From: a virus | Direction: 5' to 3' (one strand) | Virus record (IMG/VR): IMGVR_UViG_3300022562_001990 | Span: 5,440-69,439 of that record | DNA: 64,000 bases | In this document: positions 1 to 64,000 of the stretch, piece after piece | Numbering within the stretch: the stretch's first letter is position 1 | How the letters are laid out: each line of letters opens with the position of its first letter | The notes under the pieces: generated by a model | Database searches by the model: none | The model's input: the letters and a program-made list of their open reading frames with translations, nothing else | What the model was told of the DNA's origin: nothing | Program-made: the position numbers and the translations under genes

Positions 1-1
1 T

Positions 2-376
2 TGTGTTGCCGAGAGCATCGTACTGGTCTTCTTCTCGGAAGGATGGGACACGGAGACCCGTTGTTGGTAGAGGCTTGGAGAGGATCTCGACCGACGACTC
101 AAGGCCGTTGACAGTGCACTTGATCCGGTAGGAGCCGGACAGTGTGTCGTCGGCATCGACGTTGAACCAGGGGTTCGGGGTTGTGGCGTCATTGATGGTT
201 GGCTCTGAAACGCCAAGCGGGTAGTCGTCCCACTCCCAAAAATAGGTTGCCCCTGAGTTGGCGGGCTCTGCATCGGACAGATCAACACGCTCGCCGGCGA
301 CCAGGTTGTTGCGGCCCTGTCCAGGGGTGCCGGCACCTGAGACGACACCGATGCTTTGAATGATGGGAAGTGCCAC
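2..376 (-). CDS. Ig/PKD-like putative virion protein, truncated at window edge (not in ORF track)
   Basis: GTG at 376 after AGGAGG. Reads MALPIIQSIGVVSGAGTPGQGRNNLVAGERVDLSDAEPANSGATYFWEW...GSYRIKCTVNG and stays open to the edge. Confidence 0.7.
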   Translation of the reverse strand, partial: MALPIIQSIGVVSGAGTPGQGRNNLVAGERVDLSDAEPANSGATYFWEWDDYPLGVSEPTINDATTPNPWFNVDADDTLSGSYRIKCTVNGLESSVEILSKPLPTTGLRVPSFREEDQYDALGNT

Positions 377-452
377 TATCTATCCTCCTGCGATTTCAGG
401 ACCATTGTACATCGTAGGGAAATATTGCGGAGGCCTGAGGTATCATGAGCTT

Positions 453-887
453 ATGCGACCAGATGCTATCAGGGATGCTGGTCTTCGCGAACTAGGAGTT
501 CACAGGAGACTGCGGGAAGTTGCCTTTTCTGGCAATGGGCACCCCCGACCCTATGGCGAACGCCAGCGTCTCCTCGAGGAGTACAAGGTAGAGCTCAAGA
601 AGACCAAGAAGAGTCTTGCAAGGAATCTCCATCCTGATGTGAACGGTGACCTCCCGGAGGAAGAGAGGAAGGCAAAGTCCGATGAATTCACGCGGGCAGT
701 TCGGGCCATCGACTTCGTCCTCGAGCTCGAGGTCAAACCCCCTCCGCCCCCTCAGCCGATGATGCGGCAAGGATTCGTGATCATCATCGGCGGAAACCCA
801 TGGGGAGGAATCTCGTTCGGCGGGGGAGGGACTAGCACCCAGACGACCTCGACGACCGCTGGGTTCTGGTCGGACATCGTCAGGTAG
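453..887 (+). CDS. J-domain (DnaJ-like) protein
   Basis: KKSLARNLHPDVN...DEFTRAVRA gives helix II-HPD-helix III, followed by a Pro-rich then G/F-rich tail. Start moved to ATG 453 to avoid the divergent gene. Confidence 0.8.
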   Translation: MRPDAIRDAGLRELGVHRRLREVAFSGNGHPRPYGERQRLLEEYKVELKKTKKSLARNLHPDVNGDLPEEERKAKSDEFTRAVRAIDFVLELEVKPPPPPQPMMRQGFVIIIGGNPWGGISFGGGGTSTQTTSTTAGFWSDIVR

Positions 888-953
888 CTAAAAAAACAAC
901 AGAGACGCTACGGGCCGGCGGGATTGCTGCGAAGCAACGCCCGCGGGCTGTAG
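885..953 (-). terminator. Hairpin plus U-tract, probable terminator of the minus-strand unit
   Basis: Imperfect stem 908-953, then TTTTTTTAGCTA on the minus strand, between convergent genes. Confidence 0.55.
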
Positions 954-1118
954 GATGTAGGTGTGTTTTGGTTGGTCTGCTTTCTGAGCCGCCATCGCTG
1001 GCGGATCATCGCCCTCTCTGAGAGGAACGACAGACTGCAGGATGTTCATCCGCTTGCAGGCTGCCTGGCTCGGTGCGACCGATGCGGGCTGTGGTGGGAT
1101 GACCTCCCCAGGGGGCCT

Positions 1119-1736
1119 CTACCCAAAAAGTGACTGCTGACCCATCCTGGGGAAGTCGAGCATGGCAATGCGCCCTTCTCTGCGCCCCTGGGCGCTGCCC
1201 TCGGGCCAGTGGAACCAACAGTACTCGCAGCTGTCCGTCTTGCCGTCGGGTCGAAACGATGGCCTCCAGGGAAGTTGGAAGCTGTCTGGGCAGTGTCGCT
1301 GTAGCCAGGGAGATCTCTCCTTGGTTCCAAACCAACCCTGGCGCTGAACGCACAGGACGATCCTGGCTCGCTCGAGCGCCGCCAGGACGAACTGGAAGGT
1401 GAGGCTGAACGGCGGATTCATGATGAGGACATCGGCGACCGGGTAGGGCCAGCTCCGATGAACGAAGTCGCCGTAGGGGGCGATGATGTCGCGCCCCGGC
1501 CGGCAGAGCTGAGATAGCTGAGGGTCGAACTCACCATTGAGCTCGCACATGATCCAGTTGATATCTCCGCGAAACTCGTTGACCGTGGAGACAATCCGCC
1601 CGGTCCCGGCGCATGGCTCAATCCAGGTTCCCCCTGGGATTTCGATGAGATCGGTCTCCAGCATCGAGATGATGGCATCTCGCGGCGTCGGGTAGAACTC
1701 ATTCTCCTCGACATCCTTACGACCCTTCGAGCTCAT
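1119..1736 (-). CDS. DNA amino-methyltransferase (N6-adenine/N4-cytosine type)
   Basis: FYPTP, SAM-binding WIEPCAGTG and catalytic IMNPPF motifs. Confidence 0.88.
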   Translation of the reverse strand: MSSKGRKDVEENEFYPTPRDAIISMLETDLIEIPGGTWIEPCAGTGRIVSTVNEFRGDINWIMCELNGEFDPQLSQLCRPGRDIIAPYGDFVHRSWPYPVADVLIMNPPFSLTFQFVLAALERARIVLCVQRQGWFGTKERSPWLQRHCPDSFQLPWRPSFRPDGKTDSCEYCWFHWPEGSAQGRREGRIAMLDFPRMGQQSLFG

Positions 1737-1987
1737 GCTCCCTCTGGCTGGATGGTTTCGACCATCCCCCTCGAAGAGAACTTCACGAGAGAGAGGGTTT
1801 TGCCAGACTCGTTGGCGAGCGCTTTGGCGAGCTCGAGGATCCTGGGTAGGCGGCGCCGGCTTCCAAGAAGCGGTTCCATTCCTCCGGTGGCCTCATCGAA
1901 GCCGATGGCAATTCCCTCTGCGCCATTGCTGTCGTGGCCGACGACGACATAAAGTTCTTCGATCTCGGCCTGTTCTGCTTTTCCCAT
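1733..1987 (-). CDS. Hypothetical protein (84 aa)
   Basis: MGKAEQAEIEELYVVVG...; its stop overlaps the methyltransferase start (ATGA). Confidence 0.65.
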   Translation of the reverse strand: MGKAEQAEIEELYVVVGHDSNGAEGIAIGFDEATGGMEPLLGSRRRLPRILELAKALANESGKTLSLVKFSSRGMVETIQPEGA

Positions 1988-2017
1988 GGTTACATTCCTG
2001 TGTGTTATCCTGCCTGC

Positions 2018-2440
2018 ATGGATCCGATAGCCATGCAGGGTTTTGCTGATGAGCTTGAAAAGATCGCAGGTCGCGGCGAAGCCGTGAGCCATGCGGTGAC
2101 AAGCCTCATGCGAAAGTTCAAGGGCACGGAGGTCGGAAAAAGTGGAGCCGGCCGCGCGATCCGCGGCACAGTGGCTCGACTCCAACGCTCCCCCGAATAC
2201 CGATCAGCCGTTGCTCGAGGCGCTGGCCTTGGTGCTGCGACGGGAGCGATTGGAAATGCTACTGCCGGTGGCGACGACCCGGTTCTTGAGCGCCTTGCTC
2301 GAGGTGCCGTTGGCGGCGCTCTTGCGGGCGCGCTTACTGGTGCCTCTCGACCTGGATGGTTTGGACGCAAGTCTGGCGTTGCCGAGGGCGAGCGGGTTGC
2401 CCGTCTTGGCAGCAAGCCTCGAGCTCGACGGACGAGGTGA
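2018..2440 (+). CDS. Glycine-zipper protein with FADELEKIA motif, putative head-internal/ejected protein
   Basis: MDPIAMQGFADELEKIAG, with two GxxxG zippers (GAGLGAATGAIG, GAVGGALAGALTG). An extended -10 box lies 6 nt upstream. Confidence 0.65.
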   Translation: MDPIAMQGFADELEKIAGRGEAVSHAVTSLMRKFKGTEVGKSGAGRAIRGTVARLQRSPEYRSAVARGAGLGAATGAIGNATAGGDDPVLERLARGAVGGALAGALTGASRPGWFGRKSGVAEGERVARLGSKPRARRTR

Positions 2441-2620
2441 GGCCTTCTTGGCCTTTGCCTTCTTGAGTCGTAGCTGATGTCTCTCGGAGAGTAGCTTTCG
2501 GACGAGGTCGCTGACGCTGGCGAAGCCCTCGTCACGGGCGAGCTTCTCAGCACGCTTCTTCTCTGACTCGGTTACCTGGGCAACCAGGCGGACCTGTCGT
2601 TTCGTTTCTTTCTTTGGCAT
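2204..2620 (-). CDS. Ribbon-helix-helix DNA-binding protein with basic tail
   Basis: VRLVAQVTESEKKRAEKLARDEGFASVSDLVRKLL fits the RHH pattern. AAGGA precedes ATG 2620. Confidence 0.7.
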   Translation of the reverse strand: MPKKETKRQVRLVAQVTESEKKRAEKLARDEGFASVSDLVRKLLSERHQLRLKKAKAKKASPRPSSSRLAAKTGNPLALGNARLASKPSRSRGTSKRARKSAANGTSSKALKNRVVATGSSISNRSRRSTKASASSNG

Positions 2621-2633
2621 GTCTTTTCCTTTT

Positions 2634-3056
2634 CTAGGTGTTTGTTTGAATCCCGACCCGGACAAGGAAATTCTTGGCCGCGTCGATCTGTAGGGATTCT
2701 TCTGCTGAGAACTCTACCTCCTCGTCTCTCATGACGAGGAGAATCGAGCACAGGGTTCGAACATGAGCAATCGCCTCATCCGCCGTAGCCATCCTGGAAG
2801 GATATGCGGCCTGACGGTTCTCCCTGATCCACGTCTTGACGTAGCGAAGGTGGTCGAGCTTCTGGTTGAGGGCGTGCTGAGCTCGCTTCTTCCAAGACCA
2901 GTATTCTTTGGAGGTGAGACGGTTCCCGTCCTCGTCAGTGCGCTGTTTGTCGCCGAGTTGGGCCTGGATGCTCTGCACGTCATTGGTGAGCTCGACGCGC
3001 AGGGCCTCTGCCTCTGCGAGGCTGGTTGGCTCGTCAAATGTGGTGGAACCGGACAT
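2634..3056 (-). CDS. Hypothetical helical protein
   Basis: 140-aa ORF in operon order with coiled-coil character. Confidence 0.7.
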   Translation of the reverse strand: MSGSTTFDEPTSLAEAEALRVELTNDVQSIQAQLGDKQRTDEDGNRLTSKEYWSWKKRAQHALNQKLDHLRYVKTWIRENRQAAYPSRMATADEAIAHVRTLCSILLVMRDEEVEFSAEESLQIDAAKNFLVRVGIQTNT

Positions 3057-3104
3057 GGCTGGGCCCTATCGACTGAAAGATGCCCCTGCACCATAAACCA
3101 TTCG

Positions 3105-3437
3105 CTAGCCCTTGTTGATGTTTTCTGTCCTTGACTCGAAGGCCTTTTTGAAGATTTCGCCGATGACCTGAACGGTCTCGGCCTGGAGGCTGTTGAGCAC
3201 GTCGTAGATCTTCGCCCCTCCGGTTCCGTTGTAGAGGTCGAACGCTACGCGCAAGACGATTTTCTCTCCGTGGCTGAGTGGGCTGACACCCTCATTCACG
3301 AGGGCAAGAGCTTCTCGGGCAGAATCGTTCGGGCCGAATGCCCCGACCTCCGAGTACTCCCACAGTCCCCGCAGGGGGTAGAACTCTTCCAGCATCTCTT
3401 TGCAGAGCCTGGCCATCTCTCGTTCACTGATTCTCAT
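3105..3437 (-). CDS. Hypothetical protein
   Basis: MRISEREMARL...LSHGEKIVLRVAFDLYNGTG; overlaps the end of the upstream gene. Confidence 0.65.
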   Translation of the reverse strand: MRISEREMARLCKEMLEEFYPLRGLWEYSEVGAFGPNDSAREALALVNEGVSPLSHGEKIVLRVAFDLYNGTGGAKIYDVLNSLQAETVQVIGEIFKKAFESRTENINKG

Positions 3438-3894
3438 GGGCTTCTTCCTTGTGTGCTTTGAACCACGCCATTCTCTCGAAGAGGTCGAGCCCCTCGAGGG
3501 GATTGCAGAAGTCCCAGTAGGCTTCTTGCTCGGAAGCCTCTGCGAGGATTGGCCGAATGTACGCCTGGCCAGCGTAGAAGACGATCCGAAGCCTCGTGAG
3601 TGGGTAGAGCATGATGAGCTCACTGATGACCCAGCGGGCCCACTGATGCTTGTGGTGGATAAGCATTTGGTTGATTGACAGGTCGTAGGGGTCAATCTCC
3701 TTGAATGGAGAGATGACCCCATGCTTTGCGGAGAGGATGAGCACGTCGTCTGACGTTCGTTCCGCGTGCTCATACGACATCCTGAATAGTCGCCCAGCGT
3801 AGAGGTCGCGAGCCTTCGCCCGGACCTCTAGCTTTTGTTTTCCACAGCCCACTAGGGCGACCGTTAGTGGGACAGTGTTCTCAAACCTAGCCAC
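3424..3894 (-). CDS. DUF6884/YaaA-like protein
   Basis: LVGCGKQK, ARDLYAGRLF, ILSAKHG and IDPYD motifs typical of DUF6884. GTG start with GGAG. Confidence 0.75.
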   Translation of the reverse strand: MARFENTVPLTVALVGCGKQKLEVRAKARDLYAGRLFRMSYEHAERTSDDVLILSAKHGVISPFKEIDPYDLSINQMLIHHKHQWARWVISELIMLYPLTRLRIVFYAGQAYIRPILAEASEQEAYWDFCNPLEGLDLFERMAWFKAHKEEAHENQ

Positions 3895-4159
3895 GTACTC
3901 CGCCGGAGCTGTAGAGGAGGGAGAGGATAGTCTTTCCCTCTTCGGTGATCTCAACAAGCTGCCCTCCCTTCTCTGTCTCAAACACTCGAAGCAGTCCTTC
4001 GTCCTGGAGATGGAAGACTGTGTTGACCACGGTCTCGCTCTTTCCGTCGACGAGGTTGTCCTTCATGTCATGGAGTGTTACCGCATGACCCCTATCGGCA
4101 AGCCTGGTGAGAATCCGCACTTCGAGCCAGTTCATGGCAAACGGATCTTTCTCGCTCAT
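3887..4159 (-). CDS. Small winged-helix protein
   Basis: ILTRL...VFHLQDEGLL...VEITEEGK winged-HTH pattern. Confidence 0.65.
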   Translation of the reverse strand: MSEKDPFAMNWLEVRILTRLADRGHAVTLHDMKDNLVDGKSETVVNTVFHLQDEGLLRVFETEKGGQLVEITEEGKTILSLLYSSGGVRG

Positions 4160-4169
4160 ACGAATCCTT

Positions 4170-5153
4170 TCACAGGCTAGCTTGCAGCCTGTCTGTCATT
4201 GAGTAGTCAAACTGAATCCCCTCCCTTTCTTCACGCTCCTGTTTGAATCCGAGCGCCTTGAGAATTGGGTCGATAACTCGAACCCTGTACTCATCCACTG
4301 ACTCCGATGATTTTTTTAGGTAGTCCCAGTCAACAGGAGTCCACTTCCAGGAGGACTCTGACCAGTTGAAGGGGTACTTGAGATCGACCACCAGGGCATT
4401 GCCATGAATGAACCTGGTACGGCCGGCGAGGACCACGAGACCACCTTGCTTCTCGGGCAGAGAGATCCCTGCCTTGCGGAGCTGCTTGGTGCTCTTGTCA
4501 CTGAACGGTTGCAGCCTGTCGTCCGGGTTTTCGTAGTACCGATTCGAGAACCCACCTAACCCAAGTATCCGCGCGTTCACCATGGCAGCCCTGAGCAGCC
4601 ACAGGTCGAGATCTACTCCGCCCATCATTAGGTTCTCCGTATGGACAACGCTGGAGATGAGAAAGCGGCCCGTTCCGCAGCAAGGGTCGAGCCCAGTCCG
4701 CCATCCACTTCTTGGTAGGTCGAAGAGCTGCATCTCGACCATTGCATGAACCACGGACATGGGTGTGAAGAATTGACCCAGGTTCGGGTTCGTCGCTTCG
4801 ATCTCCTCGAGGAGCTCGCCGATTGGCTCAGAGAACCAGGTGCGGTTCTCCTTTGCGATGCGAACCTCATCGAGCCAGCATTCGATGAACTCTGCAATCA
4901 GGGCTCCGTCGGGGAAGTGGTCCCAGAGCTTCTTGGAGATGCATGTCTCCGTCTTCCATCCGGTCCCCTGGGCGATCATCTCAAGCATGTACTCCCAGCA
5001 GCTTCGCGGAGATTCGTTGCAGTGGCGCTGAATCTCCTGGTGAAACGCTCTGAGTATCTTGAGGGGCTCACCCTTGTGGGGCGCGGAAGGGATCGAAGAC
5101 TTCTGGGTTTGCTGTAGGCGGCGAGCCCGTTTTCTCCGCGACCGCCTCCCCAT
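4170..5153 (-). CDS. N-6 DNA methylase-like protein lacking a canonical NPPY/F motif
   Basis: LGQFFTP, LDPCCGTGRF, GVDLD and HGNAL are present. ATG 5153 is coupled to the upstream TGA. Confidence 0.75.
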   Translation of the reverse strand: MGRRSRRKRARRLQQTQKSSIPSAPHKGEPLKILRAFHQEIQRHCNESPRSCWEYMLEMIAQGTGWKTETCISKKLWDHFPDGALIAEFIECWLDEVRIAKENRTWFSEPIGELLEEIEATNPNLGQFFTPMSVVHAMVEMQLFDLPRSGWRTGLDPCCGTGRFLISSVVHTENLMMGGVDLDLWLLRAAMVNARILGLGGFSNRYYENPDDRLQPFSDKSTKQLRKAGISLPEKQGGLVVLAGRTRFIHGNALVVDLKYPFNWSESSWKWTPVDWDYLKKSSESVDEYRVRVIDPILKALGFKQEREEREGIQFDYSMTDRLQASL

Positions 5154-5965
5154 CAGTACGAGCTCCGCGGGATAGGCTTGCCTGCGGTGACGTGCCAGAC
5201 AGTTCCGCAGTTGGAGCACTCAGAGTGAAACATGAACTCGAAAAGAGCCATGTCCTCGGAGTGAGGAATCTCATCGGGTGGGATGATATCTCCGCCTTCG
5301 TCGACGACCTGCAGCGGATGGCCACAGCAGACAATCCCGCCGTTGAGCTGGATGTCGCCAACGTACATGTTGGGGTCGGGGTTGACGCATTGCAGTCCCC
5401 CAGGCCTTGAGTGCTCGAATGCGCTGATCTCCGCAGGCTGGTGGTGAGGGACGGCGGAGACTTCTCTCTGTGGCTGGAAGGCAGCCAGTCCTCCTGGGGA
5501 CCGACGGGATCTCAGCTCATGGCGGCTTGGTGCCGCTGCGATCCCCGTGGGGCCGCTTTCGCGTCGAGCGATTGCGGACGGACTTGAGAATGCGTCAATG
5601 GGTGGCTTTGCTCTGCTCATTTGTATCTCCGGTAGGTCGTGCTCTGGGCACATGATCTTGATGTTGTCGAGAACGTCTTGGACATCTCCCTGAGAGGGGC
5701 GGTGCCCCGAGAAGAAGATCCGCTTGACGTCGGTACTGTCATACGAGACCGGCGAGACGAGCCCGCAGGTGAAGAAGTCCTGGAAGGACTCCCAATGCTC
5801 GTAGGGCGTGACCTCGACATGAGATCCCGCCCTGTATTCGTGGATGACCCTGGCCCAGGCTGCAAGGACAGGGTCGTCCTGGGCGGCTACGAGGAACCGC
5901 TCCAGCTCTCTCTTGTTCAGGGGAAGAACCTTCCCGCCAGTATCTCCTTCTCTCTGAAGTAGCAT
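5153..5965 (-). CDS. Hypothetical protein with C-terminal Zn-ribbon-like cysteines
   Basis: 270 aa; CCGH...CSNC near the C-terminus. Confidence 0.7.
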   Translation of the reverse strand: MLLQREGDTGGKVLPLNKRELERFLVAAQDDPVLAAWARVIHEYRAGSHVEVTPYEHWESFQDFFTCGLVSPVSYDSTDVKRIFFSGHRPSQGDVQDVLDNIKIMCPEHDLPEIQMSRAKPPIDAFSSPSAIARRESGPTGIAAAPSRHELRSRRSPGGLAAFQPQREVSAVPHHQPAEISAFEHSRPGGLQCVNPDPNMYVGDIQLNGGIVCCGHPLQVVDEGGDIIPPDEIPHSEDMALFEFMFHSECSNCGTVWHVTAGKPIPRSSY

Positions 5966-6264
5966 TTCGTGCAGCCATGAACGGTTGAGCTGTGAGAGAG
6001 GGCGTGGTCGGTAAGCGCCCAGAGGTAGTCCTTTTGGTAGAGGACAGCACCAGCCGGGGTTGTCTCCATCCTGTACCCAATCGGCTCTATGGCCCCTGCG
6101 TGGTGGAGAGAGATCAGTTCTTTGCGAACGGTGTCGATGTTCTCGCGAAGCTCGCGAGACAGGTCTCGTGTTGTCCAGCTCCCGTTCAAGAGCTTTTGCA
6201 GGATGGTTCCCTGCAGGATCTCATTCACGTATCTAGGCCTGAGCCTCAGTCCGTGATGTTGCAT
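5917..6264 (-). CDS. HTH domain protein
   Basis: ILQKLLNGSWTTRDLSRELRENIDTVRKELISLHHAGAI. Confidence 0.65.
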   Translation of the reverse strand: MQHHGLRLRPRYVNEILQGTILQKLLNGSWTTRDLSRELRENIDTVRKELISLHHAGAIEPIGYRMETTPAGAVLYQKDYLWALTDHALSHSSTVHGCTKCYFREKEILAGRFFP

Positions 6265-8233
6265 CTGGTACCTCCCAGTTCAGTTCAATTTGGTTGGACG
6301 AAGATCCCTTCTTCGCGAGGAAGGCATCGCGACTGAATTCCCCATCGGTGATGAGATCCGAGAGATTCTTCTTCTCTCGGACTACGTCGATGAGCTCTTC
6401 GTCAATGGTCTCGGGGCAGACAAGGAAGTAGAACGTCATGTTCCGCTTTTGCCCCGGTCGAGTGATTCGTCTGTAGCTCTGATAGAACTCCTCAAAGTTG
6501 TAGCTCAGGCTGTAGTAGAAGACGTAGTTCGCCTCTGTGAGCGTGAGCCCATGGCCGACGCTTGCTGGATGGCACACCAACACGCGAGCGTTCGGGTCGT
6601 TTTTGAATCGGGTGATAGCGTCGTCCTTCGCCTTAGAACTTATGCCTCCAAAGAGTCCACGAGCACCGTACTTGGCGTAGCGCTTGACGAGCGTCTTGCA
6701 CTCCCACTGATACTGGGCCCAGATGAGCGCCTTGTTCGGAGGTCCTTCGTCCCCAATCTTGTCGGCGATGGACTGCTCCAGGAGTTCGTCCAGCTCAACC
6801 ATTTTGGGGTTGTCCTTGGCCAACGGCGTTGGATCCTTGCCATCTGTGATGAGGAAGCCGCCGGTGATTTGTCTCAGCTTGATGAGCTTGGTCGCGGCCA
6901 CTTTCGCAGTGACCGGCTCGCCCTCGAGCTCGGTGAAGAGCATGTTCTCCATGTCTTCGTAGGCCTCACGCTGCTTTTCCGTCATCGCGATATCTCGAAT
7001 GAGGAATCGCTTTGGTGGCAGATCGACGCAGTCCTCGGTTCGGAACCGAATCATTCTCGGCTCCAGCGTTCGGTATACCTGAAGAGCGGCGCCCGGTTTG
7101 GGGCGCCACTTCGTGGCGTTGTGCGTCTTCCCGGACTTGTCTTTCCAAGTCACGTTCCTGAGGATCTTCTCCTCGGCGACTTCGTTCCTGTAGTCGGTGA
7201 ACGACGGCTGAAGTGTCTGCCCGTCGTCGAGGACCGAGAACTGCGCCCATAGGTCGAGGATTCCGTTTGGAGACGGAGTACCAGTCATGATGATGCATCG
7301 CTCGCAGAGGGAGCGGATTCGCTTGAGAGCCCGGTAGGTCCGAGAGGTTCGGGACTTGAGCTTCGAGCTCTCGTCGATGACCAGGCACACCTTGTACCCT
7401 TCCTTCTTCTTTGCCCGGCAGAGGTCTTTGATCCTCTTCTCCTTTGGGTCGGTACGAAGGTTCTCTGGGTTGACAACATAGACGTCGGCGTCCTGGGCAA
7501 ACCGCTCGCTCACCTTCTTCCGGTGGCGGGCCTGAGCACGACGCTTGGCTTTTGGTCTGTAGCTGGGATCCTCTTTCCTCGCGGCTCGCAGGGCAGCGCG
7601 CTCCTTTCTGCTCATCTCCGGGTCGTCGTCTGGCTCGTCCCAGTCCTCTCCGAGTACAGTTACGGAGCTGTCCTCGCGGAGACCGACGCATCGGAGGTCG
7701 GTGAAGGACTTGGAGTCTGCAATCCAGACGTGGTTAATAAGATTGACGGGACACACGACGAGGAAGACCCACTTCTCGCCCTTGCGGATGAGGCTGTCCG
7801 CAAAGGTGAGAACCATGTAGGTCTTCCCGGTCCCGCAGTCTCCGAAGAGCGCGGGCGTGTTCATCGCGTGGAGGAAGTTGAACCCTCTGATCTGGTGGGC
7901 GAACGGCGGCATCTTGAACTCATAGCTTCCGAACGGAACCGTCGTCGCCTTCGCCCTGACTCCGACCTTGCTCTCGTACTCGTATTGCTCGCGGTCTTCC
8001 TTCATTTTTGCGACCGCTGCCATGGTCGCTTCGTCCCGGCTGAGCTTGCAGCCCATTCGGCGGAGCTTCCGGAAGTTTTGCGGGCTTGCCATGCAAGAAA
8101 CCTCCGGAAGGTCTCCGATGGGATTCGCGGAGCCGATCATGTGCAAGATCTGCTCGCGCTGCCTCAGCCAGACTTGCTCGTCCGGGTCCTCAAGGCGGAC
8201 CCGGATCTTTCCTTTCACGACTCGCGCTTTCAT
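6233..8233 (-). CDS. SNF2-family (SF2) helicase/ATPase
   Basis: Walker A GDCGTGKT, motif II IDESS, motif III TGTP, HGLTLTEA and QSYRRITRPGQ. Confidence 0.92.
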   Translation of the reverse strand: MKARVVKGKIRVRLEDPDEQVWLRQREQILHMIGSANPIGDLPEVSCMASPQNFRKLRRMGCKLSRDEATMAAVAKMKEDREQYEYESKVGVRAKATTVPFGSYEFKMPPFAHQIRGFNFLHAMNTPALFGDCGTGKTYMVLTFADSLIRKGEKWVFLVVCPVNLINHVWIADSKSFTDLRCVGLREDSSVTVLGEDWDEPDDDPEMSRKERAALRAARKEDPSYRPKAKRRAQARHRKKVSERFAQDADVYVVNPENLRTDPKEKRIKDLCRAKKKEGYKVCLVIDESSKLKSRTSRTYRALKRIRSLCERCIIMTGTPSPNGILDLWAQFSVLDDGQTLQPSFTDYRNEVAEEKILRNVTWKDKSGKTHNATKWRPKPGAALQVYRTLEPRMIRFRTEDCVDLPPKRFLIRDIAMTEKQREAYEDMENMLFTELEGEPVTAKVAATKLIKLRQITGGFLITDGKDPTPLAKDNPKMVELDELLEQSIADKIGDEGPPNKALIWAQYQWECKTLVKRYAKYGARGLFGGISSKAKDDAITRFKNDPNARVLVCHPASVGHGLTLTEANYVFYYSLSYNFEEFYQSYRRITRPGQKRNMTFYFLVCPETIDEELIDVVREKKNLSDLITDGEFSRDAFLAKKGSSSNQIELNWEVPDATSRTEAQA

Positions 8234-8236
8234 CTG

Positions 8237-9370
8237 TCACCTCCGAACCGGGAAGTGTACGTCTCGGTTCAGTCTATTCTTTAGGTTTACCAGCTCGCTG
8301 TGATTGCTGAGGTGGTCTGTGCATCGCCTGCACTCATGCATCGTACACAGGTTGAGTGCCGGTCTGTCGTCCTTCTCGACGATTGTTCCGAAGCAGTGGA
8401 CGCACATCTTGTGCTCTCCGGTAGCCGGAGTGCATGAGCGCATCTTGTTGCAGCTTGAGCATCTGAACATGTTGTCGAGCTGGTGCTCGGTGAATCGGCA
8501 GTTTTCCTGCTGGGTGTAGTAGTCCTTGAGTGGAACGGCACGAATGCTTTTGCCTCCGCACCAAATGACGTTGCCGTTGTCGGGCTTGAGCTTGTAGGCA
8601 CGGCCCTTGTGGAGCTCGACCTGGTTGAGGGGCTCGAAGACAAGATCTCCGCTCGGTCTCTTGAGGTTCTTCACCCATTGGTAGCCTCCGATGCGATTCG
8701 GCTTTCTCGATGGCCACTCCTTGCTTGGACTGAGCTCGAGGAACCAGTCTCGGATCTGTTCGGATACCCAGTGGTACATGTCGGGGCTCGACTCAGCCAT
8801 TGGTTCGACTGCATTTGGATCGCGGGCCTGCGAGAGCAGCATCTGCATCTGCTCAGACGCTTCGTCGTAAGGCTCGCTCACTGGCGAGTCTAGTGTTCGC
8901 TCGCACCGCCGATAGATGCGAAGCTTGATTGGACCGTTGTGATCAATCTTGACGTAGTGGTTCTGTTCGGTGCCTGTCTCTCGTAGCGCATACATATAGG
9001 CGTAGGCGTTGAAGAATGGCGTGACCTCTTCGACTCCGAAGAACTTGAGCACCCAGCGATAGCCCGGCTCAGTCCTGAACCAGAGGAAGTGCGCCATGCA
9101 CACCGAGAGGATGGACCACTTGTACTCGGGACGGAGCTTCTCCCTCATGGGGACACCGGCGACGTCGCGCTTGAAGATGGCCATGACGTGCTCGACGCAG
9201 TCTCCATGGGGGAGCCAGTCTTTGGGGATGCCCCATCCGAGCGCCGCGGAGGTGCCTTCGGGGGCGTGTGGGTTGGGCGCTTGGTAGCGCAAGTAGTTTG
9301 CTTCTCGTTGCCATTGCGCAACTTCTTCGGGGGTCGGTGGATAGCCTTGAGCGATTGTGTATCTGGACAT
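8237..9370 (-). CDS. Hypothetical protein with Cys-rich C-terminus
   Basis: ATG 9370 after AAGGAG; CSSC, CVHC and CRRC motifs. Confidence 0.75.
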   Translation of the reverse strand: MSRYTIAQGYPPTPEEVAQWQREANYLRYQAPNPHAPEGTSAALGWGIPKDWLPHGDCVEHVMAIFKRDVAGVPMREKLRPEYKWSILSVCMAHFLWFRTEPGYRWVLKFFGVEEVTPFFNAYAYMYALRETGTEQNHYVKIDHNGPIKLRIYRRCERTLDSPVSEPYDEASEQMQMLLSQARDPNAVEPMAESSPDMYHWVSEQIRDWFLELSPSKEWPSRKPNRIGGYQWVKNLKRPSGDLVFEPLNQVELHKGRAYKLKPDNGNVIWCGGKSIRAVPLKDYYTQQENCRFTEHQLDNMFRCSSCNKMRSCTPATGEHKMCVHCFGTIVEKDDRPALNLCTMHECRRCTDHLSNHSELVNLKNRLNRDVHFPVRR

Positions 9371-9392
9371 GGGAAGTCTCCTTTCTATCCCT

Positions 9393-9400
9393 CTTATGCC
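9393..9400 (-). promoter_or_regulatory. GGCATAAG putative phage-specific promoter
   Basis: Exact octamer 22 nt upstream of the first gene of the minus-strand unit; recurs at four other unit heads. Confidence 0.65.
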
Positions 9401-9488
9401 CTGGAGAGCGGCCTGTGATTGACCGAGGAGCTCGCGGCGACCTACACTGTGGTCGGTATTTGTTACCCGGAGAAACTGAAGGAGAACC

Positions 9489-10211
9489 ATGTCAAACGGA
9501 TCAATGCTGCCACCCGACATCAGGGAGCAGATGGACAAGCAGAAGAGTCGTGCCGGAGTTCCGACGTCACCAGGAGGTGTCGGTGGACGAGTGCCCGCAA
9601 ACGCGGCCACCGCTCATCAACGGCAAGTCGCAATGGGCCGAGGCGAAGAAGAGCCAGAGCAGGCGGCTCCACCGAAAGAAGAAGAGAAGGTCGAGGAGGT
9701 TCGCTGCCCAGAGCCGGCATGCGGCATCAAGGCCGAGAACGATTGGATCTTCTGCGCTCGGTGTGGAACCGATCTCATTGCGGGCGGAGCGGCCAAGCGT
9801 CTTGGTGTGACGATCACCGAAGACGATGTGCAGGACTATCTCTTCAAGGGCTATGTTGTTCGCGACATCAAAATCCTTGGGAAGCATGTCGCAACCATGA
9901 GGTCGTCGCAGACCCGCGACCTCAAGGAGATCGACAGCTTCATCATGAACGGCGACTGGTCGAAGGATGAGAAGGGCAACGAGCATCAGGTCTCCGACTT
10001 CTTCCTTCGGCAGATGAATGCGCTGTGCATCACGGCGATGGCCGTTCGAAAGATCGATGGCTCATCGATCGGGGAAAGTCTCGCGGACCGCGTAGCCTGG
10101 ATGGAGGAGCGAGGATCTGCCTTCGTTGACATGCTCGCCACCAAGGTCCAGCTCTTCAACCGAGCGATCACCGAGCATCTAAAGAAAGAAGACGCCCTCC
10201 AGGGGTCCTAA
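9489..10211 (+). CDS. Putative tail assembly chaperone (G-like) with Zn ribbon
   Basis: Lies two ORFs before the tape measure; CPEPAC...CARC; strong AAGGAG. Confidence 0.6.
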   Translation: MSNGSMLPPDIREQMDKQKSRAGVPTSPGGVGGRVPANAATAHQRQVAMGRGEEEPEQAAPPKEEEKVEEVRCPEPACGIKAENDWIFCARCGTDLIAGGAAKRLGVTITEDDVQDYLFKGYVVRDIKILGKHVATMRSSQTRDLKEIDSFIMNGDWSKDEKGNEHQVSDFFLRQMNALCITAMAVRKIDGSSIGESLADRVAWMEERGSAFVDMLATKVQLFNRAITEHLKKEDALQGS

Positions 10212-10291
10212 GCTCTCCGGTCGGATGGGCTAGGGTAAACCTCCACCTGGTCCTTGGTGCCAATGTCGAGTACGGCACACTTCAGGAGAGC

Positions 10292-10588
10292 ATGGCCATC
10301 GAGGCCTGGAGGAAGCAGCAGCGCATCGAGCTCTACAAGACCATCGCTGGCGTCACGGCCTCGGTGAATCCAGAGAGCGCTCAGAAGGCGTTGCGGCAAC
10401 TCATCGAAGAGATGTTCCCGGAGGTTGCGACCGAGCGGGAGCGAGCAGTCGACAAGGCCCTGGAAATCATGGAGAAGGAGAAAGACAAGTCCTACAAAGT
10501 CGCTGCCGTTGGTAGTTCACTTGGGAAGGGATCTTGGGGCCGGATGCAGAATATACTGAAGCAGAAGAAGAGGCCGAGGAGACCGTAG
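10292..10588 (+). CDS. Putative tail chaperone second part (T-like), probably reached by -1 frameshift
   Basis: Its frame is open from 10130 and is -1 relative to the upstream ORF. It abuts the tape measure start. Confidence 0.55.
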   Translation: MAIEAWRKQQRIELYKTIAGVTASVNPESAQKALRQLIEEMFPEVATERERAVDKALEIMEKEKDKSYKVAAVGSSLGKGSWGRMQNILKQKKRPRRP

Positions 10589-13500
10589 GTGGCAACTGAA
10601 TTCAATTACGTCGTCAACGTAGACACGACCCGTGTCATGGGTGCGATGTCGGAGGTTCGTTCCCAGATGGGAATGGCTCTCGGCGGCGTACCTTCTCAGT
10701 TTGCCCCGACGGGTCCCATGGCCCAGATGATGGCTGGCCTCGAGAGCAGGGCGGGCTCCATCCTCGGACGGACACACACCGATCCGGGGATGGCCTACAA
10801 CCCGCACTACGGCCAGGTCCATGCAACGACGACAGCAGAGCAGGAAGCCGCGGTCGCCCGTCACGGCCTGGCGGCAGCTGAGGCCATGCGGCCTCCGGGA
10901 GTATCTGCCTACGAGTACGCGGCAGGCGTTCACGAGAACGCAATCGAGCGCCAGCAGCAAGCCAGGAACGCGGCGCGCAATGCCGCTCAATCCACCTTCC
11001 TCAGTGGCGCTGGTGGCCTTGCTGCGGGCGAGGCAGCCTTTGCCGGGGCAAGCCTCGTCGGCGGTGCGCTTGGAGCCCGAGTAGGAGCGCGCCTCTTTGG
11101 CGGCGGCTTGGGCGGTGCGGCGGCCGGGGCAGGCCGATTCCTTGGCGGCATGGGTCTCGGAATCATGGCCTTCGGCATGGCTGAGGAGTATGTCGGCGGA
11201 AAGATTCGAGATCACTACGCGGAGATCGAGCGGGTCAGCGGCGTTACCAACGAGCTCGCCGATATCGTAGGTGGCGGCCGCAACCTGACTAGAACCCAGA
11301 GGTACGAGACAGGTATCGCGGCGCGCGAGGCAGCCAGGGACATCAACATGGATGTCCAGCAGATGGGAACGATCGCCTCGCTGGCACGGCACACCGGGCT
11401 GCTTCCGAGCACCACTGATCCGACCAAGCTACGTGAGCAGCTCGGCAACCTAGCCAAGGCCGTCGATGAGGGAGCCTCAGCCCTTCACACGTCGCTTGGC
11501 AATGCGGCAATGGTGATCCGCTCGGCGGCGAAGCAGGGGCTCTCGGCCGAGGAGGGGATCCTTCGGGCAGGGGCCGCTGGCGGCGCAGAGCAGTACCTGG
11601 CGGCCCAGTCGCGCTATGAAGCCTTCGGGCGCCAGGGTGCTCAGTTTGCGCTGTCCCAGCGCCTCACAGAGCAGCAAGGCTTCGCGATGTTCACCGGGGC
11701 TCTCGGCCAGGCTGCCGGGGCCGGAATCTCTCCGGAGCAGATGAAGGTCCTCGGCGGCCGTTACGGCGCCGCTCAGCTCATTGGAGGCGCCCAGATCGCC
11801 TCTGCCATGAGTCCGCTCGGCGAGCTCCAGCTCATGGCGGGCACCGGCGGCGAGGCGCTCGGCGGAATGATGGATATGCCTGGTCAGGCACTGGCAGCGA
11901 TGTCGGGCGGAGAAGGCCTGATGACCAACATGATGCGGTTCCAGGTCTACAAGGACGATCTGCGCCGCGGGATTGGAGCCAAGGGTATCCGCACCATGGC
12001 TCGCCAGCAGATGCAGATGGGCGCCGACATGCTCGAGTCCCTGGGCATGGGCGGTAGCAACAAGGAGAGGATGGCTTTCTGGGCTCAGAGCCAAATGGGG
12101 ATGAACCCAACCCAGGCGCTTGCCTACGCGGGCGCCATGGGAGCAGGAGGCGGTGGAGGTGGGCCCGGCGGTGGTGGAGCTGGCGGCGAAGCCTATGCTC
12201 GACGGCTCGATACGTTCCAGAACATGCAAATGCACAGGGCAGGCCTTGCAGCTCTTGGAGCATTCGACCCCAAGAGCGCAGCGGACTATACGGAAGGATA
12301 CGGATTCGGATCTGGATATGCCCTGGAAGGCGGCATGACAGGATTCATGGTCGGAGGTCCGAAGGGTGCCGTCATTGGCGCTGCCGCAGGACTTGTTGCC
12401 GGAAACGCAAAGGCGGCGTGGAACTTCGGCAAGGACCTGTTTGACACGGGGCCCGGACTCTTCGCCAGCGCCCAGGAGAAGGCTGACTACTACAACCGCC
12501 GCGACGCGGCCGAGTACGATGCGAAGGTTTCCGCGTTCAAGGAAAGATACGGCAGCATTGACATCAACATGGATGTAGCTGCACGAGTACGCTCGGCACC
12601 GCTCCGGCGAGTTCAGCTAGACGCCTCCACTTCGATGTCCTCCGCAGCACTTAGTCGGTACACCGGTGTGATGAGCGTACTAAACCTGTCTCCAGTGGAG
12701 GCGGGTCCCGGAACCCTGGGCATCGGAGACAGAAGCCTGAACATAAGAGATCTCCGCGAGCGCGCGAAGATGGCGGATGCGCCGGCGATAGTTACCGACA
12801 AGGTGAAGGATATTGCCTACAAACTTGTAGTTGAAAATCCGAACAAGGAACTGAACGAGGCAAGGAAGGAATACAAGCGAGCATTCACTCAGCTTGCCGA
12901 AGACGACTTTCATGCACCAGATCGCATCCCCGAAGGAGAGAAGGCGGAGTACATCGCTGAGAAGCGTCGCGATGCAATCAAGAGGCTTAACCAGTCTGCT
13001 GGCGTAATGGTAAAGGCCGCCGGCGATGCGGGCATCAACGCTGACTATAGGATTGCCGGGGCTGTTGGGCCGAAGGTTCGTGGCCTAGCAGGCGAGTTGC
13101 TCGGGGGCTGGGAAGCACCAAAGCTTCATGCCCAGATGAGGACCGATATCACATTGGCGGCAAGTCTCGCGGAGGAGGAGGGCGCAGCCCAGCAGCGCAT
13201 GGTCAACTACATCCTAAGAGCTTCCGGCGAGCGTGGGATGGCGGCTGGCGGTTCCCCGGCTGGACGCATGACCGACGAAGAGCTGAGAAGTGAATACGAT
13301 CTTCTCACACAAGGAGAACAGTACAGAGGGACGCGCGTTCTTGGAAAGTACCCTGGAGATACGTTCGAAGAGTTTAAGAAGAGATTCCCTCGAGGAGTTC
13401 AAGGTGAACTAACGGAGAGAATCAGCAAGGGGGGCATGAAGGCCGTCAAGGACGTCGATCAGATGTTGCTTGGGGATTTTGTCCCAGGGATCGCTGAGGA

Positions 13501-14221
13501 GTATGCGGAGTCGGGTAGCTACGAAAAAGCGATCGCCTCCTTCAGCGAGAAGATCGCAGGAAGAAGTCGAGGCTCTCGCAATCTTGCAATGGGCGGAACA
13601 GATGTTCGGTATGTCAACGAAGCTCTCTCTGACCCTGCGATACGAAAGGCCATTGCGTCCGGAGACGTTGATCTGATCAAGAAGGGGATGGGCCGCATTG
13701 CTCGAAAAGAGGAGTACGAGGGTGTTGATGCGGCAAAAATTATTCAAACCGTGACGACGGGGAAGATGGCCCCAGCGGAGCTTGATGGAGGGAACTTGCT
13801 TGTCGGAGCAGTTGCTCTTGCGGACAAGCTCACAGAAGGAGCTGCATCGAAAGCCATTGCGGGTGGTGCCCTTGGATCTGATATCGCAGAGGCACTAACT
13901 CCTGTGTCTCTCATAGGGCCAAAGGGCAACGCAGGAAGGTGGGCAAGGAACCTTTACGATATGGGAACGAACCCCGAGTCGGAAGTGGCCGGCAAGAAGA
14001 AGCGTCCTCGAGAGGCTATGGCAGCTCACGCAATCGGATTCGGTCAGCAGGAGTCGGCGCTCACCACGATCAACAGAGCGCTGGAGAAAACTCACAGGAT
14101 GCTCGGCGCCCTGGAAAAGGACATGATGGGGAGAAGGGGCAGCGCAGCTGGCTCCGGAGGGAACGATAGTCCGGCCTCGAGAGGCGGCGCCGGAGGTTCA
14201 GGAAGGCCACCAGGAACATGA
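10589..14221 (+). CDS. Putative tape measure protein
   Basis: 1210 aa, Ala/Gly-rich and helical with hydrophobic Gly-rich stretches, located between chaperones and hub genes. Confidence 0.75.
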   Translation: MATEFNYVVNVDTTRVMGAMSEVRSQMGMALGGVPSQFAPTGPMAQMMAGLESRAGSILGRTHTDPGMAYNPHYGQVHATTTAEQEAAVARHGLAAAEAMRPPGVSAYEYAAGVHENAIERQQQARNAARNAAQSTFLSGAGGLAAGEAAFAGASLVGGALGARVGARLFGGGLGGAAAGAGRFLGGMGLGIMAFGMAEEYVGGKIRDHYAEIERVSGVTNELADIVGGGRNLTRTQRYETGIAAREAARDINMDVQQMGTIASLARHTGLLPSTTDPTKLREQLGNLAKAVDEGASALHTSLGNAAMVIRSAAKQGLSAEEGILRAGAAGGAEQYLAAQSRYEAFGRQGAQFALSQRLTEQQGFAMFTGALGQAAGAGISPEQMKVLGGRYGAAQLIGGAQIASAMSPLGELQLMAGTGGEALGGMMDMPGQALAAMSGGEGLMTNMMRFQVYKDDLRRGIGAKGIRTMARQQMQMGADMLESLGMGGSNKERMAFWAQSQMGMNPTQALAYAGAMGAGGGGGGPGGGGAGGEAYARRLDTFQNMQMHRAGLAALGAFDPKSAADYTEGYGFGSGYALEGGMTGFMVGGPKGAVIGAAAGLVAGNAKAAWNFGKDLFDTGPGLFASAQEKADYYNRRDAAEYDAKVSAFKERYGSIDINMDVAARVRSAPLRRVQLDASTSMSSAALSRYTGVMSVLNLSPVEAGPGTLGIGDRSLNIRDLRERAKMADAPAIVTDKVKDIAYKLVVENPNKELNEARKEYKRAFTQLAEDDFHAPDRIPEGEKAEYIAEKRRDAIKRLNQSAGVMVKAAGDAGINADYRIAGAVGPKVRGLAGELLGGWEAPKLHAQMRTDITLAASLAEEEGAAQQRMVNYILRASGERGMAAGGSPAGRMTDEELRSEYDLLTQGEQYRGTRVLGKYPGDTFEEFKKRFPRGVQGELTERISKGGMKAVKDVDQMLLGDFVPGIAEEYAESGSYEKAIASFSEKIAGRSRGSRNLAMGGTDVRYVNEALSDPAIRKAIASGDVDLIKKGMGRIARKEEYEGVDAAKIIQTVTTGKMAPAELDGGNLLVGAVALADKLTEGAASKAIAGGALGSDIAEALTPVSLIGPKGNAGRWARNLYDMGTNPESEVAGKKKRPREAMAAHAIGFGQQESALTTINRALEKTHRMLGALEKDMMGRRGSAAGSGGNDSPASRGGAGGSGRPPGT

Positions 14222-15141
14222 GCACACCACCAGGAGATCAGGGTTGGGGCAAAGGCCAGTGGGGTGTATCCCCGTGGGGAATCGGCTTTATCGAGCCACC
14301 ATCCCCTCCAGTTGTGACGGCAATCTCCCCAGTCAACGGAGAGACGGGCGTTGCCCAAAGTCGGCCGATTGTACTTTCCATCACCGACAACGAAGAGGTT
14401 GCGCTTGCAAGCATTCGAGTTGCCGTAGGAGGAATCAACTACATCTTCGGCGGAGTCGCGCAAAACGGAGCCGACGTTTCCTTCGAGGTCAATGACGGCA
14501 ATGGCGTAGACATCGAAATCTACCTACCCGAGAAAATGCCCCTGGGCTCTCGCCAGGAGGTTGCGGTCAGTGTCAAAGACAACGACGGCCTCGAGACCAA
14601 CGAGTCCATCTTCTTCACCGTTGGTGTTGGCGGTCGGCTACTCAGCGTGGTCAATCCAGCGCCGAACCTCCTCATCGCAAGATTCAACGAGGCTATGACC
14701 CATGACGAGGAGTTCCTTTTCCCTGGCAACTGGCTGATCAGAACCATCACGGAGGGAGCCCCAGACCTTGTGATCACCAAGGTCTCCGTCGACCCCGGCC
14801 AGGCGAACGTCGCCTTCCTCGAGCATGAAGGCGGAGGCTCGACCTACGAGCTCACTGTCATCAAGGTGAGCACCGCCGACGGTGATGCCCTCGAGCTCGG
14901 ACAGAACAGTGCCGTCTTCGAGCTCATCTACAGCCAGGAGGAAGATCCTCGGATCAGTCTTTTCAATACGATCTTCGGTCCCATCGGAGTCTCCCAGCGA
15001 GTTCGGAACCGGAGAACGATGGACGACCACGTCATCAATAGATCCATCGCCCTTGGCATGGACGAGCAGTTCAGGCTCAGATTCCAGTCCCTCGACGGAA
15101 CGCAGGGTAGGGACGGTCGACCAGGAACCAGGAGAACGTAA
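14218..15141 (+). CDS. Ig-like domain virion protein
   Basis: PVVTAISPVNGETGVAQSRPIVLSITD (Big-type start); beta-rich. Confidence 0.6.
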   Translation: MSTPPGDQGWGKGQWGVSPWGIGFIEPPSPPVVTAISPVNGETGVAQSRPIVLSITDNEEVALASIRVAVGGINYIFGGVAQNGADVSFEVNDGNGVDIEIYLPEKMPLGSRQEVAVSVKDNDGLETNESIFFTVGVGGRLLSVVNPAPNLLIARFNEAMTHDEEFLFPGNWLIRTITEGAPDLVITKVSVDPGQANVAFLEHEGGGSTYELTVIKVSTADGDALELGQNSAVFELIYSQEEDPRISLFNTIFGPIGVSQRVRNRRTMDDHVINRSIALGMDEQFRLRFQSLDGTQGRDGRPGTRRT

Positions 15142-16277
15142 TGGCATCGCGGACAACCAGCAAGGAAGAGATCTCAGCCGTCCTCGAGGGAAGGGGTCCG
15201 CTCGGTGCCGAGCGGCTAATCGAGTACAACATCTTCCTCACAGATGGCTTTGGAGGTCCGCCGTCTGGGTCCGTGCAGTTTCTTGATGGTCCGGGCGTTC
15301 CTGCGCAGATCGACGGATTCAGCAACGACGATTCCTATCGTCGGTCGCGCCACCTCTATCGGAATGCGAACAAGGAGTCCCTGTCGATCAATGCAGAGAA
15401 TCTGCGAGAAAACTCTCTGGCTCGCCAACTCGACAGCAAGCGAGACCAGCCTGCGACGATCCGACTCATTCGCAGGAGGAAGCCAGAAGAGCTTCCCGTG
15501 GAGGACTCGACAGAGAAGCGTGTCCCATGGGTGAACCTGATCCCACCAAACACCAAGTTCTTCCTCGAGCAGGTCCAAGAGAACCGGGAGGAAAAGGTTC
15601 AGATCATCGACACCTTCGGTGAGTGGATCGCCTTTTTCTTCGGTCGCCGCCCAGAGATCTACAGCTACTCGGGCACACTCCTCAACGCGAAGAACCATGA
15701 CTGGAAGAATGAGTTCCAGCAGAACTACGACTACTTCCTTCGTGGATCCCAGGCGGTAAAGAACCGCGCCACGATCATCATGCAGTACGACGACGTGGTC
15801 GTCGAAGGCTACATGCTGAACTCGACAATCACGCAGGCCGCCGTCGCCGACAACGCGGTCCCCTTCCAGTTCAACCTCTTGGTGATCAACAGGTCGCCGC
15901 TTAACCCGGCAAGGATGCTGGGGCTACGCTTCCAGCGTTCGACCCGGACCGAACTCGAGAACCAGCTCTTCAACGATATCCAGTCTTCGCTCGACCTTGG
16001 AGATACTGCCGAGACAGCCGCAGAGAGACTGGCCTCGCTGGAGACGTTCCTCATCATGAGGGAGTACTTCTCCGGGAACTACGCTCCGTCCGCTGGTACG
16101 ACCACCCACCGAACCAACACCAACAACCTTGAGTCTGGAGCCAGCGTGATCCCTGGGCAGAACGTCGGACTCAAGAACGAGCCCCTGAGCCCCTCTTCGT
16201 TTGCAAGCGGAACCACGAAATCGATCGAGGAGAACGGCGTCACGATTCCTGGGCTCGGCGTAGAGAGCCTGGAGTAG
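15141..16277 (+). CDS. Putative baseplate/tail-tube initiator protein
   Basis: Sits between tape measure and hub; beta-rich core EKVQIIDTFG...YSYSGTLLN. Confidence 0.5.
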   Translation: MASRTTSKEEISAVLEGRGPLGAERLIEYNIFLTDGFGGPPSGSVQFLDGPGVPAQIDGFSNDDSYRRSRHLYRNANKESLSINAENLRENSLARQLDSKRDQPATIRLIRRRKPEELPVEDSTEKRVPWVNLIPPNTKFFLEQVQENREEKVQIIDTFGEWIAFFFGRRPEIYSYSGTLLNAKNHDWKNEFQQNYDYFLRGSQAVKNRATIIMQYDDVVVEGYMLNSTITQAAVADNAVPFQFNLLVINRSPLNPARMLGLRFQRSTRTELENQLFNDIQSSLDLGDTAETAAERLASLETFLIMREYFSGNYAPSAGTTTHRTNTNNLESGASVIPGQNVGLKNEPLSPSSFASGTTKSIEENGVTIPGLGVESLE

Positions 16278-16280
16278 TCG

Positions 16281-19200
16281 ATGCCCGGTCATGGCAAAGG
16301 AGCAGAAGTAAAGCTTCGGCTTTACATGGAGGGTCGGCTGGTCGAGAACGCTCTCAACCACGTCCAGGTCTCCGGTCATACTGGGTCGCCAGCCACAGCA
16401 CAGCTGTCCCTCGTCCCCACCAACACGATCAAGCATATCCTTCCGGGAACGTGGGTTCATGTCTTTGCGACGGACCCCTGGGACCAGAACCCAAGAGGAG
16501 ATGTCGGGGACTACAAGCTTCTCTTCGAGGGCATTGTTGTCTCTCGTGGATTCACCCGCGCAGACGACGGGCGAGCTCTTTCGGTTCAGTGTGCCGATCC
16601 ATCCATCTACTGGGTGGAGGCGAGGCAGTTCTGGCTCAGCATTACCTCGGCCAATGGTGGCATTGTTGACCAGCTCGCCATCCAAACATCGGGCGGATAC
16701 GGACGCTTTGGGTCGGTCACGGCGGAGGGCGTGTATGGCTACATGATTCCGAAGATCGCTCTCACCAAAGACCAGGGCGAAGAACGGTTCATGGATACGA
16801 TGATCTCGGTCATCGACGACATCGGCAATGTCAATCCGTTCTACACGAACGCGCGCAACCGCTTCCGCATCACCGACAGGATCATCCGCGGCAATGCGGG
16901 AAACACGGAGAAGCTGTTCCAACTCGCGTTGCTAAGCGACTTCCTGGACGGACTCGGAGGAGGGCAGTCCGGGCAGTCGAACCTTGCCCAGCTCGTGAAC
17001 CAGCTGCTCGGATCCATCATGCATGAGTGGGTCTCGGTTCCGGCGCCGCCATATGTTTCAACGAGAATCTTCAGCCGAGATGTCTTCGGAAACATCAAGC
17101 GCAAGAAGACGACAGTCAACAGAACCGATAGCCGAGGTCGTCGCAAGGTCGACCTGTTCGAGTATGAGACCGCTATCGACAGCGTCGTTGCCAGCTACAT
17201 CTTCAAGCCGCACGTCTACACCCTGTCGCCGCCCACCTGCAACGTGCTGTTTCCGAACATGTACGACCAGATGTCGTACCAAGAGAACTTCATGCAGGAG
17301 ACAACGCGGCTGCAGATGATGCCGCAGCTTCCAATGAAGAACCAGCGGCAGCTCATGGGCCTCTACATGCTGAGGCCTGCCGAGATCGAGCTCTTTACTG
17401 CGCAAATCCGAGATGAGAACAGCAAGTCCCCTGGCAAGCGCACGCCTGACGGGAAGTATGCCGATGGTGCTGGGCAGGCACCCCGTTTCAATGACTATGA
17501 CTGGACGACCAACGAAGAGCGAATCCGAGGGATCGTCTACAACTTCATCAACCTGGCGCCTGCTCCGTCGACGCTTACGCTGCAGGGCCAGGGCAAGAAG
17601 GAGCCCGACGGCAACCGGAAAGGGGGCATCCCCGACTACCTTCAGAACGTCGCCAGCTACGAGTACTTCAAGGCCAAGTTCGCGGCCCGCCAGTCATCCC
17701 TCTCGGGTCCGTTCAACATGCGGCCGATCCCAGGATTCCCCATCCTTGCGCTGGACGACTCTGATGCCGACATGAACATCGTGGCGTATCTCGATGCGAT
17801 CGTTCACGACATTTCTGCCAACGGATCCGCTACGACGCAGTACGCAATCCAGTACCCAAGGTTCGTGGACGAAGTCGATTTCAACCGCCCACGGTTCAAG
17901 GCGGCGGGAACAAAGTACGAGGGGCAGCTCGACTTCGACCTCTACCGGGACGAGCGGGGAAACTACGACTTCGGGACCATCTATGACGGAGAGAATGCTC
18001 CGCCGATCCCTGAATGGTTCGACGAGAAGCTACGCTCGCTTACCGGTCTGAACGATACCTACGCTGAATGGTTTGGCTCCAATGTTGGAGTCGTCCAGTC
18101 GTTTCTTTTCGAGGACGCGGACGACAACGAGGTTGCCTTGATCGCACAGCAGGAGGCTGAGCGCACCCAGGAGTACGAGGAGCTTGGCATCGATGCATCC
18201 AAGGGAGTGAACCTCAAAGTCACCACTCCGTCGCAGGTGCCGGGGGTGACAGGAGAGACGATTACTGCGAGCGATGCACTCTCCGACAAGAACAAGGACG
18301 ACATCCAGAGAGCAAACGACAAGATCACTTTGCAGGATGCGACCGACGAGCTCAACGACGCCTACCGTCGATCTCGGGGTGACAACAGAGAGTTCGAGCT
18401 TGCATCGACTGTCACGGACCGATCGTTCACCAGAATCGACGAAGCCTTCCGTTTTGTCGGAGCATCCTCCGTGGAGTACGCGGACAGGACGAAGAAGCCA
18501 AGCCAGAGTGCACGGGTTACCTTCGACAAGAACCCTGCCGCCACGAGGCGGGTTGATTACCGCACGGCGAAGTTCAGGACCTTCGTCGGAGATACGTCCA
18601 CAGGCTCAGGCTACTATGGTGTCAAAGAGGGCGAGGCAAAGCCAAACCCAACAACGACCTCGACGACGGTGTCCGATGCAACCGCCGGCCAGGTCGAGGT
18701 AGATGCCGTTTCCGGAGCCGACGCAGCCGCGCCAGAGGACAGGATGTCCGGTGCCTTCCCGGTCTTTGACACAACGGTCCATACGGGCGATGAGGCCCTG
18801 GACCAAAAGACGAGGGACTCCCTTCTCACGAGCAACTCGGAGCGAGCACCTTCCGATCGAGCTCGCTATGACGGGCGGCCGGTCATGTTCGACTTCGAGT
18901 TTCGCATCTGGCAAGACTCGCTTCGCATTGCAGGCTTCTCTCCCACGGGGGAGCGGATCGCCGATGCCGCCGAACTTGCCACGAATTACGTGACGGAGAG
19001 GGGTCAGACGCGCCCCGCTACGGCGCAGGAGCTCGCACAGGCCCGAGAGGCAAGGGCTGCCGCCATCGCCGCCCGGAAGGAAGAGGAGGAGGCAAGGGCT
19101 TCGAAGGGGCGTGGAAACCCCAGTAAGGATCCGAACATGGCGCCAAGCCAACAGGCTCCGACCGGAGACGGCCTCTACCAGAAAGAGAAGCCAGCACTTC

Positions 19201-19298
19201 CACAGCCACTATCGGAGAAGCAGGTCATTGATCTGCGGCGGGCAGTCATCGATGCTTACAGAGATGAGCTTGAGAGGAACCGTGGATTCACTGGATAA
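16281..19298 (+). CDS. Putative baseplate hub protein (gp27/gpD-like) with long C-terminal extension
   Basis: LRLYMEG...LLFEGIV start and GPFNMRPIPGFP...AYLDAIVHDI hub-like barrel; operon position. Confidence 0.6.
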   Translation: MPGHGKGAEVKLRLYMEGRLVENALNHVQVSGHTGSPATAQLSLVPTNTIKHILPGTWVHVFATDPWDQNPRGDVGDYKLLFEGIVVSRGFTRADDGRALSVQCADPSIYWVEARQFWLSITSANGGIVDQLAIQTSGGYGRFGSVTAEGVYGYMIPKIALTKDQGEERFMDTMISVIDDIGNVNPFYTNARNRFRITDRIIRGNAGNTEKLFQLALLSDFLDGLGGGQSGQSNLAQLVNQLLGSIMHEWVSVPAPPYVSTRIFSRDVFGNIKRKKTTVNRTDSRGRRKVDLFEYETAIDSVVASYIFKPHVYTLSPPTCNVLFPNMYDQMSYQENFMQETTRLQMMPQLPMKNQRQLMGLYMLRPAEIELFTAQIRDENSKSPGKRTPDGKYADGAGQAPRFNDYDWTTNEERIRGIVYNFINLAPAPSTLTLQGQGKKEPDGNRKGGIPDYLQNVASYEYFKAKFAARQSSLSGPFNMRPIPGFPILALDDSDADMNIVAYLDAIVHDISANGSATTQYAIQYPRFVDEVDFNRPRFKAAGTKYEGQLDFDLYRDERGNYDFGTIYDGENAPPIPEWFDEKLRSLTGLNDTYAEWFGSNVGVVQSFLFEDADDNEVALIAQQEAERTQEYEELGIDASKGVNLKVTTPSQVPGVTGETITASDALSDKNKDDIQRANDKITLQDATDELNDAYRRSRGDNREFELASTVTDRSFTRIDEAFRFVGASSVEYADRTKKPSQSARVTFDKNPAATRRVDYRTAKFRTFVGDTSTGSGYYGVKEGEAKPNPTTTSTTVSDATAGQVEVDAVSGADAAAPEDRMSGAFPVFDTTVHTGDEALDQKTRDSLLTSNSERAPSDRARYDGRPVMFDFEFRIWQDSLRIAGFSPTGERIADAAELATNYVTERGQTRPATAQELAQAREARAAAIAARKEEEEARASKGRGNPSKDPNMAPSQQAPTGDGLYQKEKPALPQPLSEKQVIDLRRAVIDAYRDELERNRGFTG

Positions 19299-20142
19299 AA
19301 ATGAAGACCTCGAGCTCGACGTAGAGGCTGAGCTTGAAGAGTGGCTAGAGAAGCAGGCTGCAGAGATGGGAATCTCGCAGGATGACCTGCGCCAGCAGGA
19401 GCTCGATGCGTGGGAGCGCTGGCGTTCGAACCCCAACCCAGAGGATTTTAGCTGGCTCTACAACAGCCACCAGCCACTCATCAACAGCGCAGGAGGCAGG
19501 TATCTCCGTACCGTGCAGCTTCCTAAGGCCGCAATCAAGAGCAGGCTTCTTCGGAACTACGTCAAGGCTCTCGAGACCTACGACCCGACCCGCGGAACCC
19601 AGCTGAGCAGCCATGTCTACAGTGGACTTGGGTACCGGATGCAGAGGTATATCCAGAAGTACACGAATGTCGGTCGAATCCCCGATGACCGAGCGTGGAT
19701 GATCCCCATGATCCAACAAAGGGAAGCCGCCTTGAATGATCTCCTGGGAAGGAAGCCGTCCGACGCCGAGCTAGCAGATGACATCCTCGTCTCGCAGCAG
19801 GGCCTATCCGACCTTCGGCGGGGACAGGTGACGCCCAAGAACGTGGCCACTACACGCAGGGAGCTGCGCAACGACCTCATTGCCGAGGAGGCCGGCGGAG
19901 AGGCTCAGCTTGGCGGCCGGTCTTATGTTGAGCAGCAGGCAGTGTTCCTCCATGGCTCGTTGAACCCGGAGCAGCAGCTCGTGCTCGAGCATACCTTCGA
20001 GGGATTCGGCAAGCCCATCATCACCGACGTGGACCAGCTTTCGAAGGAGCTGGACATGTCGCCGCAAAAGGTTCGCGCAATCAAGAAGCAGCTCGAAAGG
20101 AAGCTGGAGCGCTACTACCGCTCGACGAATGTGAGTGACTGA
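19282..20142 (+). CDS. Sigma70-family RNA polymerase sigma factor (FliA/SigF-like architecture)
   Basis: Region 2 KALETYDPTRGTQLSSHV, region 3 LGRKPSDAELAD, region 4 LNPEQQLVL...LSKELDMSPQKVRAIK. GTG 19282 follows GAGAGGA. Confidence 0.85.
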   Translation: MDSLDKNEDLELDVEAELEEWLEKQAAEMGISQDDLRQQELDAWERWRSNPNPEDFSWLYNSHQPLINSAGGRYLRTVQLPKAAIKSRLLRNYVKALETYDPTRGTQLSSHVYSGLGYRMQRYIQKYTNVGRIPDDRAWMIPMIQQREAALNDLLGRKPSDAELADDILVSQQGLSDLRRGQVTPKNVATTRRELRNDLIAEEAGGEAQLGGRSYVEQQAVFLHGSLNPEQQLVLEHTFEGFGKPIITDVDQLSKELDMSPQKVRAIKKQLERKLERYYRSTNVSD

Positions 20143-22139
20143 TGGCAGAAGAAGCCGACATCAAGCAAGCGATTGGCTGCCTGTCTGCGTCGTTCCCGGC
20201 GTACACGGCGAAGCAGCTTGCTGCACTCACGGACTCCATTGTGTCCGCGGTGCAGGGCTTCACCGATCCGCTCGCAGCCATCAGCGATCTGAACCTCGAC
20301 AATCTCATCGACCAGGTTGCAGAGATCTCAGAAGGCGACGTCTTTGGAAACCTAGCGTCGGCTGCGGCAGGGCTTCTCACGCAGCATGTCACTCGCGAAC
20401 TCGAGGACGCGATCGCTGCGAAGGAGACTGAGGTTCTTTCTGCATCAAAGCGCGTCAACCAAATCCGCAACATGTCCTCGAAGGTTGTCGGTGTCGCCCA
20501 GACAATGATGTCTCTCTACAACGACATGCCCTATGCGGCCGTCGAGAGAATGTGCCAGCAGATCATCAGGCTCGACGTGCTGAAGATCGACAACCTGAAG
20601 TGTCTCCGAAAACACATCGTTCAGCTTGTGAACTGCGTCCTCGTCCTGGTCGAGAACGTGGAGAACTACAAGGACGACACCATCGAAGATCTCATCAAGG
20701 CTTCCGCCGAGCTCGAGAAGGTCAAGGCAGAGCTCATCAAGTCGCGGGTTCTCGTTGACGGAACCACCACTTTCGACTCGACGGCCTTTGAGCGCGCCAG
20801 GACTGCGATGGTGGAGGTCGCTCGTATTCTAACCCCGGACAAGAACGGAACGACCATTCTTGACGTGGCGCTCATCCTGACATCTGGGAGCGTGGAGGCG
20901 GGGCAGGTGGACGCGTCAAACAGGGCCCTGGCGACGCTCGTGATCCCCTCCTTGATCAACCTCATTGAGGCAGAGGTGGCTGCCGTCGTCTCTCAGATTG
21001 GAGTCATCAACTACTACATCGGTGCGATGCAGCTGGTGATAGAAAGCTTCAGGGGAGCTGCGACTACTCCGAGGATATCAGAGCAGCGAAACCGGGCCAT
21101 CAGTGACATCTACGCTCGAGTAGAAAACATGTCGGACCGGATCAATCTGACCATCGCGAACGAGAGTATTACGGTTGCCTCGGGATCAATGCTCCTTTGG
21201 GCCTCGAGGGCGAAGGCAATCATCGTCTTGATGGACAACGTCAAGAAGCTCGCTTTCGAGGAAGGATCTGTTGACGGCGAGGTGGCGGCGGCCGCGCTGG
21301 CTTCTGCGTTCGAGGGGCTGCTCGAGGACCTGATGAACATCTCGAATGCCAATACGGTCGACGGCATCGAGGACCCGACAGACTTTCGCGACAGGGTGCT
21401 AGCCCTCACCGCTGGAGCGAGAAGGATTCTCAGCGACCTCGAGAAAGGCCGTGCCACCGCAAACCGGATGGCAACATTCCACGCCCTCTCGGTGGCGACT
21501 GCAACGGCGCAGGTGAGCACCCTTGAAAACTCAAGCACGGTGGCATCGCTGCAGAAGGTGGCCTGCGAGAAGTACGTCTCGACCTACGAGTCGCTGGATC
21601 TCCAGATCGCATCCAAGTACGCCGATCTCACAGACTCCATGAGGCAGCTGGGCCTCGACCGCGCCGTTGACCTTCTCAATGCCGGGCAGTTCGAGGAGTT
21701 CGTGAGCGCGGACCTAAATGACCTCTCCTACCTGGGGCAGATCATCCAATGCCTTACGCGATCTCTCGACGGCATCGACGATGCGCAAACCAGGCAGCAG
21801 ATCATCGACATTCGGGACGATCTCGTCGGGCTAAGAACGAACCTTGACGTAGCCGGAGCCGACTCGGCTGACCAGGGGAGGGCACGCTTCATTGGTCGCA
21901 TCCAGGAGGACATCGCAAGCACGCAGAGGAATGCGGAAATTGTGAAGTCCATCGTCAACGAGCTCACCGTGCTGGCCAATGAGATTGGCGCGGATCTCTC
22001 GGACGTCACCGAGGGAATCACAGGCTTCCTCGGTAACTTGGATCAGCTTGCCGTTGCCGCCGGCGGCCGGCTCTCCGGGGAACTCGAACGCTTCTCCGGG
22101 TTTCCGAACGCTGGCGTCCCGTTCTGCGAACCAACATGA
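20142..22139 (+). CDS. Large alpha-helical hypothetical protein
   Basis: 665 aa, acidic and helical; start coupled to the sigma stop (TGATG). Confidence 0.7.
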   Translation: MAEEADIKQAIGCLSASFPAYTAKQLAALTDSIVSAVQGFTDPLAAISDLNLDNLIDQVAEISEGDVFGNLASAAAGLLTQHVTRELEDAIAAKETEVLSASKRVNQIRNMSSKVVGVAQTMMSLYNDMPYAAVERMCQQIIRLDVLKIDNLKCLRKHIVQLVNCVLVLVENVENYKDDTIEDLIKASAELEKVKAELIKSRVLVDGTTTFDSTAFERARTAMVEVARILTPDKNGTTILDVALILTSGSVEAGQVDASNRALATLVIPSLINLIEAEVAAVVSQIGVINYYIGAMQLVIESFRGAATTPRISEQRNRAISDIYARVENMSDRINLTIANESITVASGSMLLWASRAKAIIVLMDNVKKLAFEEGSVDGEVAAAALASAFEGLLEDLMNISNANTVDGIEDPTDFRDRVLALTAGARRILSDLEKGRATANRMATFHALSVATATAQVSTLENSSTVASLQKVACEKYVSTYESLDLQIASKYADLTDSMRQLGLDRAVDLLNAGQFEEFVSADLNDLSYLGQIIQCLTRSLDGIDDAQTRQQIIDIRDDLVGLRTNLDVAGADSADQGRARFIGRIQEDIASTQRNAEIVKSIVNELTVLANEIGADLSDVTEGITGFLGNLDQLAVAAGGRLSGELERFSGFPNAGVPFCEPT

Positions 22140-22157
22140 TAAGGTTTTTCGTAAGTT

Positions 22158-22583
22158 ATGCCTGACCTGAAAGTACTCATAACCGACCCGAACACGGGAA
22201 GGCTTCGGGTTGGCATCCCTCGTCCGCCCCAACAGGTGGAGGGGATCGACCTGCTCGTCCAGATCGTCGTCCTGCTCTACCTCAACAACGGCGGCCGGTC
22301 GATTTTCGCCCCCGGTCGAGCTGGCGGCCTGCGGGATTACATCGGCCTAAACCACGACCCCGACGATCCATCAGAGCTCTTTGCTGACCTTCGACTCATG
22401 ACGAGCCGCATCGAGCAGATCATCAAGGAGGAGCAGGCGAGGACTACACGGCCGCCGTCCGAAAGGCTTCAATCTCTCTTCGTCTTGGATATCATCCCCG
22501 ACGATACTCAGCCGGAGATCGAAATCCAGGTCCAGGTCGTCAATGAGGAGCAAACAACAGCGCAGGCAGTGGTGACAATCTAA
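22158..22583 (+). CDS. Baseplate wedge gp25/gpW-like protein
   Basis: VEGIDLLVQIV...GRSIFAPGRAGGL; immediately before the J-like gene. Confidence 0.7.
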   Translation: MPDLKVLITDPNTGRLRVGIPRPPQQVEGIDLLVQIVVLLYLNNGGRSIFAPGRAGGLRDYIGLNHDPDDPSELFADLRLMTSRIEQIIKEEQARTTRPPSERLQSLFVLDIIPDDTQPEIEIQVQVVNEEQTTAQAVVTI

Positions 22584-24643
22584 TGGCTCTTCCAATCAAA
22601 GACTTCATCATCCAGCAGCTCCTTGAGTACGACTCGAGCTTCGACGTTGGCGCAGGTGTGCCTACGACCGGGCTTTTGGTTGAGCCTCTCTCTGTCATCC
22701 TTCAGCCAATCATCGACGAGCTCACGGTTGTTCAGGCCAGCCAGTCGATCCTCACAATCCTGGAGTCATCCGATCCAGACGCGTTCCCGGAGGACATTGT
22801 CGACGGTCTCGCGTCGAATGCCTTTGTCGAGAGGAACCCAGGCTCCATTGGCTCGGACGTCCAGAGGATTCGCTTCTTCGAACCGACCAGCTTCAGCGCA
22901 CAGCAAGGTGTCCTCATTTTCCGTGGGCCAGCCGGACAGCGGTACTCCAACTCGGAGGCAATCTCGGTCACCGAGGCAGAGATGAGCCTCAACCAAGAGG
23001 GGACACTCTACTTCATCGACCTTCCGATCGTGGCCCTCGAGGAGGGATCCGATTTCAACGTGTCAGCCGGTGGCATCACGACGATGGAGTCGGAGCCGGC
23101 CGGGGTAGCGAACACGACCAACCTCTTCGGAGTGACCGAGGGCCGGGACAGGGAGACCAACACCGAGCTCATTGACCGCATCAAGGTTGCCGTCACCGTT
23201 CGTGCCCTGGTGACTGGCCGCGGCATCATCGTCACCCTCACGGAGAACTTCACCTCCATCGAGGAGATCGAGCCCATCGGCTTCGGCGACGATGAGATGA
23301 TGCGAGACATCGTCTACAACGTGCACATCGGTGGCAACGTAGACGTCTACATCAAGGGCCCTGCGTTCACTTCTGGCTTTCAGGACTTCTTCGGCCTCGA
23401 GGTTGACACGACGAGGATTGCAGAAAGCAATGCCACGGTTGTCGCGCTCGACGACTCGGTAGGCTACCCGCTTGGCAAATACCCACTGGACCGCACGAAC
23501 AGCGCGCCCTCCGTCAAGTCCATCGACAGCATCTTCGTCTACGTCGATGGAGTCGACTACACGATCGACGACTCGGTAGGCCTTTTCTATCGACTCGGTG
23601 GAGGTGGAATCTTCCACATCACCGGAACGACGGGGACCGTGACGACCAGCAAAATCTTGAACGACGTGGGTGCATTCGCCGATGTCCGCACAGGAATGAT
23701 CCTGACCATCAACACGCCTGGCTCGGTGGCCGGCACCTACACGATCAAGTCCAAGATCGATGCCGACAACATCGAGATCTACGGAGACTTTCCGGCTCTG
23801 GTCGGCAGCGTTGGCTATCAGATCGACGACAACCTCGTCGTCGAGTTTGGCTACAACCCGATCGCCATCGACATCATCGCAGAGGCAAGGAACACGCAGC
23901 GTGAGGAGTTCACGATCACCGATGTTCCACTCATGTATATCGAGTCCATTGAGATTCTCGATCCGCTCTCCGGGGAGCCTACGGGAGAGACGCTGTCTGC
24001 GAATGGAGGATTTGGAGCAGGCGGGTATGGCGCAGGACCCTATGGCATTGGAAACGGCGCCGAGTACAAGTTCGTCGTCACAGAACCAACGCTGAGGCAC
24101 TCGGCTCAGGAAGACAACTACATCGAGATCAGCAGCCTCTTCCTCACGACGGCTATCCGCGTCAACTATCTCTATGCCTCTGCGATTCCCCCGATCCAGG
24201 CATTCATGGATGACCGGAACAACCAGAGCGAGACCGCCTCTCTGCTGGCACGGCACTTCATTCCGGCCTTCGTGGACAACCCGAACCCAGTCATCTACGA
24301 CATCCCGACGGCGACATCGACGACGGCGATCTCTGTTTCCGACATGACAGATCTCGTGAAGACGTTCATCGACGACATCAACGAAGGGCAGGCCTTCGAG
24401 TTGTCGGACATCGTTGACCTTCTCTACGACAACGGAGCATCCAGGGTTGATCTTGGTTCTCTCGACACATTCAAGGCAGAGATTCACAACCACGACGGGA
24501 CCGTCCAGTTCGAGCTTCCAACCGACGATGGAAGCATCACCGTTCCAGACGATGAGATCCCAGACCCGACTGACCGACCGCTCTCTCCACGGATCGCAAG
24601 GTTCAGAGCTAGAGACATCTCGCTACAAAGGAATGTCGTATGA
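22583..24643 (+). CDS. Baseplate J-like wedge protein
   Basis: ALEEGSDFNVSAG...GRDRETNTELIDRI...GGNVDVYI. Confidence 0.85.
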   Translation: MALPIKDFIIQQLLEYDSSFDVGAGVPTTGLLVEPLSVILQPIIDELTVVQASQSILTILESSDPDAFPEDIVDGLASNAFVERNPGSIGSDVQRIRFFEPTSFSAQQGVLIFRGPAGQRYSNSEAISVTEAEMSLNQEGTLYFIDLPIVALEEGSDFNVSAGGITTMESEPAGVANTTNLFGVTEGRDRETNTELIDRIKVAVTVRALVTGRGIIVTLTENFTSIEEIEPIGFGDDEMMRDIVYNVHIGGNVDVYIKGPAFTSGFQDFFGLEVDTTRIAESNATVVALDDSVGYPLGKYPLDRTNSAPSVKSIDSIFVYVDGVDYTIDDSVGLFYRLGGGGIFHITGTTGTVTTSKILNDVGAFADVRTGMILTINTPGSVAGTYTIKSKIDADNIEIYGDFPALVGSVGYQIDDNLVVEFGYNPIAIDIIAEARNTQREEFTITDVPLMYIESIEILDPLSGEPTGETLSANGGFGAGGYGAGPYGIGNGAEYKFVVTEPTLRHSAQEDNYIEISSLFLTTAIRVNYLYASAIPPIQAFMDDRNNQSETASLLARHFIPAFVDNPNPVIYDIPTATSTTAISVSDMTDLVKTFIDDINEGQAFELSDIVDLLYDNGASRVDLGSLDTFKAEIHNHDGTVQFELPTDDGSITVPDDEIPDPTDRPLSPRIARFRARDISLQRNVV

Positions 24644-24933
24644 ACCTAGCCAGCTTCGCAGATGAGCTCGTGAAGGTAGGTGCTGCAAAGACGCTTGTTC
24701 GCAAGATCGCGTCCAGCCAGGACGTCACCACGATTGACACCCCGGATGGAATGATGAGCGCGAGCTCGCCACCGCCGGCGCTCACTCATCGTCCCGACGA
24801 TGCATCTACCAGGGTTCCGAGGGCGATGAAGACAGCCCCCATGATCGTGTCGGGAACGCTTGGGCCAGTTGCGGTGGCCAAGGATCCAATCGACAGGGAG
24901 AAGTACAACCGCGCGTACAATGAGAGGCGATGA
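24640..24933 (+). CDS. Small protein with FADELVKVG / RKIAS motifs
   Basis: Overlaps both neighbours by 4 nt; N-terminus resembles that of the 2018 protein. Confidence 0.65.
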   Translation: MNLASFADELVKVGAAKTLVRKIASSQDVTTIDTPDGMMSASSPPPALTHRPDDASTRVPRAMKTAPMIVSGTLGPVAVAKDPIDREKYNRAYNERR

Positions 24934-27380
24934 GTCACATTTCCTCAGCATTCCTCTTCCGGTTCCTCGACGACGTCTGGGATCTACTGCCAACGGAAGA
25001 CCGGGAGCTCTTCCAGTCCTATTGGAAGGGGCAGGTTCGCATTGGTGCCGATCTCGAGCAGAAGACGCTAGAGGCGGCACAGTCGACAGAGGTCTCTGAA
25101 GTTCCTGTTTTCCTGACGGAGCGCTGGAACCGCTTCGTCATGGACGAGGACTCGACCGATCAGTTTGAGCAGACGGACGAGCTCTTGCTCGTGATGACTG
25201 CTGCCCAAACGATCTCACGGGAAACAGCCTTCTACGACACCCTGAGTGTCTCGAATGCATCCCGACAGATCCCGCATGAGGAGACCATCCGATTCTTCGA
25301 TGACTCTGTGCGGGAGCTGAGATATCCGCTGCTGGTTCCTGGAACCATCTCCATTCGCCTTGTTGGAGTTGGCGGCATCGAATACACGCCAGGCCGCGAC
25401 TATGTCGTCAACGAATTCGAGGGAACGGTTCAAGCTCTCGACAGCGGTCGCATCCCTCCGACCGAGATCCTCACGGTCTACTACCAGCACGAGGAGTACA
25501 CCGAGGGACTCGATTACACGGTCGACCACTCCAAGAACACGATTGCAAGAACCGCCTCCTCGGCCATTCCGAGTGGCTCCACGGTCTATGCAACGTACAC
25601 CTACAATGGGACGGCAACCCTTCCCCTGCAGAGCGAAAGTGGTGCTGTCGACGTTGCGGTCCTAACCGACTACACAAAAAACTTCAGCACCCTCCTCCCA
25701 GGACGAACGCTCACTATTTCCGAGGGGGCGAACGAGGGAACCTACACGATCAACTCGATCCTGAACGACAACCAGATTCAGATCGCCGAACTCTTTCCGC
25801 AGACCCAGGACAACAACGTCGTCTATTCAATCGACGCCTTCCCCCATGGCGTCAAGGTGAGCTCTCAGATTGAGTCGATTCCTCTCCTTCAGAACCTTGT
25901 AGACAGCCCCGACTGGGCACTGGTCGAGGGAGTGGACTACGTGGTCAGCGGCGGAATCCTGTCGATGCGAGCAGCATTTCCTCTGTCGAAGATTGGCCCA
26001 GAGGACACAAGGCAGAGGCAGGCCTGGGCGGAGATCACCAAGGTCAACAAGCAAACTCCCTACAGAAACTTCGGAGTTCTCATCGACTTCTTCCGCGAGA
26101 ACTCGGAAGCGTACAAGCTCGCGCTGCAGGGGCTCTGGTTCACCTTCTGGACTGGCTCAACCCCAGGCAACCTGGGCAGAGGGCTTCACATCCTACTAGG
26201 GCTTCCGTTCGCTCGGCGAGCAGGGACGGTCACAAGGGTCGACACCGACCTGGCCGAGATTGACATCACCGAAGACAGCGGCCGAATCATCACCTACACA
26301 ATTCCGTCTGGGCTGGATCCGGTCGTAGCGCGTGGAGACGCGGTCCCACGCTTCGAGTCCTTGACGACGGGCGTTCAGATCATCGACCGAAACAACGAGC
26401 CAGGATTCGTGGCCAGCCGCCTTGGCAGAGCTGGAATCGAGAAGTTCCTGACGAGCCAGGCCTCCAAGGGAGATGGCGACACCGACGAGACCAAGGCGCT
26501 CACGCTTCTCGAGAACCACCTTTTTCTTCCGCAGGTTCTTACCGAGGCGATCACACAAAGAGTCAACGTCGCCGAGCTCGTAACCTTCCTCGACAACATG
26601 AAGCCGCAGTGGACGGAGTACGTCTTCTCGTTTGCGGCCGAGATCGAGGAGACGCTGTATCTGTCAGCAGACCCGCACGATGGAACGAGGTGGGTGAACC
26701 TGTCGCCGGGCGAGGTCATGGATGCCCAGCAGGACCTCAACCTGACGACCACGATCAGCAACAACGAGTTCAACAAATCCTTCATCCTCGAGGAGTTCAT
26801 TGTCGACAGCATCTCAGGAGAGGTTCTTGCGGCCGGGTCTCAGGCGACGGGAAACTTCCGGGACCTGACAAAAGACTTCGTGGTCCTGGGCGTCGACGCC
26901 GGAAGCATCGTCTTCATTCCGGTTGGCAACTTCAAGGGCTACCATCTCGTCCTCGAGCGACAAAGTACCAACCTCTTGTCCCTCGATATCCCGGACTCGT
27001 CTCTCATCGCCGACGTCGGAATCGAGTACAAAGTCCTGAGCAAGGAGCAGAGCATCCTTGACCATGACTCGATCCAGCTCCGTGGAGAGCACACGGTTTT
27101 GCCGGGGACCGACTACCTGTCCCCCTCGACACTCAACACCAAGACGGATATTGACCTGGTCGGCATTGGGGTCACAAACGAGCAGGCCAAGACGCTCTTG
27201 CTTGTGGACATCGGGAACGTCGGCAACGAAGTTCAGGCCATTACCGACGCCGACGTAGAAACAGGGGAATTTGATGTCTCCTCATCCCCAGGGGTGGTAA
27301 CACGAGACCACGAAATAGCTTCGGCGGCTCTCAAACGGACAAACAACGTAGCGACGGTGACGGACGCCTTTGCAATCTAG
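24930..27380 (+). CDS. Baseplate wedge (gpI-like) multidomain protein
   Basis: FWTGSTPGNLGRGLHILLGLP and LDNMKPQWT wedge-type motifs; repeated EGxDY beta modules. Confidence 0.7.
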   Translation: MSHISSAFLFRFLDDVWDLLPTEDRELFQSYWKGQVRIGADLEQKTLEAAQSTEVSEVPVFLTERWNRFVMDEDSTDQFEQTDELLLVMTAAQTISRETAFYDTLSVSNASRQIPHEETIRFFDDSVRELRYPLLVPGTISIRLVGVGGIEYTPGRDYVVNEFEGTVQALDSGRIPPTEILTVYYQHEEYTEGLDYTVDHSKNTIARTASSAIPSGSTVYATYTYNGTATLPLQSESGAVDVAVLTDYTKNFSTLLPGRTLTISEGANEGTYTINSILNDNQIQIAELFPQTQDNNVVYSIDAFPHGVKVSSQIESIPLLQNLVDSPDWALVEGVDYVVSGGILSMRAAFPLSKIGPEDTRQRQAWAEITKVNKQTPYRNFGVLIDFFRENSEAYKLALQGLWFTFWTGSTPGNLGRGLHILLGLPFARRAGTVTRVDTDLAEIDITEDSGRIITYTIPSGLDPVVARGDAVPRFESLTTGVQIIDRNNEPGFVASRLGRAGIEKFLTSQASKGDGDTDETKALTLLENHLFLPQVLTEAITQRVNVAELVTFLDNMKPQWTEYVFSFAAEIEETLYLSADPHDGTRWVNLSPGEVMDAQQDLNLTTTISNNEFNKSFILEEFIVDSISGEVLAAGSQATGNFRDLTKDFVVLGVDAGSIVFIPVGNFKGYHLVLERQSTNLLSLDIPDSSLIADVGIEYKVLSKEQSILDHDSIQLRGEHTVLPGTDYLSPSTLNTKTDIDLVGIGVTNEQAKTLLLVDIGNVGNEVQAITDADVETGEFDVSSSPGVVTRDHEIASAALKRTNNVATVTDAFAI

Positions 27381-27388
27381 GACCTTGA

Positions 27389-27418
27389 TTGACGATGCAG
27401 GGCGCTCCCCACTAGAAT
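27389..27418 (+). promoter_or_regulatory. Sigma70-type promoter TTGACG-N18-TAGAAT
   Basis: Near-consensus -35/-10 pair in the intergenic gap before 27430. Confidence 0.6.
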
Positions 27419-27429
27419 CCAGGTGAAAC

Positions 27430-28071
27430 ATGAATCTGCCACCCTTCCTGAAATTCCTGGCTCCGAAGCTGAGAGCCATCAAGCCAGAGCCGAAGCCAGA
27501 GGGGTTGCGGTTTCAGGGGCACATTCGCGTTGAGCGCCAGGTCGGGAGTGGTCCCCTCGAGCTCATTCACGACAGCAAGAACTTCATTGTCGATGTCGGC
27601 CTGACTGGAGTTCGCGACATTCTCATCGGTGTCGCCGGCGGAGGGTTCCAAGGCTCCATCTTCAGGATGGCAGTCGGTGACGGAGGCACCCCACCCGGCG
27701 AGCTCTTCAACCCCAAGCCGCCTGACGCTTCCTGGCCGGCGCGGACCGGCCTCTACCACGAGGTCATTCGTCAGGACATCTCGGTCTTCGAAACCCCGAC
27801 GACCTCATCCATGCGATTCGTCGGAAGCTTCAATTCCGCGGATGTAGGCCTCCCCAGCTTCAGCTTGGCCGACCTGGTCATCAATGAAGCGGCCCTCATT
27901 ATCGGGGATGGCGTTCTTACGGTTGGCGGAGACAAGAAGCAGATCAATAATGGTGATTCCGCCGACCTAGACGAGCTGATGTTCTCGACGAGAACTTTCA
28001 AGTCTGCCTCGTTCGACCCGGCTGAGGACGTGACCATCACGATCACCTGGACAATCACTGTTGCGTCGTAA
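27430..28071 (+). CDS. Tail-collar/fibre attachment-like protein
   Basis: NFIVDVG, MAVGDGG, INEAALI and terminal ITITWTI pattern. Confidence 0.65.
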   Translation: MNLPPFLKFLAPKLRAIKPEPKPEGLRFQGHIRVERQVGSGPLELIHDSKNFIVDVGLTGVRDILIGVAGGGFQGSIFRMAVGDGGTPPGELFNPKPPDASWPARTGLYHEVIRQDISVFETPTTSSMRFVGSFNSADVGLPSFSLADLVINEAALIIGDGVLTVGGDKKQINNGDSADLDELMFSTRTFKSASFDPAEDVTITITWTITVAS

Positions 28072-28085
28072 TCGGAGAAACTGCA

Positions 28086-29612
28086 ATGCCATCGAGTACA
28101 GCCTTCCTCAGCCTCACGCTGCCACAGCTCAACGAGTTCTTTGACAGCTGGCATGAGCCTGTAAACGCCAACTTCGAGACGATCGACGACTTCCTCGAGG
28201 ATCTGCACAACTCGCTGGTCACGAGCTCGGCCACCTCGACCTGGGCTGCCCTCCGTGGAAGCAAGAACAGCCTTGTCGAACGACTCGACGTTTCCATCAA
28301 CGCAGATGGCACTCTGGACATCTCTGGCTCTGCAGACATCCTTGCGATGTCGGTCTCCAATACCCGCGGCGACTACACCAACCCGAGGAAGCGGTTGGAC
28401 GACGGCGACGAGGAGCTCTACGGGGCACGGCAACCGTTCCCGGACGGGAGGTTCACACCCTTCGGCTCCGGCGGCCCTTCGGCGGGATTCCCCGAGGAGC
28501 AGCTCGACGCTGGCATCGCAATTCGCTCGGCTGACTTTGGCACCGATGCCAACCACCCGATGGCAAGCCCACGGGTGCCATGGGCGCCTGGCCTGGTCTC
28601 TGGAGGGCAGACAGCCTTCTTCACGGCCCCCGGCGGTGAGTCGGTCATTCGCCTGACGGCCGATCTGGCGCCTGCCATCTTCAACATCGACGGCTACATC
28701 TTCCGACTCAGGGAGACCTTCGATTTCGACTTCAGTGCCCTTGCCCCCGGCCTCGACAACTACGTCTGGCTCTATGTGGAGCGAGACGACGCTGGGTACA
28801 ACGACAGCAACTTCCTCTACGAGGGATCTGCGAAGGATCTGCGCAAGCTCCAGTCCGGGGCAGGCACAGGCACGGCCTCGAACAGCACATTCACCGCGAC
28901 GGGCGCACTCTTCAACAGCATCGCCCTCGGAAAGGTGAAGGCTGGCGACATCCTGGTCATCGAAGGAGCGGGCGCCAGCGCAGGCCAGTATGTCATCGAG
29001 TCAATCACCTCGGACACGGCTCTGGCGATCCGAGGCACGTTCTATGCGAACGGCGCCGGATTGACCTGGCATGTTCTCGATCAGTTCCAGCCCAATGTCG
29101 GCGCGGTGGTGACGGATGGCGATCCGGAGACGCAGCCTCCGTTCGTAGCCGGCCGCGTCTACATCGGACGTTGCCGGAACAAGACGGGGGCCACCCCGCC
29201 CGACCAGATCGTCACCTTCACCCGTGGAGGTGTCTACGACTCTGGCTGGATTGCATCGGTCGATGCAACGGCGGACTTCCCCTACGCCCTGACTCACAAC
29301 CTTGGGCAGATTCCGAGCCAGGTGGAGATCTGGATGCGCTCGAGCCTGTCGGCTCCGGCCTACCGGGCTATGGTGGAGCGCGCCGTCGTCACGAAGATGG
29401 ACAGCGCCAATTTCCCCGATCCGCTTGCGGCAGACACCTCGACAGCAGTCAAGATGCTGTTTCCATCGGTGCGGCCCTACTGCACCAACACGGAGCTCAC
29501 CGTCCTGCTCGCCAATGAATCTCTGGATCCTGCCAAGGGGCCATCGCTGTTCACGGATAGCGGAGGAACCGAAGTGCAGGCTGGATTCATGCGCGTGATT
29601 GCGAGGCTCTAA
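28086..29612 (+). CDS. Tail fibre-like protein
   Basis: N-terminal WHEPVNANFETID and C-terminal YDSGW...LTHNLGQIP motifs common in fibre proteins. Confidence 0.65.
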   Translation: MPSSTAFLSLTLPQLNEFFDSWHEPVNANFETIDDFLEDLHNSLVTSSATSTWAALRGSKNSLVERLDVSINADGTLDISGSADILAMSVSNTRGDYTNPRKRLDDGDEELYGARQPFPDGRFTPFGSGGPSAGFPEEQLDAGIAIRSADFGTDANHPMASPRVPWAPGLVSGGQTAFFTAPGGESVIRLTADLAPAIFNIDGYIFRLRETFDFDFSALAPGLDNYVWLYVERDDAGYNDSNFLYEGSAKDLRKLQSGAGTGTASNSTFTATGALFNSIALGKVKAGDILVIEGAGASAGQYVIESITSDTALAIRGTFYANGAGLTWHVLDQFQPNVGAVVTDGDPETQPPFVAGRVYIGRCRNKTGATPPDQIVTFTRGGVYDSGWIASVDATADFPYALTHNLGQIPSQVEIWMRSSLSAPAYRAMVERAVVTKMDSANFPDPLAADTSTAVKMLFPSVRPYCTNTELTVLLANESLDPAKGPSLFTDSGGTEVQAGFMRVIARL

Positions 29613-32600
29613 ATGTCGGTCACAGCACTAGCTAACAAGACGGTCAGCTTCCGGTCACCGTACACCGGGAACACGTTCCAGCTTCTGACCGAGAAGATCC
29701 TGGGCGCCGATGGATACCTCTCTGGCGGAGCCGCGGCGGAGCCGCGTCCGACAACGGATCGATCATCACGATTGCTCCTGTCGCATTCGTACAGCGCGGC
29801 CTCATCGTCGAGATCGAGTCCGAAATTACCGGCCTTGCCGTTCCAACTGATCCGGAACCGTGGTTCGTTATTGCGTCGTCGCCCGATGACGACCCCACGA
29901 CCCTCGTCACGATCTCGGTCACGAGAGACCTAGTCCTCGCCTCCACTGGCGTTGTCATCGCATATAAGACCGGCGGTGCATGGCAGAACCCACTGTCCGT
30001 CAACGCTCAAGGCGCGAAGGCCATTGCGGCCGAGCCCGGCGTCGAAGCCGAGGTAGAGGAGTCCTATGGACTCAGCGGAAGCAATTTCGACAAGATTCGG
30101 ATCACCCCCGGCCTGGTTGTCGACCCCGCAGGAATTCGTCGCAACCTCCCCAGTCTGGCCGGAGCTTCTGCACAGGCCTTCAACGAAACCCCGCTTCGCT
30201 CGCATGCCAGCAGTGGCCGCCAGGACTATATCGTCCTGCGGCAGCGAGAGCCCTTCTCAGCAGAGATCAAGCAGCTCTTCGGCGGACAGTTCAACGCCGG
30301 GGGGTATCTCCAGCAGGAGGTCGACAACGGCACCGCCCCTAGCTACAGCTCTCGCCCTGCCGTCTATGCCAAAAGAAATGGCTTGACGGGCGAGATCTGG
30401 TTTGCCTTCGGAGGCCAAGGAGCATCCCTTGGCGTAGACACCCAAGGCGGTTTTGCTGGGGCTGGTTACGCGAAGACGACGACGTTTGCCACGGGCGGTA
30501 ATGTCAGCAGTGTTTGGATTGTCGGCCAGCGGGCTAGCGACGATGCCCTGATCTGTCTGTTCTCGACCGGCACCGATCTTCAGATGGGCAGCTTCAACGG
30601 GACCAACGGGGCCCAGGTCGATGCGCCAGTGACGATCGGGAACATGACCGGAACGGTCACTCGAGTTCGCGCCGCTCTCGACGGGCAAGACCAGGTTCAC
30701 GTTGTCTTTGAGCACAACGAAGGCGGGAGCCCCAGCCAGCAGATCTACTACGTCAAGGCGAGCGCCCTGGCGGCCAACTTCGGAACCGCCCCTGGAGCTC
30801 CGGCCATTGTCGCCGGCGCCAACACCGGCAAGAACGATGTCGATCCAGACATTGCGCTTGACCGAATGGGCAATGCCCACATCGTCTACGCGACGGGCAC
30901 GGGGTCCAATCGCTACGGAGACTTCGTCTACGCAGTCATCGATGCCAACAAGAACCTCGTCTCGCTGGACACCTACTTGGTCGGCTCCGACGTTGGCGCA
31001 GAGAGCATCGTTGACCCGCAGGGTGTCGTATCGAATGTTCTCACCAGCATCCGCCGAGCCCGTGTCACGGTCAACGACTTCGACGAAGTCACGGCTGTTG
31101 CAATCGGCGACGGAACCGACCTCCTGGTTTTTGCCCCGCACTTCGAGGAGCGACTCGGCTACGCCCTGGTGAGTCTTGGGGCTGTACCCGACTCAGAAGC
31201 AGTCTCCGTTGACGTGGTCACCGGTGAGCGCGGCGAGGTGCAGATTGCCTATCTCACGCACGATGGCGGTAGCTCCCCCTTCTTCATCTATTCGATGACC
31301 CTCGATGTGGCCTTCGCCTCCAATGGCCACATCCATGAGCACATTCTTCGACGCGATGTCGAGGTCTACAACGCCGGCGGAAACCTTTCGACTCGAGTTG
31401 CAGGAGGCGAAGAAGAGGACATTCTTCTTGTCCGAGGCATTCTCGGGGACTTCGTGTCGTCGCTCACTGACCTCACGAATTACGACGGCAAGATTCACAG
31501 TTTCGCGACACTCGAGGACGATTCCAATGCGGTTCGGCAGCGGAGCCATCCGAAGGACGTCTATCTGGCATCCTATGAGGCTCCCGACGGAACGGTGACG
31601 GAGGACCGGATTCGGACCTTCAATGTTCGTCCCAAGAAGATGAACTACCCGTTCCTTGTTGGTCGCGACGGAGACTTCCAAGGATTCGATGCCGTCTACG
31701 ATGCCGTTCGCGAGGCAAACCGTCTCGGCGGAGAGGTGGTCGTTCGTCCAGGTGACTATCGAAACATCTCGACCGGTGTCGCCCCTGGAGCTCTCCAGCT
31801 CGCTGCCGGAGTCTCGCTTCGTGGCGATGGTCAAGTCTCGTTCGAGGGCTATGAGTTTCGCCTTGGGACCTCGGTGTCCTCGTGGTCGATCAACAACATC
31901 AACGGCGACATTGTCGAGAGAACCGCCTCGTTTGGCGGGGTGGTCAAAGAAGGCGACCTCGTCCAGATGGCTACGTCCGGCTTTCACCGGGTACTGAAGG
32001 TACTGCCGTACAAAAGCCCCTACGCGGGTAGGCTTTTGCTTTCGCAATCACAGCTTGGCGGCGCTCCGGCCGGAGCAACGATCACGATCTTCCCGTCTGG
32101 TGGATCAATCCAGAACGTCTCCTTTGTTGGAGACCCAATCAGCCTTCCGGCTATCAGCGTCTTCTATAGCGATCAGGCCCTCATCAAGGGCGTGGCATTT
32201 CTAGGTGACGTCACTGGATTAAGCGGGCTCATCGAAGCATCGAATGCCAGGAACCTACTGATCGATCAGTGCAATTTCGCCAATGCGAACCAGTCTGGTA
32301 CGGCAAAGGCTGTTCTGCTGAGCTCGTGCTCGAGGCCCATCATTCGAGGCTGCCTTGGCAACGGAAGTGGAGTCAACGAGTTCGATATTGACCAGACCAA
32401 CGACAACCCTATGGTTGTTGGCTGCATCGGATTGGTCGACGGCACAGGCGCAGTCACCAGAACATCGCCGCTCAACATCGTCGGCCAGGACGACGAGAAC
32501 GTCGCCGGCATCACGGCGGCTACCGACTCCGTCACGGGCGTCGGCAAGGTCGTCAAGACCGTCGACGGAACCCTCCATCTCCAGGACGACAACACTCGTG

Positions 32601-35041
32601 CGGGCGCGACGCCGAACATCCCCCTCTCCGACTCTGGCGTGGGGGGAGACGTTCTGCCCGCGGGGGCCAACTCGCTGCTCCATGCCGTCTACACGAACAA
32701 AGCCAACATCGACTCCAACGATGTCGACATCGCTGCCAACACTGCGGCAATTGCAGCACACGAAACGTTGGTCAGCAACTTCAACAAAGGCGTCATCAAG
32801 TCTGGTGTCCTCTTCGGGTGCACCCCAAGCGAGGGTACGGGCACTGCGGTAGACTACACCGCAGGCGAGTACATTGCCGGGGGCAAGGTCTGGAGCTTTG
32901 GACCGCTCACGATCAGCACGAGCACAGTAGCCTCGACGACCTACTACTACTGGGTTGACGAGGTTGGCGTTCATCACCGTGATACGTCCCTGCCCAACAC
33001 GGACGACCCGAACGTCTGCATGCTGCTCATCGCGAAGACGAACTCTGTCAACACAGGGTTCGAGCAGTTCATCGACTTTCGATTCTGCATCGGCAAGAAC
33101 TACCAGAAGGGACCCCTCATCGTCGGCCCCGAAGGCGCAGACGTCGACGCAGACGAAACCCACTTCTTCTCCATCTACGGAGCCGTCGAGTACCTCATTC
33201 GGAAAGACCGAAACGAGGTGGGGGAAATCATCGTCACCGGCGAGTGCGACCTCGATGCCGGCAAAGGCCGCGCCGTTGGCGCCCACCTGTACATCGACTT
33301 CTTCAGCACCAATCTTGGTGGCATCATCATTCGCGGGGTCGGGGAAAGGGCTGGCATCAAAACGACAGACACCACCCAGCCAGCAATCTGGTGCAATGGT
33401 CTCAACGGTGCCACTGACAGAGACGAGAAGGTTACGGTTCGCATACACAACCTGCTCATCAAGAGCAATGCGACCAGCGGGCCAACGGTCGATGACGATC
33501 CGGCCATCATGCTCTCGAACTCGTTCCACGATGTCGTCATCGACAGGTGCTCTGTTCGAGCTCCTGACCTGAGCCAGGTTGGCGGAACGACCGGCTGGCA
33601 GAGAGTCGTAGACGTATCCTCGAACTTCAGCTGCAAAGACCTGACGATCGCAAACAACTACTTCGAAGGCGGGGAGTACGACGGAATCGATCTTGCGTCG
33701 ACCACAACCGGCCTTATCGAGAACGCCTACATCTTCAGGAACGTTTTTGCCGCAGCAGCTGCAAGTGGAGCAAGCGTCCAGGGTGCTGTTGTTCGCATCG
33801 GCGAAACGACGGTGAATGCCTGGGTAACCGAAAATACGGTCACGGACACAGACCTGGGGACGGCAAACGGCTGGGCAAGCTTCGTGAACTTTACCTGTCG
33901 GCAATACCTTGTGACCCAGCCGACGTCAACGCTTTCCGGAATCAGAATGATTGCGGACAACGTAGTCAATCCGAACTCGTCTTTCATCAACGACATCTTC
34001 ATCTGCAATCGCCCAGCGTCCGGAGATGCGGCCCCGTATTACATTCTCAACAACACGGTCATTCACAACGTCGGAGACTTCCTCGTAATCAATGCGCGCT
34101 CAAGAGGTGCGCTGATTGCCGGGAACCACTGGGAGGGAGGTCTCTATTTCGTAGACTGCACCCCAGCGACCTCTCGCACCGCTACTGAAGGCTACGAGCG
34201 AATTGTCAACAACTACCTCGACCTAAGCTCTGCGGTTGGCACCGGTGGAAAGGCGCTCTTCCTTCGGGGGGACCGGATCATCTTTGCCGGAAACAGAGTG
34301 ATTGGCGGATATCGTCAAATCGACATTGACGATGACATTGGAGACACCACGGAGGGCGATGTCTTCCTGCTAGACAATATCGTCACCGATGGCCTCGCGG
34401 GAGGCGTTGGGTTCTTCATCTATCGGTGTCATCGAATGATCATTCGCGGCAACGTGGTAAAAAGCGCTGCTGCGAACTGGGAGGCGATGACCGTCTACAC
34501 CTGCGAAGACCACGTCGTCACAGACAACTTTTTCGAAAACGATACGGGAGAGACCGTTGCGTGCACTATCACCAACGGAATTTTCGCCAACAACAAGGTC
34601 AGACGAACGAATGCCACAACAGGGGATGCCTACTGCCTCCACCTGATCGGCAGCGGAGTCATCGTTGGCAACTTCATCGAGGATGCAGGACTCGATGTCA
34701 TGACGATCACCAACGCTAGCTTGAAGTGGGGTTCCTCTATCGCAATCGGCAACTACTACGTCGGGGCCCTTGGCGGCGGCAGCAGGAACGGGGTCGCTAT
34801 TGGTGGAACCAAGAATGTTTTCATTGGCAACAAAATAGTTCAGGATGCCACTGGTTCGTATGCGAATGTTCGTCTTGAGAGCGCTGTTCGCGACGGAACG
34901 TTCATCGGGAACGTCCTGGACAACCTGAATGTGGCGCCGACCTATTGGGCTGACATTCGTAGTGCAAAAACCTTCGATGAATGGGGGACAAGCAACCTAA
35001 GCTCAACCCCGAACTTAGGAGGAACGAATCGTGAAGTCTAA
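29613..35041 (+). pseudogene. Tail fibre/tailspike (about 1805 aa when repaired), frameshifted by an 11-bp tandem duplication
   Basis: Removing one GGCGGAGCCGC copy (29724-29745) fuses ORF 29613 in frame with ORF 30383..35041. Contains propeller-like repeats and two parallel beta-helix regions. Confidence 0.8.
29724..29745 (+). repeat. Exact 11-bp tandem duplication GGCGGAGCCGC x2
   Basis: Read directly from the sequence. Confidence 0.95.
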
Positions 35042-35213
35042 GTACCCACCCCTTCCGCCGGTTCCGACCCTTTCGACAGAGACCCTTCGCAAGGCGGATG
35101 AGTCGGTATCTGCTTCCTCGAAGTATGCGTTCGGCGAGAACAGCTCCAACAACGCCAAGGCTGCCATTGCCCAAGAGAAGATGCGTCTACAGATGAAGGA
35201 GCTCCGTCGGTGA
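35031..35213 (+). CDS. Small hypothetical protein
   Basis: GTG after AGGAGG; overlaps both neighbours. Confidence 0.6.
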   Translation: MKSKYPPLPPVPTLSTETLRKADESVSASSKYAFGENSSNNAKAAIAQEKMRLQMKELRR

Positions 35214-35524
35214 GCGAAGTCTCCCCCATTCGCCCCCCGGCAGAGGTGGATCTCGACGACGACCAGCGAGCTGCCATCGAGGAAGCCGGGGGCTGGTCGC
35301 TCGAGGCCTACGCCGAGCTCGGTGCCGCCTACCTCGACTACTCCGAGGCTGAGGCTCGCTACCTCCAGGCCAAGGCTCGCCTAACCAAGGCCAAGGGCGG
35401 AGCCCTCGAGGCCGACATGAAGAGGGGCAACGTTGTGGCCGCCATCGCCGCCGGAATGAGCCTGCCGCCCGGGGAGTGGACCTACGACTCCAAGAGGGGC
35501 AAGCTGGTCAAGAGGAGCTCGTAG
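35210..35524 (+). CDS. Small coiled-coil hypothetical protein
   Basis: AAGGAG RBS; translationally coupled. Confidence 0.65.
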   Translation: MSEVSPIRPPAEVDLDDDQRAAIEEAGGWSLEAYAELGAAYLDYSEAEARYLQAKARLTKAKGGALEADMKRGNVVAAIAAGMSLPPGEWTYDSKRGKLVKRSS

Positions 35525-35525
35525 A

Positions 35526-36146
35526 ATGATGCGTCGCGAAAGCCTTGGGGCTACGGCCCGAATTACCCTGGACGTTGTTACCGCTGGCGCTGGCGTCATC
35601 GGACAATCCCCCACCTTCGCTATTCAGCGGCTTGCCGACGGGAAGTGGTTTCAGGCATCGGATGGCACCTGGCAGCCAACCATCGTCGAGAACGCCGGAA
35701 CGCAGACGGACTCGACGAACCTTCCCGGACGGTACCACTTCGACTTCGATCAGAGCCTTGATGATCTGGCCGAATCCTCGAGCTACGTGGTCAAGAAGCA
35801 GAACGCGTCTGGCACCCTGGTGCTCGAATACGAGGACCTCGCCTTCGGTCCCGTCCCAGGGGTGACGAGCCCAGAGCTCTGCTCTGTGACCGGTCGCATC
35901 TTCAACTCGATGGGCGAGGCCAGCCCGAACGAGCTCGTGCGCGCAACCTTGGAGCCTGTCTACAAGGATGCCCAGAGTCGGGGCATTACCGCCGACCGAC
36001 CCGTCATCACCTACACCAACGAGCTCGGCGACTTTGACCTCGGGCTCGTTCGTGGCGCGACCTTCCGACTCGAGATCACCTCGATTGGCTACAATCGTAG
36101 GGTTACGATTCCCGACCAGGCCACGGCCCTGTTTACAGACCTATAG
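35526..36146 (+). CDS. Beta-sandwich virion protein (transthyretin/carboxypeptidase-regulatory-like C-domain)
   Basis: CSVTGRIFN...YTNELGDFDLGLVRGA; paralogous to 36974..37270. Confidence 0.6.
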   Translation: MMRRESLGATARITLDVVTAGAGVIGQSPTFAIQRLADGKWFQASDGTWQPTIVENAGTQTDSTNLPGRYHFDFDQSLDDLAESSSYVVKKQNASGTLVLEYEDLAFGPVPGVTSPELCSVTGRIFNSMGEASPNELVRATLEPVYKDAQSRGITADRPVITYTNELGDFDLGLVRGATFRLEITSIGYNRRVTIPDQATALFTDL

Positions 36147-36168
36147 GAGACCGTGCTACCCTGGTGTC

Positions 36169-36396
36169 GTGACCTTCGAGCACGGCATAGCACTTCTGCG
36201 GGAATTTGGTTTCCCAGTGTTTGTTGCCGTGTGGTTCATGTGGCGCCTTGAGAGGCGTGTGGATCGGCTGTTCGAGCTGATGAACTCCCACATGCAAGCC
36301 ACTGCTCTCCTTGCGAAGAGCGTGGACTACCACATCGACCTGGCAAGGAATGGGACCGGGAGTTTCCCAACCACCGAAGAAAGCTCTGGCAAATGA
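36169..36396 (+). CDS. YvrJ-like/holin-like single-TM protein
   Basis: LREFGFPVFVAVWFMWRLERRVDRL matches the GFP-TM-RLE pattern. Confidence 0.6.
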   Translation: MTFEHGIALLREFGFPVFVAVWFMWRLERRVDRLFELMNSHMQATALLAKSVDYHIDLARNGTGSFPTTEESSGK

Positions 36397-36662
36397 ACTC
36401 AAGCACAATCTCCTTCATCGCCTGGTCAGTCATCATGGCCGTCACCTTGGTGGGGCTGGTGATTGCGGCTCGAAAGAGTCGAAGCGTTCAGAGCCAGACG
36501 GAAGATGTCGCCTCGAGGGCGCTGCCCGAGATCGGCGAGATCGCAGAAAAGAAACACAAGCAGCGTTTCGGCCGCGCACCTACAAATGCGCCAGGCGCCT
36601 CATCTGAATGCATGAGCTCCTGGTACCCCGAGACGAAGAAGAAGGTAGCCGGTAAAGCGTGA
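36393..36662 (+). CDS. Small N-terminal-TM protein
   Basis: ISFIAWSVIMAVTLVGLVIAARK; ATGA coupling. Confidence 0.6.
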   Translation: MNSSTISFIAWSVIMAVTLVGLVIAARKSRSVQSQTEDVASRALPEIGEIAEKKHKQRFGRAPTNAPGASSECMSSWYPETKKKVAGKA

Positions 36663-36668
36663 GATGGA

Positions 36669-36971
36669 ATGGTCACAGCTTACTTCGTCATCGCCGGAAT
36701 GGGAGTCATCCTCTGGATCCCGATCCTGCTCAAGTTCTATAGATCGTGGGTCAACAGGTCGAACCCGATCAGTCTCGCAATTTGCGCGGCGATCATTCTA
36801 CTTGTCTGGTCGTCGATTGCTGGCGCATGGATGGTCGCGGGCACGGTGAACAGGCACCTCGTGGCGCTGGTCACCTCAGGTATGTCTACACTCGTGGCCG
36901 GGTACTGCCATCTCGCCTTTCACATGTCGTCGAAGAAGTTCCCTGATCAGCGGTCGGAGAAGAAGGAATAG
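36669..36971 (+). CDS. Small three-TM membrane protein (holin-like topology)
   Basis: Three hydrophobic segments and a charged C-tail. Confidence 0.6.
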   Translation: MVTAYFVIAGMGVILWIPILLKFYRSWVNRSNPISLAICAAIILLVWSSIAGAWMVAGTVNRHLVALVTSGMSTLVAGYCHLAFHMSSKKFPDQRSEKKE

Positions 36972-36973
36972 CC

Positions 36974-37270
36974 ATGCCCGCCACGACTGCAACTGTCACC
37001 GGAACCATCTGCAAGGCAGACGGCACTCCTGTTCAAGGAGCACAGATCAAGGTTCGCATCGAGTCCACCGAGCAGGACATGGGTGGACAGGTAGCCGGCA
37101 GCGCTGGGATCACATCGGACCAGATCGAGGCGTTCACCGAAGAAGATGGCACCTTCTCCATCGACCTCGTCGCAGGGGCCACCGTCGAGCTCGACATTCC
37201 GGACATCAATCTTCGAAAGAAGATCAAGGTGCCCGACTCTGGCAGCGCCGACTTCACGACACTGGTCTAG
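36974..37270 (+). CDS. Carboxypeptidase-regulatory-like beta-sandwich protein
   Basis: TVTGTICKADGTPVQGAQI...FTEEDGTFSIDLVAGA. Confidence 0.65.
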   Translation: MPATTATVTGTICKADGTPVQGAQIKVRIESTEQDMGGQVAGSAGITSDQIEAFTEEDGTFSIDLVAGATVELDIPDINLRKKIKVPDSGSADFTTLV

Positions 37271-37352
37271 TAGCTAAGAAATAGACGCAGGCTCCATCCC
37301 ACCCCCCCGTCGCCGGGGGGACGAGAGGAGCCTGAGCGCTCGTCTTATTTCT
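37271..37352. terminator. Long nested hairpin between convergent genes
   Basis: AGAAATAGACG/CGTCTTATTTCT, CAGGCTCC/GGAGCCTG and CCCCCCG-TCGC-CGGGGGG stems. Confidence 0.6.
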
Positions 37353-37777
37353 CAGTCGATCGGGGCGCCAAAACCCTTGGCGATTCCCTTGATGATGCTT
37401 CCGATTCCGAAGGCATTCATCGTTGCTTCCTCGGCGACCTGGTCGTTGACCTGCTCGACCGCTTGCTCGGCCAGTACCTTCTCGCCGACGTCCTTGCCGC
37501 GGCCAAGGATCTTCTTGACTCCGCCGGCAATCTTGCCGCCGATGGGATCGACGATGTGCTCCTTGACCTCGCCGCCGACAACAGCCGCTCCGGCCGTGGC
37601 CAGGAAAGGATGCTTCCTTGCGGCATCGCCAAGAGTATCGATGCCCTGGCCGAGCCAGTTCTTCTCCGTCTTCTTTTTCTCCCCGTCGTCCGCTTTGACC
37701 TCGGTGGGTGCGGGCGACGACTCAGAGGTCGGGGCCGGAGAAATGGTGTGGGTTTTTGCTTCTGCTTTTTCGTTCAT
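37352..37777 (-). CDS. Hypothetical protein with hydrophobic segment
   Basis: 141-aa ORF downstream of a GGCATAAG site; PFLATAGAAVVGG. Confidence 0.7.
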   Translation of the reverse strand: MNEKAEAKTHTISPAPTSESSPAPTEVKADDGEKKKTEKNWLGQGIDTLGDAARKHPFLATAGAAVVGGEVKEHIVDPIGGKIAGGVKKILGRGKDVGEKVLAEQAVEQVNDQVAEEATMNAFGIGSIIKGIAKGFGAPID

Positions 37778-37903
37778 GGTGGATCCACAATCTGGTGCAT
37801 GGGTGCCCTATTGGGCTGGTTTGTTGGGTGGCTCTCAGACATGGCCGCACCGTTGCCACGCTTTGAGCTATTGAAATGAAAGCTGCGCTCTGCCTTCATA
37901 AAC

Positions 37904-37911
37904 CTTATGCC
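37904..37911 (-). promoter_or_regulatory. GGCATAAG putative phage-specific promoter
   Basis: Exact octamer in a divergent intergenic region. Confidence 0.6.
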
Positions 37912-37946
37912 TGGAAAGGGGGTGTGTTCCGGGGTCGTTGACCGTG

Positions 37947-37952
37947 TAGAAT
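37947..37952 (+). promoter_or_regulatory. -10 box TAGAAT for the head-protein operon
   Basis: TAGAATCCA, identical to the 9-mer at 27413. Confidence 0.45.
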
Positions 37953-37996
37953 CCAACTGATACCGTCACTCACTGCTCCCAGGGGAAGGTCCACAT

Positions 37997-39142
37997 ATGT
38001 CAATCGCTGCTGCAATCCTCGATTTCTACGACGACAGCAAACACGAGCTCATGTCCAAGGTCGCCATGCCGGTCGAGCTCAAGAACACAGACGTTTCGTT
38101 GCTGACCCCTGAGCAGCACGGGGCCCTGCCAGATTCAGATTTCGGGCTGATCTACCTGACCAAGCGCGCCTCCGTCCTTCGGAAGTTCCCGGTCAACGAT
38201 CCTGGCAACGCCTGGCTCTCAGCACAGTACTTCGGGAACACCTACGAGAAGCTGGCCTTCCCCGCCAGGTTCGTGGCTGCGAAGTTCATCAAGGAAGCGT
38301 GCGACGCCTACGGTGTCCCGGCCTCGAGGGCGGTCGATGCCTACGCAGCGCGAGTCGAAGACGGCGAGGCCCAGAACAACGTCTTCGTCGAGGGCTCCGA
38401 ATCGAGCTGGATGTTGCGCAAACTAGCCCAGCGCGAGCTCATCGAGAAGACGGCCTCTGCCGCAGAGATCAATGCCGTCGTCAACATGCCCGATGAACAC
38501 TTCGCCCTCGTCATCCAAGGCGGTGACGGTTCGGTCATGAGGAAGTACGCAATGCCCGACGCGCAGCACGTCAAGCTGGCGGCAAACTACTTCGACCAGT
38601 ACGCCATGGATTTGCCACCGGAGTATCGACACCGCTTTGCGGTCTCGGTTCAGCACCGCGCTGACGAGCTCGGCGTGGACGTCTCCGACAACGAGCAGCT
38701 CCACAAGTGGGCCGGCGTCGACTGGAATAGCCATGTCCATGCCCACCTCGAGCAGCGGAAGTCTCTGCTCCCTCAGAACCCTGGCGCGCGCGAGGTCCTC
38801 GACAAGCTTGCAGCCTCGCTACACGAAACCAGTCCGCCGGACATGGCGGCAGCGCTTCAGACCTTCGACCAGGCAACCAACCTGACCCGCTACTACGACA
38901 AGGGTTTGGCAGATCCGTTCGCCAGCACGATGTCGAAGCGTGCTTCTGCCTGGTCGGCAGACGTCGATGGCATGATCATCACGGAGGCAGACCTTCGCAA
39001 GGAAGCCACGATCAAGAAGATCGGCGGATACCTTGGTGAGTCTTTTGCCCGCCAATTCGCAGAGAACCCGGCTGAGATCTTCGAGTCGCTTCCGGCGCCC
39101 GAGAAGGCTCTCATCAAACAGGTCGTCTCTGGCGAGGCGTAA
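37997..39142 (+). CDS. Putative head-associated protein with two DUF6582-like repeats, K-x-A rich
   Basis: LPDSDFGL...RKFPVND...YF and MPDEHFAL...RKYAMPD...YF internal duplication. Confidence 0.6.
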   Translation: MSIAAAILDFYDDSKHELMSKVAMPVELKNTDVSLLTPEQHGALPDSDFGLIYLTKRASVLRKFPVNDPGNAWLSAQYFGNTYEKLAFPARFVAAKFIKEACDAYGVPASRAVDAYAARVEDGEAQNNVFVEGSESSWMLRKLAQRELIEKTASAAEINAVVNMPDEHFALVIQGGDGSVMRKYAMPDAQHVKLAANYFDQYAMDLPPEYRHRFAVSVQHRADELGVDVSDNEQLHKWAGVDWNSHVHAHLEQRKSLLPQNPGAREVLDKLAASLHETSPPDMAAALQTFDQATNLTRYYDKGLADPFASTMSKRASAWSADVDGMIITEADLRKEATIKKIGGYLGESFARQFAENPAEIFESLPAPEKALIKQVVSGEA

Positions 39143-39145
39143 GCC

Positions 39146-40192
39146 GTGGGCCGACGCGATACGACAGCGGCAGATCTGGACTTCTTCCATGCCCTCCTTG
39201 ACGACGGCATAGGGAAGGCCGCTGCTGACCTTGCACCCGAAACAGCGGAGGCACTAGGTGTCAAAACGGTCTCGCCGAGCATCCTCTCCCAGCTTGAAGA
39301 ACAAGCAGGGGCTGACGATTCTCCTGCCCAACAAGCCCAAGCCGAAACCCAAGCCGAAGATAACGAGCCTGAGCAAGAGGAAGGCTCTGTTCAAGGTGAA
39401 CCACAGCAGCCCGAAGAGGCCGTAGAAGCCTTCGACGTAGGCGGGGCTCCCGCCATCGACGAAGAGCCAGTCCTCGAGGAGGGCGAAGAACCAGCTCCAG
39501 AGCCGGAGCTGCCGTCCCGAACGACTCATGGGAAGATGTTTACGGACAGGCGGGGACACCCTCTTCAGATGTTCGACATCCTCAACATGCGCTACGGAGA
39601 GGACTGGGCGGAGTGGGAGCCGGACACGCTGTGGTGGGCGCTGCGGAGAGACTTCGGACCGGTCGGAGAGATCGCCAGGAACAAAATCCAAGCGCTTTCG
39701 CTGGCTGCGGTCACCGACGTCCCGTGGCTGGACTGGGACACCTTCGAAAACTGTGGCCAGGCATGGAATGATTTCGTTCCGATCTTCGGAGCGTTTCAGC
39801 CCATGACCCCGATGCAGGTTGCCTTCACCGTCCAGGTCTTGCGCGGAATTCGTGCGGACGAGGAGTTCGCCTGGGAGGTCAAGGCGTACATAGCTGCGGT
39901 GCTGGATGACCATGGCTGGGTTTACGCACCGGAAGAATGGTTCGACGGAGCGCAGGAAGTGCTCGACCGCAAGGAGTGGACCGTCGGGATGAAGCTCGAG
40001 GTCAGGAACGCCTGGGAGCAAATCCAGCACGTCCCACCCGAGGAAATCGAGTGGGATGACAAGGATCCCATCGGGGTCCACCTCCTGAAGCTCTTTGTAG
40101 TGAAGCGATATCTCGAAGGCCGCGAAGCGCTTCGTCAGGAAGTGCCCGGAGTTTCCAGCTCTTCTGTTACTCAAAGCCCGCCTGTGCCATGA
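39146..40192 (+). CDS. Hypothetical protein with acidic disordered N-terminus
   Basis: 348 aa; E/Q/P-rich segment followed by a Trp-rich domain. Confidence 0.7.
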   Translation: MGRRDTTAADLDFFHALLDDGIGKAAADLAPETAEALGVKTVSPSILSQLEEQAGADDSPAQQAQAETQAEDNEPEQEEGSVQGEPQQPEEAVEAFDVGGAPAIDEEPVLEEGEEPAPEPELPSRTTHGKMFTDRRGHPLQMFDILNMRYGEDWAEWEPDTLWWALRRDFGPVGEIARNKIQALSLAAVTDVPWLDWDTFENCGQAWNDFVPIFGAFQPMTPMQVAFTVQVLRGIRADEEFAWEVKAYIAAVLDDHGWVYAPEEWFDGAQEVLDRKEWTVGMKLEVRNAWEQIQHVPPEEIEWDDKDPIGVHLLKLFVVKRYLEGREALRQEVPGVSSSSVTQSPPVP

Positions 40193-40380
40193 TGGATGCG
40201 AAGAAAACAGACGACTTTGAGGCTGCTCAGGAGATCGGGCGTATGATCTCCGAGTTCCGGCTAGAGTTCATGGATCGCATCAGAGAATCAATCGAGGAAG
40301 AAGCAGACCGGGTTGTCGAGGAGGGTTTTGACCCAGCTCGCGGCCGGGGCAGAGGCCCGCTGTGGGCGCAAGGGGGCTAA
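40189..40380 (+). CDS. Small hypothetical protein
   Basis: Coupled 63-aa ORF. Confidence 0.5.
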   Translation: MMDAKKTDDFEAAQEIGRMISEFRLEFMDRIRESIEEEADRVVEEGFDPARGRGRGPLWAQGG

Positions 40381-40382
40381 CT

Positions 40383-41639
40383 ATGACGAACCACTTTTCC
40401 TACCTGTACGAAGACGACGAAAAAGACTTCTTCCAAGACCTGGCCAAGGAGGCTGCTGAAGCGGAGCTTCCGCGCGCCAACGTGCCCGTGGTCAAGACAG
40501 CGAGTGCCAAGTCGTCAAACGTGAACGGATTCGAGAAGGTTGCCTCGCGCCTCGAGAACGACCTGTTCATCGTCAAGACCGCCGGCCCATCGGGCATTTG
40601 TCTTGGCGCAGTTCGCCGCGGACTTGGCCACTTCGACAACATCATCAACCAGGTCGACATGGATGCCGAGCAGGCTGCTGAGCTCTTTGACAAGGTTGCC
40701 GCCGAGACCATCCAACACGACCTCGAGATTGCTCGCGCCGAGCTCTACAAGCTTGGCGGAGAGGAGTACTCCGAATGGATCGATGACGAGATCCGCGGAG
40801 CAGGGCTCGAGCTTGTGAAGGCTGCCGAGCTCGACAAGGAAGCACTCCTTGGCCTTGCTCGAACCTTCCGTGCCGCCAAGACTGGCCTCGAGGCGACCAA
40901 GGGACTTGGCTTTGCCGCAAGGACAAAGTCTGTCATGGGCGCCCCCCGTCGAGCATGGAACGCAAGAAGGGTCGAGGTTGCCAATGCGGCCCGTGACACA
41001 GCAAAGGTCCGCCTTGGAAAAGCTGAAAAACAGCTCGAGGGCGTACAGGCGAAGGCTGTTGCCGAGCAGAAAAAACTCTCCCGGCTCCCAGCGGGACTAC
41101 GGGCGCAGGTGGGGCCTGGCATAACGGCTCGTTCCGAGCGCGCAGTCCAGAAGGCTACGGGCCAGGTTGAGAAGCGCACGGGGCAACTGGAAAAGGCGCG
41201 GACCAAGCACATCGATCGGAAAGACATTCAGCAAGGCAAGGCTCCCCGGAGCAAGCAGCCGAAGGTCGAGGCTGAGCCGACCAAGCCTGCGGCTGGCACT
41301 GCTCCAGAGCCGTCTGCGGCGGCGCAGCAGCGAGACAAGCTGCAGCGCAACCAGGAGATGTCAGAGGTTGAACGGCAGCGCTCTGCGGAGCAGGCCGGCA
41401 ACGCGGCCAAGGGAACAGAGGCCGGAGGAAAGGGCGAGTCTCGTGCGGCCGCCTCGGAGGGAGCTGCCGGAGAAGGGGCCACGCTCAAGGGTTCCTACGA
41501 AAAGATGCGCGACCAGGGATGGGGATCTCTGTCGGGCGCCGAAAAACAGAAGCTTATCAACGCGGGTCTGGCGACAGTCGTTGGTCATCGCGTGATCCTT
41601 GGCAAAGGACTGGTGACAGGCGGCGAGGGGCTGATCTAA
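40383..41639 (+). CDS. K-x-A-rich protein, acidic N-half and basic C-half (putative internal head protein)
   Basis: KEAA, KTAS, KVAS, KTAG, KVAA, KAAE and KEAL all lie in the first 160 aa. Confidence 0.65.
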   Translation: MTNHFSYLYEDDEKDFFQDLAKEAAEAELPRANVPVVKTASAKSSNVNGFEKVASRLENDLFIVKTAGPSGICLGAVRRGLGHFDNIINQVDMDAEQAAELFDKVAAETIQHDLEIARAELYKLGGEEYSEWIDDEIRGAGLELVKAAELDKEALLGLARTFRAAKTGLEATKGLGFAARTKSVMGAPRRAWNARRVEVANAARDTAKVRLGKAEKQLEGVQAKAVAEQKKLSRLPAGLRAQVGPGITARSERAVQKATGQVEKRTGQLEKARTKHIDRKDIQQGKAPRSKQPKVEAEPTKPAAGTAPEPSAAAQQRDKLQRNQEMSEVERQRSAEQAGNAAKGTEAGGKGESRAAASEGAAGEGATLKGSYEKMRDQGWGSLSGAEKQKLINAGLATVVGHRVILGKGLVTGGEGLI

Positions 41640-41659
41640 AAAGAGGCTAGGCATCTCGC

Positions 41660-43708
41660 ATGGCAGGCGAAGAACTCAGCGGCCTGGGAGGTCGAGACAG
41701 ACGAAGGGGAACGGTCTATCCGTCGCCCTTCTTCGACATTGCTCAGACCTACATGCCGCCCACCGTGAAGGAGCTCTTCCGGTGGTGCCAGTACTTCTTC
41801 TACAAGGACCCGATGATCGGCTCCGTTGTGACGAAGATTGCCGAGTATCCGGTCACGAACTTCGTCTACAACGCCGACCAAAAGCATGTCCGCGATGGGT
41901 GGCAGGAGATCCTCGAGGACACGCTCAACATGAAGCCGTTCCTCATCGAGATCGGCCTAGACTACTTTTGCTACGGCAACGCATTCATCTCCATCAATCT
42001 TCCGTTCATTCGCTGGATTCAGTGCCCTCACAAAGGGTGCAACCAGATGCACAAGCTGTCGGACCCGGAGTTCGAATACCAGTTCAAGAACTACGAGTTC
42101 CACATGCGCTGCAAGGGATGTAGCGCCCAGACGGTTGGCAAGATTGTCGACAGGCCAGTGCGAGACCGCACAGGCATCAACTTCGTCCGATGGGATCCGA
42201 AGAACATCGACATCCACTACAACCCCATCACGGGCCGGTCGAAGTATCGCTACCGTATTCCGAACAAGATCCAAAAGGCCATCCAGCAGGGAATCCGAGA
42301 AATCCTCGTCGACATCCCGGAGGTCTTTCTCAATGCGATGAAGAAGAGGCGCGATATCGCCCTCTCCGACCAGAACATCTTCCACTTCAAACGCCCAACT
42401 CTTGCAGAGCAGGACATGGGTTGGGGCAAGCCGCTCATCATTCACTCGATGGGGCGCATGTTCTACCTCTACGTTCTTCGTCGCGCTCAGGAGGCAATTG
42501 CCCTGCAGCGCATCATGCCGCTTGAGTTCATCTTCCCGCAGGCGAACGCACAGCAAGACCCCTACCAGCACGTCAATCTCTCGAGCTGGCAGGGGACAGT
42601 GCAGACAGAAATCCGCAAATGGCGCATCGACCCCAACTACATCTCGGTCGTGTCGGTGCCTCTTGGTTTCGAGAGATTGGGGGGCGACGGCCGAGCTCTC
42701 TTGCTAGGACCCGAGATCGAAGTCACGAACAAAGAGATCACGGGTGGCATGGGCGTCCCCATCGAATTCGTTTTCGGCGGCCTGTCGTGGTCAGGCTCGA
42801 GCGTGTCCCTGAGGACTCTTGAGAACCACTTCCTTCTCTACCGAAGGCTCCTGCTCAGGTTCGTCAACTGGGCAAAGAACCGGATCAGGCTCTACCTCTC
42901 GCTTCCAGACGTGGACATCGGCTTCACCGAGTTCAAGATGGCGGACGACATCCAGCGCAAGCAGATCGTCATCCAGCTCAACGCGGCGAACAAGATCTCC
43001 GACCACACCATGCTCACCGAGCTCGGCTTCGACTACGACGACGAGCAGGCCATGATCGAGAAGGAGTCGGAGGCAAGGAACCGGATTCAGGCCATCACAA
43101 TGAAGGCCCAGACGGAGGCCCAGGGCGAGGCTCAGATCATCCAGGCCAAGTACCAGGCCAGGGCCCAGGAGGCCATGAACGAAGCCATGGGGCAGTCCTC
43201 CGGCGGCCAGCCAGGCCAGGAGGAGCAGGCCCAGGGGCAGGCCACTCAGGGCCAGGAGGGACAGGCACCTCCTCAAGAAGGCCAGCCGCCCCAGGAGGGC
43301 CAGGAGCAGCCACAGCAGGCCCAGCAGCCACAGCAGGCGGCCTCATCCAGCGAGCTCGCCCAGGACCAGCAGATGGCCCAGCAGGCAGCTCAGCAGGAAG
43401 CCGGGGCCGTGGAGGGGCAGGCCGCCGGACAGGCCGGTGAGCAGGCCGGGGCCCCCGCGGGAGGCCAGGTCCTCGAGCTCGACGCCTCGAGGGTCGCCAA
43501 GCAGTGGGCCAACCGGATCGCACAGCTCTCGCCCGACCAGCAGGGCCAGGTACTCAACGAGCTACGGCAGAAGATGCCGAACATGGCCCGAATCGTCGAA
43601 CAGCTACTCATGCAGATGGGCCCCGGCGGTACAGCCGGCGAGGCTGCCGAGCGCATGAAGCCACTTCCGCAGGCGGCGCCGCCGCGGCGTGAAGGAGGAG
43701 TCGTCTGA
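41660..43708 (+). CDS. Portal protein with Cys4 insertion and Gln-rich tail
   Basis: FLIEIGLDYFCYGNAFIS, WDPKNI and IFHFK...WGKPLI portal-like motifs. Confidence 0.75.
   Translation: MAGEELSGLGGRDRRRGTVYPSPFFDIAQTYMPPTVKELFRWCQYFFYKDPMIGSVVTKIAEYPVTNFVYNADQKHVRDGWQEILEDTLNMKPFLIEIGLDYFCYGNAFISINLPFIRWIQCPHKGCNQMHKLSDPEFEYQFKNYEFHMRCKGCSAQTVGKIVDRPVRDRTGINFVRWDPKNIDIHYNPITGRSKYRYRIPNKIQKAIQQGIREILVDIPEVFLNAMKKRRDIALSDQNIFHFKRPTLAEQDMGWGKPLIIHSMGRMFYLYVLRRAQEAIALQRIMPLEFIFPQANAQQDPYQHVNLSSWQGTVQTEIRKWRIDPNYISVVSVPLGFERLGGDGRALLLGPEIEVTNKEITGGMGVPIEFVFGGLSWSGSSVSLRTLENHFLLYRRLLLRFVNWAKNRIRLYLSLPDVDIGFTEFKMADDIQRKQIVIQLNAANKISDHTMLTELGFDYDDEQAMIEKESEARNRIQAITMKAQTEAQGEAQIIQAKYQARAQEAMNEAMGQSSGGQPGQEEQAQGQATQGQEGQAPPQEGQPPQEGQEQPQQAQQPQQAASSSELAQDQQMAQQAAQQEAGAVEGQAAGQAGEQAGAPAGGQVLELDASRVAKQWANRIAQLSPDQQGQVLNELRQKMPNMARIVEQLLMQMGPGGTAGEAAERMKPLPQAAPPRREGGVV
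43140..43470 (+). repeat. Low-complexity CAG/GGC-rich coding tract (Q/G/A/P)
   Basis: Encodes GQPGQEEQAQGQATQGQEGQAPPQEGQPPQEGQEQPQQAQQPQQA. Confidence 0.8.
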
Positions 43709-44055
43709 TGGCATCCGCAACTCCGATCAGGGCCTCCTTTGGCAACAGCGACCATGGCGTGTTCCACGCCGAGAAGTTCAGCATGTTCGAGGACGAGGAC
43801 CTTGAGCGCTACGCTGATCTCCGAAACCGGGCCAATGATGCCTCCAACGGCATCAAGATCGAAATGATGCGAGAATACTCGCGGAAGACGACAACCCGGG
43901 AAGGTTCGGGCCAAGACCAGGTCGTGACCACCAGCGAAGAAATCGTACTTGTGGTTCACTACTGGGCTAAGGAACCCCAACGCACCAAAGGAGACAGCGA
44001 TGAAGAACTTCAAGAAGCTAAAAAAGATTGGTCAGGCGAGCGCTCGGCTGGTTAG
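43708..44055 (+). CDS. Hypothetical protein
   Basis: TGATG coupling to the portal gene; GAAGGAGG RBS. Confidence 0.65.
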   Translation: MASATPIRASFGNSDHGVFHAEKFSMFEDEDLERYADLRNRANDASNGIKIEMMREYSRKTTTREGSGQDQVVTTSEEIVLVVHYWAKEPQRTKGDSDEELQEAKKDWSGERSAG

Positions 44056-44674
44056 TGCCCTGGCGCTCGTTTGCGCGCTCGGCATCATCACCACGCCTCA
44101 CCTGGCACTTGCCCAAAGCGATGCTGGGATTGCGGCCCCTGCCGAACCGGCCGCGGATCCCGCTCCTGCGCCAGAGCCAGCCGCCGATCCCGCCCCTGCG
44201 CCAGCGCCGGAAGAACCCAAGGCAGAAGCCCCCGCCGCTGAACCAGCTCCTGCTGCAGGCGGAACAGCGCTCCAGAAGCTCAGTGACGAAGTCATGGCGA
44301 TCTTACTTCCCATCCTTGGGACGCTCGCTACCGGACTCGCCGGACTTTTGCTCGCGTGGCTCCGTAAGAAGTTCAAGATCGACATTGGCGACAAGCAGCT
44401 CGATGCGTGGGCCAAGATCGCAGGCAAGGCGGCTAACCGCGCCGGCGAATGGGCGCGCAACAAGCTGAAGAGTGCCACTGAGGGCAAGGCCATCCCTGGT
44501 CCGGAGATCCTCGAGGTTGGTGTGAACTGGGCAATCGAGGTTGGAAAGGCTGCCGGCCTGCCCGACATCGGACGCGAGAAGCTCGAGGGCCTGATCGAAG
44601 CCCACTTGTTCGAGCGCCGCAAGGACCCCTCGGATCCCCTTCCCATGGACGTGGAAGCTCCCTCCGAGGCCTAA
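44000..44674 (+). CDS. LL-H-type holin-like membrane protein with signal peptide and Pro/Ala linker
   Basis: Signal ending ALA-Q, EPAADPAPAP x2, a TM ILLPILGTL...WLRKK, then AAN...AGE and LEGLIEA. Confidence 0.55.
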   Translation: MKNFKKLKKIGQASARLVSALALVCALGIITTPHLALAQSDAGIAAPAEPAADPAPAPEPAADPAPAPAPEEPKAEAPAAEPAPAAGGTALQKLSDEVMAILLPILGTLATGLAGLLLAWLRKKFKIDIGDKQLDAWAKIAGKAANRAGEWARNKLKSATEGKAIPGPEILEVGVNWAIEVGKAAGLPDIGREKLEGLIEAHLFERRKDPSDPLPMDVEAPSEA

Positions 44675-45117
44675 TGCCCGAAGCAGGAAAAGAGTCGAAG
44701 GAGGCAAAGCAACCCTCCTTCGACCCCCACAAGCTCCTTGACCAGCTCAAGGGCATTGTCACCGAGAACAAGAAAGCGACCGGCGGTGGAAAGTCATGGG
44801 TGGGAACCCTGATCATCATCGCGGTCGTCCTTGCCGGCATTGCCCTCTGGTCATGGATCTCTTGGGGACGCAACAAGGAGCTCGCGAAGCTCCGGCACGA
44901 AAAGAACAAGGCCAAGATCCTGAAAGAGAAAGCCGAAGTCGACGCGAAGGTGGCCGAGGGTCACAAGGTAGTCGAAGAAGCCCAGAAGCGGATCGACAGT
45001 GCCGAGGAGAAGCTGCGTATCATCGACGCAGACATCCGAGCAGAGGAGAAACGCTATGAGGCTGATTTGCGCGCTATTGACTCTATCCGTTCTTGGCGGG
45101 ACGCCGGCATTCGCTAA
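44674..45117 (+). CDS. i-spanin-like protein (TM plus coiled coil)
   Basis: TM WVGTLIIIAVVLAGIALWSWISW followed by a long charged helix. Confidence 0.55.
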   Translation: MPEAGKESKEAKQPSFDPHKLLDQLKGIVTENKKATGGGKSWVGTLIIIAVVLAGIALWSWISWGRNKELAKLRHEKNKAKILKEKAEVDAKVAEGHKVVEEAQKRIDSAEEKLRIIDADIRAEEKRYEADLRAIDSIRSWRDAGIR

Positions 45118-45517
45118 CCCGCCGCCGCCCAGGGCAAAGAACATTCCCGAGTGCAAGCTCGTCACGACCAAGGATGGTCGCGAGCTCTGCGCCTACGAGC
45201 TCGACGAATGGGTCGCAGTACTCAAGGCCGATGCTCTCATCAGTCACCAGTACGTCATTCTCGGGAAGCTCGAGGAGCGGGTGGAGATCCTCGAGGAGCA
45301 GAAGATCGACTTTCAGAAACAGATCGCCGCTCTCACGTCGAACGAAGCCCTTCTCATCGAGAGGAACAACAAGATCACGCAGGATCTCATCGACCTAGAT
45401 AAAAAATATCAGGAAGAGCGAGTGCGGCCCAGGTGGGGATCTCCCCTGGCCTGGACCGCCGCCGCTGTATCAACAGCCGTGCTCGCTGGATTCCTGATCA
45501 GAGACGCGGTCGACTGA
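45056..45517 (+). CDS. Exported coiled-coil protein with C-terminal membrane anchor (spanin-partner-like)
   Basis: Signal MRLICALLTLSVLGGTPAFA, coiled coil, C-terminal hydrophobic helix; overlaps the upstream gene by 62 nt. Confidence 0.55.
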   Translation: MRLICALLTLSVLGGTPAFANPPPPRAKNIPECKLVTTKDGRELCAYELDEWVAVLKADALISHQYVILGKLEERVEILEEQKIDFQKQIAALTSNEALLIERNNKITQDLIDLDKKYQEERVRPRWGSPLAWTAAAVSTAVLAGFLIRDAVD

Positions 45518-45518
45518 C

Positions 45519-46007
45519 CTATCCCTCAAATTCGTCGAGAAAACTCGTCTGCCGAGAGGCGTTGGTTCTGCTCGGCTCTTGTCGTTGGTTTGGGGCCGGT
45601 TGATGAAGAGTGCTCCCCCCGAGCGGAATGGCCCCGCCGATGCTCGGTTGCATACTGGGCTGCAGACCCCCTCCCGCTGCGGTCATTGCTGCGACCGGTA
45701 GGATGGGATAGCCCTTCTGTTGCCATTTCCCCACGAAATGGGAATACACGAGGCTACCAGCGGCGATCATCGCGGCCCAGACACATGCCCCGAAGAATGT
45801 CTTGAGCCACCCCATCGCAGGAGATGCCGCCGCCGCTGTCGCCGGAGCGGATGCTGCGAGGTTCACCTGCGCTTTGTTGAGAACGAACCCGTGTGCAGGG
45901 ATTGTGATCACTGCCGCGGCTGCGCCCTTCAGTACCGTGGTCGTATGGCTGGCATTACCCCCGAATTGAGGCTGCCAGCCACCGTCCTTTTCTCTGTAGA
46001 AATACAT
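45519..46007 (-). CDS. Hypothetical single-TM protein
   Basis: AAGGAGG RBS; TM FFGACVWAAMIAAGSLVY. Confidence 0.7.
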   Translation of the reverse strand: MYFYREKDGGWQPQFGGNASHTTTVLKGAAAAVITIPAHGFVLNKAQVNLAASAPATAAAASPAMGWLKTFFGACVWAAMIAAGSLVYSHFVGKWQQKGYPILPVAAMTAAGGGLQPSMQPSIGGAIPLGGSTLHQPAPNQRQEPSRTNASRQTSFLDEFEG

Positions 46008-46030
46008 CGGACCTCCTTTCTTCTCCGATT

Positions 46031-46038
46031 CTTATGCC
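46031..46038 (-). promoter_or_regulatory. GGCATAAG putative phage-specific promoter
   Basis: Exact octamer 23 nt upstream of ATG 46007. Confidence 0.65.
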
Positions 46039-46292
46039 TGCGCAGGCTCGGTATGCCTGGTTGACCGCGGAGAGAGGAGGAGGATTCCTCGTCGAAGGAG
46101 CTCGAGAGAGAGAGCTGTCGCCGATGCCCAGAAGATCATCCTGCTTCCGAGCGATACCAACGCCCCACCGAGAGCGACAACATTGTTGGCGGTTTGCCCG
46201 AAAGCAGATTGAGCAACGGGGACGGTTCGTGACGGCAAAACCTGCTTGGTTCTTGCCGTCGGTGTAGTTTCGTGCGTTTGATAGATGTACAT
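46032..46292 (-). CDS. Possible small hydrophobic protein
   Basis: 86-aa ORF after an A-rich leader, no clear SD; competing ORFs exist. Confidence 0.35.
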   Translation of the reverse strand: MYIYQTHETTPTARTKQVLPSRTVPVAQSAFGQTANNVVALGGALVSLGSRMIFWASATALSLELLRRGILLLSPRSTRHTEPAQA

Positions 46293-46420
46293 GGATGGTT
46301 AGTTTTCTTGTAGTTGAGGGGTTGAAGAGGTGTTTCCGGTGCAATCGGATTCTTGATAGTATTTTTCGTGCTTTGGCTCCTCTTTGAGGGGATACAGCGG
46401 TAGATTCTTTCCACGATCTT

Positions 46421-46428
46421 CTTATGCC
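46421..46428 (-). promoter_or_regulatory. GGCATAAG putative phage-specific promoter
   Basis: Exact octamer 19 nt from the divergent RNAP start. Confidence 0.6.
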
Positions 46429-46447
46429 GGGACGATGTAGGTGACTG

Positions 46448-49400
46448 ATGGAAACGCTTGATTACGGGACGCAGTTCGAGGGACTGAAAAAGGACGTCGT
46501 TGCTGCGTTCACGAAGGCGTTGGACATCCAGGCGAAGGGAACGAATCGCCAGATCCGGGTCAACAAGGTCTGGATCGACGACACGAAGAACTCGTCGGAC
46601 TGGGAATCTCAGAGAGAAGCCGTTCGAAAAGACAAGACCTGGGGCGTCCCGGTCTACGCATCGCTGGACCTCATCGACCGAAAGACCGGAAAGGTCTTTT
46701 CATCGGCAAAGCGTATCAAGGTTGCGACGCTTCCCAAGAACACCGACCTCGGAAGCTTCATCGTCGACGGAAAGCACTACCAGGTGCAGAACCAGCTCCG
46801 GCGAAAGCCTGGCATCTACGTCACCGAGAAGAAGACTGGCGAGAAGAAGACCGAGATCAACATCAAGGGCCGCCCCTTCGACATCGAATACAACGATCAG
46901 GAGGCGACGTTCGGATTCATTCGGGGGCAGAACAAGACGCCGATCCCCCTCTATCCCATCCTCTCGAGGATTGGTATTTCCGACTCGGCTTTGGCGAAAG
47001 CCTGGGGCGAAGACGTCCTTGCGGCGAACAAAGCCGTTCCCAAAAAGCAGCAAGAGACGGCGGTCATCAAGGCGGCCGAGTACCTTACCGGCAGCAAGCT
47101 GGATTCTCCTGATGCCGCAGCAAAGGCCATCGCCGACTACCTCGAGGACACGGAGCTGCGTCCAGAGGTCACCAAGGAGACTGTCGGGAAGGCGTTCGAA
47201 AACGCTTCCCCGGAGGCAGTCTTTCGCGGCTCCATCGAGCTCCTCAAGGCTGCCCGTGGAGAACGGAAGCCCGACGATCGCCAGGCGCTCGAGTTCAAAA
47301 AGGTCATGGGGACAAGGGATCTCATCCGCGAGCGCTTGCTGCAAGAGAGCGGTGAGCTCGCGCCTAAGCTGGCCGAGTTTCGCAAGAAGGTCTACTGGCG
47401 ACTGAACAATCGCAAGGCCCCGCCAACGGATATCTCGAAGCTGGTGAGCTCGAACGAGTTCACCCCTGCGGTGACAAACTTCTTCACTCAGTCCCAGCTT
47501 GCGAGCACTACCGACCAGACAAATCCACTGAACATCCTCAACGGAATGTCGAAGGTCACGATTCTTGGCGAGGGCGGCGTCTCGTCTGAGAACGTGATCC
47601 GAGACGAAGAGCGCGGGGTCCATCCATCGCACCTCGGCTTCCTTGACCCGATCCACACCCCAGACTCGGGGAAGATCGGCGTGGTTGGAAACCTCCCGCT
47701 TGGCGTGAAGCGTCAGGGCGATAGCCTGATGACGAGGATCTTCGACCCGAAGACCAAGAAGTCTCGCTATGTCTCTCCGTCTGAGATGCGCAGCCTGAAC
47801 GTGGCGTTCCCGGACCAGTACAAAAACGGCGAGTTCATCGACGAGAAGGTGAAAGCTCTCCTCAAGGACAACGAGCTCGGCATTGTCGATGCCTCGAAGA
47901 TCGACGCTGTCCTAGCGTCACCGAAGCAAGCCTTCTCGATTTCCTCCAACACCATCCCATTCCTGCCGTCGGCCCAGGGCGTTCGTGCCCAAATGGCAAC
48001 GAAGATGCTCGAGCAGGCAATTCCTCTCGCTGAGCGAGAAGCGCCGCTTGTGCAAGTGAAGGCTGGCCGGTCAACGATGGAGGAAGGGATCGGAGAGGGC
48101 TTTTCGGTACGCGCCCTCGAGGACGGCGTGGTTGAGAAGGTGACCCCCAACAGAATCATCATCGCCACAAAGGACGGGAAGGTCGAGCAGCCAATCTTCA
48201 ACAACCTGAAGCTCAACAAAAAGGCGTTTCTCCATGGTGAGCCAACTGTCAAAGAGGGCGACCAGGTCAAGAAGGGGCAGGTAATAGCCGACTCCAACTT
48301 CACCAGGGACGGCACCCTGGCGATTGGTACGAACCTTCGCGCTGCCTACGTCCCATACAAGGGCCTCAACTTCGAGGACGGCATTGTCATCACCGAGACA
48401 GCTGCCAAGAAGCTTTCGAGTGAGCACATTCATGAGCATGCGGTCTCTCCCGACAAGGGCGACGAATACGACCTCGACGCCTTCCTTGCCTGGGATCCGG
48501 GGCGACTCGATGTAGAGCAGCAGAAGAAGCTCGACAAAGATGGCATCGTTCGGAAGGGTCAGATCGTCAAGAGGGGCGACCCGCTCTGGGTCGGAACCAG
48601 AGAGAACAGGCAGGACCCTGAGTATATCGCCATGAGGAAGATCTCGCCGAACGCAAAGCCTAGGCGAGGCCACATGGAGTCGTGGACCAATGACGTCGAC
48701 GGAGAGGTCGTCGATGTCGTCAAGACCGGGAAGAAGGTCAAGGTCTACGTCAAGACGAAAGAGCCAGCGCAGATCGGCGACAAGCTCACAAACCGGCACG
48801 GCGGCAAAGGCATCATCACGAAGATCATTCCAGACGGCGAGGCTCCCCATACAGGAGACGGAGAGAACGTCGACATCCTTCTGAACCCTCACGGCATTGT
48901 CAGTCGAATCAACCCCTCCCAGATGCTCGAAACCGCGGCGGCCAAGATGGCCGACAAGCTGAACGCCACTTATGTGGTCGACAACTTTTCCGGCGAAGAC
49001 TACGTCGAGACCATCAAGAAGGAGCTCGAAAAGACGAAGGTGTCCGACAAGGAGCTCCTGTTCGATCCGCACTCCAAGGACCCACTGGGGGAAGTGCTTG
49101 TGGGACCGCAGTATTTCCTGAAGCTCAACAAGCAGGCGACCTCGCAGTTTTCGGCCAGGTCTGATGGCAAGTACGACGCGAACAAGTCTCCTCTGCGCGG
49201 TGGCGAGGACGGCGCAAAGTCACTCGACCTTCTCACCTTCTACTCGATGCTCTCCCATGGCAGCCGCGCCAACCTACGAGAGATGGCCACCTACAAGGCG
49301 TCGAAGAACGACCACTTCTGGAACTGGCTAAAGGGTGGCCACAAGAGCGGCATGGTGAAGCCGCCGCCGGTGCCAACCTTTGCCTACAACAAATTCGAAG

Positions 49401-52400
49401 CCTACTTGAAGGGGGCTGGCGTCAACGTCCAGCGCCGCGGATCCAAGATGGTCCTCGGTCCCATGACGGACGAGCACACTGCCAGGCTCTCAAACGGCGC
49501 GATCAAGGAGCCGCTCTTCGTCCGGGGCAAAGACCTTCGAGAAGAGAAGGGTGGGCTCATGGATATCGACATCACAGGTGGCCGCCAGGGCGACAAGTGG
49601 TCTCACATCGAGCTGGCAGAGCCAATTCCGAACCCTGCGTTTGAGAAGCCAATCCGCACTCTGACGGGACTGAACCAGGCCCAGTACAACGGCCTTACGT
49701 CAGGGAAGCTCTTTGTCGATCCCGAGACGGGGGAGTGGGCAGAGTCGGGTGTCACCGGAGGTGCTGGCCTCCAGGCGATGCTCAGGCAGATCGACATCGA
49801 TGATGAGATCAAAAAGAAGACCGACGAAGCGAAGACGGCAAAGACAACTGCAAAGCTGGATGCTGCAAACAAGAGCCTGAAGTACCTCTCCGCTCTGAAG
49901 AAGTTGAACCTTCGGCCGGAGGATGCGTACATCCAGACGAAAATTCCGGTTCTACCGCCCCAGTTTCGACCGGTCATTGAGCTCGAGGGCGGACAGCTCT
50001 CGAACCCCGGCGTGAACACGCTCTACCGAGATGTAGGCCTCATCAACAACGAGCTCGAGTGGCAGAAGACCGTCCCCTATCTCACCGACGAGATCAAGGC
50101 TGAGCTCCGCGAGGACCTCTACAACGGAACGAAGGCAGTTGCTGGTCTTGGTGACCCGATCTTCAGGTACCCACAGAAACGGTCTCCAAAGGGCCTTATC
50201 ACGCAGATCACGGGCGCACCAAAGTCGGGGAAAGAGGGCATGTTCATCAAGAAGGTCCTCAAGCGCAACCAGGACCTTGTCGGCCGCGGAACCATCATTC
50301 CTGAGCCAAAGCTCGGCTTGGACGAGGTTGGCCTCCCGGAGGAGATGTCGTGGAATCTTTTCGAGCCATTCGTCACAAGGCGGCTCGTCAACAGCGCCGG
50401 CAAGTCGCCACTCATGGCAGCCGAGGAAGTTCGAAAGCGCACTCCTGTTGCCAAGGCAGCCCTCGAGGCTGAGATGGCCGAACGGCCAGTCCTACTCAAT
50501 CGGGCACCGTCCCTTCACAAGTTCTCCATCATGGCCTTCAAGCCTCGCCTCACAGATGGCAAGGCAATCAAGATTCCACCGCTTGTCGTGAAGGGGTTCA
50601 ACGCCGACTTCGATGGTGACGCAATGACGGTTCACGTACCCGTGCTCACCGAGGCGGTGCAGGAGGCGGAGCGCATGCTCCCATCCAACAACCTGTTCAA
50701 CCCAGGTACCGGTGGCATCATGACGCAGCCGCAGAACGAAGCTGCGCTTGGTCTCTACATGATGTCCAAGGATCCTCAGAAGAGCGAGAGCATCATCAAG
50801 GAGCTCCCCAAGCCACTGCAGGAAAAGTATCGCGGCGTCGAGCTCAACAAAAAGAACCTCGGCAACCTCATGAAGGACATGGCCGAGGTGGCGCCTCGCG
50901 AGCACGGAAAGGTCATCGACAAGCTCAAGGCCATGGGCGATGAGCACACCTACAAGACCGGGTTCTCCGTTGGCATCAACGATCTAACCCCGGCCATTCC
51001 GGAGCGAGACAAGATCTTCAAGAAGACTGAGCAGAGCATCGCAAAGCTGAAACTCAGTGACCCGAAGGGCGTCGAGAGAGCGCGAGAGATTCTCGACAAG
51101 GCCAATGGCGAGCTCGAGGAGGCCATGAAGAAGCGTCTTGGAGAACAAGACAACAACTTCGACCTGATGGTTCGCTCTGGAGCCAGAGGCAACATCACCC
51201 AGCTCAAGCAGATCGTTTCGTCGCCATTCATGGTTCCAGACCACAAAGGCGACCCCATCCCTCTCCCTGTCACTAGGTCTTTCGCCCAGGGCCTCAAGTT
51301 CTCTGACTACTGGAATACGCTCTACGGGGCGCGAACTGTTGCAACCGAAAAGCAACTCCAGACCAGTGTCCCCGGTGCCTTCAACAAGGACATCATGGCG
51401 GCATCGATCACCAATGTCGTTGCCGACAGCGACTGCAAAACATCCAAGGGCCTCGAGATCGGAATCGACAGCCCAGATGTAGAGGATCGGTTTCTGGCAA
51501 AGGATGTTTCTGTCAACGGAACCATCATTGCGAGAGCTGGAAACCCTGTCACCCCTGGGCTCCTCAACACCATGCGAGAGCGACACGTTGGGAAGGTCGA
51601 AGTGCGGTCTCCGTTGACCTGCAAGCTCCCTAAGGGAACTTGTGCAAAGTGCTACGGGCTTACCGAGAATGGGCAGCTTCCTGCGATCGGCGACAACATC
51701 GGCGCCATCTCCGGGCAGGCTCTCAGTGAACCCTTGACCCAGATGACGCTCCGAACCTTCCATTCCGGCGGCGTGTCTCAGGCCCGCGGCGTAGCAACGG
51801 GCTACGACAAGATCGACAAGCTTCTCAAGATGCAGAAGATCAAGCGCGGCAAGGCCACTCTCGCCCAGGTCAGCGGCAAGGTGGAATCCGTCAAGGAGGC
51901 GCCAGGTGGAACGGGCAAGAACGTGAAGATTGGGAAGACGACCCACTTCATCCCGAACGAGCTCTGGGAGCCGTCGATGGTCAGGACCGGGAAGTCGGTC
52001 GAGAAGGGCGACATCCTGTCTGCCGGACTGGCGCAGCCGAACGAGCTTGCCGATCTCAAGGGAATGCTCCCCGCCCAGGAGTACATCTCCAGCCAGGTGC
52101 AGGACGCCTACCAGAAGCAAGGCGTTCCCATCAAACGGCGCGCTGTCGAAACGGTGCTCAGAGCTGTCGGGAACACGACGAAGGTGCTCGACCCGGGCGA
52201 CAGCGGGTTCCTCCCCGGAGACATTGCCCCCTACACAGCCGTCGAGGACTTCAACAACAAGTCGCTCGGCAAGAAGATGATCGAAGAGGCTCTCGGGCAC
52301 CGCCTTCAGGAGGATATGCCTGGCGTGAAAAAGGGGACCGTCATCACCGAGAGGGTCAAGAACATCCTCGAAAGGGCAGGTATCAGCAAGGTCGAGGTCG

Positions 52401-52636
52401 GCCCCAAGCCCATCGATCACCAGCCCTTCCTCTCAGGAATTCAGCGAGCTCCGCTGATGCGAGACGACTGGATGAGCCAGATGGGCTACCAGTACCTCAA
52501 AGATGCCATAATCGAGGGCGCAGGTTCCGCCGGTGAGTCAGACATCCACGGATATTCGCCCATCCCAGCCTTCGCCTATGGCGCGGAGTTTGGCGATGAG
52601 CCGGCCGGCCTCTCGAAGAAGAAGGGCGTGTACTGA
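46448..52636 (+). CDS. rpoBC: DNA-directed RNA polymerase, single-chain beta-beta' fusion
   Basis: Beta motifs: DQTNPL, HPSHLGFLDPIHTP, NFEDGI, GDKLTNRHGGKG, LNPHGIVSR. Beta' motifs: HIELAEP, PVLPPQFRP, LNRAPSLH, NADFDGD (50600-50620), SEPLTQMTLRTFH. No stop between the halves. Confidence 0.96.
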   Translation: METLDYGTQFEGLKKDVVAAFTKALDIQAKGTNRQIRVNKVWIDDTKNSSDWESQREAVRKDKTWGVPVYASLDLIDRKTGKVFSSAKRIKVATLPKNTDLGSFIVDGKHYQVQNQLRRKPGIYVTEKKTGEKKTEINIKGRPFDIEYNDQEATFGFIRGQNKTPIPLYPILSRIGISDSALAKAWGEDVLAANKAVPKKQQETAVIKAAEYLTGSKLDSPDAAAKAIADYLEDTELRPEVTKETVGKAFENASPEAVFRGSIELLKAARGERKPDDRQALEFKKVMGTRDLIRERLLQESGELAPKLAEFRKKVYWRLNNRKAPPTDISKLVSSNEFTPAVTNFFTQSQLASTTDQTNPLNILNGMSKVTILGEGGVSSENVIRDEERGVHPSHLGFLDPIHTPDSGKIGVVGNLPLGVKRQGDSLMTRIFDPKTKKSRYVSPSEMRSLNVAFPDQYKNGEFIDEKVKALLKDNELGIVDASKIDAVLASPKQAFSISSNTIPFLPSAQGVRAQMATKMLEQAIPLAEREAPLVQVKAGRSTMEEGIGEGFSVRALEDGVVEKVTPNRIIIATKDGKVEQPIFNNLKLNKKAFLHGEPTVKEGDQVKKGQVIADSNFTRDGTLAIGTNLRAAYVPYKGLNFEDGIVITETAAKKLSSEHIHEHAVSPDKGDEYDLDAFLAWDPGRLDVEQQKKLDKDGIVRKGQIVKRGDPLWVGTRENRQDPEYIAMRKISPNAKPRRGHMESWTNDVDGEVVDVVKTGKKVKVYVKTKEPAQIGDKLTNRHGGKGIITKIIPDGEAPHTGDGENVDILLNPHGIVSRINPSQMLETAAAKMADKLNATYVVDNFSGEDYVETIKKELEKTKVSDKELLFDPHSKDPLGEVLVGPQYFLKLNKQATSQFSARSDGKYDANKSPLRGGEDGAKSLDLLTFYSMLSHGSRANLREMATYKASKNDHFWNWLKGGHKSGMVKPPPVPTFAYNKFEAYLKGAGVNVQRRGSKMVLGPMTDEHTARLSNGAIKEPLFVRGKDLREEKGGLMDIDITGGRQGDKWSHIELAEPIPNPAFEKPIRTLTGLNQAQYNGLTSGKLFVDPETGEWAESGVTGGAGLQAMLRQIDIDDEIKKKTDEAKTAKTTAKLDAANKSLKYLSALKKLNLRPEDAYIQTKIPVLPPQFRPVIELEGGQLSNPGVNTLYRDVGLINNELEWQKTVPYLTDEIKAELREDLYNGTKAVAGLGDPIFRYPQKRSPKGLITQITGAPKSGKEGMFIKKVLKRNQDLVGRGTIIPEPKLGLDEVGLPEEMSWNLFEPFVTRRLVNSAGKSPLMAAEEVRKRTPVAKAALEAEMAERPVLLNRAPSLHKFSIMAFKPRLTDGKAIKIPPLVVKGFNADFDGDAMTVHVPVLTEAVQEAERMLPSNNLFNPGTGGIMTQPQNEAALGLYMMSKDPQKSESIIKELPKPLQEKYRGVELNKKNLGNLMKDMAEVAPREHGKVIDKLKAMGDEHTYKTGFSVGINDLTPAIPERDKIFKKTEQSIAKLKLSDPKGVERAREILDKANGELEEAMKKRLGEQDNNFDLMVRSGARGNITQLKQIVSSPFMVPDHKGDPIPLPVTRSFAQGLKFSDYWNTLYGARTVATEKQLQTSVPGAFNKDIMAASITNVVADSDCKTSKGLEIGIDSPDVEDRFLAKDVSVNGTIIARAGNPVTPGLLNTMRERHVGKVEVRSPLTCKLPKGTCAKCYGLTENGQLPAIGDNIGAISGQALSEPLTQMTLRTFHSGGVSQARGVATGYDKIDKLLKMQKIKRGKATLAQVSGKVESVKEAPGGTGKNVKIGKTTHFIPNELWEPSMVRTGKSVEKGDILSAGLAQPNELADLKGMLPAQEYISSQVQDAYQKQGVPIKRRAVETVLRAVGNTTKVLDPGDSGFLPGDIAPYTAVEDFNNKSLGKKMIEEALGHRLQEDMPGVKKGTVITERVKNILERAGISKVEVGPKPIDHQPFLSGIQRAPLMRDDWMSQMGYQYLKDAIIEGAGSAGESDIHGYSPIPAFAYGAEFGDEPAGLSKKKGVY

Positions 52637-53640
52637 TGGATGAGATCGAATACCCAGGAATCCCTCCGCGAGAGAAAAGAGAGGAAGACAACTTCCTGCC
52701 TGCCCTCGCCGGGGCAGCGTCGCTGTTCCTCACGCCAAAGATGCTTGAGCCATACGGCAGGATCCCGCTCGAGATGTACGAGAAGTCCACTGCCGACCTG
52801 GCGATCAAGGCTCCCCAGGGAACTCCTCTCGAGCAGATCGCAGAGTTCACGCCGGATGAGGTTCAAAAGATCCGAGGGTTCGCCGACAGGAAGGGCGTCA
52901 CGGCAGCAATCGAGGCCGCCGGGCCTGGAGAAGGAAGCCACTTCGCCCTCCGTGGCATTGGGGATGAGGGCGTTGTCAGGCTGGGCAAGAGCCACGTTCC
53001 GAGTGCCCTTCACGAGATCGGCCACGCCTCTCCCATCCTAGGAAGCCGCGGTCTTCGAGACACCTCTCTCATTGGCCACTCTCTCTCGCGAGGCCGGCCA
53101 GGAAAGCTACTCCGCGCAGCAATCGGCCTGAACCTTCTCCGCGACCAGGAGGACGCTGGTGAGCTCTCCCAGTTCGCCTACGAGAATGCGCCAGCCCTCA
53201 TGGGGGCCACCTATGCCCCGATGCTCCTCGAGGAGGCCCGTGCGAGCGGTCACGCCATCGCAGGAGGTAAAAAATTCGGCCCTGGAGCCATGGAGACTGC
53301 CAAGTCGATGGCGCCGGCCTTCGGGACCTATCTCACGAGAGCGCTTGCCCCCATCATTGCGGCTATCGTCACCAAGAGGGTTGTGGAGAGCGTGCGTGGG
53401 TCCAAGGACGGCCATGAAAAGGAGGCGCTCGAGCAGACGCCACGCATCCTTCGGGCAAGCGCGGCTTCGGCCTGGCGAATGAGGCCGCCGGCGGCCAAGC
53501 CGAAGACCACGAAGCCGACAAGCAGCCTCTCCGCAAACGGCAAGGAGGTCGCGAAGCTTCAGCCTCCAAGCAACAAGGCCTACTACCGGGACCTTCTTGA
53601 GTCTCTGCACAACCCGGCGCGCGGGTTCCGTAGCACCTAG
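52636..53640 (+). CDS. Putative zincin metalloprotease
   Basis: ALHEIGHA (HExxH) with downstream EEARAS third-ligand-like motif; coupled to the RNAP stop (TGATG). Confidence 0.65.
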   Translation: MDEIEYPGIPPREKREEDNFLPALAGAASLFLTPKMLEPYGRIPLEMYEKSTADLAIKAPQGTPLEQIAEFTPDEVQKIRGFADRKGVTAAIEAAGPGEGSHFALRGIGDEGVVRLGKSHVPSALHEIGHASPILGSRGLRDTSLIGHSLSRGRPGKLLRAAIGLNLLRDQEDAGELSQFAYENAPALMGATYAPMLLEEARASGHAIAGGKKFGPGAMETAKSMAPAFGTYLTRALAPIIAAIVTKRVVESVRGSKDGHEKEALEQTPRILRASAASAWRMRPPAAKPKTTKPTSSLSANGKEVAKLQPPSNKAYYRDLLESLHNPARGFRST

Positions 53641-54152
53641 TTTGGCTTCTTGGTGAATCCGTAGCAGGCGAGATCGGCACCCTTCGTCCCGAGCTCGACG
53701 CAAGACTTCTCGCCGTTGTTGTCGCCGTCCATGGGGGCGCTGATGAACCACCTGCAGTCTCTGCAGCGAAGCTGCTTTCCACGGTACCCGGCCTCTCTGT
53801 AGTCCTGCGTCATATTTCTCGAGTCCTCTCGAAGGTGGGCTCTAAGAAAAAGGCGCTCACGCGCTGCAGGCTCAAGGTCCTTCAGATCTACCCGATGAAT
53901 GATCAGGTGATCTCTGAAGGCCTTGAGTTCTGCAGGCGGGATTACAACTTCGTTCTCTTCGAGGAAGGCTTGGAGCTCAACCAGGCTTCCGTCCTCCACG
54001 CTGCGTCTGAGGATTTTGCCGAGGGTTTTGATGTGTTCCGGGGTTTGTAGGTCCAGAATCTTCTTGGCCTCAGCAACGCGCTTTTCAACATCCTCGAGGA
54101 CTCTCAGCTGCGCGGGGGACAGCTTGCTGCGGTCTAGCTCTTTTGCCTCCAT
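53637..54152 (-). CDS. Hypothetical protein with C-terminal Cys cluster
   Basis: CRDC...C...C; shares CTAG stop with the convergent gene. Confidence 0.7.
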   Translation of the reverse strand: MEAKELDRSKLSPAQLRVLEDVEKRVAEAKKILDLQTPEHIKTLGKILRRSVEDGSLVELQAFLEENEVVIPPAELKAFRDHLIIHRVDLKDLEPAARERLFLRAHLREDSRNMTQDYREAGYRGKQLRCRDCRWFISAPMDGDNNGEKSCVELGTKGADLACYGFTKKPN

Positions 54153-54159
54153 AGGACGC

Positions 54160-54648
54160 TCATGCTAGCCCAATATGCGCCCCAACGAAATTCCCCAGGT
54201 CGCACGGAGGCATCGTTCTGATCCGTCCGAGGTCGTGGGCAACTGATGAGATTGGGCAGTGCGTCGCGAGATTCGGTGTCCAAGAGAGTATTTGCCTGAT
54301 ATCTCGGGCAATGTACGCCGAATCATCGATGTCCCCTTCGTCGAATCGATCGACACAGCCAAAGCCATCGGCAAGCTGGTCGGTTTCCTCGACTCGCAGA
54401 TTGAGGTTCTTCATGACAACCCAGAACGAGTCCGTGTCCGGGGCGACAATCAGAAGCCTCAGGGCTGCGATTGGGAACGGAGAGCTGCTCCAGCAATAGT
54501 TGCCAGAGAGCCCTGCCAGTGGTGGACTGAGCTCACAGAGAAGTCCGTTCTCTTTCACGAAGAAAGACCCTGTGGGTAGGACGAGGTCTTCCTTTGTCGG
54601 GCTTGGCTCTTTCACCCGTTTGTTTTCATGGTGGGCATAGAATAGCAA
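54160..54648 (-). CDS. Hypothetical protein (start uncertain)
   Basis: Fills the gap in the minus-strand operon; the antisense frame is also open. Confidence 0.45.
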   Translation of the reverse strand: MLFYAHHENKRVKEPSPTKEDLVLPTGSFFVKENGLLCELSPPLAGLSGNYCWSSSPFPIAALRLLIVAPDTDSFWVVMKNLNLRVEETDQLADGFGCVDRFDEGDIDDSAYIARDIRQILSWTPNLATHCPISSVAHDLGRIRTMPPCDLGNFVGAHIGLA

Positions 54649-54675
54649 GGTGGGATCCTCCTGATACGGGGTTGG

Positions 54676-55095
54676 CTAGAACGGGATGTCGTCGTCGCTG
54701 CTTCCCGGTCCAGGATCCTCGTAGTTCCCGTAGCCATCGTTGCCACCTCCGCTGCCGCCGCCAGACTTCTCCGAAGTCTTCGGGCCAAACTCCCAGTAGG
54801 TGCCCTTGCCCTCGGTAGTCCACCTGTCGTTCCCCTCCTTGTCCTGCCACTTGCGGACTTGGATTTTCGACTTGGTGAAGATCCAATCGCCCTTCTTGAA
54901 GAACTTGGCGATGGTCTCTCCGCTTTTGCCCCAGAAGTTCACGTTCCACCAGGTCGTGCGCTCCTGCTTGTTGCCGTCCTTGTCCTTCCACCTCTCGGTG
55001 TCTGCGATTCGGATGGAGGTTACGGTTGTATCGCCAACCGTCCTGGTCTCTGGATCTGCACCCAGGTAGCCAGTAAAAACTACTTCGTTTGCCAT
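54676..55095 (-). CDS. ssb: Single-stranded DNA-binding protein
   Basis: NEVVFTGYLGADPE OB-fold start, WWNVNFWG, Gly linker and DDDIPF tail. Confidence 0.96.
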   Translation of the reverse strand: MANEVVFTGYLGADPETRTVGDTTVTSIRIADTERWKDKDGNKQERTTWWNVNFWGKSGETIAKFFKKGDWIFTKSKIQVRKWQDKEGNDRWTTEGKGTYWEFGPKTSEKSGGGSGGGNDGYGNYEDPGPGSSDDDIPF

Positions 55096-55112
55096 TTGAT
55101 TTCTTTCTCCTT

Positions 55113-55134
55113 CCTCAGCACCCGCTGAGGTTTT
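55113..55134. terminator. Perfect 7-bp hairpin CCTCAGC-ACCC-GCTGAGG plus TTTT
   Basis: Has terminator form on the + strand and abuts the ssb SD on the - strand. Confidence 0.5.
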
Positions 55135-55148
55135 AGTTGTACAAGTAC

Positions 55149-55156
55149 CTTATGCC
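55149..55156 (-). promoter_or_regulatory. GGCATAAG putative phage-specific promoter (ssb unit)
   Basis: Exact octamer 53 nt upstream of the ssb ATG. Confidence 0.65.
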
Positions 55157-55191
55157 AGCAGATTGCGTGTCCTCTGGGGTAACATGGCGGT

Positions 55192-56157
55192 GTGTGGAAC
55201 GGGGTAAATCCTAGCGCCAACCTCATCCTTTACGGGACTCTCGGGGAAGAAAGCGTCAAGCACCCAGGAACCTACCGGTTCACTTCGACGATGGGGCATC
55301 CGTTTCCCAATGCCCTTCTCCTGACCCCCGACGCCGATACCGATGGCGGAGGCGAGTTCACGAAACCTCGCCCCGGATCCCAATGCGTAGCCGTGACTAC
55401 CGCCGACGGGGGCCAGTGCTTCATCGTTGGTTTTACCGCCCCGGCTGTCTTCGACGAAAGCAACGACGACGACCCGGTCCTCGGGCTCCCAGAGGATAAC
55501 CTCACGTCGGGGGACAAGGTCTATCGAACCAAGGGCGGGGCGACGGTGATTCTCAAGCGCGGGGGCGCGGTGATGATCGAGGGCGGGGCCGGAACAAGCA
55601 TCACCCTGAACCCCCTTGAGAAGCAGTGGTGGATGTCTTTCCGCGCATCCAACTTCAAGCAGAGCGTCGATGGCTACATGGCTCAGCGCGGTCGCAAGGA
55701 GCCGGGGACCACGAAGCCTGAGACTGTTCATCGAGAGCAGTTCCTCCATCAGGTCGGTTCGACCTACGACCGATTCACGATTGAGCATGGCGACCTGAGC
55801 AATAGCGTCCGCAGGTCTCTGGTCCTCGAGGAGGTCACCATCATCTCCAGCTCGGAGCAGACCACGGTCAAGACACGAGAGAGGTACTTCAGTGACGGGC
55901 ACTGGATTGGGGAGGGTCCCAAGTACCAGTGGGGTGGCGAGTCTGCCGATGAGCCCATTGTCCTCGGCAATGCCCTGGTTGACGCCATGAACACTCTCAT
56001 GGACATCATCAAGAATCTCAAGGTAAACACAGCCTGGGGGCCTTCCACTCCACCGATTCCTCCTACCCCCATCGACCTTGAGAGCCTGAAAAGCGAGCTC
56101 GGTGATAAGATCCTCTCTACGTTCATGTTCACAACGAAAGAACCTGTGGAGTTCTGA
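55192..56157 (+). CDS. Putative baseplate central spike (gpV/gp138-like)
   Basis: KPRPGSQCVAV...FIVGF OB-fold motif, a beta-strand run, then EPIVLGNALV...NTAWGPSTPP. Confidence 0.65.
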   Translation: MWNGVNPSANLILYGTLGEESVKHPGTYRFTSTMGHPFPNALLLTPDADTDGGGEFTKPRPGSQCVAVTTADGGQCFIVGFTAPAVFDESNDDDPVLGLPEDNLTSGDKVYRTKGGATVILKRGGAVMIEGGAGTSITLNPLEKQWWMSFRASNFKQSVDGYMAQRGRKEPGTTKPETVHREQFLHQVGSTYDRFTIEHGDLSNSVRRSLVLEEVTIISSSEQTTVKTRERYFSDGHWIGEGPKYQWGGESADEPIVLGNALVDAMNTLMDIIKNLKVNTAWGPSTPPIPPTPIDLESLKSELGDKILSTFMFTTKEPVEF

Positions 56158-56609
56158 TGCCACTCGGAGCTCACATCACGACGCTCGGCGACGGCTTCAA
56201 GATTCTGTTTGATGCCGAGAAGGCTCCGCAAACCACTCCGGAGGCGGCTCGGGTATGGGCCAAGGCCTACACCGACTGGGCCAAGATCGGAGGAGTTCCA
56301 GCCGCAACCGCCAAGGAAGCCCCTCTCGCGGCCGCACTCACGACCGCCTTCAACCCCGAGCTCGCTGGCGGCGGGCCTCCCCTTTTCATTCAGGCCCTTG
56401 TGACATTTTGGGCAGGGCTACCGGTCCCAGAGCAGGCAGGGATCGTGTCTGCAATCATTCCCTCCGGGAGTGTCAGCAGTCCGCAGCCAGACGACGCAAC
56501 CCCAGACCAGCAAGCACAGGGCTTGGCCTCCGTGATCGCTGGATTTACACTCGGATCGGTAAAGGTGCAGCTGCTGGCGCCGCCAAACCCGATCGTTCCG
56601 CTGCTATAG
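56157..56609 (+). CDS. Hypothetical protein coupled to the spike gene
   Basis: TGATG coupling; 150 aa. Confidence 0.65.
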   Translation: MPLGAHITTLGDGFKILFDAEKAPQTTPEAARVWAKAYTDWAKIGGVPAATAKEAPLAAALTTAFNPELAGGGPPLFIQALVTFWAGLPVPEQAGIVSAIIPSGSVSSPQPDDATPDQQAQGLASVIAGFTLGSVKVQLLAPPNPIVPLL

Positions 56610-56617
56610 GAGACCTC

Positions 56618-58825
56618 ATGGAAAACCTTTTCTCAGAAGACCCGATGTTCCGCAGGGTTCAGTACAAGAAACTCTCGGACAACGTGCGGGAGTGGCAGCA
56701 GGAAATCAGCGCCATGGTGGACGAGAAGCTGCCGAAGGACCTCGGCCTCTCCACGACGGTGACCTTCCAGAAGGTGGACGACGAGAAAGGGTACGCCGTC
56801 GGATCGGCAGTTGCCACCGACCCGTCGAACGGGAGCTCGATCGGTATCCCCATCATCGTCAAGGCCTGGCACCTCGCGCCGCTCGACCTCTTCTTCAAAG
56901 ATGGGAAGGTCTACCCTCTCAGCGACGACAACCTGGCGAAGCTCTTCTACCAGAGCAGCCTTGGCGCCGGAATCGCAACCCAGCGCCGTCCTCCGAATCT
57001 CACGGATGACGTTTTCGCCGACACTCGCAACCCGCCCATGGGTGGCAAGTACTCCTATTCGTCTCCCGTCTCGATGCTCAGCATCATCGGCGGAACGCTG
57101 GGCGCCAACGATCTGCGCATGCTCAAAACCGCAGTCGAGAAGGACCCGCGGATCCTCGCCGGCTTCAAGCGTCGCAACAATTTCGATCTCATCTGCAAAT
57201 ACGCCAGCGACAAACCTAAGCCGACGGAGCAGGACGCCGAAAACCGAGAGCGGACCATGTCCACTTTCACGATCAAGAAGGATGGTCCCAACAAGTACCG
57301 GCTCTTCTCGGCTCCAGACGAGGTCTACGACCCCGTCATGGTCTCCACCGATCGCCAGGGCCTCAAGGCCTTCCTCGACATGCGCAGGGCGGAGCTCTGG
57401 GACTATGAGCAAGACCCCTTCATCTGCCTCGATCGCTTCGGACACTTCACCCTGACGCCTCCGAAGCCTGTCTATGGCCAAGAGGTCGATGGTCCATCCG
57501 GCAATGGCGTCGATGGCTCTGGCTCCTACGCCGCAAGCCTTGGGCCACACAGGAACCCCTGGGTCTTCGACCCTCTTCAGGACGACCGAATCGTCTCCAC
57601 CGTCGACAAGTTCGGCCGCTACGGAGTCAAGGACAGCGATGGCGTCCTGGCGAAGGGTTGGGTCATTCCCAACGTGGTTGGATTCGACGGCAACTCGAAG
57701 CCGATCAAGCTCTTCCTTGGCAAGGCGCTCGCCTCGATGCAAAGCCGCATCGCAGGAATTCCAATCAACGACGATGCCGATGTCTCCCTGAAGGCCGACC
57801 GCCCAGACACCGGGAAAATCGGCACCCTTGTCTACCGCGACGGAGAGCGGATCCTCGCTACGGTACCTTTCCAGGTCACCAGCGTTACGGTCTACAAGAA
57901 CCTTCGCAGCCTTGGGGTCAACGACTACCAGGGCAAGCAGGCGAACCTCATCCTCTCACCTAACGTCAACGGCATCGTCAAGCTCACCGACAGCCAGCGC
58001 AGCGACCTCGGCCCGCTCATGGGCCCCGGCGACAACTACTTGGTCTCGGCCAAGATGTTCTTCGTCCGGATGCCTCGCCTATGTACGGTTTCGGAGAGCC
58101 CCGACGACTTCAAGAGGATCGCCCTCGAGCACCTCGACAAGAATCCCGTCAAGGTCGCCACCGCCAACGGTCGCTACATCTTCCGCGGAGGACAGATCGC
58201 CAAGTACGCCTCTGTTCGCCCTCAGGGGAAGACTCCTGTGGGAGAGAAGGTGGCTTTCGACTTCAACAACCTCGCTCGCCATGAGGCGGAGTTCCTTTTG
58301 AGCTACTGGGGGCTCGACCACACGAAGACCGCAGAGGTTCTCGATGGGGTTCGAAACCGCATCCAGCTCGAAGTCCACCACCTTTCCTTCCCCTCGACAG
58401 AGCTGCGAGTCAAGACGGCGTCTCCAAGCAAGAAGCGTCTCATCGAAACGATGAAACCGCCCATTGACGAGCTCGCCAAGATCGCCGCCAGCATCGATGA
58501 CGCCCAGGCCGTCGATGCCGTCCTGTCGCTTGGGTTCATCAACGAGTCGAATGTGGCCCGGTTCGCAGCGGCAAAGCCGATGCTCTGGGAGGTAAGCCAC
58601 ATGCTCTCGAAGCTTCTTCTTGCCTCGCGGCTCGGAATGGAGGACATCCCCGAAGAACACGCGCGCGCTGCGCTCAACCATCTTCAGAAGGTCATCCAGG
58701 GCCTTGGGCGACTGAAGATGCTGGAGTCCCACACAGAAAAAACCGCGGCCCCCAGGCGTACCGCCCGTAAACCTGTCGGCGGCCGCCTCATTGAGGCCGC
58801 GGCTCCCATTGGGTTCGCGCGATGA
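56618..58825 (+). CDS. Large K-x-A-rich protein (putative head/inner protein)
   Basis: ATG 56618 after AGGAG; KTAV, KYAS x2, KVAF, KTAE, KTAS, KIAA, KTAA. Confidence 0.7.
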   Translation: MENLFSEDPMFRRVQYKKLSDNVREWQQEISAMVDEKLPKDLGLSTTVTFQKVDDEKGYAVGSAVATDPSNGSSIGIPIIVKAWHLAPLDLFFKDGKVYPLSDDNLAKLFYQSSLGAGIATQRRPPNLTDDVFADTRNPPMGGKYSYSSPVSMLSIIGGTLGANDLRMLKTAVEKDPRILAGFKRRNNFDLICKYASDKPKPTEQDAENRERTMSTFTIKKDGPNKYRLFSAPDEVYDPVMVSTDRQGLKAFLDMRRAELWDYEQDPFICLDRFGHFTLTPPKPVYGQEVDGPSGNGVDGSGSYAASLGPHRNPWVFDPLQDDRIVSTVDKFGRYGVKDSDGVLAKGWVIPNVVGFDGNSKPIKLFLGKALASMQSRIAGIPINDDADVSLKADRPDTGKIGTLVYRDGERILATVPFQVTSVTVYKNLRSLGVNDYQGKQANLILSPNVNGIVKLTDSQRSDLGPLMGPGDNYLVSAKMFFVRMPRLCTVSESPDDFKRIALEHLDKNPVKVATANGRYIFRGGQIAKYASVRPQGKTPVGEKVAFDFNNLARHEAEFLLSYWGLDHTKTAEVLDGVRNRIQLEVHHLSFPSTELRVKTASPSKKRLIETMKPPIDELAKIAASIDDAQAVDAVLSLGFINESNVARFAAAKPMLWEVSHMLSKLLLASRLGMEDIPEEHARAALNHLQKVIQGLGRLKMLESHTEKTAAPRRTARKPVGGRLIEAAAPIGFAR

Positions 58826-58831
58826 TTCTTC

Positions 58832-59728
58832 GTGCGTTACCCATACGAGCGATTTCTACGGTTCCTTGTATCGCGTAAGGTACCGGTCGATCGGACGCTA
58901 GACCGCTATGGCCTTCCGTCTGTCGGCGCGCTGTGGGAAGCCGATTGTCGGACGAACATCCGCAAGTCGGCTCCCTACTCCGTTTCGCAGTACATAGACG
59001 CGGACGACGACCAGGAGCTTGTCGCTCGAGAGGGCTTCATCGAGTGGGCGGAGAAGGAGGGCTTCGCTCCTCTCTGGATGATTCAGCGCGAATTCGGAGG
59101 GGCCAAGCCGTCCCCCGCTCTCGACACGGCGTTCCAAATCTTCGTAAACCCACATGCGCGAGCTGTCGTGGGAATGCTCCTCTTGTCAGAGGTTCCCTCG
59201 GACGAGATCTGTAGCCTTGTTCAGACGCGGTTCGACCTGGGCGTCGACGAGGAGACGCTAGATCTCTACACAACCATCTTCTGGGATATCGAGCTCCTTG
59301 GCAGGGCCGGATGGCAAGCCTTCATGGCCGAGCTCAAGACCAAGGAGGAGCGCCATTACATCGGCCTTGGCCTTGGCTCCCCGAGCTCGGCCGATGCCCG
59401 TCGCTACCTGGGCGTCGAGGTCAACTTTGACCCGGAGGCGATCCTCAAGGACCTCGCCCTTACCGCGCACACCCAGTACAAAGCTTGCATGGCCCAGCCG
59501 GACCCTGAGTCGGCCGGCGCCCTCAAATGGCACGATGCCACCATCAAGGCAATCAACTCTCTCGGAACGACCAAGAAGGCCTTTGGAGGAGACGACGAGA
59601 TCGGGGCAAGCGACTTCAACAGCATGTTCTCGGTGCAGATTGAAAAGATTCAACACGTATCACTGACCGAGCTCGTCGGAGAGGTTTCGCCGAAGGACGA
59701 CAACAGCAAGACCCCCGAGGAAGAGTAG
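58832..59728 (+). CDS. Hypothetical protein, possibly terminase small subunit
   Basis: Directly upstream of and coupled to TerL; position only. Confidence 0.5.
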   Translation: MRYPYERFLRFLVSRKVPVDRTLDRYGLPSVGALWEADCRTNIRKSAPYSVSQYIDADDDQELVAREGFIEWAEKEGFAPLWMIQREFGGAKPSPALDTAFQIFVNPHARAVVGMLLLSEVPSDEICSLVQTRFDLGVDEETLDLYTTIFWDIELLGRAGWQAFMAELKTKEERHYIGLGLGSPSSADARRYLGVEVNFDPEAILKDLALTAHTQYKACMAQPDPESAGALKWHDATIKAINSLGTTKKAFGGDDEIGASDFNSMFSVQIEKIQHVSLTELVGEVSPKDDNSKTPEEE

Positions 59729-61506
59729 TGGACGTTGTCGAGCAAGAAATCGATGAGCTCGATGAGATGGATGTCGATCCGTTCGACTTCACCGACAAGG
59801 CATTCGACCAGCCAAATCTCGTTCCAGAGATCGATTGGAACGAGATCTACGATTGGCAGCCACGCCTAAAAGAGATTCACAAGCCAGGTTCGACTAGCGC
59901 CTCCTTCACAGGGAGGAAGAGTGACATTGCACAGGCAATTCTCTACCACCTCGGCAAGCCACTACGACTCGACAACCACGCCTTCATGCTTCCGGTCTTC
60001 AACTCGAACGACCCGCGCATGGTCCTCAAGTGTTCTCGCCAGGTCGCAAAGTCCACGACCCTTTGCAACATTCAGATTCTCGAATCAGTCATCAGGCCAC
60101 ACTGGAGAAGCCTCTACGTCTCCCCGTCCGCCCTGCAGACCAGGCAGTACTCCAATGAGAAGCTACGCCCCACGATCTACGATTCGCCCTTCCTGAAGCG
60201 GGTCTTCGTCGGCAAGGGCATCACCGACCAGGTCTTCGAGAAGACGCTGCTCAATGGCTCCTACATGTTCCTGCGGTATGCATTCCTTACCGCAGCTCGA
60301 GCTCGAGGTATTCCAGCCTCGAGGGTTCTCTTCGACGAGACCCAGGATCTCCTCAAGGACAACATCAAGGTCATCTCGCAGTCGCTCTCAGCGTCGCGAC
60401 TTTCCGCAGGTGTCGAAGGTGCGGAGCTCCTGGCCGGCACCCCCCTCACTTTCTCGAACACCCTCGAGGAGTACTGGAAGTGGTCAACTCAGAACGAGTG
60501 GCTTGTTCCATGTGACTGCAAGACACCGCGCTATTGGAACTTCCTTGACTCGAAAAACATCGGCAAAGACGGACTGATTTGTTCGAACTGTCAGAGGCCA
60601 CTCAATGCACAGGCCGGGCAGTGGGTCACCTTCGAGCCGAACGAGTTCTACACCGGGTACCACATCTCTCAGCTCATGGTGCCATGGAAGCAGTCGGCCG
60701 AGGCATGGCGCGCTGAGATCTATCAACCCTTCGAGAAATGGCCCGAGTCGAAGTTCAACAACGAGATCCTCGGCTTCTCCTTCGACAACGCGTCCTCGCC
60801 CGTCACGAGGATGGATCTTCAGCAGAACTGCTACCCAACCAAGCAGGTCCGCGGCGTAGACAACCAGCGCTTCACTTTTCAGCGAACCCCGAGGCACTCG
60901 GGAATGCGAATCTTCGCCGGGATCGACTGGGGCGAGGGCCGCGAAGAAGGCGAGGTCGCCGGCGGCAAGAAGAAGTTCGCCTCCTGGACCGTGCTCACAA
61001 TCGGAGGCTACATCGGCAGCGATGAGTTCTGGCCTTTCCTAATGAAACGCTACACCGGGAAGGAGGTTGACCCCGAGCTCATCCTTCCGGACGTTCTCCA
61101 CCTCTGCTCCTACTGGAACGTGGAGATCATCGGAGCCGACTGGGGACACGGATGGGGAATGAACAGCAGGCTCTTCAAGGCCCGTGGCCGCGAAGGGGTC
61201 ATGCAGTTCGCCTATTCTTCGAACCTTGGAGAGCGCAAGCGTTGGGACGCTAACGCCTTCAAGTTCATCATCAACCGGAACGCGGTCCTCTCCCAGTTCT
61301 TCCAGGGCATCAAACAGAACAAATTCATCTTTCCGGAGTGGGAGCATTTCGAGCCTTTCGCGAAGGATATCCTCGCGGAATATGTGGAGTACAATGAGCG
61401 CACCCGGACGATGATGTACGACCACCCCATTGACCAGCCTGATGATGCCCTTCACAGTGCGGTCTATTGCAAGCTGGCGGCTGACATCGCCATGGGGAGG
61501 TTCTAG
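59728..61506 (+). CDS. terL: Terminase large subunit (lambda GpA-like)
   Basis: VLKCSRQVAKST (Walker A variant), VLFDE, AGTP, CDC...CSNC, nuclease AGIDWG and DDALHS. Confidence 0.88.
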   Translation: MDVVEQEIDELDEMDVDPFDFTDKAFDQPNLVPEIDWNEIYDWQPRLKEIHKPGSTSASFTGRKSDIAQAILYHLGKPLRLDNHAFMLPVFNSNDPRMVLKCSRQVAKSTTLCNIQILESVIRPHWRSLYVSPSALQTRQYSNEKLRPTIYDSPFLKRVFVGKGITDQVFEKTLLNGSYMFLRYAFLTAARARGIPASRVLFDETQDLLKDNIKVISQSLSASRLSAGVEGAELLAGTPLTFSNTLEEYWKWSTQNEWLVPCDCKTPRYWNFLDSKNIGKDGLICSNCQRPLNAQAGQWVTFEPNEFYTGYHISQLMVPWKQSAEAWRAEIYQPFEKWPESKFNNEILGFSFDNASSPVTRMDLQQNCYPTKQVRGVDNQRFTFQRTPRHSGMRIFAGIDWGEGREEGEVAGGKKKFASWTVLTIGGYIGSDEFWPFLMKRYTGKEVDPELILPDVLHLCSYWNVEIIGADWGHGWGMNSRLFKARGREGVMQFAYSSNLGERKRWDANAFKFIINRNAVLSQFFQGIKQNKFIFPEWEHFEPFAKDILAEYVEYNERTRTMMYDHPIDQPDDALHSAVYCKLAADIAMGRF

Positions 61507-61893
61507 GTGGCCCTTGGTCTCCGAACGATGGAGCAGAGAATGCAGGCAGGGAGCGACTTTGACGGCTCTCTGCCTACTACGACAGTCGTTCGTGCCGATG
61601 GCATTGAGGCCTATCCTCCGGACACGGTGGGAGGACTTTTTGACTTCGCTCTGAAGGCTCCGGTCTTCGTCCGGAGTGTTGAGCTCAAGCTCGACGGCCA
61701 AACTGCCTGGACCGTCCACAAGCGCGACAAGGAGGGCGACGAGCTCCTCATCCTCTGCGGGACCACCGAGACCGATTTTCTCACGACCCTGGCCGACTCC
61801 TTCGTCCTCACGAACCTCCAGACCCTGGTCGTGAGAACGACCGGATCGTCCTCTCCAATCATCGCCCGCGTAACCATCCAGTCCCCGGTTTGA
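61507..61893 (+). CDS. Small beta-rich hypothetical protein
   Basis: GGGGAGG RBS; abuts the TerL stop. Confidence 0.65.
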   Translation: MALGLRTMEQRMQAGSDFDGSLPTTTVVRADGIEAYPPDTVGGLFDFALKAPVFVRSVELKLDGQTAWTVHKRDKEGDELLILCGTTETDFLTTLADSFVLTNLQTLVVRTTGSSSPIIARVTIQSPV

Positions 61894-61897
61894 TCAA

Positions 61898-62266
61898 ATG
61901 GCTTTTCGTAACGGCGTAGCATCGTGCAGGCTCTGCGACTCCGGAGGAACTACGCCTGGTTCTGGTCTCTCGCCGCTCGACCGGAGGATCGTTTTTGCAA
62001 CGGTCACAGCACCCATCAACCCCAATGTCGATGTCTCTGGGCCTGCCGGCGACAACAACCTAGACACAGATCTCGGCGACCTGTCGACGGCAGCCTTCCT
62101 GGCTGGGTACGACATTTTTCTCAACGGAAACCGCCAAACGAGTGGCAGTGGTGCGGGTTCGGGCAGAGACGTGTATCCTGGGACTAGCTTGGCCTTGGGT
62201 CAGCTTCGTTTTGAGAAGAAACTCAAGGTCGGAGATGTCATCACTCTCATCGACTTGGATGGGTGA
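61898..62266 (+). CDS. Stand-alone paralogue of the C-terminal domain of 62333..63900
   Basis: Shares DNNLDTDLGDLS, YDIFLNG, DVYPGTSLA and FEKK.K.GDVIT.ID. Confidence 0.75.
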   Translation: MAFRNGVASCRLCDSGGTTPGSGLSPLDRRIVFATVTAPINPNVDVSGPAGDNNLDTDLGDLSTAAFLAGYDIFLNGNRQTSGSGAGSGRDVYPGTSLALGQLRFEKKLKVGDVITLIDLDG

Positions 62267-62282
62267 CCGTCCAAAAACCCAG

Positions 62283-62291
62283 TGTTAGAAT
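62283..62291 (+). promoter_or_regulatory. Extended -10 promoter TGTTAGAAT
   Basis: TGn+TAGAAT in the gap before 62333. Confidence 0.55.
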
Positions 62292-62332
62292 TTTCTACGT
62301 TCACCATCCAGTAGCTCAAAGAGGGGATCCCA

Positions 62333-63900
62333 ATGGCCATTCAACTTCTCGATCAAGAAACGCAGATTCGGCAGTCCTACCCGGTTGCCAACTACAACGA
62401 CACCATCGCACCGTCCGAAGCCAACTTCGAGACGAACCCAGCGAACCTCAACGACGACCTCAACAACATCCGCTCGATGTTGTCGCGGCTCCTCGATGTG
62501 CAGGTGGGCAACTGGTGGGATGACATCAATACGCCGTCTGCCCTCGACACGGGTTCCCAGCGCGGCGTCAACGACCTCAACACCGACCTCCATGCCCTGG
62601 AGCGCAAGCGCGTCCTCGTGGACACTTTTGTGCACGTCGATGTCACGGTCTCCGCTGCGCAGAACTGGGAGGTTCTGCTTCTTGGCGAACTGCCGACAAA
62701 CACTACCGCGGCAGTCGGTGCGGTGACCACTGCGGGAATCGTTGCTGCACAAGCCACATCGTTCGGTGCTCACAACCTCGACGAGGTTTCGGGTGCCACC
62801 AACGTCTCGCCGAAGAACCTCTGCACCATCGTTGACTCGGTGACGCACGATCCGATCCTGTCGAGCGGTCGAACTATCTACGCTCTATTCCAGACGGAGA
62901 ACGGTACCGACGGTCACACGATGACCGGCACCACACCGAATCAAGCTCAGCTGTCTTTCGTCCGTCTCAATGCAGCGGGTACCGATCTCGAGGCCGTCCC
63001 TGTGGCCGACATCGAGAACAAGATCATTCACTACTCGGTGCGCGAGCGTAAGGCTCTCGAAGACATCACCGAGCAGGACTTCCTCAAGGGTGCCAACATT
63101 GACATCCCGACGTCTGCCACGGTGGATCGTCAGACCGCCTACGACAACCAGGGCGCAACCCCGGTCAACGTCACCACGAACAGCACCCTTGACCTCGAGG
63201 GCCCTGGTCTGGAGTGGATCATCCGCGATGATCTGGAGGCGAATCTCGTCCGCGTCATCGAAGGAAGCGCCTGTTCGACAACAACGCGGTCGTCAACGAC
63301 TTCGAGAATGGAGCGAGCTTCGACACTGGCGCGGCTGGCACCACGATCAACGTCGGTGTCACCGCCAACCAAATCGATGCGGGTGGCGTGCTCTCGGTTG
63401 CCTCTGGCGGTTCCGCGGACCTCAACCTCGTTGCCGCCCTCGAGCTCAACCTGACCGACTCCTACCGAGCCGGCTCCACCTGGTCGCTTACGGACGGCAT
63501 CATGCTGGCCGGCAGCTCCCAGGAGTGGTCGGACTTCGAGACGGCCTTCGGTGAGGTCTCGCTCCTCGACGCTATCGTCCAGGCCAAGAACACCACCGGA
63601 CGTCGCCGGGTGGTCTCGATCGCCACGGCTGATGTCAATGCCGACACTGATATCTCAGGACCGTCCAACGACAACAACCTGGACACGGATCTGGGTGACC
63701 TGTCGGCCGGCACCTTCGCCACCGCCACCGGCGCTGGTGACTACGACATCTTCCTCAACGGTGCTCTCCAGGTGAACGGCATCGATGCCGCAGCCAACAA
63801 GGACGTGTACCCAGGAACTTCGCTTGCCAACGGCCAGCTCAAGTTCGAGAAGAAGATCAAGACCGGCGACGTCATCACGGTCATCGACTGGGTCAACTAA
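62333..63900 (+). pseudogene. Virion fibre/decoration-like protein with a frameshift near 63270
   Basis: Protein-like to ...VIEGSA, then continues in the -1 frame as LFDNNAVVNDFENG... to TAA 63900. Confidence 0.75.
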
Positions 63901-63923
63901 ACCTAGCTCCTGGCTGACTTAGC

Positions 63924-63958
63924 AAGGGCGCCTCTTCTCAGGGGCGCCCTTTCTTATT
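63924..63958 (+). terminator. Rho-independent terminator
   Basis: AAGGGCGCCTC-loop-GGGGCGCCCTT followed by TCTTATT. Confidence 0.8.
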
Positions 63959-64000
63959 AGGATGTCTGCCATGGCAACCGACAAAGCAAACATCATCAAG

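Follow-up and report, generated by a model that had tools for sequence, protein, structure and literature searches.

A phage-encoded bacterial-type RNA polymerase core with beta and beta' in one chain and a candidate sigma70-family partner

A single gene on a phage contig encodes a streamlined, bacterial-like RNA polymerase core in which beta and beta' form one chain. The window analysed here comprises 64,000 nt (positions 5,440-69,439) of the 69,439-bp IMG/VR virus record IMGVR_UViG_3300022562_001990, a phage fragment that is 38% complete according to the record and represents about 38% of a genome of ~180 kb. We consider it quite probable that this phage-encoded core forms a two-polypeptide holoenzyme with a phage sigma factor and is packaged in the virion and delivered with the DNA. 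At the level of sequence, this reading is supported by complete catalytic elements, a tight and conserved junction, the loss of the zinc ribbon, the lack of alpha and omega genes and a co-conserved sigma70-family gene. The positions of the relevant features are collected in Table 1.

Table 1. Features of the window discussed in the text (positions in the 64,000-nt window)
Feature	Position	Strand	Remarks
Sigma70-family factor P0268, candidate initiation partner	19264..20142	+	292 aa
Portal protein	41660..43708	+	Upstream of the polymerase gene in 51/81 related loci
Fused beta-beta' RNA polymerase gene P0001	46448..52636	+	2062 aa
Beta module	46448..49432	+	Residues 1-995; bacterial beta fold complete, E. 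coli insertions lacking
Linker RRGSKMV	49433..49453	+	~7 residues between the last beta- and the first beta'-homologous residue; family-conserved
Beta' module	49454..52633	+	Residues ~1003-2062
Excised beta' N-terminal zinc ribbon site	49577..49603	+	TGGRQGDKW in place of ~E. coli beta' 65-98
Catalytic NADFDGD motif	50600..50620	+	Residues 1385-1391
334-aa ORF	52636..53640	+	ATG overlaps the polymerase stop (TGATG)
Terminase large subunit	59728..61506	+	Downstream of the polymerase gene, co-oriented

Domain architecture of the fused polymerase

The polymerase gene is a single intact open reading frame, with all 2062 codons open, and is preceded by an AGGTGA ribosome-binding site located 5 nt upstream of its ATG. 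The original prediction of one chain with beta followed by beta' is borne out by the reading frame, Pfam and BLASTP, which agree with one another, the Pfam domains and the segments aligned with E. coli subunits being collinear. The beta part contains Rpb2_3 (residues 355-416) and Rpb2_6 (558-911), followed in the beta' part by Rpb1_1 (1114-1208), Rpb1_2 (1340-1410) and then Rpb1_4 and Rpb1_5 (1615-1921). In BLASTP comparisons with E. coli RpoB, residues 19-191 correspond to beta 51-229, 332-757 to beta 492-931 and 762-995 to beta 1048-1338, beta being 1342 residues long; with RpoC, residues 1049-1775 correspond to beta' 100-939 and 1773-1968 to beta' 1128-1317. The enzyme had also been described as minimal, and it is indeed shorter than the E. 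coli subunits taken together (1342 + 1407 aa), but the term is overstated, because three lineage-specific E. coli insertions make up most of the size gap and the beta half superposes on full-length bacterial beta.

Structure prediction gave models for both halves. For the beta-half model (pLDDT 84.7, pTM 0.74) bacterial beta chains are the best PDB matches, with E 5.6e-70 over ~1100 aligned columns, the beta'-half model (pLDDT 85.5, pTM 0.82) reaches a TM of ~0.75 against bacterial beta', and the half models superpose on full-length bacterial chains with TM values of 0.65-0.76. In these models the full beta/beta' fold set is present, including protrusion, lobe, flap, clamp, bridge helix and trigger loop. 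Both double-psi beta-barrels are found, with the NADFDGD motif and the beta active-site lysines; among the beta motifs the K1065/K1073 region and the flap-tip helix are retained, and among those of beta' the clamp helices, NADFDGD, the bridge helix, the trigger loop and the cysteines of the second zinc site (Zn2). The beta' module has no SI3 and carries a conserved C-terminal tail that is specific to the family. Rifampicin cluster I is altered at several positions (E. coli H526 to Gly, S531 to Thr and Q513 to Ser), and since the rifampicin pocket is changed in this way, phage transcription would probably be insensitive to the drug.

The junction lies where it had been placed, with beta homology stopping at residue 995. 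Residues ~1003-1044 are collinear with beta' 12-53 in HMMER alignments, a stretch that taken alone is below significance, and only ~49 residues represent E. coli beta' 1-100 in BLASTP. The four-cysteine beta' N-terminal zinc-binding domain of the bacterial core enzyme is absent here; that it had been cleanly deleted, as first proposed, agrees with the lack of any cysteine at the equivalent of residues 1000-1054 in all 58 aligned family members.

It could be argued that the gene is a cellular rpoBC lying on a contig that is mis-binned or belongs to a host, or that the fusion is an artefact of assembly or of a frameshift. With regard to the latter, contigs from two independent studies cross the junction with no indel: one spans it gap-free from 48958 to 49535 (run X5, with a single C>T change resulting in H1010Y) and another, from another study, from 49360 to 49543 (run X6). 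Runs X4-X6 cover the polymerase gene in parts, and a 9134-nt contig from a possible-source run matches positions 46300-52122 with 0 differences. The same open frame is moreover kept across more than 100 relatives. As for a cellular origin, related genes do occur on contigs in MAGs labelled bacteria or archaea; these contigs are however phage-like in size (79-183 kb), the genes in question cluster with the phage family, and the window itself, part of an IMG/VR virus record, carries portal, terminase and baseplate genes. Both versions of this explanation are considered extremely improbable.

A large family of phage polymerases

The rarity implied for this architecture turned out to be wrong. Among the best 150 representatives of clusters at 50% identity, 126 are at least 1900 aa long, the 24 shorter ones being possibly contig-edge fragments or split forms; at least 120 relatives among the matches listed are all 1995-3221 aa in length, each with Rpb2 and Rpb1 domains. 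IMG/VR contains 220 confirmed related loci, and cultured relatives exist. Sixteen long relatives were surveyed, of which 12 are at least 90% complete and 3 have terminal repeats, and in 15 of the 16 the polymerase is encoded in one open frame. The phages of this large clade are tailed and have genomes of ~150-215 kb, and megablast of positions 40000-60000 against deposited phages returned no match.

In the phylogenetic tree, 42 rows of the phage family are separated from 19 cellular rows with an SH-aLRT of 100, in a cellular sampling that is narrow, consisting mostly of Patescibacteria and E. coli, skewed by the use of ADFDGD[TA]M as search pattern and without Helicobacter or Wolbachia. The family is not nested within these 19 sampled cellular beta' rows, which supports, within that sampling, a clade apart from the cellular homologues.

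The sigma factor and its predicted docking

A homologue of the window sigma factor is present in 15 of the 16 long relatives and in all 12 near-complete ones. The window protein matches gp10 of Salmonella phage Arash, annotated as 'RNA polymerase sigma factor' (E 1.5e-17), the sigma family profile matches RpoS across regions 2-4 (E 1.1e-17), and Sigma70_r3 is detected in 51 of 54 members of the sigma family. The complex of beta' residues 1000-1460 with sigma was predicted with a score of 0.82, compared with 0.00 for the best of three controls; among solved complexes 58 of 80 attain the mark used for this score, and among mismatched pairs 2 of 110. The model runs share at least 25% of contacts, with a partner pLDDT of at least 68, and the modelled sigma contacts lie on residues 1176-1223, which are the clamp helices. 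Sigma is predicted by this modelling to dock on the beta' clamp helices, although the score may reflect the likeness of this textbook pair to solved holoenzymes. The fused enzyme and the phage sigma would together make up a holoenzyme of two polypeptides.

Sigma70-type promoter matches near the polymerase gene are not enriched (2 found, 2.4 expected). The sequence TTCTTATGCC, found twice upstream of the gene, was considered and rejected as it is not enriched either (5 occurrences against 1.84 expected, a count of 5 being reached in 6 of 100 shuffles). Terminator-like sites number 15, compared with 13.5 expected.

Alpha and omega subunits

The window had been noted to contain no alpha or omega gene, and this holds for the whole contig and for the 16 long relatives. 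No match to alpha (PF01000) or omega (PF01192) was found anywhere in the 69,439-bp contig, including the part beyond the window in which an rpoA search had been suggested; this absence means little alone, because the contig is only ~38% of the genome. In the 16 long relatives PF01000 and PF01192 gave no match, and PF01193 none above cut-off, each of the three being recovered in 14 of 14 cellular controls; PF03118 gave none above cut-off in the same 16. PF01000 and PF01193 were also not found in either of the two complete genomes of Arash and D69. Three sub-threshold alpha-CTD-like matches were seen in small ORFs of relatives.

We infer from these data that the enzyme may be alpha-independent, the covalent beta-beta' link replacing the alpha dimer as an assembly aid. 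Alternatively, the fused enzyme may be real and yet use the alpha dimer of the host, and perhaps its omega, neither of which the phage would need to encode. A missing phage gene says nothing on the use of a host protein, beta and beta' are modelled with complete folds of bacterial type, so that alpha-binding surfaces may persist, and fused cellular RpoBC, as in Helicobacter, assembles with alpha. On the other hand, a packaged enzyme acting on entry would need alpha carried from the previous host, and the covalent link would itself make an assembly platform largely unnecessary. The multisubunit polymerases of jumbo phages, as described in the available passages of PMC7598289, function without alpha and provide a precedent for alpha-less cores. 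Taking both sides together, dependence on host alpha is a substantial possibility, to which we give clearly less than an even chance.

Genomic context and putative virion packaging

The polymerase gene lies in a block of phage structural and packaging genes. The portal protein matches Arash gp204 (E 1e-68), the terminase large subunit (TerL) matches phrog_675 (2.6e-51) and PF05876, and baseplate wedge and helicase genes are also present in the window; most neighbouring ORFs have no PHROGs or Pfam match. The order portal, polymerase, 856-aa ORF, TerL recurs in related loci, with the three neighbours of the polymerase found in 51, 50 and 33 of 81 loci, respectively. The 334-aa ORF that overlaps the polymerase stop codon matches no known family and is confined to close relatives, in 13 of 81 loci; it is therefore not a family-wide subunit.

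A particle proteome is available for Arash, in which the polymerase is split. The available text of that study (PMC10585845) reports that Gp206 (beta and the N-terminal part of beta') gave the most spectra of the virions, 3516 compared with 1333 for the major capsid protein, and that Gp216 (the C-terminal part of beta') and the sigma factor Gp10 were detected in purified particles as well. Because the gene is placed between portal and terminase and its split homologue is the protein most detected in Arash virions, the polymerase may be made late, packaged in the virion and delivered with the DNA, where it would initiate early transcription. Virion packaging of the window enzyme is probable by analogy with Arash, to whose polymerase it is only ~34% identical. 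The relatives yielded no further gene for a multisubunit polymerase, and the fused enzyme would therefore serve later transcription too; T7-type polymerase (PF00940) was found in none of the 16 relatives, a zero that carries no weight since the control found nothing.

The enzyme might instead be solely intracellular, made by the host polymerase for the transcription of middle and late genes, with the Arash signal representing carry-over. The Arash authors themselves raise the possibility, in the same available text, that abundant enzymes are mere contaminants of purified particles (PMC10585845). The particle evidence comes from a relative with a split polymerase, and adjacency to the portal gene is suggestive only. 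Carry-over accords less well with a polymerase subunit that exceeds the major capsid protein in spectra, with the co-detection of sigma and the beta' C-terminal part (PMC10585845, available text), or with the co-orientation of the gene within the conserved portal/terminase block. A purely intracellular role is hence regarded as a minority reading, though one of some weight, and packaging is preferred.

Implications

To our knowledge, every cellular multisubunit polymerase relies on an alpha-like platform that joins the two large subunits, and the only exceptions we know of are phage enzymes of the phiKZ type, which are fragmented and highly diverged. The present family stands at the other extreme: hundreds of phage lineages have a single-chain core that has barely diverged from the bacterial type, together with a sigma that can still be recognised. 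A bolder reading, which we advance tentatively and place a little short of an even chance, is that no simpler sigma-dependent multisubunit RNA polymerase is known, the holoenzyme consisting of a 2062-aa chain and a 292-aa sigma, free of alpha, omega and zinc ribbon, carried in the capsid, threaded into the host along with the DNA and refolding there without a platform. If so, covalent fusion would be an evolutionary substitute for alpha, and the two genes a ready-made orthogonal transcription system of bacterial type. The family allows one to ask whether tethering substitutes for alpha, what the beta' zinc ribbon does and how a ~230-kDa multidomain enzyme is delivered from a virion; it also offers a compact candidate for orthogonal transcription, and cultured relatives such as Arash and Vibrio phage D69 put the biochemistry within reach.

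Comparison with known systems

The family probably corresponds to a published clade, the multi-subunit-RNAP-encoding Caudovirales (mReC) of Weinheimer and Aylward 2020 (PMC7481178, available text). Like the window, mReC, of which the paper lists 97 contigs, are metagenomic tailed-phage contigs, many of them from IMG/VR, whose beta and beta' are detected by cellular HMMs, branch apart from cells and are encoded amid phage hallmark genes (PMC7481178). The window shares the defining traits of the clade, being a viral contig whose beta and beta' are picked up by cellular profiles, with NADxDGD and a separate branch, the latter in a narrow sampling. A subset of mReC has a major capsid protein of PF07068 and a TerL of PF03237 (PMC7481178, available text). 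The window TerL matches PF05876; PF03237 was not found on the one contig searched, its own, and PF07068 was found in 0 of 6 records, a zero without weight as the control found nothing anywhere. In the available text of the mReC paper the word 'fused' is used for crAssphage only, and that text says nothing of a single-chain architecture, of a sigma partner, of missing alpha and omega subunits or of zinc-ribbon loss (PMC7481178). No description of the single-chain fusion was found in the literature outside subscription journals and supplements, including passages of PMC7824862, PMC7598289 and PMC12153180, and the searchable literature handles the clade as a phylogenetic marker only. The window gene is in this sense a further case of a known kind, one with an under-described architecture.

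The closest cultured systems are Arash (OQ632216) and the Vibrio phages D69, D181 and D148, with polymerases of the same family at 32-34% identity. This group shares with the window the tight beta-beta' junction, the cysteine-free zinc-ribbon site, the portal-then-polymerase order and a homologous sigma. In these phages, however, beta' is split: a gene of 1525-1527 aa encodes beta and the N-terminal part of beta', and another, of 606-609 aa, the C-terminal part. The latter gene is located 4.7 kb away in Arash; in D69 two small ORFs intervene and it lies downstream at a distance of 0.6 kb. The window gene is fully fused.

Among cellular enzymes, Helicobacter and Wolbachia have a fused RpoBC, with beta and beta' head to tail in one ORF, that works with alpha and omega and keeps the zinc ribbon. 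The window gene resembles it in being a single ORF with beta followed by beta', and differs in lying on a phage contig and grouping with phage sequences.

As described in the available passages of PMC7598289 and PMC7824862, the phiKZ/AR9 enzymes are, like that of the window, phage double-psi-beta-barrel polymerases without alpha or omega, and one polymerase set is virion-packaged. They differ in being composed of 4-5 highly diverged polypeptides, in two paralogous sets and with no sigma homologue, while the window enzyme is one Pfam-recognisable chain, present in one copy, with a sigma70-family partner. The polymerases of crAss-like phages and YonO also have both barrels in a single polypeptide; these are too diverged for the COG0085/COG0086 models, whereas a search with the window protein hits bacterial beta' with an E-value of 1e-114.

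Architecture of the fused polymerase

The polymerase gene is preceded, 5 nt ahead of its ATG, by an AGGTGA ribosome-binding site, and Pfam domains follow one another along its single frame in the order Rpb2_3, Rpb2_6 (beta), Rpb1_1, Rpb1_2, Rpb1_4 and Rpb1_5 (beta'), in agreement with the motif order of the original prediction. Its top relatives of solved structure are bacterial beta' chains (E 5e-114), and by BLASTP the protein is collinear with E. coli RpoB (1342 aa) and RpoC (1407 aa), residues 19-191, 332-757 and 762-995 matching beta 51-1338, and residues 1049-1775 and 1773-1968 matching beta' 100-1317. The E. coli stretches left unaligned (beta ~229-492 and 931-1048, beta' 939-1128) are the location of the lineage-specific insertions SI1, SI2 and SI3, and the phage protein is smaller than the two E. 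coli subunits together in large part because it lacks these extras. The description of a minimal single chain holds as regards one compact beta-beta' ORF, but much of the size gap comes from what E. coli has in addition.

Beta homology stops at residue 995 and, after a linker of about 7 residues, the beta' part follows, where the junction had been placed. Residues ~1003-1044 are collinear with beta' 12-53, a stretch that alone is not significant in HMMER, and significant beta' homology restarts at about residue 1101 by HMMER or at 1049 (E. coli beta' 100) by BLASTP. About 49 residues replace the first 100 of E. coli beta', with the short segment TGGRQGDKW in place of the four-cysteine zinc ribbon. 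The claimed deletion of the N-terminal zinc-binding domain of beta' extends beyond this protein: none of the 58 aligned family members has a cysteine in this segment, and the tight junction is likewise conserved family-wide, the cultured Salmonella phage Arash and Vibrio phage D69 included.

The protein keeps NADFDGD, the beta lysine region, the trigger-loop arm and the flap-tip helix, and the second zinc site retains 4/4 cysteines. Rifampicin cluster I is changed (E. coli H526 to Gly, S531 to Thr, Q513 to Ser, F514 to Thr and R529 to Lys), and, given the known resistance positions, the substitutions predict that the phage polymerase would be insensitive to rifampicin. The C-terminal tail (residues ~2030-2062, window 52540-52633), which has no BLASTP alignment to E. 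coli beta', carries the family-wide consensus HGYxPVPAFAYGAEFG...GKY; a packaging signal and an omega substitute are both possibilities.

Two overlapping AlphaFold models, built from 58-row family alignments, are confident predictions: residues 1-1150 (pLDDT 84.7, pTM 0.74) superpose on full-length bacterial beta over ~1100 columns (best 9ujk_C, E 5.6e-70, 25% identity), and residues 880-2062 (pLDDT 85.5, pTM 0.82) on bacterial beta' with a TM of about 0.75.

The beta-beta' fusion is genuine. A 9134-nt contig from the possible source run covers 46300-52122 with 0 differences, and contigs of two other studies, X5 (48958-49535) and X6 (49360-49543), cross the junction without gaps, the sole difference being C>T at 49475 (H1010Y); relatives down to about 35% identity retain the same open frame. 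Fragments at least 99% identical to the gene region (46300-52800) occur at low depth in runs of several studies, labelled marine sediment, soil, gut and a coded organism, a wide spread that reflects either a cosmopolitan phage or host, or a travelling contaminant.

Genomic context and viral origin

The source assembly consists of a single IMG/VR virus record of 69,439 bp, which lacks terminal repeats and whose estimated CheckV completeness of 38% implies a genome of about 180 kb.

Features of the window discussed in the text
Feature	Position	Strand	Remarks
Fused beta-beta' gene	46448-52636	+	one ORF, 2062 codons
Sigma candidate ORF	19264-20142	+	292 aa as called in database
Terminase large subunit			phrog_675, 2.6e-51
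Baseplate wedge protein			
Helicase			
Portal			homologous to Arash portal, E 1e-68
856-aa ORF	56255-58825		downstream of polymerase, before terminase, in 50/81 related loci
Very large ORF	10589-14221		1210 aa
Very large ORF	30383-35041		1552 aa

Across 81 related loci, in counts limited by 10-kb flanks, the polymerase gene lies within a conserved co-oriented block, with the portal upstream in 51 and the terminase next after the 856-aa ORF, itself without Pfam or PHROG match, in 33. Neither very large ORF has a PHROG match; the 1552-aa one, which weakly matches a right-handed beta-helix (E 1.5e-4), may encode a tail fibre or depolymerase.

A cellular origin would place the protein within a cellular rpoBC clade. 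When prokaryotes were scanned at one genome for each species, with a cellular sample biased by the search pattern, family members were found only on MAG contigs of phage-like size (33-44% identity), and genuine cellular beta' genes were 27-31% identical. Eight such loci (L096, L097, L098, L099, L103, L127, L129 and L138) lie on 31-183-kb contigs binned under the labels Dependentiae, Dehalococcoidia, Aenigmatarchaeota, Deltaproteobacteria, Gemmataceae, Thermoguttaceae and Aquaspirillum; in all likelihood phage contigs were wrongly assigned here to cellular genomes. A maximum-likelihood beta' tree (62 rows x 1046 columns, IQ-TREE quick search, LG+C20, SH-aLRT support only) included 26 random family representatives, 10 picked ones, 3 MAG-binned members, Arash, D69 and the window protein, and left out L097 and L103; L098 is identical to the family protein P0251 over the columns kept. 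A branch with SH-aLRT 100 separates the 42 phage-family rows from the 19 cellular rows, so the protein does not nest among the cellular genes in this narrow sampling without Helicobacter, Wolbachia or broad bacterial coverage; it is sister to the family protein P0004, deep within the phage family. A 2318-aa fused ORF (L135:2530-9483), carried by a MAG contig of 15 kb under the label 'uncultured Bacillus sp.', is placed as sister to the entire phage family on a long branch (length 1.47) and may represent a second fused beta-beta' lineage.

A large family with split members

The original observation is correct; the gene belongs to a very large phage family for which sequences, and some publications, already exist, and is for that reason not a singular find. 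In a 90%-clustered database, the 120 relatives listed are all 1995-3221 aa long with both Rpb2 and Rpb1 domains, the contigs carrying these at least 120 relatives reaching 186 kb. Searched exhaustively, the beta' half yielded 13,555 matches at E up to 1e-3; among the 150 top-ranking representatives of clusters at 50% identity (E <=1e-168), 66 measure 1900-2200 aa, 60 are longer, 15 span 1150-1899 aa and 9 fall below that. In IMG/VR, 220 loci were confirmed. Sixteen long IMG/VR relatives (12 at least 90% complete, 3 with terminal repeats) formed a panel; in 15 of these the polymerase occupies a single open frame (1998-2531 aa), and in the other it is split differently, as 662 + 1478 aa.

In the collection of deposited phages, coverage of 80% or more of the query at a single place is limited to Vibrio phages D69, D181 and D148, the best single place in Arash covering 67%, and no cultured phage with the fully fused form was found there. 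In Arash and D69 respectively, beta and the N-terminal half of beta' form one protein (1525 and 1527 aa) and the C-terminal part of beta' has a separate gene (606 and 609 aa). The family protein P0070 (2008 aa) is 44% identical to the window protein and its longest contig, of 180,819 bp, has exactly the length of the Arash genome, a coincidence given that the polymerase of Arash itself is split and shares only ~34% identity.

Many family members reach 2350-3700 aa; intein/LAGLIDADG domains (PF14890, PF14528) occur in about 19 of the 120 listed relatives, and D181 and D148 carry a homing endonuclease within the polymerase region. The polymerase gene is a hotspot for selfish elements, a possible explanation of the split forms in Arash, D69 and the relative G011.

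A probable sigma partner, without phage alpha or omega

As originally observed for the window, neither an alpha nor an omega gene was found in the phage sequences searched. The alpha N-terminal domain (PF01000) was absent from the window's own contig, the 16 relatives, and Arash and D69 (0/2), and was found in 14/14 cellular controls. PF01193 gave no match over cut-off in the relatives (one sub-threshold match contains stop codons) and none in Arash and D69 (controls 14/14); the alpha C-terminal domain (PF03118) likewise gave none over cut-off in the relatives, with three weak matches in small ORFs (controls 10/14 over cut-off). Omega (PF01192) was absent from the own contig and was recovered in 0/16 relatives (controls 14/14).

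The sigma candidate has homologues in 15/16 relatives, including all 12 near-complete ones, and a further homologue is Arash gp10, whose annotation reads RNA polymerase sigma factor. Built from 54 members of the family, a profile hits RpoS and SigA across regions 2 to 4 (E about 1e-17), and Pfam recognises Sigma70_r3 in 51/54, r2 in 16/54 and r4 in 5/54. A complex model of beta' 1000-1460 with sigma scored 0.82 (best of three controls 0.00), the mark for this score being reached by 58/80 solved complexes and 2/110 mismatched pairs; 25% or more of the contacts agree between runs, the partner has a pLDDT of 68 or higher, and the confident contacts join residues 1176-1223 (clamp helices) to the N-terminal half of sigma. 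Because sigma-beta' complexes have been solved many times over, the model shows likeness to the canonical interface and no proof of binding.

A single chain thus contains a full bacterial-type core with its catalytic elements; a sigma70-family gene is conserved along with it, and neither alpha nor omega is among the phage genes. The fused polymerase and phage sigma would form a two-protein holoenzyme, in which the covalent beta-beta' link might do the job of the alpha platform; use of host alpha by the fused polymerase is a live rival, and the two models contain no extra domain able to replace alpha. The tethered polymerase would be made with the head genes and then packaged, an analogy drawn from Arash, whose polymerase is only about 34% identical. 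In purified Arash particles, beta-beta'N gave the most spectra (3516, the major capsid protein giving 1333), and beta'C and sigma were present as well; as an alternative, its authors name carry-over of proteins that are abundant (PMC10585845).

Comparison with known phage polymerases

Weinheimer and Aylward described 97 metagenomic Caudovirales contigs encoding multi-subunit polymerases (mReC), whose beta and beta' form a deep branch and whose polymerase genes sit among phage hallmark genes; their screen would admit a fused protein, and in the portions of the text at hand 'fused' is applied only to crAssphage (PMC7481178). The present clade is probably mReC, membership being likely and unproven; marker families of the mReC subset were not detected here, nor did the PF07068 control give any match. 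No description of the family's single-chain architecture, zinc-ribbon loss or sigma partnership was found in literature outside subscription journals and supplements. The architecture and its implications are under-described, yet experimentally accessible, and raise the question of whether a tethered core with one sigma, and without alpha, omega or zinc ribbon, is self-sufficient and virion-borne. Alpha-less and omega-less polymerases are established for phiKZ/AR9-type jumbo phages (PMC7598289, PMC7824862); they are fragmented, highly diverged and without sigma, whereas the window combines one chain with a sigma gene.
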